In this document: one piece after another, positions 1 to 64,000 of the stretch
Position numbering within the stretch: the first letter of the stretch is position 1
How the letters are laid out: every line of letters starts with the position of its first letter
Assembly (NCBI GenBank): GCA_964458855.1
Contig: CAYWJS010000001.1
Coordinates: forward strand, 6,906 to 70,905
Direction: 5' to 3'
Length of the DNA: 64,000 bases
DNA from: an uncultured Erysipelotrichia bacterium
GTDB taxonomy: Bacteria > Bacillota_I > Bacilli_A > CAYWJS01
Position numbers and translations under genes: made by a program
The notes under the pieces: generated by a model
The model's database searches: none
What the model was told of the DNA's origin: nothing
What the model saw: only the letters and a program-made list of their open reading frames with translations

Positions 1-554
1 ATAAAAATTAGTTTCAATGTAATCATCAGTTCCATCAAAACTATAAGCTTTGTTTGCTTCGTTAAAGCGATTTGTTGTTAAAGTAGCACCATTATTTGTA
101 GCAGTATATGAATTTATACTAAAGTCTAATAAATTTCCATCCAGTTTCCAATAAGCAACAATGCTATCTTCTTCAACATTATTAATTTCAACTAAACAAT
201 TTAATCGTGGTGTAAAATCAAAGGAATTTTCACCAATTTTAGTAACAATTACATAACCACTACAATAGCCATTATCTAAAGGATTTTTTATTTTAGGGAT
301 AAAATTATTATTAATTAAAGTATCAAGGGTTATTTCGTTAGTTTGTCCAATCTCAATTGGATAGTCTTCTTGGTATGTTGATAAATAGGTTTGGGCTGCT
401 TTTATTAAAAAAATCTCATTTTTTAGTATGGCATTGTATTTACTATTTTGAATTATATTTGCAACATTCGAAATTGCAATGGCAAAAATTATTCCCATAA
501 TAACAATAGTGCCAAGAAGTTCAATTAAAGTAAATCCGCGTTTGTATGTTTCAT
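1..554 (-). pseudogene. prepilin-type N-terminal cleavage/methylation domain protein (type IV pilin/pseudopilin-like); 5' end frameshifted, 3' end runs beyond window start
   Basis: Minus-strand frame encodes ...KRGFTLIELLGTIVIMGIIFAIAISNVANI... (class III signal, G|FTLIE, hydrophobic helix) and stays open to position 1. The only start (ATG 554..552, RBS AAGGGAAG upstream) is in another frame: MKHTNADLL* (stop 9 codons later). Adding one A to the AAA run (+541..543) would restore MKHTKRGFTLIELL. Confidence 0.55.
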
Positions 555-618
555 TTTAACACTTCCCTTTTTAACCCCTATTGTTATATTAACATAATTT
601 TAAGTTTCATAAAAGAAA

Positions 619-644
619 AGCATAAATGTATATCATTTATGCTT
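619..644 (-). terminator. rho-independent terminator after rplQ
   Basis: Hairpin aagcataaatg-tatat-catttatgctt immediately downstream of the rplQ stop, followed by a U-run on the minus strand. Confidence 0.7.
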
Positions 645-647
645 TGT

Positions 648-1010
648 TTATTTTACAAGTTCAATAATTGCCATCAAAGTTCCGTCACCTTTGCGTTCAG
701 TAAGTTTTAAAATACGTGTATATCCACCTTTGCGTTCTTTATATCGAGGAGCAATATCGTTAAATAGTTTTTGTAAAATTGTATTATCTTCTACTGCCTT
801 TTTACGTAAGATAGATTCAGCTTGACGCCTTGCATGAAGATCACCACGTTTACCAAGTGTAATTAATTTATCAGCAAGACGTTTAACTTCTTTTGTACGG
901 GCTAATGTAGTTTCTATTTTTTCGTACACAAACAAATCTGTTAATAAGTCACGAAGTAATGCTTTGCGTTCTGCAGAAGCACGTCCTATTTTTTTATATC
1001 CTCGTCCCAT
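648..1010 (-). CDS. rplQ: 50S ribosomal protein L17
   Basis: 120-aa ORF with L17-like sequence, last gene of alpha operon after rpoA. Confidence 0.95.
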
Positions 1011-1030
1011 CTTTAAGCCTCCTTCTCTAG

Positions 1031-1981
1031 TTAGTCAGTAACTCTCAAGCTTAATCCAAGTTCTGCAAGTTTATCTTTAACATCTTTTAATGATTTCTTA
1101 CCTAGGTTACGAACTTTCATCATTTCAAGTTCTGATTTTTCAACTAGGTCTCTAACCGTATTAATTCCCGCACGTTTTAAACAGTTATAAGCACGAACTG
1201 AGAAATCTAGTTCTTCAATTGTCATATCTAAAATCTTATCTGTTGCATCTTCTTCGCGCTCTACCATAATACCATCAACATTAGCAATCTCATCAATTTT
1301 TGTTATGATGTTAAAATGTTCAATTAAGATCTTTGCAGCAAGTGCTAATGCTTCTTCTGGTTTAATTGATGCATCAGTCCAAATTTCAATAATTAATTTA
1401 TCATAATCTGCACTTTGCCCAACACGAGTTTTTTGAACTTCATAAGCTACTCTTTCAACCGGTGTATAAATTGAATCTGTTGCAATTACACCAATTTTTT
1501 CATTAGTTAAAGTCTTTTTATTTTCTTCACTGCTGACATATCCACGTCCTTTATTAACAGTGATTTCCATTGCTAAGCGACCACCCTTAGCAATAGTTGC
1601 AATATGAAGATCCGGATTAATTATTTCAACATCAGCATCAACTTGAATATCAGCTGCTGTTACTTCTCCTTCTCGATCCACATTTAAATAAAGGGTTTTT
1701 TCTTCATCAGAATGAATTTTTAATACTAATTTTTTTAAGTTTAAAATTATTGTTGGAACATCTTCTAAAACACCTTCAATTGTTGAGAACTCATGTAATA
1801 CCCCTTCAATTTTAACAGCTTTTACTGCTGCTCCTGGCATTGATGAAAGTAATACTCTTCTTAAAGTATTTCCAATTGTAGTACCAAATCCTCTTTCTAG
1901 GGGTTCAAGTTCAAATTTTCCATAATGATCACTTTCAATATATTCAACAACTTTAAATTTTGGTTTTTCAAATTCTAACAT
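1031..1981 (-). CDS. rpoA: DNA-directed RNA polymerase subunit alpha
   Basis: 316 aa, N-terminal MLEFEKP...[15 protein letters not shown], classic alpha subunit; synteny rpsK-rpoA-rplQ. Confidence 0.95.
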
Positions 1982-2001
1982 AAATAACTACCTCCTCTTT
2001 T

Positions 2002-2382
2002 TTATCCTCTCGGACGTTTTGGTGGACGACAACCGTTATGTGGAATTGGTGTTACATCTTTGATTGTAGTTATTTCAAGTCCTGCTACTTGCAGTGAACG
2101 AATTGCTGCTTCTCGTCCAGGCCCTCCGCCTTTTACTGCAATTTCAACTGATTTCATACCATGTTCCATCGCAGCTTTTGCCGCCGCTTCTGAAACTATT
2201 TGTGCTGCATAAGCAGTAGATTTTTTTGTTCCTTTATAACCAATTGCACCAGCACTAGACCAACTAATAACGTTTCCTTCTTCATCAGTAATCGTTACAA
2301 TTATATTGTTAAATGTTGTGAGTATATGTGCAATACCATGTGGTACGTTCTTTTTTACACGACGTTTTCTTCCTTTTGCCAT
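2002..2382 (-). CDS. rpsK: 30S ribosomal protein S11
   Basis: 126 aa, S11-like (GIAHI..TFNNTI..TD), synteny. Confidence 0.95.
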
Positions 2383-2395
2383 ACTCTACCTCCCC

Positions 2396-2773
2396 TTATT
2401 TCTTAACTTCTTTTTTCTTTTTTGCTGCAGTTTTACGTGGACCTTTCATAGTTCTTGCATTTGTTCTTGTTCTTTGTCCACGAGCTGGCAGACTTTTTCT
2501 GTGACGCAAACCACGATAAGCACCAATTTCCATTAGCCTTTTAATATTCATGCTTTTTTCGCGACGTAAATCACCTTCAACTTTGTATTTAGATACTTCT
2601 GTTCTTATTTTGTTAATATCATCTTCACTTAAATCTTTTACTCGAACATCTTCACTTACTCCAGCATCTTTTAAAATTTTCTTTGCTAAAGATTTGCCAA
2701 TTCCATAAATATATGTAAGTGAAACAACTACACGCTTATCACGTGGAATATCAACACCTGCAATACGTGCCAT
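2396..2773 (-). CDS. rpsM: 30S ribosomal protein S13
   Basis: 125 aa, [10 protein letters not shown]... S13 signature, synteny. Confidence 0.95.
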
Positions 2774-2789
2774 TTTTTTGCACCTCCTA

Positions 2790-2903
2790 TTATCCTTGTC
2801 TTTGTTTATGTTTTGGGTTTTTACAAATTACTTTTATTACGCCTTTACGACGAACAACTTTACATTTGTCACAAATTGGTTTTACTGATGTTCTTACTTT
2901 CAT
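2790..2903 (-). CDS. rpmJ: 50S ribosomal protein L36
   Basis: Unlisted 37-aa [40 protein letters not shown] in the infA-rpsM gap; CxxC..C..H-type zinc ribbon typical of L36. Confidence 0.9.
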
Positions 2904-2932
2904 ATTTTTTCCTCCTTTTCATCTCAAGGATG

Positions 2933-3148
2933 TTATTTTCGATAAGTAATCCGCCCACGCGTTAAATCATATGGGGAAAGTTCGACAGTAACTTTATCTC
3001 CTGGTATAATTCGAATATAATTCATTCTCATTTTCCCAGAAACATGAGCATGGATAATATGGCCATTATCAAGTTTTACCTTAAATTGTGTGCCAGGTAA
3101 ATTCTCAACAACAGTACCTTCCACCTCAATTACATCTTTACTTGCCAC
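2933..3148 (-). CDS. infA: translation initiation factor IF-1
   Basis: ...[18 protein letters not shown].. S1-like IF-1. Track start is a GTG directly abutting the RBS; the second in-frame GTG (3148) has better spacing to AAAGGAGA. Confidence 0.85.
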
Positions 3149-3911
3149 TCGTCTCACTCTCCTTTGTTAAAATCTCATAACCATTTTCAGAAATTAAAAC
3201 GGTATGTTCGAAATGAGCAGATGGCTTACCATCTCTTGTTACAATTGTCCAATTATCATCTAAGAGCATAATCTCTTTTGAACCTGCGTTAATCATCGGT
3301 TCAATGGCAATTGTCATACCTGCTTTTAATTTAATTCCTGTTTTTGGGTTCCCGTAATTTGGAATCGGTGGGTCCTCATGCATCCGTTTACCAATGCCAT
3401 GCCCTACTAATTCACGAACTACTGAGAAACCATTACTTTCAGCATAAGTTTGAATTGCGTTTGCAATATCTCCTGTATAATTATCTGGAAATACCATCTC
3501 AAGTCCTTTATACAAGCATTCTTCAGTAATTTCTAATAATTTTCTTTTTTCGAAAGAGATTTCGCCAACTGGATAGGTCCATGCTGAATCACCATGATAA
3601 CCTTGATATTCAGCGCCTATATCAATTGAAACTATATCTCCTTCTTTTAATACATAATCACCAGGTATCCCGTGCACTACTTGGTCATTAACTGAAACAC
3701 AAATGCTTGCAGGAAATCCTTGATAATTTTTAAATGATGGTCTCGCCCCCTGGCTTTTAATAAATTCTTCAGCAAGTTTATCTAACTCTTTTGTTGTAAC
3801 ACCCGGTTTAATTCTTGACTTTAACATTTTATGTGTTAAAGCAACAATTTCACCAGCTTTTCGCATTAATTCTATTTCTTCAGGACTTTTTATTGTTATC
3901 ATACTTTTCAC
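3138..3911 (-). CDS. map: type I methionine aminopeptidase
   Basis: 257 aa, pita-bread fold motifs (HGIP, D..D metal ligands), located between adk and infA as in Firmicutes. Confidence 0.9.
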
Positions 3912-4551
3912 CTAAATTTTCTAATAGAGTTTCAATATCATTATAAACCTTTTCCATATCTTGATTTCCATCAATTTCATATAAAAGGCCTTGTGTTTTG
4001 AAAAACTTTATTACTGGTAGTGAGTATTCTAAGTAGTTGTTATAACGAGTTTCAATTGTTTGAAAGTTTTGATCATCAGTTCTAACAGTTAACATCTCAC
4101 CACAATTGTCACACGTTTTTTCTAAATAATATTCTTTGCTAAAGTTTTTGCCACAATTAGAACAAACAAGTCTTGTTAAGGTTCTTTTTATCAATTCTTC
4201 TTTATCTAAATCTATGAAAATTACACCATCAAGATTTCTTTTATGTTTTTCTAAAATTTCAAATAGTATATCTATTTGAGTAAGATTTCTAGGAAATCCA
4301 TCAATAATAAATCCCTTTTTAGCATCTTCTTCTGCAAGACGTTTTTCAATAATTTCTTTAATTATTTCATCTCTTACGATTTCCCCTTTTTCCATTGCAC
4401 TTTTTATTTCTGCTATATAAGGAGAATCGCTTTCTAAAATATTTCGAAGAAGTTGTCCTATTGAAATGTGTGGAATATTATACTTTTCACTAATTTTAGT
4501 AGCATTTGTTCCTTTACCTGATGCAGGTGGGCCAATAATTATTAAATTCAT
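3880..4551 (-). CDS. adk: adenylate kinase
   Basis: [16 protein letters not shown]-loop, Cys4 LID zinc motif (CSNCGK...CDNCG). Confidence 0.95.
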
Positions 4552-4563
4552 TTTACCCCCTCC

Positions 4564-5829
4564 TTAACGGTATAGGTCATAACTTCTACTTGCTGCAACT
4601 TGTCCTTCAATTTGTTTGTAAAATTCAAGTGCAACACCAACAACAATTAATAGTCCTGTTCCACCAATATCAGCTGTTGATGGAAGATTAGTTAGTCTTG
4701 AGAAAATTGTTGGTAAAATAGCAATAAAAGCTAGAAATAATGACCCAACAAATGTTAATCTTTTTAATACTTTTGAAAAGTATTCTTCCGTTTCTATTCC
4801 TGGTCTAACTCCTGGAATATAACCATTTTGTTTTTGTAAATTTTTTGCAAATTCTTCTGGTTTAAGTTGCATAAATGTATAAATATATGAAAACAAAATA
4901 ATTAATCCAATATAAATAAATATTCCAGGAGAAGTTCGAGAATCAAGATATTTCATTATAGTATTTACAAATTCTTCTTTTCCAAAAAAGGAAATGATAG
5001 TTAGTGGTGCTGAAAGCATTACTCCTGCTAAAATTACAGGCATAACTCCAGCTGAATTTAATTTTAATGGAATAAAATTATTAACTGCTCCATAAGCTGC
5101 TCTTGTAATATTTGAGTATTGAATTGGGATCCTCCGAAGTGATTGCTCAAAATAAATTACGCCAATAATTATTAAAATGTATAAAAGTATGAATAGGATG
5201 TAAGCAATTACCCCAACTGCATTTGAACTATCCGCAACTAAAGTTTTAAAAACATCAATAAATGTTGTTGGAAGCCCAGATACAATACCAGCCATGATTA
5301 TCATTGAAACTCCATTACCAAGTCCTTTTTGAGTAATTTGATCAGAAAGCCAAAGAACAAAGGCAGTTCCACCTGTTAAGATTAATGCTACATATAGGTA
5401 ATTACTTGCTGTTTGTGCTTGAAGTAAAATTCCATATTGGCGATCAAGCATTAATGCAGTACCATAACCTTGAATAAAAGCAAGTAATATCCCTAAGTAA
5501 CGAGTATAAGTATTAATTTTTCTTCTTCCTATTTCACCTTGTTTTCCAAGTTCAGTTAATCCTGGGAAGAGTTCTGTTTGTTCAGCAAGTTGCATAACAA
5601 TTGATGCCGTAATGTATGGCATAACACCAAGTGCTAAAATAGAAAAGTTTTTAAGAGCCCCCCCACTCATTAAGTTCATTAAATCTAAAAATCCTGCACC
5701 TGTTAAAATTTTTTGTGTACCTGGAACTTGAATATTAGTCCCAATAATAAAGATAAATAATGCAAGTAGGGTAAAGAAAAACTTATTTCTTAATTCTTTA
5801 TTTGCTGAACCAAATAACTCTTTAAACAA
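4564..5829 (-). CDS. secY: preprotein translocase subunit SecY
   Basis: 421-aa polytopic membrane protein between rplO and adk; SecY-like sequence. Confidence 0.95.
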   Translation of the reverse strand: MFKELFGSANKELRNKFFFTLLALFIFIIGTNIQVPGTQKILTGAGFLDLMNLMSGGALKNFSILALGVMPYITASIVMQLAEQTELFPGLTELGKQGEIGRRKINTYTRYLGILLAFIQGYGTALMLDRQYGILLQAQTASNYLYVALILTGGTAFVLWLSDQITQKGLGNGVSMIIMAGIVSGLPTTFIDVFKTLVADSSNAVGVIAYILFILLYILIIIGVIYFEQSLRRIPIQYSNITRAAYGAVNNFIPLKLNSAGVMPVILAGVMLSAPLTIISFFGKEEFVNTIMKYLDSRTSPGIFIYIGLIILFSYIYTFMQLKPEEFAKNLQKQNGYIPGVRPGIETEEYFSKVLKRLTFVGSLFLAFIAILPTIFSRLTNLPSTADIGGTGLLIVVGVALEFYKQIEGQVAASRSYDLYR

Positions 5830-6267
5830 TTATATCACCTCAGCATTTCCACCTGCTGCAAGTATTGCTTCAGTGGCTGCTTTTGAAAATTTATGAGCTT
5901 TAACTGTTAAAGCCTTTTCTAGTGTTCCATTACCTAAAACTTTAACTGGTAATTCTTTTTTTATAATTTTCATCTCTTTTAATAATTCAGGCGTAATGAT
6001 TGTTCCTTCATCAAATCTATTTAAATCGTTCAAGTTAATAATTGCATATTCTTTTCTAAAAATATTAGTAAAGCCAACTTTTCTAACTTTTTTAAATAGT
6101 GGTGTTTGACCTCCTTCAAACAGTGGTCGAACTCCACCACCGCTTCTTGCGTTTTGTCCTTTGTGACCACGTCCTGAAGTCTTTCCATGACCACTACTTG
6201 AACCACGACCTTTACGAATACGTGCTTTTCTTGAACCTTCGCTTGGTTTTAATTCGTGTAATTTCAT
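5830..6267 (-). CDS. rplO: 50S ribosomal protein L15
   Basis: 145 aa Gly/Arg-rich N-terminus, synteny. Confidence 0.95.
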
Positions 6268-6310
6268 ACTACACCTCCTCGATTAAAAGCTTATCTTTCT
6301 ATCCAGTAAT

Positions 6311-6805
6311 TTATTCTACTTTCTTTCCACGTTTTGCTGCTATTTCTTCTTTTGTTTTTAATGATTTTAAACCGTTAAAAGTTGCTCTTACAACATTAAT
6401 TGGGGTATTTGATCCTAATGATTTTGATAAAATATCAGTAATTCCCGCAAGTTCTAATACTGAACGAACTGCTCCACCAGCAATTACTCCAGTACCTGCT
6501 ACTGCTGGTTTAAGTAAAATTTCACTTGCTCCATGACGTCCAATTACTTCATGAGGAATAGTAATTCCATTAACAATTGGAACTCTAATTAAGTTTTTAC
6601 GTGCTTCTTGTGATGCTTTTTTTATTGCATCAGGCACTTCATTTGCTTTTCCTGTCCCAAAACCAACAGTACCTTTTCTATTTCCCACAACAACTAAAGC
6701 TGAAAAACGATATCTTCTTCCACCGCGTACAACTTTAGCAACATGATTAATATGAATTACTCTTTCTTCAAAATCACTTCTTGGTTTTTCAGTTTTACGA
6801 CTCAT
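6311..6805 (-). CDS. rpsE: 30S ribosomal protein S5
   Basis: 164 aa; directly followed by rplO with no room for an L30 gene. Confidence 0.95.
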
Positions 6806-6821
6806 CTTTTCGCCTCCTCAA

Positions 6822-7184
6822 CTAAAACTTAAGACCAGCTTTACGGGCTGCGTCTGCTAATGCTTTAACGCGTCCATGATATAAATATCCACCACGATCA
6901 AATACTACTTGTTTTATATTCTTTTTTTTTGCTCTTTTTGCTATAAGTTCACCAACTTTACTAGCAGCCTCAATATTACCACCATTTTCTAATTTTAATT
7001 CTTTGTCTATTGATGAGGCACTAGCAAGTGTAATACCATTTTCATCATCAATAATTTGGGCAAAAATATTGCGATTTGAACGAAATACATTTAACCTTGG
7101 TACTTCAGGAGTTCCAAATACTTTTGATCTAACTCTTAAATGACGACGCGAACGTTTTTTATTCCGCGAAAGCTTTTTTATCAT
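6822..7184 (-). CDS. rplR: 50S ribosomal protein L18
   Basis: 120 aa, synteny. Confidence 0.95.
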
Positions 7185-7206
7185 TTATAAGACTCCTTTC
7201 TTTATA

Positions 7207-7752
7207 TTATTCACTAGTAGCCTTTTTACCTTCTTTACGAATTACATATTCATCTTTATATCTAATACCTTTACCTTTATATGGTTCAGGTTTTCTAATT
7301 GCCCTAATATTTGCAGCAAATTCACCAACTAGTTCTTTATCAAAACCGCGAACAATAATTTCTGTATTTGTTGGCAGTTCCACTTCCAATCCCTCAGGAA
7401 TATCTAGTTCTACTGGGTTTGAATAACCAGCATTAACTATTAATTTATTTCCTTGTTTAGAAGCACGATAACCAACTCCAATAATTTCAAGTTCACGACT
7501 AAATCCTTGCGTTACACCAACTACCATATTATTAAGTACTGAACGAACTGTTCCGTGAATTTGTTTTTGTTCTTTAGTATCGTCTTTTCTTGTAACAGTT
7601 AATTCATTATCTTTCAATGTAATAGTTATATCAGAAGGAAATTCCCTAGTAAATTCTCCTTTTGGTCCTTTTACAGTTACAATGTTGTTTTCACCAATTG
7701 TAACTTCTGCACCCTCTGGTACAAAAATTGGAGCATTTCCAACTCTACTCAT
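7207..7752 (-). CDS. rplF: 50S ribosomal protein L6
   Basis: 181 aa, synteny. Confidence 0.95.
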
Positions 7753-7779
7753 AATAGCACCTCCTTATGGTTTTTAAAC

Positions 7780-8178
7780 TTACCAAACGTAAGCGATAAT
7801 TTCTCCGCCGATTTTTTCTTTGCGTGCTAAGCGGTCACTCATTATTCCCTTTGATGTTGAAACAATTGCAATTCCAAGACCATTTAAAACCCGAGGAACT
7901 TCATCAGCTTTTGCATAGACGCGAGTTCCTGGTTTTGAAATTCTTTTTAAACCAGTAATAACTCTTTCTTCATTACGACCATACTTTAGGTGAATAACTA
8001 AAGTACTTTGTGGTGCTCCTTCTTTAATCTCATAATCTTTAATATAACCTTCATCTTTTAATACTCTTGCAATTTCTACTTTAATATTAGAAGTTGGCAT
8101 TTCAACTTTTGGATGTTTCATTTGGTTTGCATTACGAATATGCGTTAGCATATCAGCAATTGGATCTGTCATTGACAT
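7780..8178 (-). CDS. rpsH: 30S ribosomal protein S8
   Basis: 132 aa, synteny. Confidence 0.95.
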
Positions 8179-8207
8179 TTAAATTCCCCCTTTCCTTGCG
8201 GAATTTA

Positions 8208-8393
8208 TTACCAACTAGCTTTCTTCACTCCTGGAATTTGCCCTTTATTTGCTAATTCCCGGAAGCAAATACGACATAGTTCAAAATCTTTTAACACAGC
8301 ACGTGCTCTTCCGCATCTTTTGCAGCGAGTATATGCTCGAACTTTAAATTTTGGTTTCTTTTGTTGTTTTACAACTAAACTTTTCTTCGCCAT
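8208..8393 (-). CDS. rpsN: 30S ribosomal protein S14, zinc-binding short (type Z) form
   Basis: 61 aa with CxxC...CxxC (CKRCGRA...CRIC). Confidence 0.95.
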
Positions 8394-8421
8394 TTATTTT
8401 TTTAAACCTCCTTTTTAGGAT

Positions 8422-8958
8422 TTATTTAAGTGGCATTCCTAAATGCTTAAGTAAAGCATAAGCTTCTTCATCAGTTTTTGCTGTTGTTACAATAACAACA
8501 TCCATTCCTCGAACTTTAATTACTTTATCATAGTTTACTTCTGTAAATATTAATTGTTCTTTAAGTCCTAAAGTGTAATTTCCTCGTCTATCAAAAGAAT
8601 TTTTTGGAAGTCCTCTAAAATCTCTTACTCGTGGTAAAGCAATATTAATTAATTTATATAAAAAGTTATACATTCTTTCACCACGTAGTGTTACCTTACA
8701 ACCAATTGGCATTCCAGTTCTAATTTTAAAACCTGCAATAGATTTTTTTGCTCTCGTAATAATTGGTTTTTGGCCAGTAATAGCGGCTAACTCTTCCATT
8801 GCTGCATCAAGCAATTTACTATTATGTGCAGCATCTCCAACACCAATATTAACAACAATTTTCTCTAGGCGTGGTACTTGCATAATACTTTTATAACCAA
8901 ACTCTTTCATAAGTTCTGGTCTGACTTCTTCTCTATATTTCTTTAATAGGTGGTTCAT
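8422..8958 (-). CDS. rplE: 50S ribosomal protein L5
   Basis: 178 aa, synteny. Confidence 0.95.
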
Positions 8959-8975
8959 TGTTAACCTCCTTCCAA

Positions 8976-9287
8976 CTAATCTAAAATAGTTCCAGATTTT
9001 TTAGTAATTCTAACCTTTTTACCTTTTTTATCCGTTGTATAACCAATTCTTGTTCCTTTTTTAGTTTTTGGATCAATTACCATCACATTAGATACATGAA
9101 TTGGCTTTTCTATTTCAACAATCTTTCCTGTTTCATTTTGAGCACTTGGTTTTTGATGTTTTTTAACTTTATTTATACCTTCTACTAAAACCTTGTTCTC
9201 TTTTCTAAATACTTTTAAAACAGTACCTTCTTTACCTTTGTCTTTTCCAGCAATAACAATCACTTTATCGCCTTTTTTAATTTTCAT
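8976..9287 (-). CDS. rplX: 50S ribosomal protein L24
   Basis: 103 aa KOW-like, synteny. Confidence 0.95.
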
Positions 9288-9310
9288 CTTACTGCCTCCT
9301 TTTTCTGGGA

Positions 9311-9679
9311 TTATAGAACTTCTGGTGCAAGTGAGATAATTTTCATAAATTCTTTATCACGAAGTTCGCGGGCAACAGGTCCAAAAATCCGTGTTCCCCT
9401 TGGACTTTTATCTTCTCTAATAAGCACACATGCATTATCATCAAATTTTATATAAGAACCATCATTTCTTCTAATACCTTGTTTAGTTCTCACAATCACT
9501 GCTTTTACAACATCACCTTTTTTAACAGTACCACCTGGTGTTGCTACTTTTACAGTTCCAACAACTATATCACCAATATTTCCAGATTTAACACGACTTC
9601 CTCCAAGCACACGAATTACAAGTAATTCTCTTGCTCCGGAGTTATCTGCCACTTTTAAACGCGATTCTTGTTGGATCAT
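9311..9679 (-). CDS. rplN: 50S ribosomal protein L14
   Basis: 122 aa, synteny. Confidence 0.95.
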
Positions 9680-9709
9680 TTTATTACCTCCTCTTTTTAG
9701 AGTTTAAAT

Positions 9710-9973
9710 TTATAATTCTGGTGCTGATTCAATTATTTCAACTAAACGAAAATATTTTCTTTTTGATAATGGTCTAGTTTCCATAATACGAACAATGTCA
9801 CCAATTTTTGCCTCATTTTTTTCATCGTGTGCAATATATTTTTTTGAATACTTAACACGTTTTTTATATAACGGATGACGCTTGTGAGTTTCTACTAAAA
9901 CAGTAATAGATTTATCCATTTTATCAGAAACTACTGTTCCTACAAACTCACGGCGTGATTTTCTATTTTCCAT
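9710..9973 (-). CDS. rpsQ: 30S ribosomal protein S17
   Basis: 87 aa, synteny. Confidence 0.95.
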
Positions 9974-10189
9974 TTAGAGATTACCTCCTTTAGATTCCTC
10001 TTCGAGTAATCTTTCATTAATAATTGTTTTCATTCTAGCAATAGTTTTTCTTATTTGTTTGATACGCGCAGGGTTTTGTAAGTTTCCTGTTGCTTGTTGA
10101 AAACGTAAGTTAAATAATTCTTCTTTTAGTTCTTTTATTTTATTTTCAATATCTGGTGTTTGTAACTTTCTTATTTCTTGTGCTTTCAT
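9974..10189 (-). CDS. rpmC: 50S ribosomal protein L29
   Basis: 71 aa, synteny. Confidence 0.9.
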
Positions 10190-10614
10190 TAGTTTTCACC
10201 ACCAATTTCACTTCTTTTAACAAACCTTGTTTTAACTGGTAATTTATGACTAGCAAGTCTTAATGCTTCTTTTGCTGTTTCTTCATCAACACCTGCTATT
10301 TCAAACATAATTTTTCCTTCTTTAACAACTGCAATCCAATCTTCAGGAGACCCTTTCCCAGATCCCATCCGAACTTCTAATGGTTTTTTAGTTTTTGCTA
10401 GATGAGGGAAAATATTAATCCATAATTTTCCGCCACGTTTCATATAACGAGTAGCTGCAACACGAGCTGCTTCAATTTGGCGACTTGTAATCCATGCCCC
10501 TTCTAATGCTTGAAGTCCATACTCACCAAAAGCAAGGTTATTTTTCCCCTTTGCTTTTCCTTCATATTTTATTCTGTGGGGACGACGATATTTTGTCTTT
10601 TTAGGAGATAACAT
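10189..10614 (-). CDS. rplP: 50S ribosomal protein L16
   Basis: Track ORF trimmed to internal ATG ([14 protein letters not shown]...) which has RBS AGGAGGG 8 nt upstream and abuts the rpsC stop. Confidence 0.9.
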
Positions 10615-10615
10615 T

Positions 10616-11263
10616 TTACTTTCCCTCCTTCTTTTCTGGTAATATTTCACCCTTATAAATCCATACTTTTACACCAATTTTTCCATATGTTGCTTGTGCT
10701 TCAGCAAGTGCATAATCAATATCAGCACGTAGTGTATGAAGCGGAACATTCCCTTCTGAATATCCTTCAGTACGAGCCATATCTGCCCCACCTAAACGAC
10801 CTGATACTTGAGTTTTTACTCCTTTTGCACCTGCTTTCATCACATTTCTAATTGCTCGTTTTTGAGCAACCCGGAAAGATACTCGATTTTCTATTTGTTT
10901 TGCAATGTTTTCTGCAACAAGTTTTGCAACTAAATTAGGATTTTTAACTTCTATAATTGAAACATTAACTTGTGTACCAGTCATTTTTTCAATTTCTTTT
11001 CTTAATAATTCTATTTCTTCACCTTGACGCCCAATTACCATTCCTGGCTTTGCTGTGTAAATTAAAACTTCTACAAATTTCTTTGTTCTTACAATTTCTA
11101 CACTAGCAATAGCAGCGTCATAATATTTTTTCTCAATAAGTTCTCGGATTTTAATATCTTCTAATAGTGCTTTTGAATAATCTTTCTTATCTAAAATCCA
11201 CCGAGAACTCCAATCACGAATAATCCCTACACGTAATCCGATTGGATTTACTTTTTGACCCAT
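10616..11263 (-). CDS. rpsC: 30S ribosomal protein S3
   Basis: 215 aa KH domain [11 protein letters not shown]..., synteny. Confidence 0.95.
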
Positions 11264-11275
11264 TAACCTTCCCTC

Positions 11276-11608
11276 CTATCTTTCCGCCACCGTCATATAA
11301 ATGTGACTTGTTCTTTTATTAATTGGAGAAGCACTCCCGCGCGCCCGTGGGCGATAACGTTTTAATGTTGGTCCTTCACCTGCATATACCTCTTTAATAT
11401 ATAAACTTTCTCTATTTAAACCTAGGTTATTTACAGCATTAGCAACTACTGAATTTAATAACTTTAAAATTGGTTCACTAGCAGCTTTATTAATTGTATT
11501 TAATAAAACAATTGCTTCATCAACATTTCTTCCACGAATTAAATCTAATACTAATCTAACTTTTCGAGGAGCAATACGAACCGTTCTTAAAACAGCTTTA
11601 GCTTCCAT
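11276..11608 (-). CDS. rplV: 50S ribosomal protein L22
   Basis: 110 aa, synteny. Confidence 0.95.
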
Positions 11609-11633
11609 TCCTTAAATCCTCCTTCCACAAGAG

Positions 11634-11912
11634 TTACTTCCTTTGATCATCAACACGTTTACCATGACCACCAAATTTACGAGTTGGTACAAATTCACCT
11701 AATTTATGTCCCACCATATCCTCAGTTATATAAATTGGTACATGCTCTTTTCCGTTGTGTACAGCAATTGTATGTCCAACAAAATCTGGATAAATAGTTG
11801 AACGACGTGACCATGTCTTTATAACAACTTTTTTATTTTCTTGATTTAATTTGCGAACCTTTTTTAATAAATGTTCATCAATAAAAGGTCCCTTTTTTAG
11901 ACTACGAGCCAT
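11634..11912 (-). CDS. rpsS: 30S ribosomal protein S19
   Basis: 92 aa, synteny. Confidence 0.95.
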
Positions 11913-11930
11913 ATATTGACCTCCTTATTA

Positions 11931-12758
11931 CTATTTTTTACGACGCCTAACAATTAGCTTATTAGAAGCTTTTTTCTTACGAGTTTTAAGTCCAAGAGCT
12001 GGTTTACCCCAAGGTGTAGTTGGACTTTTTCGACCAACTGGTGCTTTACCTTCACCACCACCATGTGGGTGATCAACAGGATTCATTGCAGCACCGCGAA
12101 CTGTTGGACGAATTCCTAAATAACGTTTACGACCAGCTTTTCCTAAATTTATTAATTCATGTTCATGATTTCCAACTTCCCCAATTGTTGCATAACAAGT
12201 TCCTAATACTTTTCTTGTTTCACCACTTTGTAGTTTAATTAATACATAATTATCTTCACGTCCAATAATTTGTGCTTTTGCACCAGCAGAGCGTGCTAAT
12301 TGGCCACCTTTTCCTGGTTTAAGTTCAATGTTATGAACAAAAGTTCCAACAGGAATATTTTCAAGTGGTAAGGCATTACCTACTTTAATATCAACATTTT
12401 CTCCACTAATAACTTCCATTCCTACTTCCAAACCAGTTGGGGCAATAATGTAGCGTTTTTCTCCATCAAGGTAATTAATTAATGCAATATTTGCTGATCT
12501 GTTTGGATCGTATTCGATACTAGCTACACGACCAATAATATCTCTTTTATCACGTTTAAAATCAATAATCCGATATAATCTTTTATGACCACCACCACGA
12601 TGACGAACTGTTATTCTTCCTTGGTTATTACGACCACCTTTATTAACTAGAGGTTTAACAAGTGATTTCTCTGGTTTTTTATCAGAAACCTCAGGATTTT
12701 TTAAGGTAGTCATGCCTCGTCTACCGCTAGTAGTTGGTTTATAATTTTGTACTGGCAT
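11931..12758 (-). CDS. rplB: 50S ribosomal protein L2
   Basis: 275 aa, synteny. Confidence 0.95.
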
Positions 12759-12774
12759 GGCCTATCCTCCTTTA

Positions 12775-13065
12775 TTAGTTATTTTCATTAAAAATTGAAA
12801 TACTTTGCCCTTCAGCTAAAGTAACAATTGCCTTTTTAATATTTTTGGTTTTTCCAACGAAACGTCCAACTCTTTTTCTTTTTGGTTTTACATTAATTAT
12901 GTTTACATCAAGGACTTTAACATTGAAAATACTTTCGATTGCTTGCTTTATTTGCACCTTATTAGCATCACGTCTTACCTCAAAAGTGTATTTATTATCT
13001 GCAAGATTATTACTTGCTTTTTCTGTAATGATTGGTGCTATAATGATGTCTCGTGCATTTTCCAT
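12775..13065 (-). CDS. rplW: 50S ribosomal protein L23
   Basis: 96 aa, synteny. Confidence 0.95.
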   Translation of the reverse strand: MENARDIIIAPIITEKASNNLADNKYTFEVRRDANKVQIKQAIESIFNVKVLDVNIINVKPKRKRVGRFVGKTKNIKKAIVTLAEGQSISIFNENN

Positions 13066-13691
13066 TATGTAAGCACCTCCTCAATTGCCTTTATATCATC
13101 TTTTGCTACCAACAAGAAATCATGATTAACTAAATCTAAAACATTAATTCCTTTTGTCTCAAGTATTTTTACACCTGGAATATTTCTTGCTGCTAAAATT
13201 GTATTTTCATTTTCTTCGTTAGTTAGCATTAAAATTTTCTTATCATTAATATTTAAATTATTTAACACTTTTTTCATTTCTTTTGTTTTTGGTGTCGAAA
13301 GATTTAAATCATCAACTACCACTAATCCTTTATTATTTACAATGGCACTTAAAGCACTGATTAGTGCAATGCGGCGTTGTTTGCGGTTAATATTGTAACC
13401 ATAATCACGAGGTTGTGGTCCAAAAACAACTCCACCACCACGCCAAATTGGTGATCTAATACTTCCGTGACGAGCACGACCAGTTCCTTTTTGACGCCAT
13501 GGTTTTTTTCCACCACCACTTACTTCACCGCGAGTTTTCGTTTTATGTGTGCCTTGTCTTAAAGATGCGCGTTGCATAACAATTGCATCATATAGGGTTT
13601 CTTTATTAACTTCTACACCCCAAATTTCTTCATTTAAATTTATTTCTTCAACTTTTTCTCCTTTTTGATTATAAACTGCAACTTTTGGCAT
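13065..13691 (-). CDS. rplD: 50S ribosomal protein L4
   Basis: 208 aa, synteny. Confidence 0.95.
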
Positions 13692-13723
13692 CTTTGTTCC
13701 TCCTCTCGCAAATATTTATTTTT

Positions 13724-14569
13724 TTATTCTTCTGCTTCTTCTTTTGGTTTTTCTTCAATTGATTCTTCAGTTTTTACTTCTTCTGTTAATGTTGCTCGAT
13801 TTTCTTCTTTTTTCGGTTGTTTTTCTTCAACTGGTTCTTCATTTTGAGTTACTTCTTGAATTTCTTGTTCGTTAGTTTCAACAGCCTCTTCTTTTACTTC
13901 TTCTACTTTGTTAAATACCAATTCTTTTGGAGTATTTATTTTTCCTGGTTTTTTAATATCTTCTTTAATAAAAACTACTGATTTTTTTGGACCAGGTACA
14001 TTTCCTTTTACTAAAATGATATTGTTTTCTAAATCAATATCGATTATTTCAAGATTTTGAATAGTAACTGTTTCGCCACCCATTCTTCCTGGTAATTTTG
14101 TTCCCTTAAAAACACGAAGTGGTCCTAGGGCACCAAGTGAACCAGGTCTTCTGTGAAATCTTGAACCATGTGTTTCAGGCCCTCTTGAATATTTGTGGCG
14201 CTTAATTACACCTTGGAACCCCTTTCCTTTTGAAGTTCCAGTAACATCTACTAACTCTCCTTTTGAAAATATTTCAAGAGTAATCTCTTGTCCTTGTTCA
14301 TAAGCATTAACATCAACATCACGAATCTCTTTTAAGAAGCGCTTAGGTGTTGTGTTAGCACGTTTTGCATGTCCTAATTCAGGTTTGTTAGCTAATCTTT
14401 CAGGTTTATCTTCAAAACCGATTTGAATTGCATCATAACCATCTTTTTCTTTTGTTTTTATTTGCATTACCACATTAGGTGTTACCTTAATAACTGTTAC
14501 TGGTATAAGTACACCATCAGTGGTAAAAACCTGAGTCATTCCAATTTTTCGTCCTAAGATTCCTTTCAT
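13724..14569 (-). CDS. rplC: 50S ribosomal protein L3 with C-terminal Glu/Lys-rich extension
   Basis: 281 aa. First ~205 aa are L3-like; last ~75 aa are low-complexity acidic tail ([18 protein letters not shown]...[10 protein letters not shown]). Confidence 0.9.
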
Positions 14570-14586
14570 TTTTTAATCCTCCTTAT

Positions 14587-14901
14587 TTACAACTTAATTT
14601 CAAAATCAACTGCACTTGGTAAGTCTAATTTTGTTAATGCCTCCATTGTTTCTTTTGTTGGAGAGTTAATATCAATTAGACGTTTATGAGTACGTTTTTC
14701 AAATTGTTCGCGGCTATCTTTATATTTATGAACCGCTCTAATTACAGTATAAACTTGTCTATCAGTTGGAAGAGGTATTGGTCCTCTTACCTCTGAACCC
14801 GTTCTTTTTACAGTTTCAATAATTTTTTGTGTTGCTTGATCTAATAATCTGTGATCATAAGATTTTAATTTAATACGTACTTTTTCTTTTGTCTTTGCCA
14901 T
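14587..14901 (-). CDS. rpsJ: 30S ribosomal protein S10
   Basis: 104 aa, first gene of S10 operon. Confidence 0.95.
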
Positions 14902-14904
14902 TTT

Positions 14905-15015
14905 TATCCTCCCTTCGCCTATCTTTTTATATAGACTCGCTCCGTTACGAATTCCCTGATGCCCGGAATGGCAACTTAACCGGGCGTATCAGCAACCTCG
15001 CACATCTACGCGTCC
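14905..15015 (-). promoter_or_regulatory. GC-rich structured 5' leader of the S10 operon (candidate cis-regulatory RNA)
   Basis: ~55% GC island in ~30% GC DNA. Nested stem CUGAU(AC)GCCCGG...CCGGGCAUCAG and direct repeat AACGGA(C/G)CG, between predicted promoter and rpsJ RBS. Confidence 0.45.
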
Positions 15016-15022
15016 GTTCAGT

Positions 15023-15051
15023 ATTTTAACAGACATATTATTAAAAATCAA
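15023..15051 (-). promoter_or_regulatory. sigma-A type promoter for S10 operon (TTGATT-17-TAAAAT, TG at -15/-14)
   Basis: Read on minus strand: -35 at +15046..15051, -10 at +15023..15028; sits just downstream of a terminator hairpin. Confidence 0.5.
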
Positions 15052-15065
15052 GCATTTTTTATAAC

Positions 15066-15100
15066 AAAAGGAATCTAATTTAATTAGATTCCTTTTATTA
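15066..15100. terminator. bidirectional rho-independent terminator (perfect inverted repeat aaaaggaatctaatt/aattagattcctttt)
   Basis: Perfect hairpin flanked by A-run and T-run on either strand; separates micro-ORF unit from S10 promoter. Confidence 0.7.
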
Positions 15101-15102
15101 TA

Positions 15103-15204
15103 CTACTTAAACACACTTAGTGCCCCTAGGTTATGCAAAAATATTGTAATAATTATCAACAATATTATAATTACCACCAATAGTCTTCTTTCATTATACT
15201 TCAT
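15103..15204 (-). CDS. hypothetical 33-aa hydrophobic peptide (MKYNERRLLVVIIILLIIITIFLHNLGALSVFK)
   Basis: Below the 60-aa track cutoff. Strong RBS AAGGGGGAA 5 nt before the ATG, single TM helix, bracketed by two terminators. Confidence 0.4.
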   Translation of the reverse strand: MKYNERRLLVVIIILLIIITIFLHNLGALSVFK

Positions 15205-15445
15205 TGTTTCCCCCTTAAAATACTCTTTACCCTCTAAATATATGTTAAGCAACATATATTTATTATGGTATTTTAATATTTTCTTGTGTTTATTTTTGTC
15301 GAATAAAATAATAATTATTTTAAAACAATAAAAGTAATAAAATCTAAATCATCACTACAGTATGGAATATAAACAAAGTTAAGAGTAAAATCAAGTACTT
15401 TGCCCCTTTTTATTTAGTTAAAATTTTCCATATGTTTAAAAATAA

Positions 15446-15470
15446 AAAAACCTGAATATTTCAGGCTTGT
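15446..15470 (-). terminator. terminator downstream of the tRNA-Leu/Ile/Gly cluster
   Basis: cctgaa-tat-ttcagg hairpin followed by U-run on minus strand. Confidence 0.55.
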
Positions 15471-15484
15471 TTATTTATTTTTAG

Positions 15485-15568
15485 TGGTGCGGGTGAAGGG
15501 ACTTGAACCCCCATGCCAAAGGCGCTAGATCCTAAGTCTAGTGCGTCTGCCAGTTCCGCCACACCCGC
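15485..15568 (-). tRNA. tRNA-Leu(TAG)
   Basis: 84-nt type-II tRNA, acceptor GCGGGUG/CACCCGC, anticodon loop cuUAGga, long variable arm, encoded CCA. Confidence 0.9.
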
Positions 15569-15575
15569 CTATCAA

Positions 15576-15652
<77 letters not shown>

Positions 15653-15659
15653 TTAAAAA

Positions 15660-15733
15660 TGGAGCGGCCGATGGGAATCGAACCCACACATTCAGCTTGG
15701 AAGGCTGAGGTTCTACCATTAAACTACGGCCGC
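15660..15733 (-). tRNA. tRNA-Gly(TCC)
   Basis: 74 nt, GCGGCCGUAGUUUAAUGGUAGAAC..., anticodon loop cuUCCaa, encoded CCA. Confidence 0.9.
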
Positions 15734-15736
15734 ATA

Positions 15737-15766
15737 CAAAAGCATCAATAAAGCTTGATGCTTTTA
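15737..15766 (-). terminator. terminator after murE
   Basis: aagcatcaa-taaagc-ttgatgctt hairpin followed by U-run on minus strand. Confidence 0.55.
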
Positions 15767-15841
15767 TAATATATCATTTTTATAAAATTATGTCAATATT
15801 TCTTTTATGATCATTCTATGTAATTTTTTAAAAAATATATT

Positions 15842-17269
15842 TTACTTTTTCCCCATTTTCTCTGTAATCCATCTTTTTGCTTCCTCAATATCATTAAATG
15901 CTATTTTTTCATCACCAATTTGTTGAGTATTTTCATTTCCCTTTCCTGTAATTAAAACAATATCATTCGGTTCTGCCATAAAAATTCCTTTTTTAATTGC
16001 CTCACTTCGATCAATAATGATTTCAAAATTATTTTTATCTTTAACCTCACTTATCATTTGATTAATAATATCTTCCGGACGTTCACTTTTTGGATCTTCA
16101 CTAGTAAATATTACCCAATCTGCTTTATTAGTTACCACCTCACCCATTATTGGCCGCTTTTCTTTATCACGTTCGCCAGCAGCGCCTAAAACAATGATAA
16201 TTCTGTTTTTGTTTTCAATTTTTTGGATAAAATCTAGTAAATTACTTAAAGCATTAGGAGTGTGCGCAAAATCAACAATTACAGTAAAATCTTGACCAAG
16301 TTCAATGCGTTCCATTCTTCCTTCTATTGTACCAATATTACTAATTAAAGGAATTATTTCATTTAAGTTGAACCCCAAAGCATAAATAGTAGAAATTGCT
16401 GCAAGTAAATTATAAACATTATAAATTCCAAGTAATTTGCTTGTTATTTTATAAGTTCCTTCCTTTGTTACTAACTTAAACTCAGTTTTGTTAGCAAATA
16501 ACTTAATATCTTGTGCCCAAAAATCACTTTTATTATTAATTCCATATGTCAAAACTTTTGCTTTTGTTACTTTCTTTAACTTATCAGTTACTTCTTCATC
16601 GCCATTTAAAATTGCATAACCTTTTGTATTTTCAAAAAGTTTTTTCTTAGCAGCAAAATAATTTTCCATTGTTTTGTGATAATCTAAATGTTCGTGAGAA
16701 AGATTGGTAAAAATAGATATTTCATATTCTAAATCAAAAACCCTTTTTTGATCAATTGCTTGTGAGCTTACTTCCATTACGCAATTATTAATATTATCTT
16801 GCACAAATTCATGAAAAATTTTATGAAGTTCAAGCGGTTCTGGTGTAGTATATCCATAATAGTCATGCTTATTTTTATAAAAAACACCATTTGTTCCAAT
16901 ATAACCAATATTTAAAATGTCTTTTAACATTTGATATATTATTGTTGCTGTCGTTGTTTTTCCGTCTGTACCAGTAATACCAATTAATTTTATTTTATCT
17001 TTTGGGTCGTTATAAAAACGACTTGCAATTTGGGCAAGAGCTTTTCTTGTATCAGAAACAACTATAACGGGAACAGAAACATCTAATGTGCGTTCACTTA
17101 TAATTGCAACTGCGCCGTTTTGAATTACCTCTTCTACTACATCATGATTGTCAAACTTTTGACCCTTGATACAAACAAACAAATCTCCTTTAGTAACCTT
17201 TCGCGAATCTGTTTTAATGCCCAAAATTTCAGTTTCATATTCACAGAAAATTAAATCCTTAAGAATCAT
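15842..17269 (-). CDS. murE: UDP-N-acetylmuramoyl-L-alanyl-D-glutamate--2,6-diaminopimelate (or L-lysine) ligase
   Basis: 475 aa, N-terminal DSRKV..GDLF..KG..DNHD, GITGTDGKTTT P-loop, Mur ligase three-domain layout. Confidence 0.85.
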   Translation of the reverse strand: MILKDLIFCEYETEILGIKTDSRKVTKGDLFVCIKGQKFDNHDVVEEVIQNGAVAIISERTLDVSVPVIVVSDTRKALAQIASRFYNDPKDKIKLIGITGTDGKTTTATIIYQMLKDILNIGYIGTNGVFYKNKHDYYGYTTPEPLELHKIFHEFVQDNINNCVMEVSSQAIDQKRVFDLEYEISIFTNLSHEHLDYHKTMENYFAAKKKLFENTKGYAILNGDEEVTDKLKKVTKAKVLTYGINNKSDFWAQDIKLFANKTEFKLVTKEGTYKITSKLLGIYNVYNLLAAISTIYALGFNLNEIIPLISNIGTIEGRMERIELGQDFTVIVDFAHTPNALSNLLDFIQKIENKNRIIIVLGAAGERDKEKRPIMGEVVTNKADWVIFTSEDPKSERPEDIINQMISEVKDKNNFEIIIDRSEAIKKGIFMAEPNDIVLITGKGNENTQQIGDEKIAFNDIEEAKRWITEKMGKK

Positions 17270-17284
17270 TTTTACACCACTTTC

Positions 17285-17899
17285 TTATAAGATTTTTCCA
17301 ATTAGACCTAGGAGAAGATAATGCACTGGATAATAAATATAAAATAATGGTTTTATTTTCTTCCCTTCTTTTCCATTATAAAAATAAATAAAAATTAAAC
17401 TTAAAAGTGAATAATATTGAATAGGATAAAAGAGTTTTAAAATATTTATAAAAATAAAGTTCAAGAATAGAAATGATAAACTTGTATAAAGAAAATTATT
17501 TCTTAATATGTAGAACAATAATATTAAAATAATACCATATAAAGGATAATCACAAATAATTGATAAATAAATTAAAAGCAATGTAATTATGTATTCTTTT
17601 TTTTCAAAAGATTTTAAAGCAAGAAGGGCAATTCCTAAAGTAAATAAAATATTAAGTGTTGTCTCTTTTAAAAATATAAAAAATAAAATTTGAGAGATTA
17701 CTCCTAAAACAAGTATTCTTGTTACATATTTAGGAAAACTTTTTGTGTGTTTATATCCTTCTACTATTAAGAATGCAAAAATAGGAAAAGCAATGCGCCC
17801 AATTATTCTAAAAATAGGGTTACCTGGAAAAATAAACATTCCAATATGATCTATTGTCATTGTAATTAGGGCAACGAGTTTCAATAAAAAACTAGTCAT
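17285..17899 (-). CDS. TraX-family membrane protein
   Basis: 204-aa polytopic protein; N-terminal LKLVALITMTIDHIG..F motif typical of TraX family. 15 nt upstream of murE, likely co-transcribed. Confidence 0.6.
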   Translation of the reverse strand: MTSFLLKLVALITMTIDHIGMFIFPGNPIFRIIGRIAFPIFAFLIVEGYKHTKSFPKYVTRILVLGVISQILFFIFLKETTLNILFTLGIALLALKSFEKKEYIITLLLIYLSIICDYPLYGIILILLFYILRNNFLYTSLSFLFLNFIFINILKLFYPIQYYSLLSLIFIYFYNGKEGKKIKPLFYIYYPVHYLLLGLIGKIL

Positions 17900-17957
17900 T
17901 ATTCACCTCAAAATATTTTCTATCTCTATTATAATAAAAAAAGGTTATTAGATAAAG

Positions 17958-17990
17958 AAAAAAGCGCGTTTATGCGCTTCGTTTTCATTT
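17958..17990. terminator. bidirectional terminator between tRNA-Glu and the TraX gene
   Basis: aagcgc-gtttat-gcgctt hairpin with flanking A/T runs. Confidence 0.6.
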
Positions 17991-18066
17991 TGGTGACCCG
18001 TGCGGGAATCGAACCCGCGAATGCTAGCGTGAAAGGCTAGTGTGTTAACCGCTTCACCAACGGGCC
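17991..18066 (-). tRNA. tRNA-Glu(TTC)
   Basis: 76 nt, GGCCCGUUGGUGAAGCGGUUAACAC..., anticodon loop cuUUCac, encoded CCA. Confidence 0.9.
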
Positions 18067-18069
18067 GCG

Positions 18070-18146
18070 TGGCGCCCCCACAAGGACTCGAACCTTGGAC
18101 CCCATGATTAACAGTCATGTGCTCTAACCGACTGAGCTATGGAGGC
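18070..18146 (-). tRNA. tRNA-Asn(GTT)
   Basis: 77 nt, GCCUCCAUAGCUCAGUCGGUUAGAGC..., anticodon loop cuGUUaa, encoded CCA. Confidence 0.9.
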
Positions 18147-18186
18147 CAAATACGCTCTTTTATGATATGATAAAACACAATTATTG

Positions 18187-19116
18187 TCAAGACTTATCTT
18201 TTATCTTTGGTAAATATTTTCTAATATCAAACAATGAATCCGCAAGACCTAGGGCAACTAAAGGATAACTTATATAATTATATAATGCAAAGGAAATTAT
18301 TAACAGTAGAACAAATAAAAGTGCTGAGTTTAATGGTTTAAAGTTTAAATTTAAATAATATATTATTACTCCTAAACCTTCTAAAGCAAAAATAATTTGC
18401 ACAATAAAGAATATATTCATTACAAAATGATTTATCACATTAGTTCCTGTTAATAGTGAAATAAATATTAAAATTATTATTAAAACTGATAATGCAACTG
18501 GAAGTTTAAAGTATGGTTCTAGCTTATTTTCTTTCTTTTTATGCTCTATTTTGGGGAAAAGCAACGCACAAATAAAATCTGCAATAAAGGCATTTAAAAA
18601 TGCAATAAAGACCATTGTAGCCATTAAATATTTTGTTGCAACCTCTGTTTGTAATATATCAATTTCTGTTAAATTTCCGTTAAAATAAGCAAAAATATTT
18701 CGGGCATAATTCATAAATTCTCTTAAATCATTTAAAACATTATGATCTGATGTTTTTGTTATTAAAAGTGCTGATATGATAATTTCAAAAGTATAAATTA
18801 TTGTTAAAATTAATAAGCGATCGCCAGTACTTGTATTTTTCTTATAAAGCATTGCATAAATAAGTCCTGCAAGGTTACTTATAACAACAATAAACAACGC
18901 ATATGTTGGAAGAAAAATAAAACTTAATAAAGCGGTTCCAAGAAAAAATAAAGTTCCTGATTCCAAATCATTCTGATATATGTAAGTTGCCAATGGAAGT
19001 GGTAGAAAATAAATTAAAAAAGTAAATACAAAATTAACATTAAAATAGCAACTTATCATAAATAGAATAAAGATTAAAAACATAATAACGCTTATTAATA
19101 AACTTTTATTTTTCAT
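18187..19116 (-). CDS. polytopic integral membrane protein, unknown function (possibly DUF2232/YybS-like)
   Basis: 309 aa with ~8 predicted hydrophobic helices; first gene downstream of the tRNAs in a 4-gene membrane/exported cluster. Confidence 0.5.
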   Translation of the reverse strand: MKNKSLLISVIMFLIFILFMISCYFNVNFVFTFLIYFLPLPLATYIYQNDLESGTLFFLGTALLSFIFLPTYALFIVVISNLAGLIYAMLYKKNTSTGDRLLILTIIYTFEIIISALLITKTSDHNVLNDLREFMNYARNIFAYFNGNLTEIDILQTEVATKYLMATMVFIAFLNAFIADFICALLFPKIEHKKKENKLEPYFKLPVALSVLIIILIFISLLTGTNVINHFVMNIFFIVQIIFALEGLGVIIYYLNLNFKPLNSALLFVLLLIISFALYNYISYPLVALGLADSLFDIRKYLPKIKDKS

Positions 19117-19134
19117 AAATACCGCCTCACAACT

Positions 19135-19725
19135 TTACAAATTTCTTATCTTTTCGATTAAGTCTTTGGCGTCAACAAATCCACTTGTATTTTTCCAGTG
19201 TTTAAATGTTTGATAAAACTCATAAAAAGAAATATCAAACATCAATAATATTATGGCATATTTTAAAACAATAATGGTAATAGTTGGAAAAATTAAAAGA
19301 CCAACACCAACTAATAACACAAAAAGTGTCATTAAAATTATTGAAAGCTCTGCTTTGGGGTCCATAAGAAAAGTAAGGGTTGCTTTCATAATTAACCACG
19401 AACCTAAAACAAGACTAAATATTCTTTCGTTTGTTATTGGAACAAAGATTAAATAAATACTTAAAATCGTTGTTAAACTTCCTTCAATAATATTTACTAA
19501 CCACCATTTACTATAGTCAGAGCGGCGGTGACGCAACCCAAAAAGAATTGACCAAATTCCTGCTATAAGCATTATAAGGCTTGCAGCATAAGAAATTGGA
19601 ACAATATTTGAAGAATACGTAACAATTGCAAAGTAAATAGCAAATATTAATATTAACATTGCTTTAATAAAACCATATATTGTTCGAACAGAATATGTTT
19701 TGGTAATTTTTTCAATAACCATCAT
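19135..19725 (-). CDS. small multi-pass membrane protein (HdeD/DUF308-like)
   Basis: 196 aa, ~6 short TM segments. Confidence 0.45.
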   Translation of the reverse strand: MMVIEKITKTYSVRTIYGFIKAMLILIFAIYFAIVTYSSNIVPISYAASLIMLIAGIWSILFGLRHRRSDYSKWWLVNIIEGSLTTILSIYLIFVPITNERIFSLVLGSWLIMKATLTFLMDPKAELSIILMTLFVLLVGVGLLIFPTITIIVLKYAIILLMFDISFYEFYQTFKHWKNTSGFVDAKDLIEKIRNL

Positions 19726-19743
19726 AACTTCTCCTATTTTTTT

Positions 19744-20340
19744 TTAATTAAGTGATTCTATATAATCAATAATTTTTTCATAGTCATCTAAGAATAAAAC
19801 AACTTTTCCATTTTTAATTTTTAAAAGAGTTGGGAAATTTGCAATTTGTAGTTCTTTTGCATTTTTGGGAGTTTTGTTAATTCGAGCAGTTATATCATTT
19901 TCACCATATTTTTCATAATGTGCCTCCCAATCATATAGAGCATATTCATTAAGTTTATTTTGCATATCAACAAGAAAATATTTTATGCTGTTTTCGCTTT
20001 CTTTATTATATTCATACAATAAATCTTCAACTTCCACACACTTGCTACATGGAGTTTTATCAAAAAGAACATAATATTCTGAATATTTTCTATTAAATAC
20101 TTGACCCGCTAAAATTTCATAGTATTGAATATTTACTGTTGGAGTTTTATCATCTGGTTTTTTTTCATCTTTTTTAGCTACAAAAAAGTTAGTTAATAAA
20201 TAAACAATAAAAATAAAAATTAAAACTCCAGTAAATACGTATACAAATTTCATAATTTCGCTTGGTGATTTATATTCTTCTAGTAATTTTTGTGCTTCAT
20301 CTTTTCGTTTTTTTATGTTTTTCTTAATTTGTTTTTTCAT
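19744..20340 (-). CDS. membrane-anchored thioredoxin-like protein (CxxC)
   Basis: 198 aa. Lys-rich cytoplasmic N-term, one TM, then extracytoplasmic domain with CSKC motif and thioredoxin-like C-terminal beta-strand region (FPTLLKIKNGKVV). Confidence 0.55.
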   Translation of the reverse strand: MKKQIKKNIKKRKDEAQKLLEEYKSPSEIMKFVYVFTGVLIFIFIVYLLTNFFVAKKDEKKPDDKTPTVNIQYYEILAGQVFNRKYSEYYVLFDKTPCSKCVEVEDLLYEYNKESENSIKYFLVDMQNKLNEYALYDWEAHYEKYGENDITARINKTPKNAKELQIANFPTLLKIKNGKVVLFLDDYEKIIDYIESLN

Positions 20341-20398
20341 AATTATACCTCCATTTACGCATAATAATTATAACATTTTTTTTAACTCTTCACAACAA

Positions 20399-20428
20399 AT
20401 AAAAACTTGGCTTATGCCAAGTTATTTA
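20399..20428. terminator. terminator between lipoprotein gene and thioredoxin-like gene
   Basis: aacttggc-ttat-gccaagtt hairpin with flanking A/T runs. Confidence 0.6.
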
Positions 20429-21438
20429 CCACCAGTACTTTGAACTACAGTTAAGGAGTTTGCAACTGCTAAAATTTCTTCTTCATCACCATCTGGAAAT
20501 ACTAGATAAAACTCCATTCCGTTATCTATCCAAGTCGCTGATGTTTTTGTTAAAGCACCTATTGTCTCTCCAATAAAGACCGGATCACCATATACTGAAA
20601 TAAGTTCCATTTTATCATAAATGTCTGTTGTTTCTTCAATAAGAGTAAAGTTTTTATCACCTGCAAATGTCATAATTACTCGTTCACCATCAGTTTTGGT
20701 AACCCTATCTTCTTTTGCCAAATGTGTATTACTTGGAAGATACATTGGATACATTTTATCTTCAATTTTCTTTGCTACTGTAATTTCCTCTTTTAGGTTA
20801 CTTCTTGCTACATTCATATTATTTTCAACTGCAAAATAATTTTTTTCAAATTTAGCATCCATATCATTAGTTCTAAAGATTACTTTTATTTTTGGGCGCT
20901 CTTCACTATCTAAAACATGAACTTCTTTTAGATTTAGTTTTTTATCAAAATAAATAAGTTCTCTTTTTAAATCAGGATTATTTGGATAATCACCTTTAAC
21001 TGAAAAAATATAGTAACCATTATCTTCTTTAAAAGTTCTTTCTTTATCAGATAAAATATCATTTACAAGAGATTGATATAAATATACTTGAGAATTGTTA
21101 TATGGCCATTCACTTTGAAATTTAAATGTTTTGTTTAAAGAAGGTGTTAAAACATATACTCCGTCATTATTTTTTAAAATAATTTGTTCATGATTAGTTC
21201 TTTGATTTCTTAAACTTACACGAAACATATTTTGTTTTTGGTAAGAGACATTTAAATCATACTTATAAGTATCCTCGCCATTATAAATTTCTAAAATACC
21301 AATCATATTATATCCTTTTAAATTTTTACTTTTTCTCTCTAAGTCTTTTATAATACCTTCCGCTGTTTTTTTACCACAACCTACTAACAAAAACATAAAA
21401 AACATTGATACTACTAAAAACCATTTATTTTTCATCAA
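20422..21438 (-). CDS. putative lipoprotein, unknown function
   Basis: 338 aa. Signal peptide with lipobox LLVGC|GK, hydrophilic Tyr/Asn/Lys-rich mature part. Confidence 0.55.
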   Translation of the reverse strand: MMKNKWFLVVSMFFMFLLVGCGKKTAEGIIKDLERKSKNLKGYNMIGILEIYNGEDTYKYDLNVSYQKQNMFRVSLRNQRTNHEQIILKNNDGVYVLTPSLNKTFKFQSEWPYNNSQVYLYQSLVNDILSDKERTFKEDNGYYIFSVKGDYPNNPDLKRELIYFDKKLNLKEVHVLDSEERPKIKVIFRTNDMDAKFEKNYFAVENNMNVARSNLKEEITVAKKIEDKMYPMYLPSNTHLAKEDRVTKTDGERVIMTFAGDKNFTLIEETTDIYDKMELISVYGDPVFIGETIGALTKTSATWIDNGMEFYLVFPDGDEEEILAVANSLTVVQSTGGK

Positions 21439-21552
21439 ATCACCTCACATATTTTTCATTACATTATATGGGATGATTTTTTTAAATATTCATGAATATT
21501 TAAGAGAAGTTTTGCTAAATATATATAATGAATTTAAAAAGGAGGCAGAAGA

Positions 21553-21759
21553 ATGAGTGTTTTACAAAAAAGTGCCCTAGTGTTAACCATTATTGGTGCA
21601 ATAAATTGGGGTCTTATTGGTCTTTTTGAATATGATCTTGTTGTTGCACTCTTTGGTGGTTTAGACTCTATGGTAACACGAACGATATATACTTTGATTG
21701 GGCTTGCAGGTCTCATCAATATCGGAATCTTCTTTGAACTGATGGATGACCATAAATAA
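21553..21759 (+). CDS. DUF378-family small membrane protein
   Basis: 68 aa, INWGLIGLF...D.V.ALFGG motif typical of DUF378; RBS AAAGGAGG 8 nt upstream. One of very few plus-strand genes. Antisense track ORF 21534..21719 is spurious. Confidence 0.75.
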   Translation: MSVLQKSALVLTIIGAINWGLIGLFEYDLVVALFGGLDSMVTRTIYTLIGLAGLINIGIFFELMDDHK

Positions 21760-21790
21760 AAATACTATGAGAAATCATAGTATTTTTTTA
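21760..21790. terminator. bidirectional terminator (atactatga-gaaa-tcatagtat + T-run)
   Basis: Serves the DUF378 gene (+) and acpS (-). Confidence 0.65.
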
Positions 21791-22123
21791 TTTTTTTGAA
21801 ATAATAACTACTGCTACTGCATTATCCTCTGAATGTGATATTGAAACATGAATATTATTTTCTTTACTTTCAATATATGGAGCTCCATTTTTTCTTTTTA
21901 GAACTTCTATTTTCTTAAAGTTTACTTCTTTTAAATTTGTTGCTTTAATATAAGCCTCTTTAGCTGCAAATCTTCCAGCAACAAATTCAAGTTTTTCTTG
22001 TTTTGAAGTAATGGTTTCATAAAGCTTTTTTTCTTTTTCGGAAAGTATTCTATTTGCAAGTTGCTCAACTTTTTTTTCAATTCGTGGAATACTTACAATA
22101 TCAATACCTATTCCTTTTATCAT
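21788..22123 (-). CDS. acpS: holo-[acyl-carrier-protein] synthase
   Basis: 111 aa, MIKGIGIDIVSIPRI..., 4'-phosphopantetheinyl transferase fold. Confidence 0.9.
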   Translation of the reverse strand: MIKGIGIDIVSIPRIEKKVEQLANRILSEKEKKLYETITSKQEKLEFVAGRFAAKEAYIKATNLKEVNFKKIEVLKRKNGAPYIESKENNIHVSISHSEDNAVAVVIISKK

Positions 22124-22134
22124 TTACTTACACC

Positions 22135-23331
22135 TTAAAACTTTACTGGTTTACTTCCTTTTGAACCCTTTATTCCTTTTGTACCATTAAAGTTTTCTAA
22201 AATATTCGCTTCATATGAAAATAAAAGTTTTGTCCTTCTTTTTTCGCGAGCAATAGCAAGTTTTATTAACTCATCTAATAAGTCAACAAAATCTTTTCCT
22301 GATGCATCCCACAAATAGAATGATAAAGAACCAGGAATTGTATTTATTTCATTAACATAAATATCATTTGTTTCCTTATTAATTAGAAAATCAATTCTTG
22401 AGACACCACTTGCAAAAAGAGCTCTAAATGTTTGTTTAGCTAGTTCTTGAATCTTTTCGGTTGTCTTTTCATCTAATTTTGCTGGAATAATTCTTGCTGC
22501 GCCTGCCATACCACTTATACCTTTTTTACCGCCACCTTGGTATTTATCTTCATAACTTAAAATATCATCACTTTTTATTACTTCTTCTAAAACACTTACT
22601 TGTTGATTAGTGTAATCTCCTAAAACACTACAATTTACTTCCATTAGGTTAGAAATAACTTCCTCAACAAGAATTCTTTCATCAAGAACTGATGCAGTCT
22701 CAACGGCAGCAATAAATTCTTTTTCATCATTTGCAATTGTTATTCCAACACTACTTCCAAGAGTAGCAGGTTTTATAATAACTGGATATTGTAATTTTGC
22801 AACTTCTTTTAAAATTTTTTCTTTATTAGTTTCAAATTCACTTGCATAAAACCAAATGTATTTATTCACAGGAAGGTTATTTGCTTTTAAAATATCTTTC
22901 ATAAAAATTTTGTCTTGTCCAACTGCTGCTGCTTTTACTTCACAACCTACATAAGGTACACCAATTGTTTCAAGGTATCCTTGTAGTGTTCCATCTTCTC
23001 CAAATGTTCCATGCATTACAGGAAGTACAACATCAATTACTGTTAAAACTCTTTTAAAACCACTATTTTTTTGTAAAACAATACGACCATTTTTATTTCT
23101 TACTAAATCTACTCTTGTTGCAAATTGCTTAATTGCATCTAAATTCTTAAAGTTTTTAATATTTGTTAGTAAATCTCCTGTGTACCATTCTCCAGACTTT
23201 GCAATATAAATGGGTACTATCTCATATTTTGCTGAGTCTAAAACTCGCATTACTTGTTGTGCTGAAATAATACTAATTTCATGTTCAACACTTTTTCCTC
23301 CAAAAATAACTGCTACTGATATTTTCATCAT
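22135..23331 (-). CDS. ddl: D-alanine--D-alanine ligase
   Basis: 398 aa, N-terminal VAVIFGGKSVEHEISIIS, ATP-grasp; Gly/Lys-rich C-terminal tail. Confidence 0.9.
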   Translation of the reverse strand: MMKISVAVIFGGKSVEHEISIISAQQVMRVLDSAKYEIVPIYIAKSGEWYTGDLLTNIKNFKNLDAIKQFATRVDLVRNKNGRIVLQKNSGFKRVLTVIDVVLPVMHGTFGEDGTLQGYLETIGVPYVGCEVKAAAVGQDKIFMKDILKANNLPVNKYIWFYASEFETNKEKILKEVAKLQYPVIIKPATLGSSVGITIANDEKEFIAAVETASVLDERILVEEVISNLMEVNCSVLGDYTNQQVSVLEEVIKSDDILSYEDKYQGGGKKGISGMAGAARIIPAKLDEKTTEKIQELAKQTFRALFASGVSRIDFLINKETNDIYVNEINTIPGSLSFYLWDASGKDFVDLLDELIKLAIAREKRRTKLLFSYEANILENFNGTKGIKGSKGSKPVKF

Positions 23332-23346
23332 AATATTAACTCCTCC

Positions 23347-24972
23347 CTACTCATTATAATTATCAGGTAAATCATTTTCTATCAGTACATAAGTTTTATT
23401 ATCTTTAATATTTTCTAGATGATTAAATGCATCTCTTAAATCATTTGTTACATATATTTTTTTCTTATCATAACCTACTTCAATTAAACCTTCATAAATA
23501 GGTTTTGTTTGTTTTTTTCCTACCAAAATTGCATAATCACAAACTTTACTAATTTCATATCCTAATTCTTTATTTAACTTTTCCTCTTCTGGTCCAAGTT
23601 CAATCATTCCAGGTGTAATTATTACCTTTTTCCCTGGCATAAGGCTTAATACTTCAAGAGCTGCTTTCGCTCCCTCTGGATTTGAATTAAAGGAATCATC
23701 AATATAAATAATATCATTTTTTATTTTTAATTCCAAGCGATGTGGAACTGGTTTTATATTTTTTGCTCCTTTTATTAAATTGTCATTGTTAATACCTAAG
23801 GCACGAGCAAGAGTAAGACTTGCTAAATTGTTATAAACGTTATGCCTTCCCAATAATTTTGTTTGAATTTTAAGTGGCTTCTTTTCCCCTTTGAAATAAA
23901 CATCAAAACTCATTCCTTCATGACTATAAACAACATTTGTAGCATAAGTATCAGCATTTTTATTATTCATTGAATACCACAATACTTTACATTTATTTTT
24001 TAATTTATAACTTGTTTGTAATTCATCATCCATATTTAATACTGCAATCCCGTCTTCTGGAAGTGCTTCAATAAGTTCAAATTTAGTTTTTTGGATATTT
24101 TTAATTGAACCAAAATACTCAAGATGAGCAGGACCTATTTTTGTTAAAATTCCATATTTAGGTTTTACAAATCTAGTTAATTCTTTGATTTCTCCTGGTT
24201 TATAAGCCCCCATCTCAGCAATAAAAATATCATGAAGAGCACTTAACTCTTTCCTTATTGTAATTGTTAAACCTAACTTTGTATTAATACTGCGCGGAGT
24301 TGCTAAAGAGTTATACTTAGTAAGTAATATTTCATTTAAAAAATTTTTGGTACTAGTTTTTCCATAACTTCCAGTAATACCTACAACTTCCAAGCGCATA
24401 AGTGATCTAATCTTTCTTTTCGCATCATTTATATAATAAAAGTTAATTGATTTTTCTAATGGAAGATTAATAATGGTTCCTAAAATTACAATCAAATATG
24501 AAAGATAAGAAATACTTATAATTGTTAGGAAAAATGTTAAATCATCACCAAATCTAATGCTTAAAAAGATTGCTACTATAATTAACAAACTTATTGTTGT
24601 AATTAATCTTTTAATTTTCGGGGTATAAACTAATGGTTTTTTCTCAAATGTTTTTTTCCAAGTCTTAAATAAAAATAAATAAACACCAAATATTAAAATT
24701 AAGCATAAATAGAAAATTTCACTAAAATCCCTAACATAAAAAGTCCTAATAAAAAGTAGTAAAACTAATTCAAAAGTTAAAAAAACTTCTTTAAAATTTC
24801 TTTTTAACCACTTAAAATAGCGTAGAAATCCGTATTGATTTAACTGAAAAATGTGAATACTCTTTTTTAGTTTTTCAACTAAATACATAAAAAAAGGAAT
24901 TAAAGCACCAATAAATATTATTCTTCCTAATATCCAACTAAAACCCTCTGCTAACAAATTTAATCCATCCAT
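23347..24972 (-). CDS. murF: UDP-N-acetylmuramoyl-tripeptide--D-alanyl-D-alanine ligase with N-terminal multi-TM domain
   Basis: 541 aa. Residues ~185-541 have MurF central/C-terminal domains (VVGITGSYGKTSTK, IDDSFNSNPEGA). Residues 1-~180 are 5-6 hydrophobic helices instead of the MurF N-terminal domain. Confidence 0.8.
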   Translation of the reverse strand: MDGLNLLAEGFSWILGRIIFIGALIPFFMYLVEKLKKSIHIFQLNQYGFLRYFKWLKRNFKEVFLTFELVLLLFIRTFYVRDFSEIFYLCLILIFGVYLFLFKTWKKTFEKKPLVYTPKIKRLITTISLLIIVAIFLSIRFGDDLTFFLTIISISYLSYLIVILGTIINLPLEKSINFYYINDAKRKIRSLMRLEVVGITGSYGKTSTKNFLNEILLTKYNSLATPRSINTKLGLTITIRKELSALHDIFIAEMGAYKPGEIKELTRFVKPKYGILTKIGPAHLEYFGSIKNIQKTKFELIEALPEDGIAVLNMDDELQTSYKLKNKCKVLWYSMNNKNADTYATNVVYSHEGMSFDVYFKGEKKPLKIQTKLLGRHNVYNNLASLTLARALGINNDNLIKGAKNIKPVPHRLELKIKNDIIYIDDSFNSNPEGAKAALEVLSLMPGKKVIITPGMIELGPEEEKLNKELGYEISKVCDYAILVGKKQTKPIYEGLIEVGYDKKKIYVTNDLRDAFNHLENIKDNKTYVLIENDLPDNYNE

Positions 24973-24983
24973 AAAAACCTCTC

Positions 24984-25730
24984 CTACTTAATATTTAAAA
25001 AAATGGCCAAAACTTTCTTAAAGTTTAGAAAATTTTCTAAAAATGCATAATGACCAGAATTTGGGTACTCTACTAAACCACTATTAGGAATTAATTTTTC
25101 CATTGTACGAGCATCACTTATTGGTGTTTCTTCATCATTTGTTCCCCACACTAAAAGGGTTGCTGCTTTAATTTTGGGTAAAAATTCTGTTAAATCTTCT
25201 TCAACTGCATGAACCAATACTTTCCTCATAATTGGAGAAGAATTCCTGTAATCATGCGAACCAATTTTGCTTTTCAAAAAGTCTTCATATTTTTTAATAA
25301 TTGGTATTTTTATTAAAGTTTTATAAATTTTCTTTTTTATCTTTGTAAATAAATTCATCGCTTTTTTACTTTTAATACCAGCACTACTTAAAAGAATTAG
25401 TTTTTCAATTTCGTTTCTTGAAGAATAAACAATAGCAATTCTTCCTCCAAATGAATGTGCTATTAAAATTGGTTTTTTTAGTTCTAATTTTTTAATAAAA
25501 GTTTCTAAAAACTTTGTGTAATCAAAAACATTCCATGGGCTTTTTGGTTCTTCACTTTCACCAAATCCAGGTAAATCAAGAGTTGTTACCCTGAAATTTT
25601 CTTTTAAAAAATCATGAATTGGAAGCATTGTTTCAATTCGTTGCCCCCAACCATGTAAAATTACTATATCTTCACCTGTTCCTTCTTGTAAATATCTAAT
25701 ATTAATTCCTTTAATATTTATAGTTTTCAT
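24984..25730 (-). CDS. alpha/beta-fold hydrolase
   Basis: 248 aa, HGWG oxyanion motif, nucleophile elbow AHSFGG, C-terminal His. Confidence 0.7.
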   Translation of the reverse strand: MKTINIKGINIRYLQEGTGEDIVILHGWGQRIETMLPIHDFLKENFRVTTLDLPGFGESEEPKSPWNVFDYTKFLETFIKKLELKKPILIAHSFGGRIAIVYSSRNEIEKLILLSSAGIKSKKAMNLFTKIKKKIYKTLIKIPIIKKYEDFLKSKIGSHDYRNSSPIMRKVLVHAVEEDLTEFLPKIKAATLLVWGTNDEETPISDARTMEKLIPNSGLVEYPNSGHYAFLENFLNFKKVLAIFLNIK

Positions 25731-25787
25731 TCTCTCACCACTTTAATTATATCATGAAGTACTCCCTATTTCATTAAATGATTTATG

Positions 25788-26840
25788 CTAAAGAAGTGGG
25801 ACACTTTTTGTTAAATTGCGAGGATTATCAATTTCTGTGTTGCGTGCTAAAGCTGTATAGTAAGCAATTAATTGTCCTAAAACAACAGTTACAAAAGAAG
25901 TAAAAAGAAAATGAACTTGAGGTATTATAATATTATCTTTGCTCTCGCTTATATCTTCTAAAGAGATAATAACAACTTTACCTTCTTTATTTGAAATTTC
26001 TTTTATTGCATTCCTTACAACTTTACTGCTTTCTTTTAAAGTGTTAAGTATTATAACGCTTGTTCCTTCCTCAAGCAAAGTAATAGGTCCATGAAAAAAT
26101 TCTTTGATAGGGAGTGCAAATGCTGGAATATAAGCAGTCTCTTTCAATTTCAAACTAATTTCAAGTGTAGCATAAAAGTCAAAACTAGTACCAAGCAAAA
26201 ATATTAATTTATTATCTTTTAAGGAATTAGCTATATTTTGATAAACTGCTTTTTTATTATATAAATTTTGAACTGTACTAGCAACCTTTAAAAGTTCTTC
26301 TTTAATATTAATTGGTTGCCCACTTATTGAATTTGCAAGAATGCTTAGTAAAGCAAGTGTTGCAATAAAACTTTTTGTTGCAGGAATTGAAACCTCTTTA
26401 CCTGCTTCTAAAAAAAGAGAATAATCAGCATTTTTACTTAAATACGAATCTGGAGTATTTGTAATAGTTAGAGTTTTATATCCTAAATCTTTGATTTTTG
26501 ATAAAGCTTCTTTTAAATCACCGGTTTCTCCACTTTGACTAATAATTAAAAAGAAAGAGTTTTCATCAATAAGTGGCATATTATAAACAAATTCGCTTGC
26601 AATAATACTTTCAGCTTTCTTTCTCGCTAATTTTTCAAATAAACTTTTTCCAATTAATCCAGCATGATAAGAAGAGCCAGATGCAATTATATAAATTGTA
26701 TTTGCATTCTTTAATGCATTAAGTATTTCTTTATCAATAAAATAAGTATCTTTTCCAATATATTTTTTTATTATTCTTTTAATAATTTTAGGTTGCTCAC
26801 TTATTTCTTTTAGCATATAATGTTGATACTCGTCCTTCAT
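25788..26840 (-). CDS. tandem-SIS-domain sugar-phosphate isomerase/deaminase (GlmS isomerase-half-like; AgaS/GlmD type)
   Basis: 350 aa with two SIS modules (IYIIASGSSYHAG..., FLLGTSFDFYATLE...); no glutaminase domain. Confidence 0.6.
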   Translation of the reverse strand: MKDEYQHYMLKEISEQPKIIKRIIKKYIGKDTYFIDKEILNALKNANTIYIIASGSSYHAGLIGKSLFEKLARKKAESIIASEFVYNMPLIDENSFFLIISQSGETGDLKEALSKIKDLGYKTLTITNTPDSYLSKNADYSLFLEAGKEVSIPATKSFIATLALLSILANSISGQPINIKEELLKVASTVQNLYNKKAVYQNIANSLKDNKLIFLLGTSFDFYATLEISLKLKETAYIPAFALPIKEFFHGPITLLEEGTSVIILNTLKESSKVVRNAIKEISNKEGKVVIISLEDISESKDNIIIPQVHFLFTSFVTVVLGQLIAYYTALARNTEIDNPRNLTKSVPLL

Positions 26841-26867
26841 ATTTTCACCCTCTTTTTAATTATATGA

Positions 26868-26897
26868 CAAAAAGTGGTGTTTTCACCACTTTTTTTA
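26868..26897. terminator. terminator after cdaR (agtggtg-tttt-caccact + T-run)
   Basis: Hairpin between cdaR and the SIS gene. Confidence 0.65.
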
Positions 26898-28181
26898 TTT
26901 AGTAATTTCAATAACTATTGTTTCTTTACTACTTTGATAAGTTGCTTTTTTCTCTTTTCCGAGAACTATAACTGGTACAGTATGAGTTCCTACACCTAAG
27001 TTAGTTAAATCAACATATGCTTCTACCGAATCATTAGTAATAGCACTTAAAACATTTTCCGCACCTGTTACAGTTACATCTACTTTGCTGTCTCTTTCTA
27101 AAACAGGACTTACCTTTAAATCACTTCCTAAATTTTTTACTTCAACTGGAATTCCTTCAAGCACTTTTGTTGTAGTTTCCCCTAACTCAACAAGAATTTC
27201 CACTTGATTGATTGACATATACCCTACACCAACAGGTTTTGTTAGATCTTTTGTGAATGTCCTATTTTTTGCAAGATTTGTTACATCTATTTCAACTGGT
27301 ATTGATTCAATATTATTTAAAATATTCATGTCCCCATATATTGTAACTTCATTGTAATTTAGTTTCCAATAACTAATTGCAAGGCCTTCTTTTGGTGTTC
27401 CTTTAGGTATTATTATAATTGGAACTTTCTTATTAATACTTTCAACTTTAATTTCAACTTTTACATTGCTTGGTACAACTTCGACATCAACTGCATTACC
27501 ATCTGAGTCGTATGCAATAAGTTGTGTGTTTTCAAGTTCATGAGTTCCCGCTTTTTTAATATTAGATAAATCTAGTAGCGCTTTTACAAATGCAACTTTT
27601 TCAATGTTTGCTTGTGTTCCTTTTACTATTACTTTGTCTCGATCAATTGTATATTCTGTAATACTTAAGCGTGGATCCATTTTGTCTTTATTAATTAATT
27701 CAATATCAAGATCTTTAGTTGTTGATTGTTTATTATGAATTACAACAGTAATTTTTGAAGGGTCAAGTTTATAGTTAATAGTATTAACAACTTTTCTGTA
27801 TTTTAGTTCTACTTCATGAGTACCTGATTTTAGATCGCTTAAATTAACATAAACTTCATGTCCACCAATTTGTTTAGCAAGTGCAATATCTGAATAACTT
27901 CCAATTAAAGTAATATCAACACTTTCTGGAATTCCTTCTACAACATAAATTTCTCTATTATATTCAGCATGAACTTTTTGATCATAAATAATTTCTGCTG
28001 ATGAATCTGTAAAGTTTAATTTTCCTTTAACAAAGAAGAAAATAAATAAAGTTATTACTAAAGAAAGTATTTTTACATACCTTTTTTGAATTAAAATTTG
28101 TTCAAACCAATTAGAGATAAGTTTTATAAGATTAAGTAAGAAAACTACTGTTTTCTTATAAATTTCAACTATTTTTTTCAT
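26895..28181 (-). CDS. cdaR: CdaA regulatory protein CdaR (YbbR-domain protein)
   Basis: 428 aa, N-terminal TM, repeated YbbR-like beta-rich modules; overlaps cdaA stop. Confidence 0.75.
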   Translation of the reverse strand: MKKIVEIYKKTVVFLLNLIKLISNWFEQILIQKRYVKILSLVITLFIFFFVKGKLNFTDSSAEIIYDQKVHAEYNREIYVVEGIPESVDITLIGSYSDIALAKQIGGHEVYVNLSDLKSGTHEVELKYRKVVNTINYKLDPSKITVVIHNKQSTTKDLDIELINKDKMDPRLSITEYTIDRDKVIVKGTQANIEKVAFVKALLDLSNIKKAGTHELENTQLIAYDSDGNAVDVEVVPSNVKVEIKVESINKKVPIIIIPKGTPKEGLAISYWKLNYNEVTIYGDMNILNNIESIPVEIDVTNLAKNRTFTKDLTKPVGVGYMSINQVEILVELGETTTKVLEGIPVEVKNLGSDLKVSPVLERDSKVDVTVTGAENVLSAITNDSVEAYVDLTNLGVGTHTVPVIVLGKEKKATYQSSKETIVIEITK

Positions 28182-28995
28182 GACTATGACCTCTTTCTTC
28201 CTCAGAAGAACTTGTTTCTAATAATTTATGAAGTTCAACTTTAAACTCATCAATAGTTAAATCATATTGAACTTGCCCATCAACTGCAATTGAAAGTGCA
28301 CCTGTATCTCCTGAAGAAATAATTACAATACAATCAGTTGCCTCACTAATTGTAATTGCGGCTCTGTGCCTTCCCCCAAAATGTGGATTAAAAATTGGCA
28401 TTTGTTTTTGTGGGAAGAATGTGTTTGCACATGATATTTTATTCCCTTGAATTACAACTGCACCTTCATGAAGTGGACTATTTGGGGAAAATATTGTTTG
28501 TAAAAGTTCTGCTGAAATATCTGCATATATTTTTCTTGCTTTTTCAATATATTCTCCTAAACTGACGTTTCTTTCAATAGCAATAATTGCACCAATTTGA
28601 TGCTCTTTAAAATATTCTACTGTTTTTGTAAGTTCTAAAATTAAGTGTTCTTTTTCTCCCAGTGTCATCACTTTATGACGACCAAATAATTGGTTGCGCC
28701 CCAAATCTTCAAGAAATGCTCTAATTTCTGGTTGGAAAATAATAATGATAGCAAGGAACCCCCACATTAAAAAGTGATCTACAATCCAACCTAAAGTTGT
28801 AAGACCTAACCAGTTACTTAAAAGTTTAGTTAAAATAACAATAATTATCCCTTTAACTAATAGTAAAAAGCTTCCCTTTTTTCCCAGTTTTTTTAAGATA
28901 AAATATATTAAAAACCAAACTAGGCTTATATCCAATACATTTTTCAAAAATGCAATGATGCTTTCATAAGTTATTTGTTCTAACATCTTTTTCAC
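28165..28995 (-). CDS. cdaA: diadenylate cyclase CdaA (c-di-AMP synthase)
   Basis: 276 aa, three N-terminal TM helices, DAC domain motifs (HEGAVVI, GGRHRAAI). Confidence 0.9.
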   Translation of the reverse strand: MKKMLEQITYESIIAFLKNVLDISLVWFLIYFILKKLGKKGSFLLLVKGIIIVILTKLLSNWLGLTTLGWIVDHFLMWGFLAIIIIFQPEIRAFLEDLGRNQLFGRHKVMTLGEKEHLILELTKTVEYFKEHQIGAIIAIERNVSLGEYIEKARKIYADISAELLQTIFSPNSPLHEGAVVIQGNKISCANTFFPQKQMPIFNPHFGGRHRAAITISEATDCIVIISSGDTGALSIAVDGQVQYDLTIDEFKVELHKLLETSSSEEERGHSHEKNS

Positions 28996-29045
28996 CTCGA
29001 AATTATTTTACCATAATATACACCAATTTACAAAAGAGGAAATTT

Positions 29046-30656
<1,611 letters not shown>

Positions 30657-30662
30657 CTAATA

Positions 30663-30692
30663 ATAAAAAAAACTCTCATTGCTGAGAGTTTA
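30663..30692 (-). terminator. intrinsic terminator hairpin inside the pyrG 5' leader (candidate attenuator)
   Basis: aactctca-ttgc-tgagagtt followed by U8 on minus strand, between predicted promoter and pyrG RBS. Confidence 0.6.
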
Positions 30693-30705
30693 ACGGCTCT
30701 GTTTT

Positions 30706-30735
30706 AGTATAACATATAATTTATGAATTTTTCAA
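30706..30735 (-). promoter_or_regulatory. predicted sigma-A promoter for pyrG (TTGAAA-18-TATACT)
   Basis: Read on minus strand; predicted +1 near +30699 (transcript starts GAGCCG...). Confidence 0.45.
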
Positions 30736-30742
30736 TAATAAT

Positions 30743-31984
30743 TTATTGATAATTAATATTAACATCAATAATAAGATTTTTAGCTGACGGCATGTATTTG
30801 ATGTTTCTTATATCAATTTTATTATTTATTTTTTTATTTGCTTCTCGAATAATAGTTGTAATATCTAAAGGTTTATCAAACAAGGAAACTATTGCTTTAT
30901 TATACGCTTCTTTGTTTGTAAACTTAAATGTTACATTACTTCTTTTTTTATTGCTTTGATTTATAAATTCTTCTATTAGTCTTTTTTTAACTTTGTCATT
31001 ATAACTATTAAAAATGAGATTTTCTTTTACATAATAATTGTATTTAGTACTATCAGCAATTGGTAGAGGATAAAGTTCTGAAGGATTATGGGTTGCTTCC
31101 ATTCCTTTTGTTGTTTCTCCAAAATAATAATATCCCACATAATTTATCCTCTGACTTTTACTTAAAAAGGTTGGATCATCCCATGTTACATCAAAGTAAT
31201 AATATTTTCCATCAATACTTGCTAAATTCCAGGCATGATTAATTTCTTCACCTTTTTCATTTTTAATGCTTCCTTGGATATAAAGGGTATATAAACCTAT
31301 CTTATTCATTAAATATTGAAAAGTTCTCGCATACCCAGCACAAACACTTCTTCCATTAACTAATACACTATAAATATTTTGGTTATCTGAACTTTTTAAA
31401 TCGTATTCTGTATTGATAATAATAAAATCATGAATAAATTTTACTTTGTCATAATTATTTTCAAATTGATTAACCATCTTCATAATAGCATCTACAACAT
31501 CATCTATTTGTTCTTGACGCTTATTTTTTTCTGTTTCACTTACAGAATAAATAAACTCTATTTTTACAACGTAATCATTAATAACACTTTTATAATATTG
31601 AAGATTTTCGATCCAAAATATTTCTGGATTATCATTTAAAAATATTGGGTAAACTTTATAAAGACTTTTTTCAGAGATTGGATAAATATAAAAACTTTTT
31701 TTAAATCCTTTGGCATTCTCTAACATTTCATCATATACTTTTTTTTCTTCATCACTTAAAAAATTACGACCATATTGATAAAATGAGAGCTCCTTTTTTT
31801 CATCATCAAGCGAAAGATCAGGTTTTTCATCTTCAAGTGGAATTTCTAATTCATCAATAATAATTGGTTCCTTTGAAATATTTTTTTGACTATTAAAATA
31901 TTTATTAAAAAGACTTAGTATAAGCAAAACACTCAAAAAAGTTATTGTTATAAAACTTACAAACTTATTTTCTTTTTCCATCAT
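30743..31984 (-). CDS. membrane-anchored transglutaminase-like superfamily protein
   Basis: 413 aa, N-terminal TM. Cys-His-Asp core (GRSVCAGYARTF, NHAWN, DVTWDD). Confidence 0.7.
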   Translation of the reverse strand: MMEKENKFVSFITITFLSVLLILSLFNKYFNSQKNISKEPIIIDELEIPLEDEKPDLSLDDEKKELSFYQYGRNFLSDEEKKVYDEMLENAKGFKKSFYIYPISEKSLYKVYPIFLNDNPEIFWIENLQYYKSVINDYVVKIEFIYSVSETEKNKRQEQIDDVVDAIMKMVNQFENNYDKVKFIHDFIIINTEYDLKSSDNQNIYSVLVNGRSVCAGYARTFQYLMNKIGLYTLYIQGSIKNEKGEEINHAWNLASIDGKYYYFDVTWDDPTFLSKSQRINYVGYYYFGETTKGMEATHNPSELYPLPIADSTKYNYYVKENLIFNSYNDKVKKRLIEEFINQSNKKRSNVTFKFTNKEAYNKAIVSLFDKPLDITTIIREANKKINNKIDIRNIKYMPSAKNLIIDVNINYQ

Positions 31985-32114
31985 ATCACTACCTACTTTA
32001 ATAATATATTACATTAACTCTTATTGCAAAATAAAAATTTTTAAATCTGTTCCTTTAATTTAAAAAATTCATATACTATAAATGAAATTTAAGGTAAATG
32101 GAAAGGAGTATATA

Positions 32115-32666
32115 ATGACATACATTGTAAAACCTAATGATACCCTTTGGAAAATTGCAAAAGATCATAATATTTCACTAAATGAACTACTTGCTTTAAA
32201 TCCACAAATTACTAATCCTTCGCTTATTTTCCCCGGACAAACTATTAATATTCCAAGTATTATAAGTGAACCTAGTGAAATAAAAGCATTAGAACAAGAA
32301 GTAATCCGTTTAGTTAATGAAGAACGAACTCGAATTGGAAGAAAAGCTCTTACTGAAAATGATAAATTAAGTAACGTTGCAAGAATTAAATCACATGACT
32401 TTATTAATAATAATTACTTTTCCCATAATTCTCCTACTTATGGAAGTCCTTCGGAAATGCTAAGAAGATTTAATATACCATTTACAGCTATTGCAGAAAA
32501 TATTGGGCAAGGACAGCAAAGTGCAAGAGAAGTTATGAATGATTGGATGAATTCAACAATGCATCGAAATAATATATTAAATTCAACTTATAATCAAATT
32601 GGGGTTGGGGTTGCAAGGGATGAAAATGGTAGGTTATATTGGACTCAAATATTTATTAGCAATTAA
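32115..32666 (+). CDS. LysM + CAP/SCP (YkwD-like) domain secreted protein
   Basis: LysM (YIVKPNDTLWKIAKDHNISLNELLALNP) followed by CAP domain (HNSPTYGS...GENIGQG). Start moved to ATG 32115 with RBS GGAAAGGAG. Confidence 0.75.
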   Translation: MTYIVKPNDTLWKIAKDHNISLNELLALNPQITNPSLIFPGQTINIPSIISEPSEIKALEQEVIRLVNEERTRIGRKALTENDKLSNVARIKSHDFINNNYFSHNSPTYGSPSEMLRRFNIPFTAIAENIGQGQQSAREVMNDWMNSTMHRNNILNSTYNQIGVGVARDENGRLYWTQIFISN

Positions 32667-32697
32667 AAAAAACTAGATTTTTATCTAGTTTTTTTAA
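32664..32697. terminator. bidirectional terminator (aactagat-tttt-atctagtt + T-run)
   Basis: Shared by the LysM-CAP gene (+) and ssrA (-). Confidence 0.7.
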
Positions 32698-32705
32698 TTG
32701 CTCTT

Positions 32706-33050
32706 TGGTGGAGGCGGTGGGATTCGAACCCACGTCCAAAAATAGAAAATACATAAACATCTACAAGTTTAGTTAGTTGAATAATTTAACTACTTAGTAA
32801 GCCAACTAACAAGCATCTAAGTAGCGAGTCTAGTAAAAATTTTGTTACTAGTTCCTAGACAAAACTAGTAACTATCCCACATTCATGAACCTTTTATATT
32901 CCAGGTGGGAGCCAGAATATAGAAGGCCTACCGCTTAGCTTAAGCAGTAGCTAATGCAAATTCGTTTCCGATTATTTTTCGGATGCGTTTTACGTACGCC
33001 TACGACTTGCAGTTTATGCTCTCGTATTCCCGTCGAAGCCAATCGCCCCC
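32706..33050 (-). ncRNA. ssrA: transfer-messenger RNA (tmRNA, ssrA)
   Basis: 5' GGGGGCGAUUGGCUUCGACGGG (G3:U70 acceptor) and 3' GUGGGUUCGAAUCCCACCGCCUCCACCA T-arm/CCA. Internal reading frame ...GGA AAC GAA UUU GCA UUA GCU ACU GCU UAA. Confidence 0.85.
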
Positions 33051-33061
33051 ATGTGTCATAT

Positions 33062-33090
33062 ATTTTACACATAAATTATTGTTTTGGCAA
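33062..33090 (-). promoter_or_regulatory. predicted ssrA promoter (TTGCCA-17-TAAAAT)
   Basis: Minus-strand -35 at +33085..33090 and -10 at +33062..33067, ~11 nt upstream of mature tmRNA 5' end. Confidence 0.5.
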
Positions 33091-33145
33091 TATTAATGCC
33101 TAAAACATAAAATGATTCCCCCATAGAATGTATTAGGTGGTAAAG

Positions 33146-34024
33146 ATGAGTTTTAAAATCTTAGCAATTGACGGCGGCGGAATCAGAGGAATTTTCCCCG
33201 CATATATATTAAAAAGAATTAAAGAAGAGTTCAATATAAAAAATATTACAAATGAATTTGATATGATTGTTGGAACTAGTACGGGTTCAATTATTGCTGG
33301 GTGTCTTGCTTGTGGAATAGAACCAGATATAATTTATAACTTATATAAAAATTATGGAAATAAAATTTTTAAGAAAAAACTTTTTTCAAGAATTTCTTTT
33401 AATCTTTTTACTCCAAAATACTCAAAAAAAGTACTTGAAGAATTACTTGATAGTATAGTTTGTGATATCAAACTAAAAAATATTAAAAAAAGAATGATTA
33501 TTACTGCAACTGATGTAAAGCATGGAAAAGCAATACTTTTTCGAAGTGGTATAAGAAGTGGAAAAAGAGGAGATGTTCTTTTAAAAAATGCAATTCTTGC
33601 ATCTATCAGTGCTCCTTATTATTTTAACTTCGAAGAATATAATGACTCATTCTTAGCAGATGGTGGTCTTTGGGCTAATAACCCATCAATTGTTGGGTTT
33701 ATTGAAGCAAAATATCATTTAAAAGTTAAGGAAGAAGATATTAAGATTTTATCCCTTGGAACAGGAATAAATAAAAATAAAACTTTTATTAGTCATAATC
33801 GATTAAAGTTTTCAGAAATTGATGATTTTATTAACCTACTTTTAAGTTTGCAAGCAAATCACTTAGATGCTTTAAGTTATATTATGTTAAAGAAAAACTT
33901 TTTAAAAGTAACTTTTGAAGAAGAAAATCTTTCAATTGATAAATTAAGTCCTACTTTCTTAGAAAAAACAGAAATATATTACTTAGCACATAAAAAACAA
34001 ATAGAAGAGTTTTTAAAAAGGTGA
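33146..34024 (+). CDS. patatin-like phospholipase
   Basis: GGGIRG oxyanion motif, GTSTGS (GxSxG), DGG catalytic Asp motif. Start set to ATG 33146 after AGGTGG. Confidence 0.8.
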   Translation: MSFKILAIDGGGIRGIFPAYILKRIKEEFNIKNITNEFDMIVGTSTGSIIAGCLACGIEPDIIYNLYKNYGNKIFKKKLFSRISFNLFTPKYSKKVLEELLDSIVCDIKLKNIKKRMIITATDVKHGKAILFRSGIRSGKRGDVLLKNAILASISAPYYFNFEEYNDSFLADGGLWANNPSIVGFIEAKYHLKVKEEDIKILSLGTGINKNKTFISHNRLKFSEIDDFINLLLSLQANHLDALSYIMLKKNFLKVTFEEENLSIDKLSPTFLEKTEIYYLAHKKQIEEFLKR

Positions 34025-34047
34025 GTATTTACTCACCTTTTTTTCGT
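34012..34047. terminator. bidirectional terminator (ggtgagta-ttt-actcacc + T-run)
   Basis: Serves patatin gene (+) and P-type ATPase gene (-). Confidence 0.65.
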
Positions 34048-36689
34048 TTAATTAATTTAAATATTTCCATAACAAAGAGCATTGGAACTGCTAAAAGAAA
34101 TATTATTATTATTTCATTAAATGGAATAGTTGTTGTATGAAGAATTTCACTAAATAATGGATTCATTGTAACAAAAAGTTGTAAAAGAAGGGTTGCAATA
34201 ACGCCAAGAATTATTAGGGGGTTATTTTTAATTGGAACTTTAAATGCCGAAATGTGTTCACTTCTACAATTAAATGTGTGAATATTTTGAATAAATACCA
34301 TCAAAAGTAAAACATAACCACGCGCCTTTGGAACTGGCATATTTACAACTTCCATTAAATATACCCAAAAAAGAAATACTGTAAGACCAATTTTAATACC
34401 TGAAACTAAAGTTTCTTGAATTAAGAGTTTATCAAAAATACTCTCGTTTGGTTTTCTTGGTTTATCATTCATTACTTCGCGTTCTGCTTTTTCTAAAGAA
34501 AGCGTAATATCTTGAATTCCATCAGTAACAAGATTTAACCATAAAAGTTGAACTGCAACAAGTGGAAGTGGATAATCAAATAAAATTGAAAGAATTATAA
34601 ACAACACTTCTCCAAGTCCACATGATATTAAAAGATAAATAACCTTTCTAACATTGTTATAAGCAATGCGCCCTTCTTCAATTCCAGTAACAATTGATTT
34701 AAATTTGTCATCATTAATAATCATTGTTCCTGTTTCTTTTGCAACATCTGTTCCGCTTCCCATTGCAATTCCAATATTAGCTGCTTTTATAGCAGGTGCA
34801 TCATTTACTCCATCTCCTGTTACAGCAACAAATTCACCCATTCTTTTATATGCTTCTACGATTGCAAGTTTTTGTAGTGGGGTAACTCTACTAAATACTT
34901 TTTTATCTTTAATAAACTCTTCAAATTCTTTTTCTCCTTTTTCTAAATATTCATCCAATTCTTTTCCTGTTGTAACTTCATTAAAAGCTTTAACCATTTC
35001 AAGTTCTCTTGCAATAGCAAAAGAAGTAAGAGGATGATCTCCTGTAATCATTACAACTTTAATTCCTGCTTTATAACACTTCTTAATTGAATCAATAGTC
35101 TCTTTTCTTATTGGATCAATAAAACCAACAAGTCCAACAAATGTAAGTTTTGGAATATCATTTGCATTATAAACACTTTTTTCTTCAAAGTTTTCTATTT
35201 TTCCACTTGCAAGAGCAATTACACGATAACCGTCACGAGCAAGTTCTTCATTTTGCTTAATAAGAAATTCTTTATCTATTTTTTCTACTTTTCCATTTAC
35301 AAGCATTGTATCAGAAAATTCAAGTACTTTTTCAAGTGAACCTTTAACTGTACAATAAATGTTTTTATTATCTTTATAAAAAACAGCTGAGTATTTGTTT
35401 TCTGATTCGTAAGGAATGCTTCCTACAATTTTCTTTCTTATTTTGCTATCGATATTTACTTTATAACCAAGAGCAAGAAAAGCAACATCAATAGAATCTC
35501 CAAAATATGTCCATGTATCATTTGTTTTTGTTAATGATGCTTCATTATTTAAAACACCAAGGCGGGCAATATTAATTGCTTCATTAATACTCTCACCGTT
35601 TTCTTCTGTAACTTTTCCCTCGTCATTATAACCTACACCAGAAACATTATATATCTTTTTACTTGGGAGAACTATAATTTTTGCAGTTTGTTCATTTAAA
35701 GTTAAGGTACCAGTTTTATCACTTGCAATAATTGTACAACTACCTAAACTTTCAACTGCATTTAGTTTTTTTACAATAACATTTTTCTTTGCCATTCTTC
35801 GTGATGAAATAGTAAGTGTCATGGTAAGTGCAAGAGGAAGTCCTTCAGGAATTACTGATACACTTAATCCAATAACATTAAAAATAATAGTTTGGAGTTC
35901 GTGACTTTTCAAATATAAAATTAAAACTATAAAAACTGCAACAATAAGCATAATAGTGCTTATTTGTCGTGAAAATTTTTCCATTCTTATAACAAGAGGA
36001 GATGGTGTATTGTCAACAAGCAAAACTTTATCAGCAACTTGTCCAAGTTCTGTATTAACTCCTGTTGCAACAACTACTCCCACACCTCTTCCTGTTACAA
36101 CTGATGTTCCTGCATAAGCCATATTTTCCCGATCTGAAATTGGAGTATTAAGGGAAATTTTTTTATTATGTTTTTCTTCTGCTATTGATTCCCCTGTAAG
36201 AACTGATTCATCAATACTTAAGTTTTTAACTTCAATTAATCTTAAATCAGCAGATACTTTATCTCCTGGCTCAAGGAGCACTATATCTCCTGGCACCAAT
36301 TCCTCAGAATCAATTTCTTGTCTTTTATTATCGCGAAGAACAATAGTTGTTACTTTAACTAATTTATGTAAACTTTCATAATCTTTTTTTGCTCGCCACT
36401 CTTGAAATGTTCCCATTATTGCATCAGCAAGAACAACCACTAAAATAAATATTGCATCAATTACTTCACCTATAAAAAGTGATAAAAAAATAGTAAAAAT
36501 TAAAATATAAATAATCGGATTATTAAGTTGGCTTAAAAATATTCTGATAATTCCTTTTTCTTTCGGGCGAGGAAATCTATTTTTACCATATATACTTAAT
36601 CTTTCTTTAACTTCTTTTTCAGTTAATCCTGTTTTTCTTGTATTAAAATTTGATAAAACTGTATTAATACTTTTATTGTGCCAATTCAT
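34029..36689 (-). CDS. P-type cation-transporting ATPase (Ca2+-ATPase-like, type IIA)
   Basis: 886 aa, DKTGTLT phosphorylation motif, TGDGVNDAPA hinge, 10 TM. Confidence 0.9.
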   Translation of the reverse strand: MNWHNKSINTVLSNFNTRKTGLTEKEVKERLSIYGKNRFPRPKEKGIIRIFLSQLNNPIIYILIFTIFLSLFIGEVIDAIFILVVVLADAIMGTFQEWRAKKDYESLHKLVKVTTIVLRDNKRQEIDSEELVPGDIVLLEPGDKVSADLRLIEVKNLSIDESVLTGESIAEEKHNKKISLNTPISDRENMAYAGTSVVTGRGVGVVVATGVNTELGQVADKVLLVDNTPSPLVIRMEKFSRQISTIMLIVAVFIVLILYLKSHELQTIIFNVIGLSVSVIPEGLPLALTMTLTISSRRMAKKNVIVKKLNAVESLGSCTIIASDKTGTLTLNEQTAKIIVLPSKKIYNVSGVGYNDEGKVTEENGESINEAINIARLGVLNNEASLTKTNDTWTYFGDSIDVAFLALGYKVNIDSKIRKKIVGSIPYESENKYSAVFYKDNKNIYCTVKGSLEKVLEFSDTMLVNGKVEKIDKEFLIKQNEELARDGYRVIALASGKIENFEEKSVYNANDIPKLTFVGLVGFIDPIRKETIDSIKKCYKAGIKVVMITGDHPLTSFAIARELEMVKAFNEVTTGKELDEYLEKGEKEFEEFIKDKKVFSRVTPLQKLAIVEAYKRMGEFVAVTGDGVNDAPAIKAANIGIAMGSGTDVAKETGTMIINDDKFKSIVTGIEEGRIAYNNVRKVIYLLISCGLGEVLFIILSILFDYPLPLVAVQLLWLNLVTDGIQDITLSLEKAEREVMNDKPRKPNESIFDKLLIQETLVSGIKIGLTVFLFWVYLMEVVNMPVPKARGYVLLLMVFIQNIHTFNCRSEHISAFKVPIKNNPLIILGVIATLLLQLFVTMNPLFSEILHTTTIPFNEIIIIFLLAVPMLFVMEIFKLIKRKKGE

Positions 36690-36740
36690 AATAACACCTC
36701 ATTAGTTTTATTATAAACCTATATGTATTTTTTTTACAAA

Positions 36741-36770
36741 TAAAAAAGAACACGTTTGTTCTTTTTTATT
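36741..36770. terminator. terminator after MurD-like gene (aagaaca-cgttt-tgttctt + T-run)
   Basis: Hairpin between MurD-like gene and P-type ATPase gene. Confidence 0.65.
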
Positions 36771-38151
36771 TTGAGCTATATTTTTTAATTAATTCTTTAT
36801 AATGGTCGCCACGCTCCATAAAGTTTTTATAAAAATCATAACTTGCAGCAGCAGGTGACATTACACAAGCAGTATTTTTAGGTGTTACTTCATATGCTAG
36901 TTTTACTGCTTCTTCAAGACTTTTTACTTGATAAATTTTAATATTTGGATGAATCTTTCCTTTTAAGAGTTTATATACCCTTTCCCCAACATTTAGAAGA
37001 CAAATAATATTATCAACTACATGTTCTTGAAAATATGGAATAAATTTATCATAAGAAATTCCTTTATCATAACCACCAATAATAATTGTACCTACGTTTT
37101 TAACTGCATTTATTGCATTCATAGCACTTTCAGGAATTGTAGAAATAGAATCATTAAAAAACGTTATATTATTAAATGTCCCCACATTTTCCAAGCGATG
37201 AGGAAGTCCAGGAAATTCTTTTATTACATTAAGTGCTTTTCTTAAATCATTAATACCAATAATTTTTAAAATACATAGTATACGAGCAATGTTTTCAAGA
37301 TTAAAATCACCTAGAATCTTTCTTTCAAGATTTGTTTTAGCAATAACTTCTCTTTTTCCTTTATCAACAAAAATAATATCTTCACCCTCAATAAAAATTC
37401 CTCGTTCTGTACCCTTAATTCCGTATGTATATAAGTTTGAGATAACATTTTCGTTTAAAATCTTTTTTGAATTTTCATCATTTGAAATAAGGAGATAATC
37501 ATTTTTAGTTTGATAGCGATAAATATTCTTTTTCGCATTATGATAAGCTTCAATTGTACCGTGGTATTCTAAATGATCTTCATGAAGATTAACAATTAAA
37601 GCTATATGGGGTGAACGTGTTACTTGATCTAGTTGGTGTGATGAAAGTTCAAAAACATATAATCTTTTGCCATCATCACTATTTATTGAATCAAAAGCAG
37701 GTATACCAATATTACCAACAAGTTCAACATCTTGATATTCATTAATAGTAAGTTTAAGAAGAGTGCTTATGGTACTTTTTCCTTTTGTTCCTGTAACGCC
37801 AATAACTCTATCGGCAAATAAATCCAAAAACACCTTTGCTTGATTTACTATCTCTGCATTCGGAAAATATGGGCTTATCTTTCGATAATTTATACCAGGA
37901 GCTACAAAAACATAATTGTACTTTTCTTTTCCATCATCTAAATAATTTTCTCCGCTATAAATTGTAATATTTTCTTCTTTTTTGTCTTCAAAAAAGTTCT
38001 TTGCTACCTCTTCTTTTATTTCAAAAATTGCAATATGCTTATCTGGAAAATGACTTCGTAAAAAATTATATGTTGATTTACCTTCTAATCCAAAACCAAC
38101 AATTGCAATATTTTTATTTGCTATTTGTTCTAAATACTCATTTAGAGTCAT
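36766..38151 (-). CDS. Mur ligase family protein, MurD-like
   Basis: 461 aa. N-terminal Rossmann-like IAIVGFGLEGKST, P-loop GVTGTKGKSTIST, ELSSHQLD, C-terminal Mur ligase domain. Start overlaps the upstream PP-loop gene by 14 nt. Confidence 0.8.
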   Translation of the reverse strand: MTLNEYLEQIANKNIAIVGFGLEGKSTYNFLRSHFPDKHIAIFEIKEEVAKNFFEDKKEENITIYSGENYLDDGKEKYNYVFVAPGINYRKISPYFPNAEIVNQAKVFLDLFADRVIGVTGTKGKSTISTLLKLTINEYQDVELVGNIGIPAFDSINSDDGKRLYVFELSSHQLDQVTRSPHIALIVNLHEDHLEYHGTIEAYHNAKKNIYRYQTKNDYLLISNDENSKKILNENVISNLYTYGIKGTERGIFIEGEDIIFVDKGKREVIAKTNLERKILGDFNLENIARILCILKIIGINDLRKALNVIKEFPGLPHRLENVGTFNNITFFNDSISTIPESAMNAINAVKNVGTIIIGGYDKGISYDKFIPYFQEHVVDNIICLLNVGERVYKLLKGKIHPNIKIYQVKSLEEAVKLAYEVTPKNTACVMSPAAASYDFYKNFMERGDHYKELIKKYSSK

Positions 38152-39493
38152 TTTTAATCATCCTTTCAAATTCTAATGGCAAAAGATTTTCTTTATTATA
38201 ATAAGTAAGGGGATTTGTATGTATTTTTTCATTTGGATACTTTTCTAAATAATATTTAAGTAAAGCAGGGAACTTTTTTTCTTTTTTTCTTAATAAATCT
38301 AAAGCATATTTTACTTCTTCAATTGTTCCAACACATTCAAATGGTTTAATGCTTGTCTCTCCAATTAATTTTTTAAAGATTGGAAGAAGATTCTCATCAT
38401 CTAGTAAATCCTTACCAAATATTTGAATGAGTTCAGAATGTTCAAGGAATGGTGCAAGAATAATATAAACAAATAAGCATTTTGGACAAGTACAGCACCA
38501 AATGTTTTCTTTGCTTCCACGATTACAACTTCTAAATGCAGAGAAATATTTTTTATGTTTAGAAAATTCATAAGCAATTTTAATTTCCTTCCAAGGACGT
38601 AAGAAACTAAAATAGTTTATGTTATTTGTAATATATTTATGGACATAATTGTTAAAATCTTTTTCAAATTCAAAACTTTTTGAATATTGGTGATTTATGT
38701 TTGTTCCTAAAATAGTTGGTTCATTTGCACTTGCTTCATTAGATAAAACAATATATTTTTTTCCCTTTAAAGCAGCAGTTAAAATAGAAATAAAAGCAAA
38801 TCCTGCTGAAAGTGGAATATGACCATTTAAGAACCCTTCTTCATTTAATTTAAGTAAGGTAGGATCAAGATATCTTTTTATTAAAATTCTGTCTTCTTCA
38901 TTGTAACCTGCAATATGAACTGAGTCTTTTGCTGCTATAGTTGGATTTATTAAAAGAACATTATTTTCTTTTTTCTTTTCTTTTAAAAGTTCTAAAGTTA
39001 CTATTGAGTCTTTCCCACCACCAACAGGAATAATATTTCCATTTACTAATAAATTGTTATTTACTTGAAATTTCTTATTACCTATTGATTCAATCTTAAT
39101 AAACTCTTCTTCTTTTATGAAATCATATAGTTTATTTAGATAAAGCATTTCCCCTAAACCTTTATAATATAATTTTTGCCACCAATTTATTTGTTCTTCA
39201 TCTAAATTATTAGGCATTACTAAAAAAAATTTACTACATGTAAGTTTCCAATAACTAATTGCTTCAATCATTCCTAAGTTAAAAACAATATTTTGAATAA
39301 CTTCAGAATCTAAGTTACTTTTTAAAGTAAAGTTTTTATAAATTGTAAGTCTATGATTAAAAGGAATGATTTCTTCTCCGTTTAATTCATACTGATAAGT
39401 TATTTCAATAGACTCTTCTTTTTCTTCAATTTTGAAATCACGATAAATAAATTTTGGATATTTTTTATTTAAATTTTCATAAATCTTTAACAT
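38138..39493 (-). CDS. PP-loop ATP pyrophosphatase superfamily protein of unknown function (candidate adenylating epimerase/amidotransferase acting with the MurD-like ligase)
   Basis: 451 aa. PP-loop IIPVGGGKDSIVTL (SGGxDS-type) at ~aa 155-165, Cys cluster WCCTCPKC near aa 325, no N-terminal glutaminase domain. Confidence 0.55.
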   Translation of the reverse strand: MLKIYENLNKKYPKFIYRDFKIEEKEESIEITYQYELNGEEIIPFNHRLTIYKNFTLKSNLDSEVIQNIVFNLGMIEAISYWKLTCSKFFLVMPNNLDEEQINWWQKLYYKGLGEMLYLNKLYDFIKEEEFIKIESIGNKKFQVNNNLLVNGNIIPVGGGKDSIVTLELLKEKKKENNVLLINPTIAAKDSVHIAGYNEEDRILIKRYLDPTLLKLNEEGFLNGHIPLSAGFAFISILTAALKGKKYIVLSNEASANEPTILGTNINHQYSKSFEFEKDFNNYVHKYITNNINYFSFLRPWKEIKIAYEFSKHKKYFSAFRSCNRGSKENIWCCTCPKCLFVYIILAPFLEHSELIQIFGKDLLDDENLLPIFKKLIGETSIKPFECVGTIEEVKYALDLLRKKEKKFPALLKYYLEKYPNEKIHTNPLTYYNKENLLPLEFERMIKNDSK

Positions 39494-39520
39494 AAATAAT
39501 ACCCCCTAAGGAGTTGTTTT

Positions 39521-40066
39521 TTATACTGTCATTATTTCTTTTTCTTTTTTAAGAGTTTCTTCATCAATAATTTTATTGTACTTATCTGTTAAGTCTTGAA
39601 TTTTTTTCATTGCTGTTTTTTCTTCATCTTCTGTTAAGCTAAGTTTCTTTATTTGATCATTTGCATCTCTTCTTATATTTCTAATTGCAATTTTTCCTTC
39701 TTCTGCAAGTCTTTTAACATCCTTTACAAATTCAAGTCTTCTCTCCTCAGTTAAAGGTGGGATGTTAATTCTAATTACTTCACCAATATTTGTTGGAGTA
39801 AATCCTAAATTAGCATCAATTATTGCTTTTAAAACATCATCAATAATACTAATGTCATATGGTTTCACTAATATTTGTCTTGCTTCTGGAATTGAAATTG
39901 AACATAATTGCCGAATTGGTGTTTCAACACCATAATAAGGCACTTTTACCTTGTCTAAAATTGTAGGATTTGCGCGCCCTGTTCTAATATTTAAAAACTC
40001 TTCTAACATAACATTAACTGCTTTTTCCATTCTTTCTGTAGCATTTTTAAAAATATCTTCAACCAT
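39521..40066 (-). CDS. frr: ribosome recycling factor
   Basis: 181 aa, RRF-like sequence. Confidence 0.9.
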   Translation of the reverse strand: MVEDIFKNATERMEKAVNVMLEEFLNIRTGRANPTILDKVKVPYYGVETPIRQLCSISIPEARQILVKPYDISIIDDVLKAIIDANLGFTPTNIGEVIRINIPPLTEERRLEFVKDVKRLAEEGKIAIRNIRRDANDQIKKLSLTEDEEKTAMKKIQDLTDKYNKIIDEETLKKEKEIMTV

Positions 40067-40078
40067 TTTTATTACCTC

Positions 40079-40528
40079 CTATTTATTTATTTTTTTATTT
40101 ATTTTTTCAAGATACCTTTTAGTATCTCTTTCTTTCAAAGTTTGACGTTTATCATAACTTTTTTTCCCGCGAGCAACACCAATTAATACTTTGGCACGTC
40201 CATGTTTAAAATATATTTTTAAAGGTATTAAAGTATAACCCTGATTTGAAAGAGCGCGTTCTAAACGTAAGATTTCGTTTTTATTAAGTAAGAGTTTTCT
40301 AGTTCTGAGTGGTTCATGATTAAAACGACCTCCTTCTTCATATGGTGCGATATAAACATTTAACAAAAACACTTCATGATTCTTAATATACGCATAAGCA
40401 TCTTTCAAATCAACTGAACCTTTTCTAATTGATTTTATTTCTGTTCCTTTCAAAACAATTCCCGCTTCATATGTATCTTCAATAAAATAATCGTGATATG
40501 CTTTTCGATTATTTATTTCTATTTCCAT
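40079..40528 (-). CDS. smpB: SsrA-binding protein SmpB
   Basis: 149 aa, [29 protein letters not shown]. Confidence 0.95.
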
Positions 40529-40532
40529 TATA

Positions 40533-41768
40533 TCACCTTACTATTTCTAAATCTTCAACATATTTTGTTAAAATTTTCTCATATTTTTCTCGGTAGTGAT
40601 TCATATCTAAATTTTGATCAGAATAATTACAAAGATTTGGATAAGCTGGAACATTGTTAGGACTAGAATTTTTTAATAATTCATTAGTCATTTTAGAAAA
40701 TGGAATAATTTTATAATTTTTTCGATTATTATCAGAGTTTTGATAAAATAACATTGCTCTTGGGCTTAGTAGTTCTATTTCAGTATTATTATCAACAACT
40801 TTTTTCTTAATATCAAGTCCCACTAATACTCCTACCCTTCGGTCAATACATCCTTGGGCAGCAATAAAGTTACCAAGCGAGTATGCAACAAAAGTTTTTC
40901 TTCCATCTTCTCGCTCAATAAATTCTACAGGTTGAACAACATGAGGATGATGACCAATAATAATATCAACACCTAAATCAGCAAGAAATTTAGCATGCTT
41001 ACGTTGCTTACTACTTTCATTAAAAGCATATTCATTTCCCCAGTGCATTGATACAATGATAATATCAACTTTATCTTTAACTTTTTCAATATCAGATGTA
41101 ATCTTATCATAATCTACTAATGATATGTAATGTTCCTTTCCAATTGGAACTGGAATATCATTAGTACTTTCGGTATAAGCAAAGAAAGCATATTTAATAC
41201 CATTCATTTCATAAATTGCTGGTTCTTGTGCCTCTTTTGATGGGAAAGATCCTGCATAAATTGCGCCACTATTTTCCCAATATTTTAAAGAATTTTCAAC
41301 ACCTTTTGTACTTGCATCTAGTGTATGGTTATTTGCAAGAGAAACTAAATTAACACCCAAATCAAGTAAGGCATCACCAATTTCATAAGGACTGTTAAAT
41401 GTTGGATAACTACGAACTCCTAACTCTTGTCCACCAATTGGAGATTCCTGATTTACAAAACGCAAATCATATGATAAAAAATAATCTTTTATTTCACTAA
41501 ATATTGATCGAAAATCATAACGCATAATACCTTTTTCATCAGGACCAATTTGAGCATCTAGGTAGATAGCACCATGAATCAAAACATCTCCAGCCATAAC
41601 TAAACTAAGTTCGTACTCTTCTGTTTTAGGTTCATTTACTACTGGTGGTTTAGTATTATTATCTTTTTTAAATGAAAAATCTAAAAAGTTAAATATAACT
41701 GTAATAACTATTGCAACCAATAAAAATATTGTAATTTTCCCTCTAAGTTTCATTTTCCTTTTTGTCAT
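40533..41768 (-). CDS. CapA-family (PGA_cap) metallophosphoesterase-like protein, membrane anchored
   Basis: 411 aa, N-terminal [11 protein letters not shown] and GHHPHVVQP motifs. Confidence 0.65.
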
Positions 41769-41779
41769 CTTATTCCTCC

Positions 41780-43864
41780 TTAAACTACTGTAAAATCAAT
41801 CGTTAAATCTATTTTTGAAGCATTTATTACTTTTACTTTAACCTTATCACCAATTCTGTATCTTTTTTTCTTTTTTTCACCAATTAATGAAAGTGTTTTT
41901 TCATCAAAATAGTAATAATCATCATTTAAATCAAGAATGTGAACTAAACCTTCAATTGTATTTGGAAGGCGAGCAAAAAAACCAAAGCCAGTAACGCCTG
42001 ATATTATTCCCTCAAAAACTTCACCAACATGAGATTTCATATATTCTGCTTTTTTCATATCTTCTACTTCTCGTTCACATTCTATTGCTTCTCGCTCTTG
42101 AATTGATGCATGCTCAGCAATAGGTGGGATTAATTTATCCCAATCGGTTTTTGCTTCACCATTAAATATATAATCCCTAATTAAACGATGCACAATCAAA
42201 TCTGGATACCTTCTAATTGGTGCGGTAAAATGGGTATAATATTTGCTTGCCAATCCAAAATGTCCAACATTTTTTTCAGAATAGCAAGCTTTTTGCATTG
42301 CTCTAAGTAAAAGTTCAGAAAAAACTGGATATATTTCTGAAGTCTCCAAAGATGTTAAAACTTCTTGCAAGCTTTTTGGATTTGTTAAGTTTATCTTTTT
42401 TGGAAGTTTATGTCCAGTTAATTTAACAAAGTTTAGGAAATGTTCTATTTTCTTTTCTTTTGGTGTTTCATGAATACGATAAATAAACGGAACATCTAAC
42501 CAATGGAAATGTTCTGTTACTGTTTCATTTGCTCTTATCATAAATTCTTCAATAATTTTTTCACCAGTTCGCTGAATTCTAGGTTCAATATTAATTGGAA
42601 GTCCTTTTTCATCTACAGTTATTACTGCTTCATCTGATAAAAAATCAATTGCTCCTCTTTTAATGCGATTCTCTTTTAGAATTTTCGCTAAAGCTTCCAT
42701 ATCTTTTAACATTGGGACAATTTCATTATATTTTTCTTGTAATTTTTTATTATTTTCTTCTAAAATTTTATTCACATCAGAATAATTCATTCGGTATTTT
42801 GAATTAATAACCCCTGGAAAAATTTCATAATCTACTACTTTTCCTTGGTTATTTATTTCCATTTCACAAGCAATTACGAGTCTGTCTTCCCCTGGGTTAA
42901 GTGAACATATACCATTTGATAATTTATGGGGAAGCATTGGAATTACTCGATCTACTACATATAGGCTTGTTCCTCTTTCTCTTGCTTCAAGATCAATTGG
43001 TGAATTTAAAGTGACATAATAAGAGACATCCGCAATATACACACCTAATAAATAATTTTTATTAGGAAGTTTTAAAACTCTTACCGCATCATCTAAATCT
43101 TTTGCATCAATACCATCAATTGTAATAATTAAATCTTTCCGAAGATCGCGTCTTCCTTTTAAATCGCTTTCTTTTACTTTATTTGGAATCTTTTTTAAAG
43201 ATTGGTGTACCTCTTCTGGAAACGTTTCACGAAAATTGTAATTATAAATAATTGATAATATATCTACTCCAGGATCATTTTTGTGACCTAAAATCTCTAT
43301 TACTTCGCCAGTAAATTTATTTTGTCCTAATTCCTTTTCAAGATTTACTAATACCTTATGACCAGGTACAGCATCTAAGCTTTTATGTTTTGGAATTATT
43401 ATTTCAATATTAATTTTTTTATCATCTAAAATTAAATAACCTTTATTTTTTTTCTCTCTATATTCACCAACAACTTTTGTAAGTGAGCGTTTTAATATTT
43501 TTATAACTCTTCCTTCCCTACTTTTGGCTTTTCTTTCCTTTGTTAAGATTTGAACTAAAACAATATCTTTTTCTATTGCACCATTTAAATTCTTTTTTTC
43601 AATATAAATATCATCATGATCATCGGTTAAAGCAAAACCAAATCCTTTTGGATTAATACTTATTATTGCTTTAATAAACCCAAGTCTTTTTGTAGAAGAA
43701 TAGCAATTGCCACGAATTTTATAAATTTTTCCTTCTTCTTCTAACTTAGTTAAAATTTCATCTATTTTAAAAGCATCATTTAATCCTAATGCTTTTTTAA
43801 TTTGATCTTTTGTAAGTGGTTGATAATCTTTTTTGTTTAAAAGTTTTAAAATTTCTGTTTCCAT
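41780..43864 (-). CDS. rnr: ribonuclease R
   Basis: 694 aa, RNB catalytic domain, C-terminal S1 domain. Confidence 0.9.
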   Translation of the reverse strand: METEILKLLNKKDYQPLTKDQIKKALGLNDAFKIDEILTKLEEEGKIYKIRGNCYSSTKRLGFIKAIISINPKGFGFALTDDHDDIYIEKKNLNGAIEKDIVLVQILTKERKAKSREGRVIKILKRSLTKVVGEYREKKNKGYLILDDKKINIEIIIPKHKSLDAVPGHKVLVNLEKELGQNKFTGEVIEILGHKNDPGVDILSIIYNYNFRETFPEEVHQSLKKIPNKVKESDLKGRRDLRKDLIITIDGIDAKDLDDAVRVLKLPNKNYLLGVYIADVSYYVTLNSPIDLEARERGTSLYVVDRVIPMLPHKLSNGICSLNPGEDRLVIACEMEINNQGKVVDYEIFPGVINSKYRMNYSDVNKILEENNKKLQEKYNEIVPMLKDMEALAKILKENRIKRGAIDFLSDEAVITVDEKGLPINIEPRIQRTGEKIIEEFMIRANETVTEHFHWLDVPFIYRIHETPKEKKIEHFLNFVKLTGHKLPKKINLTNPKSLQEVLTSLETSEIYPVFSELLLRAMQKACYSEKNVGHFGLASKYYTHFTAPIRRYPDLIVHRLIRDYIFNGEAKTDWDKLIPPIAEHASIQEREAIECEREVEDMKKAEYMKSHVGEVFEGIISGVTGFGFFARLPNTIEGLVHILDLNDDYYYFDEKTLSLIGEKKKKRYRIGDKVKVKVINASKIDLTIDFTVV

Positions 43865-43927
43865 TTAATACACCTCAATTATATATCTATTATAAATTAA
43901 AAATTGATTTAATTGAATAGAAACAAT

Positions 43928-43964
43928 AAAAAAACACAAATAAATTAATTTTATTTGTGTTTTA
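43928..43964. terminator. terminator after secG (acacaaataaa-ttaatt-ttatttgtgt + T-run)
   Basis: Hairpin in the secG-rnr intergenic region. Confidence 0.6.
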
Positions 43965-43971
43965 GAAAAAC

Positions 43972-44199
43972 CTATTTCATAAAAGATAAGATTAAACTTA
44001 CAACAAAAAAAGAAATTCCTAAAAACATTGTTAAGCGACTTATAAATAGTTCTGCACCACGTTCTTTTCGTTCAGCAAAAAGACTAATGTCGCCTCCCAT
44101 AATAACTTGTGAGGCTCCCTCAGCTTTACCGCTTTGAAGTAACACAATAGTTATTAGTAAAATTGTTATAACCAATAAAAGTCCTTGTAGAAAATTCAT
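43972..44199 (-). CDS. secG: preprotein translocase subunit SecG
   Basis: 75 aa, two TM, LLQSGKAEGASQV..GGD motif. Confidence 0.85.
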   Translation of the reverse strand: MNFLQGLLLVITILLITIVLLQSGKAEGASQVIMGGDISLFAERKERGAELFISRLTMFLGISFFVVSLILSFMK

Positions 44200-44213
44200 T
44201 TTCTAACCTCCAT

Positions 44214-45512
<1,299 letters not shown>

Positions 45513-45557
45513 TTAAATGTCACTATATATTATACTAGTAATCAATTTATTTGCAAC

Positions 45558-47048
45558 TTAATGTTTAATAAGTGAATCTTCTTCCATTTCAACAGGTTTT
45601 TCAAGATTCATTAGTTCTAAGATAGTAGGTGCAATATTACCAAGTTTTCCACCATCTTTTAATTTTATACCTTCTTTTACTATAATAAATGGTACTTTAT
45701 TTGTTGTATGAGTAGTAACAGGGTTTCCATCTTTATCAAGTAGCTCTTCACTATTTCCATGATCTGCTGTAACTATAAGAAGTCCATTAATTTGTTTTAT
45801 TTTTTGATATATTTTTCCTAAACACTCATCAACTGCTTCAATAGCTTTAATTGTTGCCTCCATATTTGCAGTATGTCCTACCATATCACCATTTGCAAAA
45901 TTTAAAACTACTAAATCATAGTTTTTATCTAATTCGGTAAGAAGTTTTTCTGTTATTTCATAAGCCGACATTTCTGGTTTTAAATCAAATGTTTCAACCT
46001 TTGGAGAATCAATTAAAATCCTTGTTGCACCAGGTAAATCTTTTTCTACTCCACCATCAAAGAAATATGTTACATGAGCATATTTTGTAGTTTCAGAAAT
46101 TCTAAGTTGAGTAAGTCCATGATCTGAAATATAATCTCCCAGAGTATTTTTTGGTGGTTTTATATCATACATTACACTTGCATTTATATCATCACGATAA
46201 AGGGTCATTGTTACAAAGTTTAAATTTAGGTTTTTTGTTTCAAAATATTTAAAGTTTGGATCAGTTAAAGCAAGTGAAAGTTCTATTGCTCTATCAGCTC
46301 TAAAGTTTGCAAAAATAACTGTATCATTTTCTTCAATAATTGCATCTGAATCTACAATAAATGGTGTAACAAATTCATCATAGTTTCCTTCTTCATAATT
46401 TTTTAAAATTCCTTCTTCAGCTGTCTTAAACTTAGGACCTTCTCCTTTTACTAATAAGTCATAAACTTTTTTTACATTATGCCAATTTTTATCGCGATCC
46501 ATTGCATAATGCCTTCCAGCCACAACTCCAATTGAACAAGCTTTTGTATTTAACAATTTTTTAATATAAGTATTTGCTGATTTATAATAAGTGTCCCTTC
46601 CATCTAAAAATGGGTGAACATATATATTTTTTATACCTTTTTCTTTGGCAAGTTTTACAATTTTAATAATATGATCAATATGAGAGTGAACTCCGCCATC
46701 ACTTAAAAGACCTAAGACATGTAATTTTTTATTTTCTTTTTTTGTTTTTAAAAGTGCTTCTTTTAAAATCTTGTTATTTTGAAAAATTCCTTGTTTAATT
46801 TCTTTGTGTATAACAACCAAGGTTTGATCTACTACTCTTCCAGCACCAATATTTAAGTGTCCTACTTCACTGTTTCCCATTTGACCTTCTGGAAGACCGA
46901 CTGCTAGACCAGACGCATCTAAAACAGTATGTGGAAAGTTTTCCCAAAAGTAATCAAAATTAGGCTTATTTGCTTGCTTAAAAGCATTACCAGGGATTTC
47001 TTTTCGAATTGCAACCCCATCTAAAATTGCAAGAAGTACTGTACTCAT
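45558..47048 (-). CDS. gpmI: 2,3-bisphosphoglycerate-independent phosphoglycerate mutase
   Basis: 496 aa, iPGM family (MGNSEVGHLNIGAGR). Confidence 0.95.
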   Translation of the reverse strand: MSTVLLAILDGVAIRKEIPGNAFKQANKPNFDYFWENFPHTVLDASGLAVGLPEGQMGNSEVGHLNIGAGRVVDQTLVVIHKEIKQGIFQNNKILKEALLKTKKENKKLHVLGLLSDGGVHSHIDHIIKIVKLAKEKGIKNIYVHPFLDGRDTYYKSANTYIKKLLNTKACSIGVVAGRHYAMDRDKNWHNVKKVYDLLVKGEGPKFKTAEEGILKNYEEGNYDEFVTPFIVDSDAIIEENDTVIFANFRADRAIELSLALTDPNFKYFETKNLNLNFVTMTLYRDDINASVMYDIKPPKNTLGDYISDHGLTQLRISETTKYAHVTYFFDGGVEKDLPGATRILIDSPKVETFDLKPEMSAYEITEKLLTELDKNYDLVVLNFANGDMVGHTANMEATIKAIEAVDECLGKIYQKIKQINGLLIVTADHGNSEELLDKDGNPVTTHTTNKVPFIIVKEGIKLKDGGKLGNIAPTILELMNLEKPVEMEEDSLIKH

Positions 47049-47094
47049 ATTTTTCCTCCTTTTATTATTATAACACTTTAACTTTTAATAATAA

Positions 47095-47135
47095 AAAAAT
47101 TAAATGATTAGAATTTCTTTCTAATCATTTTTTAG
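47095..47135 (-). terminator. terminator after membrane-protein gene (aatgattag-...-ctaatcatt + T-run)
   Basis: Hairpin overlapping the stop of the 47125..47808 gene. Confidence 0.55.
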
Positions 47136-47808
47136 CTTTCTTTTTTCTTTTAATTAAGATTTTATTTAACCAATATTTATCATATTTTAAAGAAATATAA
47201 CCAATTAAAGACATTACAAATGCACCAATTGCATCTACTTGCAAATCTCGCATGGTATCCATTAGTGCTTCGCGTCCAACTAAAATTACTCCATCGTAGG
47301 TTCTAAACTTTTGCATATTCAAACCTAAAAGTCCATCAAAAGTAAATTCAAAAAACTCCCAGAATACTCCTAGAGTAACAGCGAAACAAAATGAGAAAAA
47401 AGCCACAAAAATAGGTGATAAATTAATAAGGGAATTTTTCTGATTTAATAAATTAACAAGGGAAAAACCTAATGCCCCAAGCATGGCACCACTTGTTACA
47501 TGAAGTAATTTATCCCAAAAAGGAACAAAGTAATAAAAATCACGGAATTCTCCTAAAACTATTGAACAAAAAAGAAAAATAATAAAGAAAAAATACATAA
47601 CAGAAGGAATTTCAAGTTCAAATTTACGTGAAATAAATCCTGGGGCAAGCATTCCTAAAATACCTGTCAATGCTTGAATTAATATTAAAATATAGTCACC
47701 TTGATAATCCTTAGTAAAAAGGCGAACTACAATAAAAATTACCGAAATAATTAAAATAATAAATAATATCCAAGGCATCGTTTTTTTTGCCTTTTTTTCT
47801 TTTTCCAT
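47125..47808 (-). CDS. hypothetical polytopic membrane protein
   Basis: 227 aa, Lys-rich termini, 5-6 TM. Confidence 0.5.
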   Translation of the reverse strand: MEKEKKAKKTMPWILFIILIISVIFIVVRLFTKDYQGDYILILIQALTGILGMLAPGFISRKFELEIPSVMYFFFIIFLFCSIVLGEFRDFYYFVPFWDKLLHVTSGAMLGALGFSLVNLLNQKNSLINLSPIFVAFFSFCFAVTLGVFWEFFEFTFDGLLGLNMQKFRTYDGVILVGREALMDTMRDLQVDAIGAFVMSLIGYISLKYDKYWLNKILIKRKKKAKK

Positions 47809-47869
47809 CTGAACACCTCACCAAAATATGCTTTTAGTAAAAAAATTTTAGCATACATTATAATTTTTA

Positions 47870-47900
47870 GTCAAATAAAAAGGGAACTTACGTTCCCTTT
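47870..47900 (-). terminator. terminator after spo0A (aagggaac-ttac-gttccctt + U-run)
   Basis: Hairpin immediately 3' of the spo0A stop on the minus strand. Confidence 0.65.
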
Positions 47901-47905
47901 AAAAT

Positions 47906-48682
47906 TTATCCTCGTGTTGTTTTTACACCAAAATCTAGTTTTAATTTATCAGCAATTGCTGCAACAAATTCTGAATTTGTTGGTTTTGCTCTTTCAATGT
48001 CAACGCTATTTCCAAAAATTTCTTCCATTACTGCCCAATCTCCACGATTCCAAGAAACTTCTATTGCATGCCTTATTGCTCGTTCTACTCTACTTACGGT
48101 AGTCTTATATTTTTTTGCTATTTCAGGATAAAGTACTTTTGTTACCGCTCCAATATATTCATCACTTGAAAACATCCGAACAATTCCTTCGCGAATATAT
48201 TGATATCCTTTAATATGGGATGGGAGTCCTAAAGCATGAAGAATTTTTGTAACTTCTATTTCTAAATCGTTTTGTACTCCGCGTACTAAGGTGCCTTTTT
48301 GAGTCTCATTGTTAAAACATTCAATTATTCTTTTTTCTAAATCGATTAGTTCAAAAGGTTTAAGAATAAAATAACTTGCCCCCATTTCAGAAAGTCTTCT
48401 AATTGTGTCTTGTTGGTTAAATGAAGTAGCAATAATTACTTTTTTGTCAATATTTCTTCTTTTCATTTCTTCTAAAACATAAATCCCATCTTTTACGGGC
48501 ATTATTAAATCAAGAATAACAAGATCATAATCATCCTGTCTTTCATCAATGATTTTTATTCCTTCTTCACCATTATAAGCTTCTAATACAAGTTCAATTT
48601 GTGAATGCCCCATAAAATATTCGCAAACTAACTTAATTAAATTAACATTATCATCCACCATCAGAACTCTAATTTTTGACAT
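47906..48682 (-). CDS. spo0A: stage 0 sporulation response regulator Spo0A
   Basis: 258 aa. Receiver domain (MVDDN...DLVILDLIMP), Spo0A-specific effector domain (GLPSHIKGYQYIREGI, TTVSRVERAIRHAIEVSWNRG, KPTNSEFVAAIADKL). Confidence 0.9.
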   Translation of the reverse strand: MSKIRVLMVDDNVNLIKLVCEYFMGHSQIELVLEAYNGEEGIKIIDERQDDYDLVILDLIMPVKDGIYVLEEMKRRNIDKKVIIATSFNQQDTIRRLSEMGASYFILKPFELIDLEKRIIECFNNETQKGTLVRGVQNDLEIEVTKILHALGLPSHIKGYQYIREGIVRMFSSDEYIGAVTKVLYPEIAKKYKTTVSRVERAIRHAIEVSWNRGDWAVMEEIFGNSVDIERAKPTNSEFVAAIADKLKLDFGVKTTRG

Positions 48683-48782
48683 TTTTCATTCTCCTTATTT
48701 TTATTTTTTCTTACATTCTTATACCAACTACTCTAATATATAAGATTTTTTTTGAATGAAATGTCGAGAAATGTCGGTGGTA

Positions 48783-49496
48783 TTAATAATTTGTGATTTT
48801 TAAAAAACTTTCTAAATCCAGCGATGCTCCTCCAACTAATACCCCATCAATGTTTGGTTCGCTAAGTAATCCTTTTATGTTATCTGGAGTAACACTTCCA
48901 CCGTATAAAATTTTTAGATCTGAAACATTTATATTTTCTCTTATATACTTACACATTTCTTCCGCATCTTCTAAGGTTGCAGTATTTCCAGTACCTATTG
49001 CCCAAATTGGTTCGTAAGCAATTATTATTTTATTAAGATTTTCTTTGTCAATGTTTTTTAAACACTCTTTTAATTGCTTTTTTACTTTTTCAAAATGTGT
49101 GTTATTTTTTCTTTCTTCTAATGATTCCCCTATACAAAGAATTGGTGTTAAATTGTGTTTTAGGGCTGCTATTACTTTTTTGTTAATTAACTTATCATCT
49201 TCATAAAAATACTTTCTTCTTTCACTGTGACCCAAGATTACATATTCTGCTCCAACTAATTTTAACATTAAAGGAGATATTTCCCCTGTAAACGCCCCAT
49301 ATTCTTCAAAATACATATTTTGAGCACCTATTTTTATTTTATCTTCGCTTAGAGTTACTAAATCTCTAATATATAAAGATGGGGCGCAAATTATAACTTG
49401 ATTTTTATTTGATATATTCCCTTTTAAATTTTTAACAAAAGAGATAGCTTCCTCATAACTTTTATTCATTTTCCAGTTTCCAATTATGATTTTCAT
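48783..49496 (-). CDS. tpiA: triosephosphate isomerase
   Basis: 237 aa, TIM barrel motifs (IIGNWKMN, AYEPIWAIGTG); ATGA start/stop overlap with upstream GT4 gene. Confidence 0.95.
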   Translation of the reverse strand: MKIIIGNWKMNKSYEEAISFVKNLKGNISNKNQVIICAPSLYIRDLVTLSEDKIKIGAQNMYFEEYGAFTGEISPLMLKLVGAEYVILGHSERRKYFYEDDKLINKKVIAALKHNLTPILCIGESLEERKNNTHFEKVKKQLKECLKNIDKENLNKIIIAYEPIWAIGTGNTATLEDAEEMCKYIRENINVSDLKILYGGSVTPDNIKGLLSEPNIDGVLVGGASLDLESFLKITNY

Positions 49497-50698
49497 TTTT
49501 TATTCCTCTTTCTTCTAAAAAATAAAAATCTTCTTTTTTCAGGTTTATTACTGATTGCAAGTTCATAAACTTTTACTACTTTACGTGCAAAATTTTCTGC
49601 CGAAAACTCTTTAGCATCTTCTTCTGCAGTTTTTGCCATTTTTTCAAGTTTTTCAGTGTTTTCTGAAAGTTCAATAATCTGTTTTGCTAAGGTTTTTTTA
49701 TCAGTAAAGAAATAACCATTTTTTCCGTGTCTTAAAACTATTTTGAAACTATCATCTTCATAACATAAAACTGGAACCCTTGCAGCCATTGCTTCAATTA
49801 CTGTTAAACCTTGTGTTTCTGTTTTGGAAGCTGTTACAAATACATCAGTAATTTGATAAACATAGTGAATGTCTTTGCGAGGTCCTGTAAAAATTATATT
49901 ATTTTCTAATTTCAATTTTTTAACTAAATTTTTAAGCTTTTCTTCATCTGGACCCTTACCAGTAATCACTAATTTAATTTTACTGTTTTCTTTTACTATT
50001 GTTTTCATTGTTTCAATTACAAATTCAATATTTTTTTCTTTTCCAAGACGTCCTACAAATAAAACTATAAAGTCATCTAAAGAAAGACCAAATTCTTTTT
50101 TTAACTTATTAACTTCTTCTTGAGTAAAGTTTTTTCTATTAAATCTTTCTACATCTATTCCTGTTGGAATAACATGAATTCTCTTTTTAACTCCGTACTT
50201 TTCAAGTAGAATTTTTGTTTTGTTAGTTGGAACAATTAATTCAGTACTTCTGTTGCTATAAAACTTTGTTAATTGTTTTGCAACAGTTCTTGCAAATTTA
50301 TCAAAGTGTCCTTTTGTTACATAATGCATATAATCTTCCCACACAGTATGATAAGTGTGAACAAGAGGAATATTATTTTGTTTTGCATATATCCTTGCAA
50401 ATGTTCCAATACCAAATTCTGTATGTGAGTGAATTACATCAAGATTCCAGTCTTTGATCTTACTAAAAACTCGAACAGGATAAATACTTGTTAAGATGTT
50501 ATTATCAAATGATTTGAATTTTAAACCTGGTACCCTTACTATCTTTTCATCATAATCGTAGCGAAACATGCTGTCATTTACTGTTAAAACAAATACTTCG
50601 TGACCTTGTTTTTCAAGTTCGTGTTGCAACATTTTAATGCTTGTTACAACACCATTAATTTGTGGTTCATATGTATCTGTAAAAATTCCTATTCTCAC
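49493..50698 (-). CDS. GT4 glycosyltransferase, BgsB/alMGS-like (candidate 1,2-diacylglycerol 3-glucosyltransferase)
   Basis: 401 aa, N-terminal MRIGIFTDTYEPQINGVVTSI motif typical of monoglucosyl-DAG synthases; GT4 EX7E-type C-terminal half. Confidence 0.65.
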   Translation of the reverse strand: MRIGIFTDTYEPQINGVVTSIKMLQHELEKQGHEVFVLTVNDSMFRYDYDEKIVRVPGLKFKSFDNNILTSIYPVRVFSKIKDWNLDVIHSHTEFGIGTFARIYAKQNNIPLVHTYHTVWEDYMHYVTKGHFDKFARTVAKQLTKFYSNRSTELIVPTNKTKILLEKYGVKKRIHVIPTGIDVERFNRKNFTQEEVNKLKKEFGLSLDDFIVLFVGRLGKEKNIEFVIETMKTIVKENSKIKLVITGKGPDEEKLKNLVKKLKLENNIIFTGPRKDIHYVYQITDVFVTASKTETQGLTVIEAMAARVPVLCYEDDSFKIVLRHGKNGYFFTDKKTLAKQIIELSENTEKLEKMAKTAEEDAKEFSAENFARKVVKVYELAISNKPEKRRFLFFRRKRNKK

Positions 50699-50702
50699 TA
50701 TA

Positions 50703-51704
50703 TCACCTCTTTTTATTAGTTAAAACAAGAGTTAGTCCTCCTAAAAATAGTCCAAAATAATATGTAATAAAACGCCAAAGTAACATTATTGCAGCAAGTT
50801 GATAGCCTTTAACTAAAACGCCAAAGAAAGCAATAAAACTATATTCAGCACCACCACTTCCTCCTGGAAGAGGAATAAATGCTGAGATAAGTGCTACATA
50901 AGCACTTGCAACAATCACTTTAATTGGGCTTACATTCATAATACCAACACTATAAAATAGAAAAACTGGTATTAAATAAAATAAAGTTAATTTTAAAATA
51001 TTTAAAATAAAGCTTTTAATTGCTAATTCTTTATTATGCCTTAATTCAAATGCATTCTCATAAAACTCTTGATTTCGCTTTCTCCATCTTTTTATATGTT
51101 TTTCTTTATTTTTGATAAAATTTAATTTAGCAAAAATATTAATAATTCCATTAATTAAAAAACTATTAAAGCGTGGGAAAAAAGTAATAGTAAGCAAACT
51201 AGCAATAACTAAAAAATTAATTAAAAAACCAATAATTGTTAGTTTATCCAGCAATGCAATTTCATTAAATAAACCTGTGATCCAATTGTAAATTAAAGCA
51301 AATGCTCCAAGTAAAACTAATACTAATTGATAAACAATAAAGTTTTGGACTGAAGCATTACTTGCACTAACAGCTGGAATGCCTTCGGTGGTTAATAGAT
51401 AAATTTGTGCTGGTTGACCACCAGTTGCAAAAGGTGTAATACCATGGAAAAATTGAGTAATAATTGTGTTTTTTAAAATTTTTTTATATTTTAAATCTTT
51501 TTTAAAAGGGAAAACCATTAGTTGTAAGGTTTTTGCCTCAATCATCCAATATAATAACAGAGAAAATAAGGCAAGTAATATAAAAAATATATTAGCCTTT
51601 CTAATCTGCATAACTATATCAAAAAATTCATCTTTTAAAGAAAAGTAGAGAACTAAAGAGGTTATAACAATTAAAATAATAAAATTACTTTTTCTAAGTT
51701 TCAT
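50703..51704 (-). CDS. UPF0104/flippase-like (MprF-N-terminal-type) integral membrane protein
   Basis: 333 aa, ~8 TM; family frequently paired with glycolipid glycosyltransferases. Confidence 0.55.
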   Translation of the reverse strand: MKLRKSNFIILIVITSLVLYFSLKDEFFDIVMQIRKANIFFILLALFSLLLYWMIEAKTLQLMVFPFKKDLKYKKILKNTIITQFFHGITPFATGGQPAQIYLLTTEGIPAVSASNASVQNFIVYQLVLVLLGAFALIYNWITGLFNEIALLDKLTIIGFLINFLVIASLLTITFFPRFNSFLINGIINIFAKLNFIKNKEKHIKRWRKRNQEFYENAFELRHNKELAIKSFILNILKLTLFYLIPVFLFYSVGIMNVSPIKVIVASAYVALISAFIPLPGGSGGAEYSFIAFFGVLVKGYQLAAIMLLWRFITYYFGLFLGGLTLVLTNKKR

Positions 51705-51728
51705 GCTGATTCCTGCCTTTATTATTAA

Positions 51729-52736
51729 TTAGTACTTTTTATTAAGCACTTTTTCATAAACATCTAATAATTTCTCACCAATTTTTTCGATTTTTCTTTC
51801 TTCTGCGATTTTTCTTCCTTCTTTTGTTAAATCAGGAAGTTCTTTATTTACTAATTTTCTTAGAGTATTTGAAAATTCTTCATTAGTTTTACATTTATAA
51901 CAATTTTTTCCGTGCTCTAACCACTCATAGTAAACTGGAATATCACGGATAACAATTGGTGTTTCAGTAGCAAGCGCTTCTAAAACAACAATTCCTTCAG
52001 TTTCTTCATGAGTCATAAATAAGAATGCATCAGCAGTACTTAATGAACCTGCAATTGTAGTTGATGGAACGTATCCTGGAAAATATACATTCTTTGGTGG
52101 ATTTTTGACAATATCTCTAATCTTTTTAGGAATTGAATAAAGCGGAGTATATCCAAACCAAATAAATTTATAATCTGGATTCATTTTGGCAACTTCAACA
52201 AAGTCTAAAATTCCTTTGCGTTCAATATATAATCCAATGCTCATAATAATTACATCATCATCACTAAATCCATATTCTTTACGAAACTCTTTTCCTTTTT
52301 CTTCATCTTTTTTAAATAGTTCTAATTGAATTCCGTTTGAAATTGCAATAATTGGAGTTTTTACTCCATAATTTTCAATTAAACTTTTTGAATATGGAGT
52401 TGGAGTAATTACATAATCTGCACTACCGTATAATCTTGTAAGACGTTTTTTTAAAAGTGGTGCAATTTGATTGGATAAAATAAATGAATTTCTAAAATCC
52501 TCATATGTAGTATGAGCATGATAAACAACTGGAATACCTTGTTTTTTACATCTTTTTAGTAATCTACTTGATTTAATACCATAAGTATTGATATGAGCAA
52601 TATCAAAACTGTCTTTTGGGTCTAAAGTATATTCTATTCCTTGTGATTCTAGTGCTTTCATTTGATGTTTTAAAGCTCTTCCTACACCTGACTTTTTAAT
52701 ATACTTCATTCCTTCAAAATAAAGTAAAACTTTCAT
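51729..52736 (-). CDS. GT4 glycosyltransferase, BgsA-like (candidate diglucosyl-DAG synthase)
   Basis: 335 aa, GT4 fold, N-terminal KKSGVGRALKHQ motif. Confidence 0.6.
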   Translation of the reverse strand: MKVLLYFEGMKYIKKSGVGRALKHQMKALESQGIEYTLDPKDSFDIAHINTYGIKSSRLLKRCKKQGIPVVYHAHTTYEDFRNSFILSNQIAPLLKKRLTRLYGSADYVITPTPYSKSLIENYGVKTPIIAISNGIQLELFKKDEEKGKEFRKEYGFSDDDVIIMSIGLYIERKGILDFVEVAKMNPDYKFIWFGYTPLYSIPKKIRDIVKNPPKNVYFPGYVPSTTIAGSLSTADAFLFMTHEETEGIVVLEALATETPIVIRDIPVYYEWLEHGKNCYKCKTNEEFSNTLRKLVNKELPDLTKEGRKIAEERKIEKIGEKLLDVYEKVLNKKY

Positions 52737-52841
52737 AAAACACCTCTTTATTTTTTTATTATATTGTTATTATAACACAAATCGTTTTATATGAAAAATA
52801 AGAAAAAAGTGCTTTAATTTTAGTATCAGCACCTTTATTTA

Positions 52842-53252
52842 TTATTTCTCTAACCAAATTCTATGAAATTTAATTTCCAAAGGAAATAATTCCGCTAATT
52901 CTCCTTTACTTATAAATAAAACGGGCCAATCGCCATCTACGGGGTCAGGACTAGCACCAAACTGTAAGTAAAAATCACCAGCTAAGAAATTTTCGCCCAT
53001 AACAATATATAAATGAATCTTAGAAGTGTCTCTCGAAGCAATAGGTTTTTGCGAAAGTATTTCTCTTGGTCCATCATTAATACTATATTCTAAATACATC
53101 ATATTATATTGCTCTAGTTCTACCTCAAATTCTGTTTCATACATTGTTCCCTTTATATCATTCTTATCTTCAAAAACTATTAATAGATATTTATCATTCT
53201 CAACTAAATCAACAAATTTACTTGGATCAGTCATTTGGTATATCAACACCAT
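52842..53252 (-). CDS. hypothetical protein (136 aa, acidic, no recognisable motif)
   Basis: ORF with no TM or signal peptide, between the pilin pseudogene and the glycolipid cluster. Confidence 0.4.
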   Translation of the reverse strand: MVLIYQMTDPSKFVDLVENDKYLLIVFEDKNDIKGTMYETEFEVELEQYNMMYLEYSINDGPREILSQKPIASRDTSKIHLYIVMGENFLAGDFYLQFGASPDPVDGDWPVLFISKGELAELFPLEIKFHRIWLEK

Positions 53253-53344
53253 AAATTGAAGAAAATCATTATTTAAAGATGTTTTATTTTAATTACCAAA
53301 AATACCACTTTTCCCCTCATTATATATGTATGTTTTGTTTATTT

Positions 53345-53698
53345 CTACATCACATAGGTATAGTTATTTTCTCCATTATTTGTTAGTTTTACAACTTCAG
53401 TTTTAGGATCTAGTATCTCATTTGTAATTGGGTTCTTAATTGGTTCAACTATCAAATTTGCTTGAATCAATTCATCAAGAGTGATTATATACGAATCTCC
53501 CTCATATGGTAGTTTATCACTGTTTATTATTGCATATTTTTGGGCAGCATTAACTATTAACTCCTTCTGTCTTTCTCAAACATTTATTTTGTTTTTTTCA
53601 ATAATGTAAAAAACAGAAGGAATTGCAATTGCAAGGATTATTCCCAGTACTACTATTACTGCTAAAAGTTCAATTAAAGTAAAAGCTTTTTTGCCCAA
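53345..53698 (-). pseudogene. prepilin-type (ComGC/pseudopilin-like) gene interrupted by an in-frame TGA
   Basis: TTG start after RBS GGAGGG. Encodes (M)GKKAFTLIELLAVIVVLGIILAIAIPSVFYIIEKNKINV-TGA-ERQKELIVNAAQKYAIINSD...TYVM in one frame (40 codons, TGA, 76 codons). Confidence 0.55.
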
Positions 53699-53744
53699 CT
53701 TGAACCCTCCCCTTATTAACATATTGTTTATCTTATAAATACGA

Positions 53745-53770
53745 AAACATAACCTAAAAGGTTATGCTTA
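53745..53770 (-). terminator. terminator after pgk (cataacc-taaaa-ggttatg)
   Basis: Hairpin directly 3' of the pgk stop. Confidence 0.55.
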
Positions 53771-54949
53771 TTTTTTTATTATTTCTACCCCAGGTAAAGG
53801 TTTGCCTTCTAAAATCATTAGTGAGGCACCTCCACCAGTAGAAATATGATCAAATTTTTCTTTGTATCCTGCTTGAATAGCTGCTGCAGCAGAATCTCCA
53901 CCGCCAATTACTGTAATTGCGTCTTCAAGATTTGCAAGTATTTCACAAATTGCATTTGTTCCTTTTGCAAAATTAGGAAATTCAAAAACTCCTACTGGTC
54001 CATTCCATACAACTGTTTTTGCATCTTTTAATATTTCTTTGAAAAGTTCAATTGTTTTTGGACCAATATCTAAAGCTTCTTCATCATCAAGAATTTCACT
54101 AATCCATGTATAACGATAATCTGCATCAGGAGAAAACTCTTTTGCAACTGCAACATCTACAGGGAGAACAATTTTATCATGACCTTTTTCTAACATTTCT
54201 TTTGCAAATTCTAATTTATCTTCTTCAAGAAGTGATTTACCAATATTATAACCTTTTGCTTTTAAGAATGTATAAGCAATTCCTCCACCAACTAAAATTT
54301 TGTCAGCCACTTTAACTAGGCTTTCAATAACACCTATTTTATCCCCAACTTTTGCGCCTCCTAATATTGCAACATATGGACGCTTTGGATTACTAATATT
54401 TTTATTATAGAAATTTATTTCTTTTTCAATTAGATAACCACTTACTGTTTCAAGGTGTTCACCTATTCCTACGTTTGAAGCATGACTACGGTGAGCTGTT
54501 CCAAAAGCATCATTAACAAAAATATCACCTAAACCTGCCCAATAACGTGCAAGTTCTGGATCGTTTCCAGATTCCTTTTTACCATCTAAGTCTTCAAAAC
54601 GTGTGTTTTCTACAAGTAATACATCTCCAGGTTGCATTTTATTTATTGCTTCTTCTAACTCCTTTCCTCTTGTGTGAGAAACAAAAATAACTTCTTTTCC
54701 TAAAAGTTCACTTAAACGGGGCACAACTATTCTTAAAGAATATTTTGCTCTATCTTCTTCACTTTTAGGTCTTCCTAAATGGGAAAAAATTATTGCTTTT
54801 CCACCATCTTCAATAACATGCTTAATAGTGGGAATTGATTCAACAATTCTTGTATCATCAGTTACTACTTCTCCTTGAAACGGTACATTTAAATCACAAC
54901 GAATAAGTACTTTTTTACCATTAAAGGATACATCTCTTACAGTTTTCAT
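53768..54949 (-). CDS. pgk: phosphoglycerate kinase
   Basis: 393 aa, canonical PGK. Confidence 0.95.
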
Positions 54950-54959
54950 AAAAACCCTC

Positions 54960-55967
54960 CTATCTATTAATTAAATATTTTGCTGTTCTGATAAGTTGTG
55001 CTGTATAACCCATTTCATTATCATACCAAGCAATTATTTTAACTAATTGTTTTCCATCAACGGCCATAACTTGTGTTGCATTAGCATCAAATAATGCTCC
55101 ATAAGTTGTACCAATTACATCACTTGAAACGATAGGATCCTCAGTATAACCTAATGTTTCATTTGCTTTTTCTTTAAATACTTTATTAATTTCTTCTTCT
55201 GTAACATTTTTCTTAAGTTGTACTGTTAAATCAACTACTGAACCAGTTATTACAGGAACACGAAGTGCAATACCATCAAGTCGACCTTTTAGTTCAGGCA
55301 TAACTTCACCAATTGCTGATGCTGCACCTGTAGATGTTGGAATAATATTTGCTGATGAAGTTCTTCCACGACGCGAATAAATTCCTTTTTTATGAGGTTT
55401 ATCTAATACAACTTGATCATTTGTAACAGCGTGTACTGTTGTCATAAATCCCTTTTCAATTCCAAACTCTTCATGTAATACTTTAACGATAGGTGCTAAA
55501 CAGTTAGTTGTACAACTTGCACCAGAAATAATTTCTTCATTACCATCTAAAATATTATGGTTAACATTATAAACGATAGTTTTTGCATTACCTTTAACTG
55601 ATGCTGAAACAATTACCTTTTTAGCACCTGCCTTAATATGTTTTCTCGCCCCTTCTTCTTTTGTAAAAACTCCTGTGCATTCTAATACTACATCTACCTC
55701 TAATTCTTTCCATGGTAAATTTTCTGGGTCTGCTTCTTTAAAAACTTTTATTTTCTTTCCATCAACTTCTAAATAATCTTCCCCAAATGAAATTGAGTCA
55801 GTTTGAAAAGTTCCTTGCACTGTGTCATATTTTAATAAATATGCAAGTGTTTCGGGATCAGTTAGATCATTAATTGCAACAACTTCAATATCTGGGTCAT
55901 CTTCAATTAAGCGGAATGCTAATTTTCCAATTCTTCCAAACCCATTAATTGCTAATTTTACAGCCAT
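54960..55967 (-). CDS. gap: glyceraldehyde-3-phosphate dehydrogenase
   Basis: 335 aa, NGFGRIGK Rossmann, active-site SCTTNC. Confidence 0.95.
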
Positions 55968-55993
55968 GTTATTCCTCCTATTCTTATTTATTA

Positions 55994-56009
55994 TACAATT
56001 TTAATTGTA
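55994..56009. promoter_or_regulatory. perfect 16-bp palindrome TACAATTTTAATTGTA in the divergent gap/clpP control region (candidate operator; overlaps a TATAAT -10 for gap)
   Basis: 7-bp inverted repeat with a 2-nt spacer, 27 nt upstream of the gap start codon. Confidence 0.35.
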
Positions 56010-56087
56010 TCAAATTAATCCTTTTTTGTCACATACTTAATTGCATAATTTTACCACTTGAAGTTTATGATATTTATAGGTGATAAG

Positions 56088-56666
56088 ATGAATTTAATTC
56101 CAACAGTTATTGAAAAGACAAATCAAGGTGAACGAGCTTATGATATTTATTCAAGACTTTTAAAAGAACGTATCATTATGTTAAATGGGCTTATTACTGA
56201 TGAGCTTGCAAATAGTATTGTTGCCCAACTTTTATTTTTGGATTCAGAAAACAATGATGATATTTATTTATATATTAATTCACCAGGTGGTTCAATTACA
56301 GCGGGAATGGCAATTCATGATACTATGCAGTATATAAGAAGTGATGTTTCTACAATTTGTATTGGTATTGCTGCTAGTATGGCTGCTTTTATTCTTTTAA
56401 GTGGAGCTAAAGGAAAAAGATTTATCTTGCCTAATTCTGAAGTGCTTATACATCAACCATTAGGAGGGGCAGAAGGGCAAGCAACAGAAATAAAAATTGC
56501 CGCTGAAAGAATATTGAAATTGAAAGCAAAAATTAATGAATTAATGTCACAATATACAGGGCAACCTGTAGAAAAAATTGAACAAGATACAGAAAGGGAT
56601 TATTTCTTAAATGCTAAAGAAGCATTAAAATATGGTATTGTTGATAAAATTATTACTAAAAAATAA
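56088..56666 (+). CDS. clpP: ATP-dependent Clp protease proteolytic subunit
   Basis: Ser-His-Asp triad context ([15 protein letters not shown]). Start trimmed to MNLIPTVIE with RBS AGGTGA. Confidence 0.9.
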
Positions 56667-56692
56667 AAGGGAAATACTCCCTTTTATTTAAA
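56663..56692. terminator. bidirectional terminator (aaggga-aatac-tccctt)
   Basis: Serves clpP (+) and whiA (-). Confidence 0.6.
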
Positions 56693-57619
56693 TCTTTTTG
56701 CTATTTTAGCAATTTTATTAAATCTGTGACTAAGTCCTGATTTAGTAATTGGTGTTTTTGTTTCCTTGGAAATTATTTCACTTAATTCTTTTAAAGAAGC
56801 ATCTTCATAACGAAGTCTTAAAACTGCTGCTTCTTTTAATTTATCATCAAGTGAATTTAATCCAATATGTTCTTCAATTAAGTGAATATTTTTTATCTGG
56901 TTTTGAGCTGCTTCCATACTTTTTTCAATATTTGCTTGTTCACAGTTGTTAAGTCTATTAGTCATATTTTTATGATCACGGTAAATTCTAATATCTTCAA
57001 AGTATAAAAGCGCATTACTTGCATTTATAACTCGCAAGAAATCACTTATTTTTTCTGCTTCTTTAATATAAACAACGTATCCTTTTTTTCTTCTTATAAC
57101 TTTTGCATTTAAGTCATACGAATTCATTAATTCTTTAATAAATTCAGCCAAACTCTCATCATCTACAGTAATTTCTTGATGATATCTGGATGTTTTTGGA
57201 TCATTAATTGAACCACTTGCTAAAAATGCACCTCGTAAATATGCACTTTTATTTTCACCATCATCAACAATATATTCCTTTGGAACGGAATTTAAGATTA
57301 GGTGTCCATCAGAAATTGATAAATCACTTAAAATTTTTTCAACATCTTTATCAATACGAACAATATAAATATTTTTCTTATTTAAATTAACTTTTTTCTT
57401 TGTTAAAAGAGTTGGGGTAATATTATATTTATTTTTAACTAAAATAAAGACGTGTCTCGCAATTGCAGCATTTTCTGTTTTTATATCAATAAGAGACACA
57501 CCTTTACTAAATACTAATGAGCCATTAATTCTAATAATTGCTGAAAGTTGTGCTAGCATAGCTGTTTCTGAAATATCTAATTTAACTATTTCGTTTTTTA
57601 CTTCTTGTGCAAACGACAT
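56684..57619 (-). CDS. whiA: DNA-binding protein WhiA
   Basis: 311 aa, LAGLIDAG-like domains and C-terminal HTH; downstream of yvcK as in Firmicutes. Confidence 0.85.
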   Translation of the reverse strand: MSFAQEVKNEIVKLDISETAMLAQLSAIIRINGSLVFSKGVSLIDIKTENAAIARHVFILVKNKYNITPTLLTKKKVNLNKKNIYIVRIDKDVEKILSDLSISDGHLILNSVPKEYIVDDGENKSAYLRGAFLASGSINDPKTSRYHQEITVDDESLAEFIKELMNSYDLNAKVIRRKKGYVVYIKEAEKISDFLRVINASNALLYFEDIRIYRDHKNMTNRLNNCEQANIEKSMEAAQNQIKNIHLIEEHIGLNSLDDKLKEAAVLRLRYEDASLKELSEIISKETKTPITKSGLSHRFNKIAKIAKRFK

Positions 57620-57643
57620 ATTACCACCATCTCTTTTTTTATT

Positions 57644-58639
57644 TTATCCTATAATGTGTGTATAAATTGTAGCAGCAAGTTTTAAAGGATTGTGGCGAAT
57701 ATAACCATCTTCTTCAATTTCAATAAAATCACCTTTTATAATTTCAATAGGCATTCCTTCTAATTCTTTAGTTATTACTACTACATTAGATCCTTCTTTT
57801 TGGTATTTTTTAAGAATTTTGGGAGGAATTGGACCAATATTTACTACTACAGAATCAAGAAAAGGTGCTCCCATATGTTTATATAATGCATCAATAAAAT
57901 CTTTTACGGTATAACCATCTGTTTCCCCTGGTTCCGTCATGACATTGCAAACATACATTTTATGGGCCCGTGAAGAAAGAAGAGCTTTTTTCATATCTGT
58001 TGCAATAAAAGTTGGAATTATGCTTGTATATAAACTTCCTATTCCTAAAATTATTACATCTGCTTCCATAATTGCATCAATTGCCCTTCCAACCGTTTTC
58101 GGTTCTTTTTTATATGAAATATAATCTATTTTTTTTCTTGCTTTTGCAATATTAGATTCACCTTCAACAATTGTTCCATCAGTCATATGAGCAACCAATG
58201 TTACTTGTTCTTCAGTGCTTGGAAGAATTGTTCCTTTAACGTTAAAAACTTTTCCTAAAGAATCAACCGCATCAACTAAATTTCCTGTAATATCAAGCAT
58301 AGCTGTAAGAAGAAGGTTCCCTGTTGGATGACCATTTAAATCAGAATTTGTTTTAAAACGATATTGTAACAGTTGTTGAACCAATGGTTCAACATTTGAT
58401 AAAGATACTAAAACATTACGAAGATCACCAATTGCTGGAATTGAAAATTCACGTCTTAATTTTCCTGTTGACCCTCCGTCATCAGCAACTGTTACAATTG
58501 CTGTGATATCAAGGGGAAAATGTTTTAATCCACTAAGTAGTCTTGAAAGACCTGTTCCGCCACCTAAAACTACTACTTTAGGTAGATTTTTCATTTTAAC
58601 ACTCCTCACTTCAAACTTACTTTTCAAGTATCTCTTCAT
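57644..58639 (-). CDS. yvcK: gluconeogenesis factor / UPF0052 (YvcK, CofD-like)
   Basis: 331 aa, VVVLGGGTGLSRLLSGLK N-terminus. Confidence 0.8.
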   Translation of the reverse strand: MKRYLKSKFEVRSVKMKNLPKVVVLGGGTGLSRLLSGLKHFPLDITAIVTVADDGGSTGKLRREFSIPAIGDLRNVLVSLSNVEPLVQQLLQYRFKTNSDLNGHPTGNLLLTAMLDITGNLVDAVDSLGKVFNVKGTILPSTEEQVTLVAHMTDGTIVEGESNIAKARKKIDYISYKKEPKTVGRAIDAIMEADVIILGIGSLYTSIIPTFIATDMKKALLSSRAHKMYVCNVMTEPGETDGYTVKDFIDALYKHMGAPFLDSVVVNIGPIPPKILKKYQKEGSNVVVITKELEGMPIEIIKGDFIEIEEDGYIRHNPLKLAATIYTHIIG

Positions 58640-59069
58640 ATCTTGAAATAATTCTTGATGGGTGGTAGACCTGAATTCCCATTCTTTCTACCTTTTTTAA
58701 AATATCATGATGGTCATCAATTAAAACAACATCTTCATAATTTAAATTTAATTTTTCAAGTATTTTTTCTAATTCACTTGCTTTATCAGCAACTGGATAT
58801 TTTATATAATAACGGTTCTCTTTTTTTACTGGAAAATATTTATCAAGCCACTCATCTTTTTCTTGAATTGCACGTTCATTTGGTGCTGCTGATATTATAT
58901 AATATTCATCATTTTCATAAAGTTTTTTTATTGCATCAAGTACTATCTTAACTGGTCTTTTACTTATATACATATTAAATACCTTACTATAATCTTCAAT
59001 AATTATTTTATCATTAGGTCCTTTGTATTCTGCTATTGTTCCATCCATATCAATAAAAATATGTTTCAT
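58617..59069 (-). CDS. small HAD-superfamily phosphatase (5'(3')-deoxyribonucleotidase-like)
   Basis: 150 aa, motif I FIDMDGT, overlaps yvcK start by 23 nt; occupies the position usually held by rapZ (yvcJ). Confidence 0.5.
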   Translation of the reverse strand: MKHIFIDMDGTIAEYKGPNDKIIIEDYSKVFNMYISKRPVKIVLDAIKKLYENDEYYIISAAPNERAIQEKDEWLDKYFPVKKENRYYIKYPVADKASELEKILEKLNLNYEDVVLIDDHHDILKKVERMGIQVYHPSRIISRYEEILEK

Positions 59070-59141
59070 TTTTCCACCTCATCATCTATTATTATATATA
59101 TTTTATTATACAACAAATTAGCCCTAGAAAAAATAATACCA

Positions 59142-60062
59142 TTATAATGTTTCTATATATTTTTGGGCATTAATAGCTGCAATAGCACCATCATTAATAG
59201 CTGTTACAATTTGCCTTAAATCTTTTTCAATCACATCCCCTACTGCATAAATTCCAGGAATATTTGTTTCCATCTTGTGATTTACCTTAATATATCCTTG
59301 TTCATTCAAAATACCTAGATTTAAGCAAAACTCAGTTGCTGGAATTGCCCCAATAAAAATAAAGCATCCTGATACTTTTAATGTGCTTATTTGTTCAGTT
59401 TTTGTATTTTTTAATTTTAATTCAGTAAGTTTATTTTCATCCCCTAAAAACTCTAACACTACAGTATCGTAAAGAACTGTTATTTTTTCATTTTTTAAAA
59501 CTTTTTCTTGTATACTTTCTTCCCCACGAAATTCATCACGACGATGAATTAAATAAACATGATTTACTATATTAGAAAGATATAAAGCCTCTTCTAAGGC
59601 ACTATTTCCGCCTCCAATAACAGCAACATCTTTACCTGCATAAAGTTTACCATCACAAATTGCACACCAACTAATACCACGTCCAGTATATTCTGCCTCT
59701 CCTTTTACTTCTAATTTTTTTGGTGTTGTTCCTGTTGCAATTATTACAGCTTTTGCTTTTATCTCTTCGGTTTCTGTTTTTATTATTTTATAAGGGGGTT
59801 CATTAACTATTTCTTTTACATCACCAAAAATATAATTAACACCGGCTTTTTCTAATTGCTCATACATTTTAAATGCAAGCGTTGTTCCTTCAACCAAAGA
59901 AAAACCAGGATAATTTTCAATGCATGCAGTCATATTCATTTTCCCACCAGGAATATTTTTTTCAATAATTAAAGTTTTTAAATTAGCACGTACTGCATAA
60001 AGTCCAGCAGTCATTCCCGCAGGTCCTGAACCAATAATTGCAATATCATACACATTTTCCAT
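59142..60062 (-). CDS. trxB: thioredoxin-disulfide reductase
   Basis: FAD motif IIGSGPAG, redox CAIC, NADPH GGGNSA. Start trimmed to MENVYDIAIIG with RBS GGAGG. Confidence 0.9.
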   Translation of the reverse strand: MENVYDIAIIGSGPAGMTAGLYAVRANLKTLIIEKNIPGGKMNMTACIENYPGFSLVEGTTLAFKMYEQLEKAGVNYIFGDVKEIVNEPPYKIIKTETEEIKAKAVIIATGTTPKKLEVKGEAEYTGRGISWCAICDGKLYAGKDVAVIGGGNSALEEALYLSNIVNHVYLIHRRDEFRGEESIQEKVLKNEKITVLYDTVVLEFLGDENKLTELKLKNTKTEQISTLKVSGCFIFIGAIPATEFCLNLGILNEQGYIKVNHKMETNIPGIYAVGDVIEKDLRQIVTAINDGAIAAINAQKYIETL

Positions 60063-60063
60063 T

Positions 60064-60861
60064 TTATTTTCCTCCAACATTATAAAATTCATCATAAATT
60101 TTCTTTTTCCTTTTAAAATACCAAATTATTACTGAAAAAACTATTATAAGAAGAGATACAAGTTGTGCAACTTTTATATCAAAGAGCATCAAACTATCTG
60201 TTCTAAACCCTTCGATAAAAAATCTTCCTACTGAATACCAAATTAAGTAAAGAAGAATAGTTTCTCCTAATTTTGTTTTATTTCTTTTGCGAAAATTAAT
60301 TAAGACAAAAAAACCTATTAAATTAAAAAGTGACTCATATAAAAATGTTGGGTGATGATAATTTCCACCAATAAACATTCCCTCAATAATAAAATCAGGA
60401 ATAAGTAAAGATTCTAAAAATGTACGCGATACAACTATACCATATGCTTCTTGATTAAAAAAGTTCCCCCATCTTCCTATTGCTTGCGCAAGAATAATAC
60501 TTGGGGCAGCAATATCTAAGATTCGGGGAATGTTAACATTATGTTTTTTACAATAATAAATACCAAAAATAAAGGCAAAAAGAAGAGCGCCATGAATGGC
60601 AAGACCACCTTCCCAAATATAAAAAATGCTTAATAAGTTATCTTTATAAAGATCAAAATTAAAAATTACATAATAAAGTCTAGCACCAATTAAAGCAAAG
60701 GGGAAAGTAAAGAATGCTAAATCATAAATAAAATCTTCACTAATATTATATTTTTTGGCTTCCCGAATTGCAGTAATTATTCCAGCTAGAAGTCCTAAAA
60801 ATATAAAAAGTGAATACCAATATATTTTAAGAGGACCTAGTTCAAGAGCAATTCTACTCAT
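60064..60861 (-). CDS. lgt: prolipoprotein diacylglyceryl transferase
   Basis: 265 aa, Lgt signature GRWGNFFNQEAYG, 7 TM. Confidence 0.9.
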   Translation of the reverse strand: MSRIALELGPLKIYWYSLFIFLGLLAGIITAIREAKKYNISEDFIYDLAFFTFPFALIGARLYYVIFNFDLYKDNLLSIFYIWEGGLAIHGALLFAFIFGIYYCKKHNVNIPRILDIAAPSIILAQAIGRWGNFFNQEAYGIVVSRTFLESLLIPDFIIEGMFIGGNYHHPTFLYESLFNLIGFFVLINFRKRNKTKLGETILLYLIWYSVGRFFIEGFRTDSLMLFDIKVAQLVSLLIIVFSVIIWYFKRKKKIYDEFYNVGGK

Positions 60862-61325
60862 GATTTTACCTTAATTACTTCTTTTATATTATAAGTTGGT
60901 GAAATAATTACAGCAATTAGAATATAAATCCAAATGTTTAAAATATTAAATGAACTTGCAAAAAGAACATCTAAACCTAATAATATTAAAATTCCAAAAA
61001 CTATTTGCATCCCCTTCATTGCAATATGTGCTAAACCTATAATTAAGTAAAATAAAATGTCTTTTTCTTCTTTCTTTGTATCTTCAATAATTTTTGCAAA
61101 GTGATTTAACAATGGAGAGATTAAAAAGTTTATAAGTTTCATAACAAAATAAATCACTAAACCTGTAAGTATTAATATTGAATATTTTTCAAAATATAAG
61201 TCTTCAGTAATCAAACTTATAATAAATAAAATTAAAATGGTTGCAATACTTGATACAATATGGCTTATTACTGAAAAAGAATTAAATTTTTTCATATTCT
61301 CTCCTCCAATTATTTTATAATACAT
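60858..61325 (-). CDS. hypothetical small membrane protein
   Basis: 155 aa, 4 predicted TM; overlaps lgt start and uvrA stop. Confidence 0.45.
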   Translation of the reverse strand: MYYKIIGGENMKKFNSFSVISHIVSSIATILILFIISLITEDLYFEKYSILILTGLVIYFVMKLINFLISPLLNHFAKIIEDTKKEEKDILFYLIIGLAHIAMKGMQIVFGILILLGLDVLFASSFNILNIWIYILIAVIISPTYNIKEVIKVKS

Positions 61326-64000
61326 TTCGCAAAAATTGTCCAGTATACGAATGTTTCATTTTACTTAACTCTTCTGGGGTACCTGTAGCAATAACTTCGC
61401 CTCCATATTCGCCACCTTCAGGTCCTAAATCAATAATATAATCACATGTTTTTATAATATTTAAATTATGTTCAATAATAATTACTGTGTCTCCATTATC
61501 AACTATTCTTTCAAGTACTTTAATTAACTTTTTAATATCTTCGGCATGAAGTCCTGTTGTTGGTTCATCAAGAATAAAAAGAGATTTTCCAGTTGGTTTT
61601 TTCTGAAGTTCTTTGGCAAGTTTTACTCTTTGTGCTTCTCCTCCTGATAAAGTTGGTGCAGGTTGTCCCAACTCAATATAGACAAGTCCTACATCAATCA
61701 TTGTTCTTAATTGATTTTCAATGCTTGGAATATTTTCAAAAAATGTATCTGCTTCTTGAACTGTCATTTTTAAAATGTCTGCAATATTCTTTCCTTTATA
61801 TTTTATTTCCAAAACTTCACTACTATATCTTGTTCCCTTACATACTTCACAAGGAATATAAACATCAGGTAAAAAGTGCATCTCAATCTTTTTTACCCCA
61901 TCTCCATTACACGCTTCACATCTTCCACCTTTTACATTAAATGAAAATCTTCCCTTTTCATACCCTCGTATTTTTGCCTCACTAGTTTTACTAAATAAAT
62001 CTCTTATATTATCAAAAACCCCAACATATGTTGCAGGATTACTTCGTGGAGTACGTCCTATTGGTGATTGTGATATTTTTACAACTTTATCGATATTTTC
62101 AAGACCTTTTATCTCTTTGTGCTTTCCTGGTAAATCTTTTGCTCGATAAAGTTTAGAAGCAATTGCTTTATATAAAATCTCATTAACAAGTGTTGATTTT
62201 CCTGAACCGCTTACTCCAGTTACTGCAATAAGTTTTCCAAGGGGAAACTTTACATCAATATTTTTCAAATTATTTTCTTTTGCACCAATAACCTCAATAA
62301 ACTTACCATTTCCCTTTCTTCTTGTTTTAGGAACCTCTATTTTTCTTTTTCCACTTAGATACGCTCCTGTAATACTTTTTGGATTTTTTGAAACTTCTGC
62401 TGGTGTTCCAAGAGCTACTATCTCACCACCATTTATTCCTGCGCCTGGTCCAATATCAACAAGAAAATCTGCTGAACGCATCATTTCTTCATCATGTTCA
62501 ACAACAATTAAGGTATTTCCTAAATCTCTCATTTCTAAAAGGGCATCTATTAGTTTTTTATTATCGCGTTGGTGAAGACCAATTGATGGTTCATCTAACA
62601 CATATAAAACACCACTTAACCTTGAACCAATCTGTGTTGCAAGACGAATCCTTTGTGCTTCTCCTCCTGATAGAGTGCTTGCAGAACGACTTAAAGTTAA
62701 ATATTCAAGTCCAACATCAATTAGAAACTTTAATCTTGCTTCAATTTCTTTTAATATTAAATTAGAAATTTTTCTTTCTTCTTCAGTCAATTTAATATTT
62801 TTAAAGAAATCTGCCAACTTTTTAATACTTAATGTTGTTAAATCATAAATATTCTTTTTATTTATATATACATTTAAAACAGCATCACTTAAACGTGCAC
62901 CATGACACAGTGGACATTCACTTTCAACCATATATCCTTCAATCCACTCACGAACAAAAGAACTTGATGTTTCCATATAACGACGTTTTAAATTATTTAC
63001 TACTCCTTCAAAACGTTCTTTTCTTTTTGTGCTAATGCCACTTTTGCTTTCAATTTTAAACTCCACTTCATCTTTAGTTCCATATAAAATCTCCTCAAGA
63101 AGGGAACGTTTGATATTTTTAACCTTTTTATCCATATCAATACCAAGATGGTTGCAAACAGATTCAATCATTTGGCCATAAATATTATCTTTTACAATTG
63201 ATTTTGCATAAGGAATAATTGCACCTTCCCGTATTGTCTTTTCTTTATTTAAAATTAAATCTTCTACAATTTCAAGTTTTGTTCCAAGTCCTTTACACTC
63301 TGGACAAGCACCAAGTGGAGCATTAAAAGAGAAAAGTCTGGGTTCTAACTCTGGTAAAGAAAAATCGCAATATGGACAAGCATAATTTTCGCTAAAAAGC
63401 ACTTCTTCTTTTCCAACTACATCAACAATAACTTTACCATAAGATAAATTTAGAGCAGTTTCAATCGAATCTGAAAGTCTGGGTTTAATATCAGAATTAA
63501 TAACTAAACGATCAATAACAACCTCAATATTATGATTTTTATTTTTTTCTAAATCTATTTCATCATCTAAATCATGTATTTCTCCATCTACTCTAACGCG
63601 AACATAACCATCTTTTTTTAGTTTTTCAAAAGTATCTTTATGAGTTCCCTTTTGTCGCCTTACAATTGGAGACATAATTTGGATTTTTGTCCCCTCTTCA
63701 TATTCCATTACTTTACTTACTATTTCATCTATTGATTGAGAAACAATAGGAATTTTATGTTCTGGACAATACGGAACCCCTATTCTTGCAAAAAGAAGTC
63801 TTAAATAATCATATATTTCAGTAATTGTCCCAACTGTTGAACGCGGGTTTTTACTTGTACTTTTTTGATCAATGCTTATAGCAGGACTTAATCCTTCAAT
63901 TGAGTCAACATCTGGTTTTTCAAGTCCACCTAAAAATTGTCTTGCATAAGCACTTAAACTTTCTACATAACGCCTTTGTCCTTCAGCATAAATTGTATCA
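61315..64000 (-). CDS. uvrA: excinuclease ABC subunit A (5' end beyond window)
   Basis: Frame open to the window edge (..DTIYAEGQRRYVE at 63961..64000). Two ABC modules (GVSGSGKST, LSGGEAQR x2), zinc-finger Cys clusters. Confidence 0.9.
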   Translation of the reverse strand, partial: DTIYAEGQRRYVESLSAYARQFLGGLEKPDVDSIEGLSPAISIDQKSTSKNPRSTVGTITEIYDYLRLLFARIGVPYCPEHKIPIVSQSIDEIVSKVMEYEEGTKIQIMSPIVRRQKGTHKDTFEKLKKDGYVRVRVDGEIHDLDDEIDLEKNKNHNIEVVIDRLVINSDIKPRLSDSIETALNLSYGKVIVDVVGKEEVLFSENYACPYCDFSLPELEPRLFSFNAPLGACPECKGLGTKLEIVEDLILNKEKTIREGAIIPYAKSIVKDNIYGQMIESVCNHLGIDMDKKVKNIKRSLLEEILYGTKDEVEFKIESKSGISTKRKERFEGVVNNLKRRYMETSSSFVREWIEGYMVESECPLCHGARLSDAVLNVYINKKNIYDLTTLSIKKLADFFKNIKLTEEERKISNLILKEIEARLKFLIDVGLEYLTLSRSASTLSGGEAQRIRLATQIGSRLSGVLYVLDEPSIGLHQRDNKKLIDALLEMRDLGNTLIVVEHDEEMMRSADFLVDIGPGAGINGGEIVALGTPAEVSKNPKSITGAYLSGKRKIEVPKTRRKGNGKFIEVIGAKENNLKNIDVKFPLGKLIAVTGVSGSGKSTLVNEILYKAIASKLYRAKDLPGKHKEIKGLENIDKVVKISQSPIGRTPRSNPATYVGVFDNIRDLFSKTSEAKIRGYEKGRFSFNVKGGRCEACNGDGVKKIEMHFLPDVYIPCEVCKGTRYSSEVLEIKYKGKNIADILKMTVQEADTFFENIPSIENQLRTMIDVGLVYIELGQPAPTLSGGEAQRVKLAKELQKKPTGKSLFILDEPTTGLHAEDIKKLIKVLERIVDNGDTVIIIEHNLNIIKTCDYIIDLGPEGGEYGGEVIATGTPEELSKMKHSYTGQFLRNVL

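Follow-up and report, generated by a model that had tools for sequence, protein, structure and literature searches.

The Mur ligases C to F are textbook soluble cytoplasmic enzymes, and a MurF-type open reading frame that begins with several membrane helices therefore raises two questions: what kind of ligase is it, and what do the helices do for it? The open reading frame, called TM-MurF here, lies at 23347..24972 of the window (the whole 64,000-nt stretch of DNA analysed) and encodes 541 aa, with a five-helix membrane domain followed by the MurF central and C-terminal domains. TM-MurF, its parts and the neighbouring genes whose coordinates are given below are all on the minus strand.

The MurF central and C-terminal domains described in the earlier note were borne out by Pfam, NCBIfam, phmmer against the PDB, and Foldseek. 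By Pfam scan, the central ATP-binding domain (Mur_ligase_M, PF08245; 23809..24378) covers residues 199-388 with an E-value of 9e-46, and the C-terminal domain (Mur_ligase_C, PF02875; 23386..23742) covers residues 411-529 with an E-value of 9.6e-12. The best NCBIfam model was murF TIGR01143 with 247.2 bits, compared with 95, 94 and 88 bits for MurC, MurD and MurE. This score does not reach the full-length cut-off of TIGR01143 (288.6), and the model aligned solely over profile positions 68-403 of 418; the equivalog NF008041 gave 172 bits against a cut-off of 551. With phmmer, residues 188-487 were aligned with residues 94-393 of E. coli MurF (1gg4), and Foldseek with the AF2 model of TM-MurF found about 365 columns shared with the MurF structures 4qf5 and 3zl8, MurF being the best match in fold as well as in sequence. 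When the catalytic body was compared with canonical MurF by hhalign, the probability was 100% (E-value 1.7e-46). The catalytic residues are intact: the P-loop G198-x-T-G-S-Y-G-K205-T206, E253, H283, K297, N313/D315/D316, R412 and the DDxxNxNP motif are invariant among 59 TM-MurF homologues. The last of these, D425-D-S-F-N-S-N-P432 in the C-terminal domain, lines up with E. coli DDSYNAN in the phmmer alignment, and a DD(S/T)YN(A/S)NP-type motif is, as we assume, specific to MurF among Mur ligases. TM-MurF has in common with canonical MurF (1gg4; A. baumannii 4qf5; T. maritima 3zl8) the central and C-terminal domains, the P-loop, the metal/carbamate-site residues, the DDxYNxNP-type motif and the adjacency to ddl. 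Even so, identity between its catalytic part and the canonical MurF of Bacillus, Paenibacillus and Monoglobus reaches only 27-35%, whereas canonical Bacillus and Monoglobus MurF are 39% identical to each other, and the TM-MurF catalytic parts form a single clade on a long branch away from these canonical enzymes.

Another difference lies in the N-terminus. Canonical MurF has a soluble uridine-binding N-terminal domain (domain 1; E. coli residues 1-81), and TM-MurF has instead an unrelated five-helix membrane domain (residues 1-190; 24403..24972). The replacement of domain 1 proposed in the earlier note held up, since the alignment with 1gg4 begins only at residue 94. A diverged domain 1 concealed in the N-terminus was also considered and rejected, as hhalign against the canonical MurF N-terminal domain gave a probability of 0.1%. 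PF01225 was not found in TM-MurF by Pfam, although it is present in canonical Paenibacillus MurFs, and residues 1-190 matched no Pfam or NCBIfam family and no PDB fold. As for the five to six hydrophobic helices counted earlier, a multi-helix membrane domain is real, but the number is five: hydropathy peaks were found at about residues 10-32 (TM1, 24877..24945), 62-80 (TM2, 24733..24789), 85-103 (TM3, 24664..24720), 122-141 (TM4, 24550..24609) and 147-170 (TM5, 24463..24534), with none comparable beyond residue 200. The mean number of Lys and Arg residues in the 59 homologues was 7.1 in loop 1, 6.5 in loop 3 and 5.7 in the segment after TM5, compared with about 0-0.6 in the N-terminus, loop 2 and loop 4, which by the positive-inside rule gives an N-out/C-in topology. 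Judged from this charge pattern, the catalytic part should face the cytoplasm, which supports the tethering of MurF catalysis to the membrane suggested earlier. The AF2 model of the full-length protein had a pLDDT of 90.5 and a pTM of 0.84 (pLDDT 89.7 for the membrane domain alone), and TM5 runs in it as a single helix to residue 190, straight into the P-loop strand.

Conservation within the membrane domain is unevenly distributed. N-terminal identity among homologues is about 33%, compared with 58% in the catalytic part, and the membrane-embedded segments are poorly conserved across the family. Every invariant N-terminal residue lies on the cytoplasmic side, in a loop or at the end of a helix, and fifteen invariant loop residues are common to the RF39 and Bacillales proteins. 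The cytoplasmic loops have three motifs, with the family forms HxLQ(Q/L)NxY..RY..W, KKPLxxTxRxxRL and NxPxEK. In TM-MurF, these are H40-x-L-Q43-Q-N45-x-Y47 ... R51-Y52 .. W55 ... N59 in loop 1 (24796..24855; invariant or nearly invariant in the family), K111-P-L114 .. T117-x-R119 .. R122-L .. T126 in loop 3 (24595..24642), and, where TM5 reaches the cytoplasm, the invariant N169-x-P171-x-E173-K (24451..24468). From the chain topology of the model, the conserved loops are probably near the active site.

TM-MurF is an old, coherent and distinct subfamily of MurF-type ligases. At least 7999 homologues were found, and the best 120 of them (505-541 aa) cover 91-97% of the query, most 94-97%, which goes well beyond chance. 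The membrane-domain profile matched 1579 protein clusters, and all full-length matches inspected were joined to a MurF body. In 23 of the 26 matches of at least 480 aa, the strict P-loop pattern was found at about residue 181-214; the remaining three have variant P-loops in the alignment. A stand-alone membrane domain was rejected, because the short matches in the representative search resemble fragments or frameshifts, and no clear separate small membrane-protein gene, as the earlier note had considered, was seen upstream of murF among the relatives inspected. The same note had also proposed a lineage-specific coupling, which does not agree with the distribution: the family is present in at least 548 RF39-type genomes, in MAGs labelled Clostridiaceae, and in cultured Bacillaceae and Paenibacillaceae such as Evansella cellulosilytica DSM 2522 (CP002394.1), Gracilibacillus salinarum (CP095071.1) and Paenibacillus phyllosphaerae (GCA_014192105.1). 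Halophilic or alkaliphilic spore formers are numerous among the cultured carriers. Within Paenibacillus and Bacillaceae the distribution is patchy, and in other Paenibacillus species the dcw cluster contains canonical MurF; a search with canonical P. cellulosilyticus MurF gave no species or assembly overlap with the TM-MurF carriers in the best 120 matches. Plasmid-borne TM-MurF was not found either, and mislabelled chromosomes or megaplasmids held canonical murF only. A membrane-integral MurF was not found described in the literature searched, and the supplement of PMC10868615 has no murF table; the family is apparently undescribed.

TM-murF is part of a conserved gene module. As noted earlier, ddl directly follows it: a long D-Ala-D-Ala ligase of 398 aa (Ddl; 22135..23331) is encoded 15 nt downstream. 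Directly upstream is a gene for an alpha/beta-hydrolase of 248 aa (24984..25730), whose weak best match is the EstV lipase family. The hydrolase/TM-MurF/Ddl module was found in 63 of 80 RF39-type loci and also in Evansella, Gracilibacillus and Paenibacillus, and ddl adjoins TM-murF in 66 of the 80 loci and in four cultured genomes. In the long Ddl, the omega loop is extended by a Gly/Lys-rich insertion that includes a conserved KGM, and the C-terminal tail is basic; the enzyme keeps the Lys-Tyr pair of dipeptide-forming ligases and clears the D-Ala-D-Ala ligase subfamily cut-offs (NF002528, 343 bits vs 262). The same window encodes canonical soluble MurE and MurD, the former a three-domain, mDAP-adding enzyme at 15842..17269. 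A second canonical MurF beside the module was rejected, since the Mur ligase at 15842-17269 in the window and the additional ones in six loci are MurE (DYAHTP; NF001126, 541 bits). The module adjoins acpS and a ydcC-like lipoprotein gene in the window, and the housekeeping ddl-murF pair of B. subtilis is presumably also located near acpS and ydcC-like lipoprotein genes. A terminator-like hairpin follows the lipoprotein gene at 20404-20423; promoter-like sites in this AT-rich DNA numbered 63, with 68 expected.

Compared with other known systems, TM-MurF has several distinct features. First, MurT has a Mur-ligase fold without the UDP-binding N-terminal domain, and its structures 9sq9 and 6gs2 were retrieved by Foldseek for TM-MurF. 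MurT, a soluble or peripheral protein, ends in a DUF1727 domain and works with the partner GatD, whereas TM-MurF is integral and its C-terminal domain is of the MurF type (PF02875). MurT models, with cut-offs of 800, gave only 31-44 bits on TM-MurF (for example, 42 with NF045635 and 31 with NF052464), and no GatD-like gene is next to the module, whose neighbours are the hydrolase gene and ddl. Second, the poly-gamma-glutamate synthetase PgsB/CapB is a Mur-ligase-family amide ligase with an N-terminal membrane anchor that acts within a membrane complex. However, it has a single anchor helix, uses another substrate and is without the MurF-type C-terminal motif, and no PgsB/CapB match for TM-MurF appeared in the NCBIfam scan. 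Third, glycopeptide-resistance clusters provide two precedents: VanT, a membrane-bound serine racemase, in which a cytoplasmic precursor enzyme is joined to an N-terminal multi-helix domain, and an extra MurF that serves an alternative dipeptide. Their VanX-family peptidase is shared with the Paenibacillus module only, and the membrane domain of TM-MurF is unrelated to modelled families. The locus does not qualify as a Van-type resistance cluster, because the partner ligase is scored as a Ddl (242 bits with the VanG model against a cut-off of 495, and far under every Van cut-off) and VanH, VanT and VanRS were found neither in the window nor in three further loci (L081-L083).

Taken together, we favour, with a probability of roughly 55%, the reading that TM-MurF is a membrane-integral D-Ala-D-Ala-adding MurF-type ligase in which the cytoplasmic loops replace domain 1 and the acceptor is UDP-MurNAc-tripeptide. 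The N-terminal domain of canonical MurF binds uridine-ribose (PMC11569785), and RF39 bacteria are predicted to build mDAP-type peptidoglycan (PMC10868615). In the mechanism that we propose, the five helices, with the N-terminus outside, would hold the ATP-binding and D-Ala-D-Ala-binding domains on the cytoplasmic face of the membrane, and the basic and aromatic cytoplasmic loops would, in place of domain 1, bind the acceptor at its nucleotide-diphosphate end. D-Ala-D-Ala would be supplied by the co-transcribed long Ddl, and TM-MurF would use ATP to join it to the mDAP carboxylate of the presumed acceptor, the UDP-MurNAc-tripeptide made by MurE. The resulting UDP-MurNAc-pentapeptide may then be let go at the membrane surface beside MraY, and the coupling to MraY considered in the earlier note is plausible. 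The ordinary MurE in the window implies that the preceding pathway step is UDP-linked. TM-MurF would be the working MurF in the small genome of the source. The patchy distribution in Paenibacillus and Bacillaceae and the canonical murF of other Paenibacillus species count against this reading and suggest that the module serves as an accessory paralogue, maybe with another job, where genomes are large.

Among the alternatives, the one that survives best, although we consider it rather unlikely, is that the acceptor is lipid-linked. TM-MurF would then act after MraY, and its membrane domain would bind the undecaprenyl-pyrophosphate end of a lipid I or lipid II tripeptide. The sole domain lost is the one that recognises uridine (PMC11569785), and the membrane domain now stands at that end of the acceptor site. 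Basic residues conserved where the protein meets the membrane would be suited to a pyrophosphate, and the basic tail of the long Ddl could bring this enzyme to the membrane. Mur-ligase superfamily members without the UDP-binding N-terminal domain use non-UDP substrates; MurT, which came up in the Foldseek search, is such a member and acts on lipid II, a membrane-bound lipid-linked precursor. This precedent favours a lipid-linked acceptor over a UDP-linked one. However, the source genome has an ordinary MurE that works on UDP substrates; the tripeptide is therefore made as a nucleotide, and MraY would need to accept the tripeptide form. That form is a poor MraY substrate in the species studied, in which UDP-MurNAc-tripeptide accumulates under D-cycloserine. 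Moreover, the poor conservation of the embedded segments argues against lipid binding, and the invariant polar Gln, Asn, Tyr and Trp residues suit a base or a sugar.

It is unlikely, in our estimate, that the module is an accessory one for remodelling or repair of the cell wall. Here, the trio, together with the VanX-like peptidase in Paenibacillus, would be paralogous to the housekeeping MurF and Ddl and would make an alternative stem end such as D-Ala-D-X, or it would be used in sporulation or under alkaline or saline stress. This reading is consistent with the long branch and lower identity of the catalytic part, with the patchy occurrence in genera in which canonical murF lies in the dcw cluster of other species, with the modified omega loop of Ddl, and with the many halo- and alkaliphilic spore formers among the cultured carriers. 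In addition, a Peptidase_M15 (VanX-like) gene, present in the Paenibacillus loci only, follows ddl there together with an unknown gene, and such a peptidase fits poorly with a simple supply of D-Ala-D-Ala. On the other hand, the module is kept in the at least 548 RF39-type genomes, and the sole complete RF39 chromosome in our set is 1.3 Mb, in which two parallel MurF/Ddl sets would be unexpected. The Lys-Tyr pair and the low Van scores of Ddl, the lack of VanH, VanT and VanRS nearby, and the position beside acpS and the lipoprotein gene, presumably that of the housekeeping pair in B. subtilis, also speak against it.

The helices could also be a passive anchor that only tethers a self-sufficient two-domain ligase, either to localise it or to let it dock to MraY, MurG or the flippase, without contributing to substrate binding, but we find this very doubtful. 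Weak conservation of the membrane segments would be expected of such an anchor, and in other bacteria membrane-protein complexes recruit soluble MurF; in H. pylori, for instance, MurF and the transmembrane protein Csd5 are both part of shape complexes (PMC9507126). However, one helix would suffice for tethering, the fifteen invariant loop residues are kept between RF39 and Bacillales, and the loss of the whole uridine-binding domain calls for a replacement. Finally, an artefact, by mis-assembly or by a missed stop between a small membrane-protein gene and a truncated murF, found no supporting evidence and is refuted, since the identical 541-aa protein is encoded on 13 independently assembled contigs (different runs and assemblers), all 76 complete related loci have one uninterrupted open reading frame (506-538 aa), and the finished genomes of cultured strains (CP002394.1 and CP095071.1) have the same architecture.

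The finding is relevant to wall building in the reduced-genome, RF39-type gut bacteria. In a large conserved family, domain 1 of MurF has given way to an integral membrane domain that has invariant cytoplasmic motifs of its own. Inhibitors of MurF, an antibiotic target, bind a pocket made with domain 1; those directed at that domain probably would not bind TM-MurF, as the pocket-forming domain is absent. TM-MurF is also a natural test of how the pathway passes on to MraY, whether by substrate channelling or, possibly, with a lipid-linked acceptor, and the tractable cultured carriers make the question directly testable. If the acceptor were lipid-linked, the last "cytoplasmic" precursor step would take place on the membrane after MraY, and the textbook order would be changed; this would apply to hundreds of gut Bacilli, and in Bacillales the route would be an accessory one.

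The 541-aa ORF at 23347-24972 (-) encodes a MurF in which the central and C-terminal domains are kept and the N-terminal domain is replaced, as the earlier note had read it, and Pfam, NCBIfam, phmmer, Foldseek and hhalign agree on this architecture (TM-MurF). In the Pfam scan of the window protein, Mur_ligase_M and Mur_ligase_C cover residues 199-388 and 411-529, and residues 1-190 are without any match. Using NCBIfam, the MurF model TIGR01143 (247 bits) comes out far ahead of the MurC, MurD and MurE models (only 88-95 bits); it stays below the full-length cut-off of 288.6 because the match is partial, spanning only profile positions 68-403 of 418. By phmmer against the PDB, residues 94-393 of E. 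coli MurF (1gg4) align with TM-MurF 188-487, so that the alignment begins where domain 2 does, and the top Foldseek matches of the AF2 model (pLDDT 90.5 and pTM 0.84 for the whole protein) are the MurF structures 4qf5, 3zl8, 4cvm and 1gg4 over about 365 columns. When hhalign was used, the catalytic parts of TM-MurF and canonical MurF matched at 100% (E 1.7e-46), and the canonical N-domain was unrelated to a profile built from residues 1-190, a probability of only 0.1% by which a diverged domain 1 was ruled out. From these profile and structure alignments, domain 1 has therefore been exchanged. The Mur-ligase catalytic residues are invariant (P-loop, E253, H283, K297, N313/D315/D316, R412 and D425-D426..N429-S-N-P432), which argues for TM-MurF as a predicted active enzyme.

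The N-terminal segment is membrane-spanning as noted earlier, but the count is five helices instead of five to six. Kyte-Doolittle hydropathy gives segments at about 10-32, 62-80, 85-103, 122-141 and 147-170, with no comparable segment beyond residue 200, and these five peaks recur in the mean over 59 homologues. Lys+Arg counts alternate sharply between 7.1 (loop 1), 6.5 (loop 3) and 5.7 (post-TM5 segment) and about 0-0.6 in the N-terminus, loop 2 and loop 4; the predicted topology is therefore N-out/C-in, which places the catalytic domains on the cytoplasmic side. In the AF2 model, a single helix (158-190) prolongs TM5 directly into the P-loop strand (195-200), and the membrane domain modelled alone reaches pLDDT 89.7. 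This domain has no significant match among PDB folds (best E 1.8), no consistent Pfam family and no match in the NCBIfam scan. Most homologues begin just ahead of TM1, about 14 residues later than the window protein. Since all 13 contigs have the identical 541-aa call, residues 1-14 may be a genuine extension, or the real start codon may be situated further downstream. The N-terminal part is conserved at about 33% identity, compared with about 58% for the catalytic part, and despite this low identity 15 positions are invariant: Q43, N45, Y47, R51, Y52, W55 and N59 in loop 1, K111, L114, T117, R122 and T126 in loop 3 and the TM4 start, and N169, P171 and E173 where TM5 ends on the cytoplasmic face. 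These and the nearly invariant H40, L42, Q44, R119 and L123 all lie on the cytoplasmic side, whereas the membrane-embedded segments vary freely, and the loop motifs are also kept in the Bacillales branch. The membrane domain offers a conserved basic, aromatic, amide-rich surface at the membrane-cytosol interface.

In canonical MurF, the uridine-ribose pocket is supplied by the N-terminal domain (PMC11569785), and the membrane domain occupies the chain position of domain 1, immediately ahead of the P-loop strand. The window also encodes an ordinary soluble MurE (NF001126, 541 bits) and MurD, and the tripeptide precursor therefore arises in nucleotide form. Domain architecture, topology, conservation and the structure of the module are shown by the data, whereas we infer which acceptor is used, what the loops do and that the product passes to MraY. 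With a probability of roughly 55%, TM-MurF adds D-Ala-D-Ala as an integral membrane enzyme: its loops would stand in for domain 1 and grip the UDP end of UDP-MurNAc-tripeptide, the adjacent Ddl would supply D-Ala-D-Ala, and Park's nucleotide would be set free at the membrane, beside MraY. A membrane domain in place of a uridine-binding domain would also be expected if the substrate handle were undecaprenyl-pyrophosphate, and MurT, a Mur-fold enzyme without the N-domain which works on lipid II, provides a precedent. However, MraY would need to accept the tripeptide form, and the invariant positions hold polar residues on the cytoplasmic side, not membrane-embedded ones, so that we regard a lipid-linked acceptor as possible but unlikely.

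TM-murF lies between an alpha/beta-hydrolase gene and a long ddl, in that order, in 63 of 80 related loci, and in most of the remaining 17 the module is cut by contig ends. The trio is also present in Evansella cellulosilytica (L081), Paenibacillus sp. (L082), G. salinarum (L083) and P. phyllosphaerae (L087), and no other conserved neighbours were found among the loci compared. In the window, the module genes are spaced by 11-15 nt and run on into acpS. The hydrolase (24984-25730 (-); also in L081-L083 and L087) matches the EstV lipase family below threshold (147 bits vs 300). The gene upstream of TM-murF is invariably such a cytoplasmic hydrolase with EstV as weak best match; in H. pylori, estV presumably separates ddlA from murF, an arrangement that would tie EstV-type hydrolases to the D-Ala-D-Ala step more widely. 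The module Ddl (22135-23331 (-); also L081 11574-12788 and L087 9586-10782) is long (391-404 aa), clears the D-Ala-D-Ala ligase subfamily cut-offs, is far from every Van ligase cut-off and retains the Lys-Tyr of dipeptide-forming ligases. Its omega loop carries a conserved KGM and a Gly/Lys-rich insertion that varies, and its C-terminus a basic tail (S..NIL...G.KG.K) which may serve to bind the membrane or a partner; these length, loop and tail features are common to RF39 and Bacillales. In the two Paenibacillus loci, the trio is followed by a Peptidase_M15 gene of the VanX family and a 364-382-aa gene with no Pfam match (L082 12795-14615; L087 10802-12663), an arrangement like that of a van cluster but with VanH, VanT and VanRS missing.

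At least 7999 homologues of TM-MurF were found among 5.8 billion proteins, the best 120 having 505-541 aa, about 50% identity and a query cover of 91-97% (most 94-97%). An HMM of the membrane domain only matched 1579 clusters at 50% identity (1.84 billion representatives searched); among the best 150 of these, a strict P-loop pattern occurs at about residue 181-214 in 23 of the 26 hits of at least 480 aa, the other three have variant P-loops on alignment, and the short hits, which are many, resemble fragments. One genome per species was scanned with a motif that would miss the window's own protein (HIFQLNQY), and at least 548 loci of uncultured low-GC Bacilli were found, including Clostridium sp. 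CAG:1000, CAG:524 and CAG:417, Acholeplasma sp. CAG:878 and Ca. Coprovivens, which belongs to order RF39, family CAG-1000 (PMC8035907); mDAP-type peptidoglycan is predicted for RF39 (PMC10868615). Several module loci whose MAGs bear the label Muribaculaceae, Bacteroidaceae or Bacteroides helcogenes (L005, L006, L042 and L067 among them) are most likely mis-binned or mislabelled contigs. Divergent TM-MurFs occur in cultured Bacillales (E. cellulosilytica, Salipaludibacillus, Alteribacillus, Alkalicoccus, Gracilibacillus, Geomicrobium, Salicibibacter, Gorillibacterium and several Paenibacillus) and in MAGs labelled Clostridiaceae or Firmicutes. Among themselves TM-MurFs share 41-61% identity over full length, but only 27-35% with canonical Bacillus or Monoglobus MurF, which are 39% identical to each other. 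Neighbour joining on the catalytic part places all TM-MurFs in a single clade on a long branch, with the window protein as sister of the RF39 group. Because of this wide spread, identity gap and single clade, TM-MurF is an old subfamily and not a lineage-specific fusion of recent date.

The patchy occurrence within Paenibacillus and Bacillaceae, the canonical murF that other Paenibacillus species have in their dcw cluster, the VanX-like gene and the modified Ddl suggest a paralogue in large genomes. As a general explanation, an accessory remodelling module is nevertheless doubtful, since RF39-type genomes, of which a complete MAG chromosome measures 1.31 Mb, have retained it in at least 548 cases, and this argues that the module is the working MurF/Ddl pair there. 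We consider it improbable that the helices merely tether the enzyme, which leaves five helices and invariant loops unexplained. A sequencing or assembly artefact, which the earlier note had allowed for, is refuted by the identical 541-aa product on 13 contigs differing in sequencing runs and assemblers, the single uninterrupted ORF (506-538 aa) in all 76 loci that are complete among the 80 related ones and the same architecture in finished genomes of cultured strains.

Elsewhere in the window, a 451-aa protein (38138-39493 (-)) scores 268.6 bits, under the cut-off of 700, with the model of MurL, the UDP-MurNAc-L-Ala-L-Glu epimerase of Xanthomonadales, and the start of murD (36766-38151 (-); TIGR01087, 292 bits) overlaps the end of its gene by 14 nt. 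These findings suggest that this low-GC Firmicute adds L-Glu and then epimerises it, in place of using a glutamate racemase. A 350-aa protein (25788-26840 (-)) is the isomerase half of GlmS only (two SIS domains; NF001484 positions 247-598 of 601), the glutaminase domain being absent; its gene directly follows cdaA (28165-28995) and cdaR (26895-28181), after which glmM/glmS are the usual Firmicutes genes. Since Spo0A is present (47906-48682 (-); receiver domain and Spo0A_C), the organism, which has a small genome and is labelled 'Tenericutes bacterium', probably forms spores, and RF39 predictions agree (PMC10868615).

In conclusion, the chemistry of TM-MurF is probably that of MurF, and databases label its homologues plain MurF or 'Mur ligase family protein'. 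A full-text literature search found no description of a membrane-integral MurF, and as far as we found, the domain architecture, membrane location and dedicated module are undescribed. The cultured carriers make TM-MurF directly testable.

Follow-up and report, generated by a model that had tools for sequence, protein, structure and literature searches.

A MurL homologue encoded with a MurD-family ligase in an uncultured Bacillota bacterium: a probable MurD2/MurL-type route to peptidoglycan D-glutamate

The closest described system to the gene pair analysed here is MurD2/MurL of Xanthomonas, the biochemistry of which has been published together with the K319T substitution in Escherichia coli MurD (PMC8788868, PMC5808125). 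MurL (EC 5.1.1.23) activity has been published only for enzymes from Xanthomonas, Micromonospora, and Salinispora, and the published distribution of MurD2/MurL is confined to a few genera (PMC8788868). In both canonical MurD (EC 6.3.2.9) and MurD2 (EC 6.3.2.53), substitutions affect which glutamate enantiomer is used. K319T makes E. coli MurD accept L-glutamate, while E197D/R358K switches X. oryzae MurD2 to D-glutamate (PMC8788868). No assay of any enzyme from the Firmicute/Bacteroidota clade was found in the literature searched.

The gene pair and its surroundings

The window is the whole stretch of DNA that was analysed, 64,000 nt from an uncultured low-GC member of the Bacillota. The published distribution does not mention this phylum. 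The source is a metagenome assembly that is not among the GTDB representatives, and its Spo0A places the organism near 'Bacilli bacterium' MAGs, at 63-65% identity. It contains two overlapping ORFs of 451 and 461 aa (Table 1). Both had been reported in a first-pass annotation, which did not state the strand; they are encoded on the minus strand. As in Xanthomonas, the murL gene lies directly upstream of a MurD-type ligase gene and overlaps it. A Shine-Dalgarno-like AGGGGG is located 8 nt 5' of the MurL ATG and a second such sequence precedes the ligase ATG. All of the motifs quoted in the annotation were found: IIPVGGGKDS and WCCTCPKC (aa 332-339) in the 451-aa protein, and IAIVGFGLEGKST (aa 15-27), GVTGTKGKST (aa 118-127), and ELSSHQLD (aa 168-175) in the ligase. 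The position of the pair after frr and smpB was also as described, both genes being on the same strand. The separation of the ligase from any dcw cluster is real but was rejected as evidence because murE, ddl, and murF are also scattered in the window. Among the annotated ORFs of the window there was no murI, D-amino-acid aminotransferase, or second murD.

Table 1. Positions of the gene pair, its predicted functional motifs, and other genes of the window.
Feature	Position	Strand	Basis or remark
MurL homologue, 451 aa, ATG start	38138..39493	-	ORF list
MurD-family ligase, 461 aa, ATG start, MurL-linked (MurD2-type) clade	36766..38151	-	ORF list, TIGR01087, tree
murL stop/ligase start overlap, 14 nt, ATGACTCTAAATGA	38138..38151	-	Predicted translational coupling
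Shine-Dalgarno-like GAAAGGA	38161..38167		9 nt 5' of ligase ATG
PP-loop motif GGGKDS (aa 158-163), predicted ATP pyrophosphate-binding loop	39005..39022	-	Invariant in 48/48 homologues
Cys cluster SCN...WCxxCxxC (C323, C333, C336, C339), predicted structural metal (Zn) site of QueC type	38477..38530	-	
KPFECVG motif with fifth invariant Cys (C387)	38327..38341	-	48/48 homologues, Xanthomonas and Pseudonocardia homologues
Ligase NDSISTIP, Ile336 in place of E. coli MurD Lys319 (canonical DSKATN)	37132..37155	-	
Ligase HEDH, Asp192 (E. coli D182, X. oryzae MurD2 E197)	37573..37584	-	Switch residue, canonical state
Ligase GGYDKG, Lys363 (E. coli K348, X. oryzae MurD2 R358)	37060..37077	-	Second switch residue, canonical state
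frr	39521..40066	-	Directly upstream of pair
smpB	40079..40528	-	Upstream of pair with frr
murE	15842..17269		Same window
ddl	22135..23331		Same window
murF	23347..24972		Same window

The 451-aa protein and its linkage to the ligase

Sequence comparison shows the 451-aa protein to be homologous to characterised MurL over its full length. MurL of X. sacchari is also 451 aa long and aligns over the whole protein, at only 34% identity (BLASTP, E 3e-59). Precomputed family matches placed the Pfam domains MurL_N and MurL_epimerase_C on the protein. NCBIfam NF041275 matched aa 15-417 (model positions 10-410 of 447; E 7.2e-80) with 268.6 bits, far below the equivalog cutoff of 700 bits, which X. sacchari MurL exceeds with 836.5 bits. 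NF041275 was built on Xanthomonadales, from which it also takes its name. The shortfall lowers the claim to strict equivalog status and not the claim to homology. In a Pfam copy that did not include the MurL models the protein gave just a weak match to DUF6395. In 48 Firmicute/Bacteroidota homologues 57 columns were invariant, and 49 of these are identical in X. sacchari MurL. The shared set comprises GGGKDS, H225, N252-E253, NHQxSK, R299, five cysteines, and KPFECVG. The fifth cysteine, C387, is a candidate catalytic residue, judging from its conservation.

The AlphaFold model of the protein had a pLDDT of 94.2. It has the Rossmann-like alpha/beta fold of the N-type ATP pyrophosphatases, as the annotation had predicted for a PP-loop protein, and its fold matches were QueC, LarE, NadE, TtuA, ThiI, and TilS. 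The SGGxDS superfamily motif follows the first strand in the form GGGKDS, with the first Ser replaced by Gly. A profile search of PDB sequences aligned it to the SGGKDS PP-loop of TtuA PH0300 (E 0.005). A sequence search of the PDB turned up no solved MurL structure. The housekeeping PP-loop enzymes QueC, TilS, NadE, ThiI, and TtuA were considered as identities for the protein and rejected, because they resemble it in fold alone, share 7-18% identity, and differ in architecture. The nearest fold, QueC, reached only 16% identity, in agreement with the earlier statement that no housekeeping orthologue could be named.

QueC (7-cyano-7-deazaguanine synthase) adenylates a carboxylate and then amidates it. 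This chemistry, in the nearest fold, favors the secondary suggestion of the annotation that the PP-loop protein makes another adenylation-based change to the ligase product, such as amidation of the glutamate alpha-carboxylate to isoglutamine. No specific support for it was found and it is considered improbable. No glutaminase or ammonia-delivering partner is encoded at the locus, and one architecture is kept across the whole family, Xanthomonas included. The 49 of 57 invariant residues are held in common with the Xanthomonas enzyme, a proven epimerase (PMC8788868). QueC and the QueC-like Cap9 are 16-18% identical to the MurL homologue, which differs from both in its additional N-terminal domain (about aa 1-135) and C-terminal helices. 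MurL differs from them also in its substrate, UDP-muramyl dipeptide, and in the outcome, which is epimerisation and not an amide or nitrile.

The pairing of MurL and the ligase is not due to chance because the same gene order recurs, with the ligase directly downstream of MurL, in 18/18 GTDB loci, in two further long contigs (L020 and L021), and in X. sacchari. Of the 19 separately encoded pairs, 14 had stop/start overlaps of 4-14 nt. This tally has 20 rows and includes the contig of the window itself (L019) and a Chitinophagales locus (L016) in which MurL and the ligase are fused in a single ORF. The overlap in X. sacchari is 20 nt. Lengths of 740-1250 aa were seen in 40 of the best 150 family representatives. 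Eight long representatives were scanned and included MurL-MurD, MurD-MurL, MurB-MurL, and MurC-like-MurL fusions. On Pseudonocardia plasmids a MurL-like gene stands without an adjoining ligase, which would suit an incidental adjacency and a role for the 451-aa protein outside the cell wall. That reading is effectively refuted by synteny and by the fusions. The two families co-occur, with the ligase immediately downstream of MurL in 20/20 independent loci, and MurL is found fused to MurD, MurB, and a MurC-like ligase.

The ligase and its choice of glutamate enantiomer

The ligase contains Mur_ligase_M and Mur_ligase_C and scored 292 bits on TIGR01087 (cutoff 212). X. sacchari MurD2 scored 298 bits on the same model, and TIGR01087 is unable to discriminate MurD from MurD2 because a true MurD2 scores equally well. 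The nearest PDB sequence was 3LK7, MurD of Streptococcus agalactiae (E 3e-47). A distance (NJ) tree with bootstrapping was constructed together with canonical MurDs, including those of Bacillus, Staphylococcus, Paenibacillus, and Acetoanaerobium. The window ligase grouped with the MurL-linked ligases, apart from canonical MurDs, in a clade with 99.5% bootstrap support. X. sacchari MurD2, which is 23% identical to the window ligase, was sister to this clade at only 42.5%.

The residues of the ligase resemble those of both described enzymes. With canonical MurD (E. coli and S. agalactiae 3LK7) it shares the fold family, the P-loop, and the equivalents of Asp182, Lys348, Thr321, Ser415, and Phe422. 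It differs from canonical MurD in the loss of Lys319, in its position outside a dcw context, in its coupling to murL, and in its separate clade. With Xanthomonas MurD2 it shares the MurD architecture, the gene position right after murL, the Ile in place of Lys319 (NDSIST), and an aromatic residue at the E. coli L416 position. Unlike Xanthomonas MurD2 it has Asp192 and Lys363 as the equivalents of Glu197 and Arg358, and Ala as the equivalent of Pro433.

All 20 MurL-linked ligases, and likewise the 120 nearest homologues, had I or L at the Lys319 position. This position was I in X. sacchari MurD2 and K in all ten canonical MurDs compared (E. coli and nine others, six of them in a dcw-type context). 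Loss of this lysine (DSKATN to DSIST) is a marker derived in this analysis, prompted by the published K319T result. The two published switch positions were less uniform. At the Asp192 position D was present in 6/20 and E in 14/20 linked ligases, with D in 78/120 of the nearest homologues. The Lys363 position was R in 19/20 linked ligases and in 119/120 homologues, and K was found in the window ligase alone among about 140 related ligases. The Glu and Arg pair of MurD2, present in X. sacchari, is absent from the window ligase.

These canonical states of both switch residues (PMC8788868) are consistent with a D-glutamate-using or dual-specificity MurD, fed by a glutamate racemase whose gene lies elsewhere. 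The TIGR01087 score above cutoff points the same way, and Streptococcus mutans MurD has been reported to take a little L-glutamate. This alternative is nevertheless rather unlikely. The window ligase carries Ile336 where every canonical MurD compared has Lys319, a replacement shared with Xanthomonas MurD2; it lies within the MurL-linked clade, and the TIGR01087 score does not discriminate. The tight coupling and frequent fusion of the two genes also fit two obligatory reactions in succession better than a repair function used occasionally.

Proposed pathway and its wider occurrence

The pair is probably of the MurL/MurD2 type and would supply peptidoglycan D-glutamate without free D-glutamate. 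A MurD2/MurL-type route had been the first choice of the annotation, and the MurL homology, the PP-loop fold, the pairing and fusions, and the clade of the ligase all favor it. In the proposed pathway the ligase would attach L-glutamate and the MurL homologue would then flip this residue to D-glutamate. By homology to the characterised Xanthomonas enzyme, ATP would be bound at the PP-loop (GGGKDS) and the alpha-carboxylate of the terminal L-glutamate adenylated, with release of PPi. The activated glutamate residue would then lose its alpha-proton. By our own inference, this loss could be direct or could pass through a 5(4H)-oxazolone, which would arise by reaction with the carbonyl of the preceding Ala. 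Zinc is probably bound at the QueC-like Cys4 site, which probably also shapes the substrate pocket. The overlapping reading frames would hold both enzymes in fixed proportion. The D-glutamate product would be taken by MurE, which is encoded elsewhere in the window.

The MurD2/MurL route itself is already known, and the family is far more widespread than the "few genera" of the literature. Clustering at 50% identity divides the MurL family into about 3,600 clusters, and many of its members are from Bacillota and Bacteroidota. In a scan of GTDB genome contigs the relatives were at most 48% identical. MurL was found, always with the ligase, in Lachnospiraceae, Oscillospiraceae, Erysipelotrichaceae, Ruminococcus, Clostridium, uncultured Bacilli, Bacteroidales, and Chitinophagales.

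A broader reading is put forward tentatively, at somewhat less than even confidence. MurD2/MurL may be a major route to cell-wall D-glutamate in large, mostly uncultured groups of Bacillota and Bacteroidota from the gut and the environment, with MurL as a QueC-like PP-loop, Cys4-metal enzyme and with the L-glutamate specificity of the ligase arising mainly from the loss of Lys319 and not from the Glu/Arg pair. If specificity is set in this way, the natural Asp/Lys variant of the window would therefore still use L-glutamate. The Lys319-to-Ile marker and this natural variant offer simple mutagenesis targets for the choice of glutamate enantiomer by MurD. The assignment of a QueC-like PP-loop fold with a Cys4 site would let the adenylation mechanism be understood in structural terms. 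There is also a point for annotation, in that TIGR01087 and RefSeq label true MurD2 enzymes 'D-glutamate ligase'. Under the few-genera view MurD2/MurL is a narrow-spectrum drug target in Xanthomonas and Stenotrophomonas (PMC8788868). Given the wider distribution described above, an inhibitor of the route would act on many commensals as well.

The MurL homologue and its gene pair

The 451-aa protein matched a single NCBIfam model, NF041275 (MurL of Xanthomonadales; E 7.2e-80, 268.6 bits), with aa 15-417 aligned to model positions 10-410 of 447. The score lies under the equivalog cutoff of 700 bits, which is to be expected of a protein from another phylum than Xanthomonadales, and the genuine X. 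sacchari MurL scores 836.5 bits. Precomputed Pfam matches assigned the two halves to MurL_N and MurL_epimerase_C. An annotated murL-murD pair of X. sacchari, found by tblastn of a plasmid collection, was used as reference. The 451-aa protein is 34% identical to X. sacchari MurL (E 3e-59), and 49 of 57 columns invariant across 48 Firmicute/Bacteroidota homologues are identical in Xanthomonas MurL.

No solved structure matched the protein in a PDB sequence search. The AlphaFold model (alignment A2) had a mean pLDDT of 94.2 and a pTM of 0.92. The invariant cysteines are spaced C323-x9-C333-x2-C336-x2-C339, and the zinc site in the QueC structure paper is reportedly spaced C-x8-C-x2-C-x2-C. The two patterns are nearly equal, differing in the first gap, and by this likeness C323, C333, C336 and C339 would form a metal site like that of QueC. 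The PP-loop call of the first-pass annotation was correct, as a profile search of PDB sequences placed the invariant GGGKDS (aa 158-163) on the PP-loop of TtuA, SGGKDS (E 0.005). A PP-loop fits the published consumption of ATP and release of AMP by MurL.

The 451-aa and ligase ORFs overlap by 14 nt (ATGACTCTAAATGA), each preceded by a Shine-Dalgarno-like sequence. All motifs quoted in the first-pass annotation were recovered at their reported positions. The same-strand gene order is rnr, a PGA_cap-family gene, smpB, frr, the 451-aa gene and the ligase, followed by a P-type cation ATPase. The three genes from frr to the ligase are not separated by any convincing terminator; the sole terminator-like match, directly upstream of the 451-aa start, is a weak 5-bp stem. 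Both genes occur, identical, on several metagenome contigs. The PGA_cap neighbor's tie to glutamate chemistry may be coincidence. The window has a G+C content of 26-35% and encodes Spo0A, CdaA and WhiA; the nearest named relatives of Spo0A are from 'Bacilli bacterium' MAGs (63-65% identity). These features assign the source to an uncultured lineage of Bacillota. Genes for murE, ddl and murF are scattered in it. No glutamate racemase or D-aminotransferase family ORF was present among the annotated ORFs of the 64-kb window, a small part of the genome.

Coordinates of features in the window and in comparison loci
Feature	Sequence	Position	Strand	Remarks
MurL homologue, 451 aa	window	38138..39493	-	ORF listing
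MurD-family ligase, 461 aa	window	36766..38151	-	ORF listing
PGA_cap gene	window	40533..41768	-	CapA-like, poly-gamma-glutamate capsule family; flanked by rnr and smpB; two genes upstream of murL
murF-like ORF, 541 aa	window	23347..24972	-	TIGR01143 match aa 188-531 only, 247 bits (cutoff 288.6); ~120 extra N-terminal residues; ddl directly after
GlmS-SIS-like, 350 aa	window	25788..26840	-	matches GlmS in its C-terminal SIS half only (model 247-598), without glutaminase domain; downstream of cdaA-ybbR
tmRNA gene	window	32706..33050	-	Rfam 191 bits; ~7 kb downstream of smpB, same strand
tRNA genes	window	15488..15733, 17994..18146		
TraX/TrbP-like acyltransferase homologue	window	17285..17899	-	beside murE; under family cutoff
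GerS-like germination lipoprotein	window	20422..21438	-	weak match, 38.8 bits (cutoff 175)
MurL + MurD single ORF	L016, Chitinophagales MAG	3178-5901	+	
MurD2	L028, X. sacchari	6136-7572		record (508 kb, 'plasmid unnamed') resembles chromosome fragment
MurL-like gene	L029, Pseudonocardia alni plasmid pPaSha1	4764-6164		mobilizable
MurD	L030, Pusillibacter faecalis	4001-5377		Oscillospiraceae
MurD	L031, Subdoligranulum variabile	3989-5383		Oscillospiraceae

Linkage, fusions and distribution

The co-occurrence of the two families across genomes, implied by the first-pass reading, was borne out. In each of the 18 GTDB loci found to encode a homologue of the 451-aa protein (Lachnospiraceae, Oscillospiraceae, Erysipelotrichaceae, Bulleidia, Galactobacillus, Ruminococcus, Clostridium, Mobilitalea, uncultured Bacilli and Chitinophagales), a MurD-type ligase lay directly downstream, and the arrangement recurred in two long contigs and one Bacteroidales MAG. 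Stop and start overlap by 4-14 nt in 14 of 19 separately encoded pairs. When 1.84 billion representatives were searched exhaustively with a profile, 3,599 clusters matched at E <= 1e-3, of which 1,636 reached E <= 1e-30. Among the best 150 family representatives 40 were 740-1250 aa long. Eight long proteins were scanned, and the architectures were MurL-MurD, MurD-MurL, MurL-MurD-M20 peptidase, a MurC-like ligase fused to MurL, and MurB-MurL (P0245, P0253, P0259, P0365 and P0387, besides L016). Such fusions link the family with the cytoplasmic steps that act on UDP-muramyl peptides. Chance adjacency or some other chemistry of the pair is, taken jointly, very improbable; the unbroken linkage and the MurL-Mur fusions argue against chance. 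As a negative control, no MurL match was obtained in the many PLSDB whole chromosomes (mislabelled as plasmids) with a Lys319 MurD.

MurL-like genes were also present on pPaSha1 and two other Pseudonocardia plasmids. The protein scores 323 bits on NF041275 and keeps 42 of the 57 invariant residues. No Mur ligase adjoins the gene, its neighbor being a WD40-repeat gene, and it may encode a paralogue of MurL that acts on a different substrate.

Specificity of the partner ligase

The ligase belongs to the MurD family by its matches to TIGR01087 (292 bits), Mur_ligase_M and Mur_ligase_C. The TIGR01087 equivalog model gives X. sacchari MurD2 298 bits, so it cannot tell MurD from MurD2, and for the same reason RefSeq labels that protein 'UDP-N-acetylmuramoyl-L-alanine--D-glutamate ligase'. 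The same mislabel extends to MurL-linked ligases in MAGs. Chirality positions were taken from PMC8788868 in E. coli mature-protein numbering, the E. coli MurD sequence being verified against PDB. Ten canonical MurDs (six in dcw-type context) were compared, among them those of E. coli, Acetoanaerobium, two Bacillus, S. aureus, Paenibacillus, Parabacteroides, Leptospira and Neisseria.

Residues at the chirality positions
E. coli	Window ligase	Other MurL-linked	X. sacchari MurD2	Canonical MurDs
D182	Asp192	Glu 14/20	Glu	varied (D, A, T)
K348	Lys363	Arg 19/20; Arg 119/120 nearest homologues	Arg	K or R
K319	Ile336 (NDSISTIP)	I or L 20/20; 120/120 homologues	Ile (NDSISTTP)	Lys 10/10 (DSK[AGS]TN)

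K319T is the one change making E. coli MurD accept L-Glu (PMC8788868). Ile336 therefore gives the window ligase a functionally relevant derived state in common with a proven MurD2. The switch residues differ, however. A double mutation at the D182 and K348 equivalents converts X. oryzae MurD2 to a D-Glu ligase (PMC8788868), and the window ligase is canonical at both. A ligase that uses D-Glu, or both enantiomers, with MurL in a correcting role would account for Asp192 and Lys363, but is unlikely given Ile336. A working route of L-Glu ligase plus epimerase is probable for the pair, its main uncertainty being the canonical state of Asp192 and Lys363.

In a neighbor-joining tree (431 columns, 200 bootstraps) the MurL-linked Firmicute/Bacteroidota ligases formed one clade (99.5% support), with the canonical MurDs of Firmicutes outside it. 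The sister of this clade was X. sacchari MurD2, with only 42.5% support. In the P. faecalis and S. variabile MurDs, too, Ile takes the place of Lys319 (NDSIASSP and NDSIATSP), alongside Asn182, Lys348 and Phe416. They fall outside the clade and no MurL was found within 4 kb of either; their genomes either have murL elsewhere or these are a third MurD type.

Relation to the published pathway

The MurD2/MurL pathway was discovered in X. oryzae and reported from Xanthomonadales, a few Alphaproteobacteria and rare actinobacteria; cyanobacteria, a fungus and an amoeba have weak homologues (PMC8788868, PMC5808125). The literature searched made no mention of a Firmicute or Bacteroidota MurL, or of any MurL fold. 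The family already carries names in databases, MurL_N/MurL_epimerase_C in Pfam and product names at JGI. The MurD2/MurL-type reading of the first-pass annotation was supported by MurL homology, the PP-loop, the Lys319-to-Ile marker, linkage and fusions. The pair is a known two-enzyme system in a new phylum and not a new kind of system. New are the QueC-like PP-loop and Cys4 assignment for MurL, with its putative metal site, the Lys319-to-Ile marker common to the window ligase and a proven MurD2, the unusual Asp/Lys combination in the window ligase, and a family distribution far wider than published.

Follow-up and report, generated by a model that had tools for sequence, protein, structure and literature searches.

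The response regulator Spo0A, which is activated by phosphorylation and starts endospore formation, is the master regulator of sporulation. In Bacillus and Clostridium, the spo0A gene lies by spoIVB, in the spoIVB-recN neighborhood. The clostridial proteins, such as those of Clostridioides difficile and Clostridium acetobutylicum, work in hosts that lack the Bacillus phosphorelay, and their phosphorylation is attributed directly to orphan kinases; a 0A box in the promoter region of the gene itself is known for clostridial spo0A. Among the other genes of the program, spoIIE and spoIIAB are needed for the activation of sigma-F. Spo0A, its autoregulation through 0A boxes, and intrinsic terminators are textbook matters, and the presence of spo0A in the bacterial order RF39 has already been published.

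Published predictions of sporulation in RF39 disagree. A survey published in 2024 finds spo0A, spoIIGA, spoIIM, spoIIP, spoIIQ, and other sporulation genes in RF39, describes spoIIE, spoIIAB, spoVB, and spoVD as reduced or absent there, and predicts spore formation under unusual regulation (PMC10868615). The machine-learning classifier SpoMAG, in contrast, assigns RF39 MAGs a sporulation probability of 0% (PMC12536801). Experimental evidence on RF39 spores, from culture or from a resistant fraction, was not found in the literature, either way. RF39-like gut bacteria are common and uncultured, with genomes of 1.2-1.5 Mb, and sporulation in such organisms matters for their transmission between hosts and for their culturing.

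The window analyzed here, a 64-kb stretch of DNA from an uncultured Erysipelotrichia bacterium, contains a gene for a full-length Spo0A ortholog (Table 1). The protein gives a full-length match to the equivalog family TIGR02875, "sporulation transcription factor Spo0A", with 276.8 bits against a curated cutoff of 200 bits, and the runner-up family, CheY, reaches 61 bits. The original prediction of a true Spo0A effector domain preceded by a receiver domain with its phospho-acceptor Asp is borne out in both parts. The C-terminal Spo0A_C model is matched over its entire length (1-104 of 104, E = 6.5e-39), and residues 138-251 align with the DNA-binding domains of Spo0A from B. subtilis and G. stearothermophilus (1LQ1 and 1FC3, E ~1e-40). 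Only one residue of the recognition helix, TTVSRVERAIRHAIEV, departs from the Bacillus sequence, an Ala-to-Val change. The N-terminal half matches the Response_reg family (E = 7e-21) and can be aligned to solved Spo0A receivers (9PHZ, 1QMP, and 5WQ0); the acidic pocket residues D10 and D11, the phospho-acceptor D58, and K108 are all present.

Alignment of 82 Spo0A sequences from the clade to which the window belongs reveals at least 95% conservation of D10-D11, of the ILDLIMP segment with D58, and of the LKPF segment with K108. The same level of conservation, at least 95%, extends to SHIKGYQYIRE and KPTNSEF and to the recognition helix in its entirety. This pattern is unlike that of a decaying gene. 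The window corresponds to positions 7588..71587, reversed, of NODE_223 (112.7 kb) in ENA assembly ERZ2648110. The spo0A locus is found in the window and in five further sequencing runs, and the gene shows no nucleotide difference among them; with no variation in the gene across the six sample contigs, dN/dS at the strain level is uninformative. The GC content varies between 27 and 33% across the window (~29% overall), with no compositional anomaly at spo0A.

Table 1. Features of the spo0A region, in coordinates of the window.
Feature	Position	Strand	Description	Basis
spo0A CDS	47906..48682	-	258 aa	ORF table, Pfam, NCBIfam
Spo0A receiver domain	48667..48326	-	aa 6-119	Pfam Response_reg PF00072
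Spo0A DNA-binding domain	48253..47942	-	aa 144-247	Pfam Spo0A_C PF08769
tpiA	48783..49496	-	triosephosphate isomerase	Pfam TIM, E 6.5e-93
Tandem degenerate 0A boxes	48762..48778	-	ACCGACA-ttt-CTCGACA (ACCGACAtttCTCGACA)	sequence reading
Putative extended -10 of spo0A	48718..48726	-	TGgTATAAG; corresponds to TGnTATAAT of relatives	sequence reading
spo0A RBS	48691..48696	-	AAGGAG, 8 nt before ATG	sequence reading
spo0A intrinsic terminator	47870..47900	-	hairpin + T-run; stem 47900..47879	
Promoter-like site	47845..47874	-	TTGACT-18-TAAAAT with upstream TG; serves DUF2238 gene	10/12 matches
DUF2238 gene	47125..47808	-	membrane protein, 227 aa	PF09997
gpmI	45558..47048	-	2,3-bisphosphoglycerate-independent phosphoglycerate mutase	Pfam Metalloenzyme + iPGM_N
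YkwD-family gene	32082..32666		LysM-CAP protein	162 bits (cutoff 171)

The gene directly upstream of spo0A is tpiA, separated from it by a spacer of 100 nt, and the start of tpiA overlaps the stop codon of the preceding gene, which encodes a GT4 glycosyltransferase. Spo0A had been predicted to be encoded between tpiA and gpmI; the tpiA side of this description stands, whereas on the other side a DUF2238 membrane-protein gene intervenes, so that gpmI is not adjacent. Elsewhere, the window carries the S10-spc-alpha ribosomal operons, rpoA, adk, secY, and tRNA genes, as well as genes for Mur ligases, ddl, acpS, cdaA-ybbR, pyrG, and a gene for a P-type ATPase. Further housekeeping genes in the window are those for tmRNA, smpB, frr, rnr, secG, eno, clpP, whiA, trxB, lgt, and uvrA.

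The closest Spo0A proteins in the collection of species-representative genomes are 60-66% identical to that of the window and all come from gut MAGs. The relatives carry labels such as Bacilli bacterium, uncultured Tenericutes, Mollicutes bacterium, Clostridium sp. CAG:710, and CAG:1193, and closed genomes among them measure 1.20 Mb (JBAMOY010000001.1, circular) and 1.49 Mb (OW818670.1). The host of the window and its relatives probably belong to the GTDB order RF39, a placement that draws on genome labels, genome sizes, and GTDB naming rather than on a phylogeny. One further hint comes from PMC10868615, in which the accession adjacent to that of UMGS1109 is assigned to RF39/UBA660; that accession may be the one of UMGS1110, a member of the set of relatives. 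The traits of the clade, namely a gut habitat, the uncultured state, a small genome, and low GC, agree with those of RF39, an order without cultured members (Nayfach 2019, PMC6784871).

Gene order was compared by tblastn of the window proteins against 80 related loci, and upstream neighbors were counted in the 76 loci in which the sequence ahead of spo0A extends for 1.2 kb or more. In 62 of these 76 species-level relatives, tpiA is found directly upstream of spo0A, usually at a distance of 92-130 nt, within the order gap-pgk-(LPG_synthase_TM-GT4)-tpiA-spo0A. Several variants of this arrangement are observed: small ORFs between tpiA and spo0A (2/76 loci), a pgk-LPGs-GT4-spo0A order from which tpiA is gone (4/76), a retained spo0A-gpmI adjacency (2/76, one with eno upstream), cdaA-ybbR in place of tpiA (4/76), and unrelated neighbors, including ackA, a DHH phosphoesterase, and a glycine-rich protein (2/76). 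In most relatives without tpiA directly upstream, spo0A nevertheless remains within the pgk...gpmI cluster or next to it. The downstream side is variable. Across the 80 related loci, an AAA_14/DUF4143 ATPase gene occupies it in 34, a gene for a His_Phos_1 (GpmA-type) mutase is seen in a few, and pilin-like genes are seen in some. A DUF2238 homolog is absent from the loci of the 80 relatives and is found at this position only in the species of the window.

Neither spoIVB nor recN is among the annotated spo0A neighbors in the window or in the relatives, where a peptidase U32/PTAC pair is among the other neighbors annotated. The expectation of a site away from spoIVB and recN is correct as far as the annotated neighbors go, with tpiA upstream in the window as well as in 62 of 76 relatives. 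The accompanying claim that the placement is unusual survives by comparison with Bacillus and Clostridium and their spoIVB-spo0A order, but not as a peculiarity of this genome. Because the placement is conserved in relatives, its novelty is lower, and because synteny extends to ~80% of relatives, the placement is old. The location of spo0A downstream of tpiA is an old lineage trait of the clade.

The region between tpiA and spo0A contains conserved regulatory elements. The 140 nt upstream of spo0A were read in all loci, and 79 upstream regions were aligned. An exact copy of TTCGACA, which is the 0A box TGTCGAA read on the opposite strand, is present in 61 of 78 relatives; its orientation never varies, and it precedes the ATG by 86-106 nt. 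Its density is 5.6 per kb at this position, whereas the other 854 kb of the loci have 0.04 per kb, a 138-fold enrichment. In several relatives the box is doubled as TTCGACAnnnTTCGACA, a tandem with 7+3+7 spacing, and within the loci of the relatives the core TGTCGn5TGTCG is found solely upstream of spo0A. Directly after the box there is a -35-like hexamer (TTGACA, TTTACA, or CTAGAA), followed ~43 nt later by a conserved extended -10 element, TGnTATAAT, located 35-40 nt before the ATG. A conserved GCGTGnAGTA motif, the ribosome-binding site, and the ATG complete the arrangement.

The window retains a more degenerate version of this region. At the position homologous to the exact TTCGACA of the relatives, it carries two imperfect boxes, one with a single mismatch (CTCGACA) and one with two (ACCGACA), which begin 5 nt past the tpiA stop codon and read TGTCGAG-aaa-TGTCGGT on the opposite strand. 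The 7+3+7 spacing places the two boxes one helical turn apart, and the core CGACAn5CGACA is found once in the 64-kb window, where 0 occurrences are expected by chance. A putative extended -10 element and a ribosome-binding site follow; the former was not called by a generic promoter consensus scan of the window, and the GCGTGnAGTA leader motif is absent upstream of the window's spo0A. Of the upstream signals that had been suggested as a check for this gene, the 0A box is exact in the majority of relatives and present in the window only as a degenerate tandem, and nothing resembling a sigma-H-type signature (AGGAWWT...GAAT) is found in any of the 79 aligned regions. A sigma-H promoter is rejected for spo0A, the conserved element being TGnTATAAT. 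A Spo0A regulon within the window is rejected as well, as exact TGTCGAA occurs 4 times against 3.8 expected, with no enrichment.

The spo0A gene ends at a strong intrinsic terminator. A 9-bp stem (AAAGGGAAC/GTTCCCTTT), four of whose pairs are G-C, encloses a 4-nt loop and is followed by the T-run TTTTTATTT, with a folding energy of -13.5 kcal/mol (z = -3.76), and none of 200 shuffled sequences folds equally well. The clean intrinsic terminator of the original prediction is thereby confirmed. With a putative 0A-box promoter of its own and a terminator, spo0A appears as a self-contained unit.

The explanation that we favor, and consider likely, is that the window encodes a functional Spo0A ortholog that is expressed as its own 0A-box-controlled unit from a clade-specific site next to tpiA and that probably governs a reduced sporulation program. 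It starts from what is observed at the locus: the identity of Spo0A, the conservation of its key residues, the terminator, and the synteny and 0A boxes found across the clade. The proposed unit would consist, from 5' to 3', of the tandem boxes, a sigma-A-type promoter with an extended -10 close behind them, a short leader with the ribosome-binding site, the coding sequence, and the strong terminator. The head-to-tail 7+3+7 geometry is that of the abrB operator as bound by two Spo0A DNA-binding domains (1LQ1). By analogy with the B. subtilis abrB operator, Spo0A, which would be phosphorylated by kinases, may bind the tandem boxes as a head-to-tail dimer, and such binding to its own boxes would provide feedback on its own synthesis. 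As judged from these elements, spo0A probably regulates itself; we infer that TGgTATAAG acts as its promoter and that the boxes are bound, and any sign given to the autoregulation would have the same footing. The placement inside the gap-pgk-tpiA-gpmI-eno cluster would date from a rearrangement in an ancestor and have passed to almost every member of the clade, such that the tpiA-spo0A adjacency would represent gene order and not an operon fusion. The Spo0A protein would most probably still control a reduced sporulation program, spore formation itself being a presumption of the explanation.

What Spo0A controls is the point on which the first alternative differs. Spo0A could have been repurposed: the clade would no longer sporulate, and Spo0A would be retained, still self-regulated, for a role in stationary phase or host adaptation, with targets other than sporulation genes. 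We regard this as unlikely, if worth serious consideration. Besides spo0A, no core sporulation gene is found in the 64-kb window and ~10 kb beyond it (~74 kb of the 112.7-kb contig). The small genomes of the clade (1.2-1.5 Mb), the reduction or absence of spoIIE, spoIIAB, spoVB, and spoVD in RF39 according to the 2024 survey (PMC10868615), the 0% probability assigned by SpoMAG (PMC12536801), and a literature in which no culture or resistant-fraction evidence of clade spores was found are all consistent with repurposing.

Against these points stand two genes on the same contig whose families are tied to the spore cortex or to spore formers. The first, located right after rplM-rpsI, encodes a CwlD-like amidase that matches TIGR02883 over the full model with 200 bits (cutoff 221.6), compared with at most 66 bits for other amidase models. 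Proteins resembling it are numerous in metagenome assemblies and are 43-54% identical among the matches listed, and NCBI has named one of them CwlD. The second encodes the YkwD-family protein of Table 1. A weak GerS/YdcC-like lipoprotein gene, below the curated cutoff, adjoins acpS in the window. In addition, the conserved residues of Spo0A include regions that touch sigma factors in Bacillus, and the 2024 survey lists spoIIGA, spoIIM, spoIIP, and spoIIQ in RF39 and predicts spores (PMC10868615). The predicted descent of the organism from endospore-forming Bacillota holds.

A second alternative concerns how Spo0A is supplied. In this proposal, read-through from the highly expressed glycolytic genes provides basal Spo0A, replacing the vegetative Pv promoter of B. 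subtilis, and the tpiA-spo0A junction is stable because Spo0A dosage is tied to carbon flux. The junction itself measures ~92-130 nt in most relatives, whereas the downstream side is highly variable, as such a coupling would have it. Moreover, in the tpiA-spo0A spacer of the window, neither folding against shuffled sequences (z = 0.11) nor an energy-based scan detects a terminator or a stable structure, so read-through from tpiA into spo0A is possible in the window. The relatives present a different picture. Terminators were called in these genomes as a hairpin plus T-run with a folding energy of at most -7 kcal/mol, by an energy-based scan with control windows that was used in place of a stricter scan (perfect stem, at least three G-C pairs), which detects few terminators in the AT-rich relatives. 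By this measure, a terminator follows tpiA in 42 of 59 relatives and spo0A in 28 of 59, compared with 6 of 295 control windows. Because a terminator follows tpiA in 42 of 59 relatives, spo0A is normally insulated and monocistronic in the clade, and the species of the window has lost this upstream insulator. The predicted monocistronic status of spo0A accordingly describes the relatives well; in the window, it agrees with the gene's own signals and terminator and is weakened by the missing terminator of tpiA.

Further observations disfavor a coupling to glycolysis. Promoter elements and a 0A box of its own are conserved at spo0A; the site has no tpiA in four relatives, and in four others the genes ahead of spo0A are cdaA-ybbR. 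Reduced genomes that rearrange slowly also keep gene order without selection. We hold this second proposal to be quite improbable; it and the favored explanation are not mutually exclusive. In a combined form, Spo0A dosage would derive partly from glycolytic read-through and, with spoIIE and spoIIAB reportedly absent, a rewired minimal differentiation or sporulation program would be gated by carbon flux. This is a speculative extension to which we give little weight; if true, the coupling would be strongest in the species of the window, in which the tpiA terminator is lost and the 0A boxes are weakened.

A third alternative, in which spo0A is a relic undergoing decay or was recently inserted into the glycolytic cluster by horizontal transfer, is exceedingly improbable: the regulatory region is more degenerate in the window's species than in relatives and the adjacent DUF2238 gene is species-specific at the site, but the ORF is intact, scores above the equivalog cutoff with all key residues conserved, is identical at the DNA level in six independent samples, and shares the GC content of its surroundings, and the strong constraint, the conserved and apparently self-regulated promoter, and the accompanying cortex-associated genes argue against a decaying relic, while composition and synteny in ~80% of relatives lead us to reject horizontal transfer.

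Similar to B. subtilis Spo0A, the protein of the window has a two-domain architecture and a phospho-acceptor pocket, and its linker is shorter, with 258 residues in total compared with 267 in B. subtilis. In both organisms, 0A boxes, degenerate in the window, lie upstream of the gene itself, which would imply autoregulation. The B. subtilis gene resides at the spoIVB-spo0A locus and has the promoters Pv and Ps, whereas the gene of the window lies downstream of tpiA and has no recognized sigma-H-type promoter, a sigma-A-like extended -10 element being conserved in the clade instead. The B. subtilis phosphorelay components Spo0F and Spo0B have no counterparts in the region examined here, and no histidine kinase is seen in the window. 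In Clostridia, spo0A is usually linked to spoIVB, and large genomes carry full sporulation gene sets; in the window, this linkage is absent, and the genomes of the clade relatives comprise only 1.2-1.5 Mb.

The closest comparison is with reduced-genome Bacilli. According to the 2024 survey, RF39, ML615J-28, RFN20, and Erysipelotrichales keep spo0A and a minimal sporulation set, and the window is most probably one more member of this type of Spo0A carrier (PMC10868615). The survey records gene presence or absence by KEGG ortholog, and its accessible part does not mention the tpiA-spo0A linkage or the 0A-box promoter (PMC10868615). A description of the clade-wide tpiA-spo0A linkage, the invariant TTCGACA box, or the 7+3+7 tandem was not found in the related literature. 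The tpiA-spo0A linkage and the 0A-box promoter are descriptive additions to a well-known system rather than a new kind of system, and the linkage, together with the TTCGACA box, provides simple markers of the clade.

The interval between pgk and tpiA is occupied by a gene for a membrane protein of the LPG_synthase_TM family and one or two genes for GT4 glycosyltransferases, the last of which overlaps the start of tpiA with its stop codon in the window. This LPGs–GT4 pair is kept between pgk and tpiA in approximately 56 of the relatives compared (loci around spo0A from related gut MAGs, L007–L086), and thus the glycolytic cluster of the clade also holds probable glycolipid-synthesis genes. A contig assembled at low coverage (1.6x) from a different sample, L089 (ERZ2648049 NODE_559), is 99.8% identical to window positions 64000..53619 and departs from the window approximately 150 nt past the pgk stop codon, continuing into pilin-like genes, a Rce1-like gene, rimP, and nusA. 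Two explanations fit this divergence: strains may differ by a rearrangement at the pgk terminator, or the contig may be a chimera produced in assembly.

There is variability in the genes that flank spo0A. In a minority of the clade, the neighbor of spo0A, on its upstream or downstream side, is not tpiA but cdaA-ybbR, which encodes the c-di-AMP synthase and its regulator; in the window, this pair is located approximately 20 kb from spo0A. In one relative, L039 (CALVRE010000031.1), an extra, divergent Spo0A-like gene is observed between tpiA and the canonical spo0A. The encoded protein (51% identical) has an acidic pocket composed of DN, not DD, and its recognition helix, TASRVERSMRHAIEIS, is changed as well.

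Upstream of spo0A, the relatives share a conserved GCGTGnAGTA motif, located between TATAAT and the ribosome-binding site, approximately 10–30 nt before the ATG, a position that probably corresponds to the transcription start or lies just past it. One subgroup also carries a palindrome that includes CTAG (ACTAGA-n10-TCTAGT) just 3′ of the 0A box, the putative Spo0A site. Neither the GCGTGnAGTA motif nor this palindrome is present in the window. In eight loci (L037, L048, L054, L058, L067, L069, L073, and L078), a predicted hairpin followed by a T-run 5′ of spo0A takes in the 0A box, as exemplified by GACAATTTCGACAAAAGTTGTC, then TTTTTTTT, such that the putative Spo0A site and the predicted hairpin overlap on the DNA.

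Coordinates of features in the window and in related loci
Feature	Sequence	Position	Strand	Remarks
LPG_synthase_TM-family gene with GT4 gene(s)	window	49493..52736	-	pgk–tpiA interval
cdaA-ybbR	window	26895..28995
cdaA-ybbR beside spo0A	L053, L060, L066, L072			upstream
cdaA-ybbR beside spo0A	L027			downstream
Two Spo0A-type genes	L039	5116..5886; 6001..6771
tmRNA gene	window	32706..33050	-	tag peptide GNEFALATA
smpB	window	40079..40528
LysM + CAP protein, YkwD family	window	32082..32666	+	162 bits, cut-off 171
YdcC/GerS-like lipoprotein	window	20422..21438	-	weak match, 38.8 bits, cut-off 175; adjoins acpS
CwlD-like amidase	L088	15717..16373		directly 3′ of rplM-rpsI

The tmRNA gene and smpB are separated in the window by approximately 7 kb, an interval that holds genes for a P-type ATPase, a patatin-like protein, and Mur ligases. 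Spore-associated matches in the window include the YkwD-family protein, a spore-former-associated family, the LysM domain of which is of the SafA type, and the GerS-like lipoprotein. A CwlD-like amidase is encoded on the same contig, approximately 5 kb past window position 1 (L088, a longer view of this contig), and matches the full TIGR02883 (CwlD) model with 200 bits, just below the cut-off of 221.6. Its rplM-rpsI neighborhood is also that of cwlD in B. subtilis.
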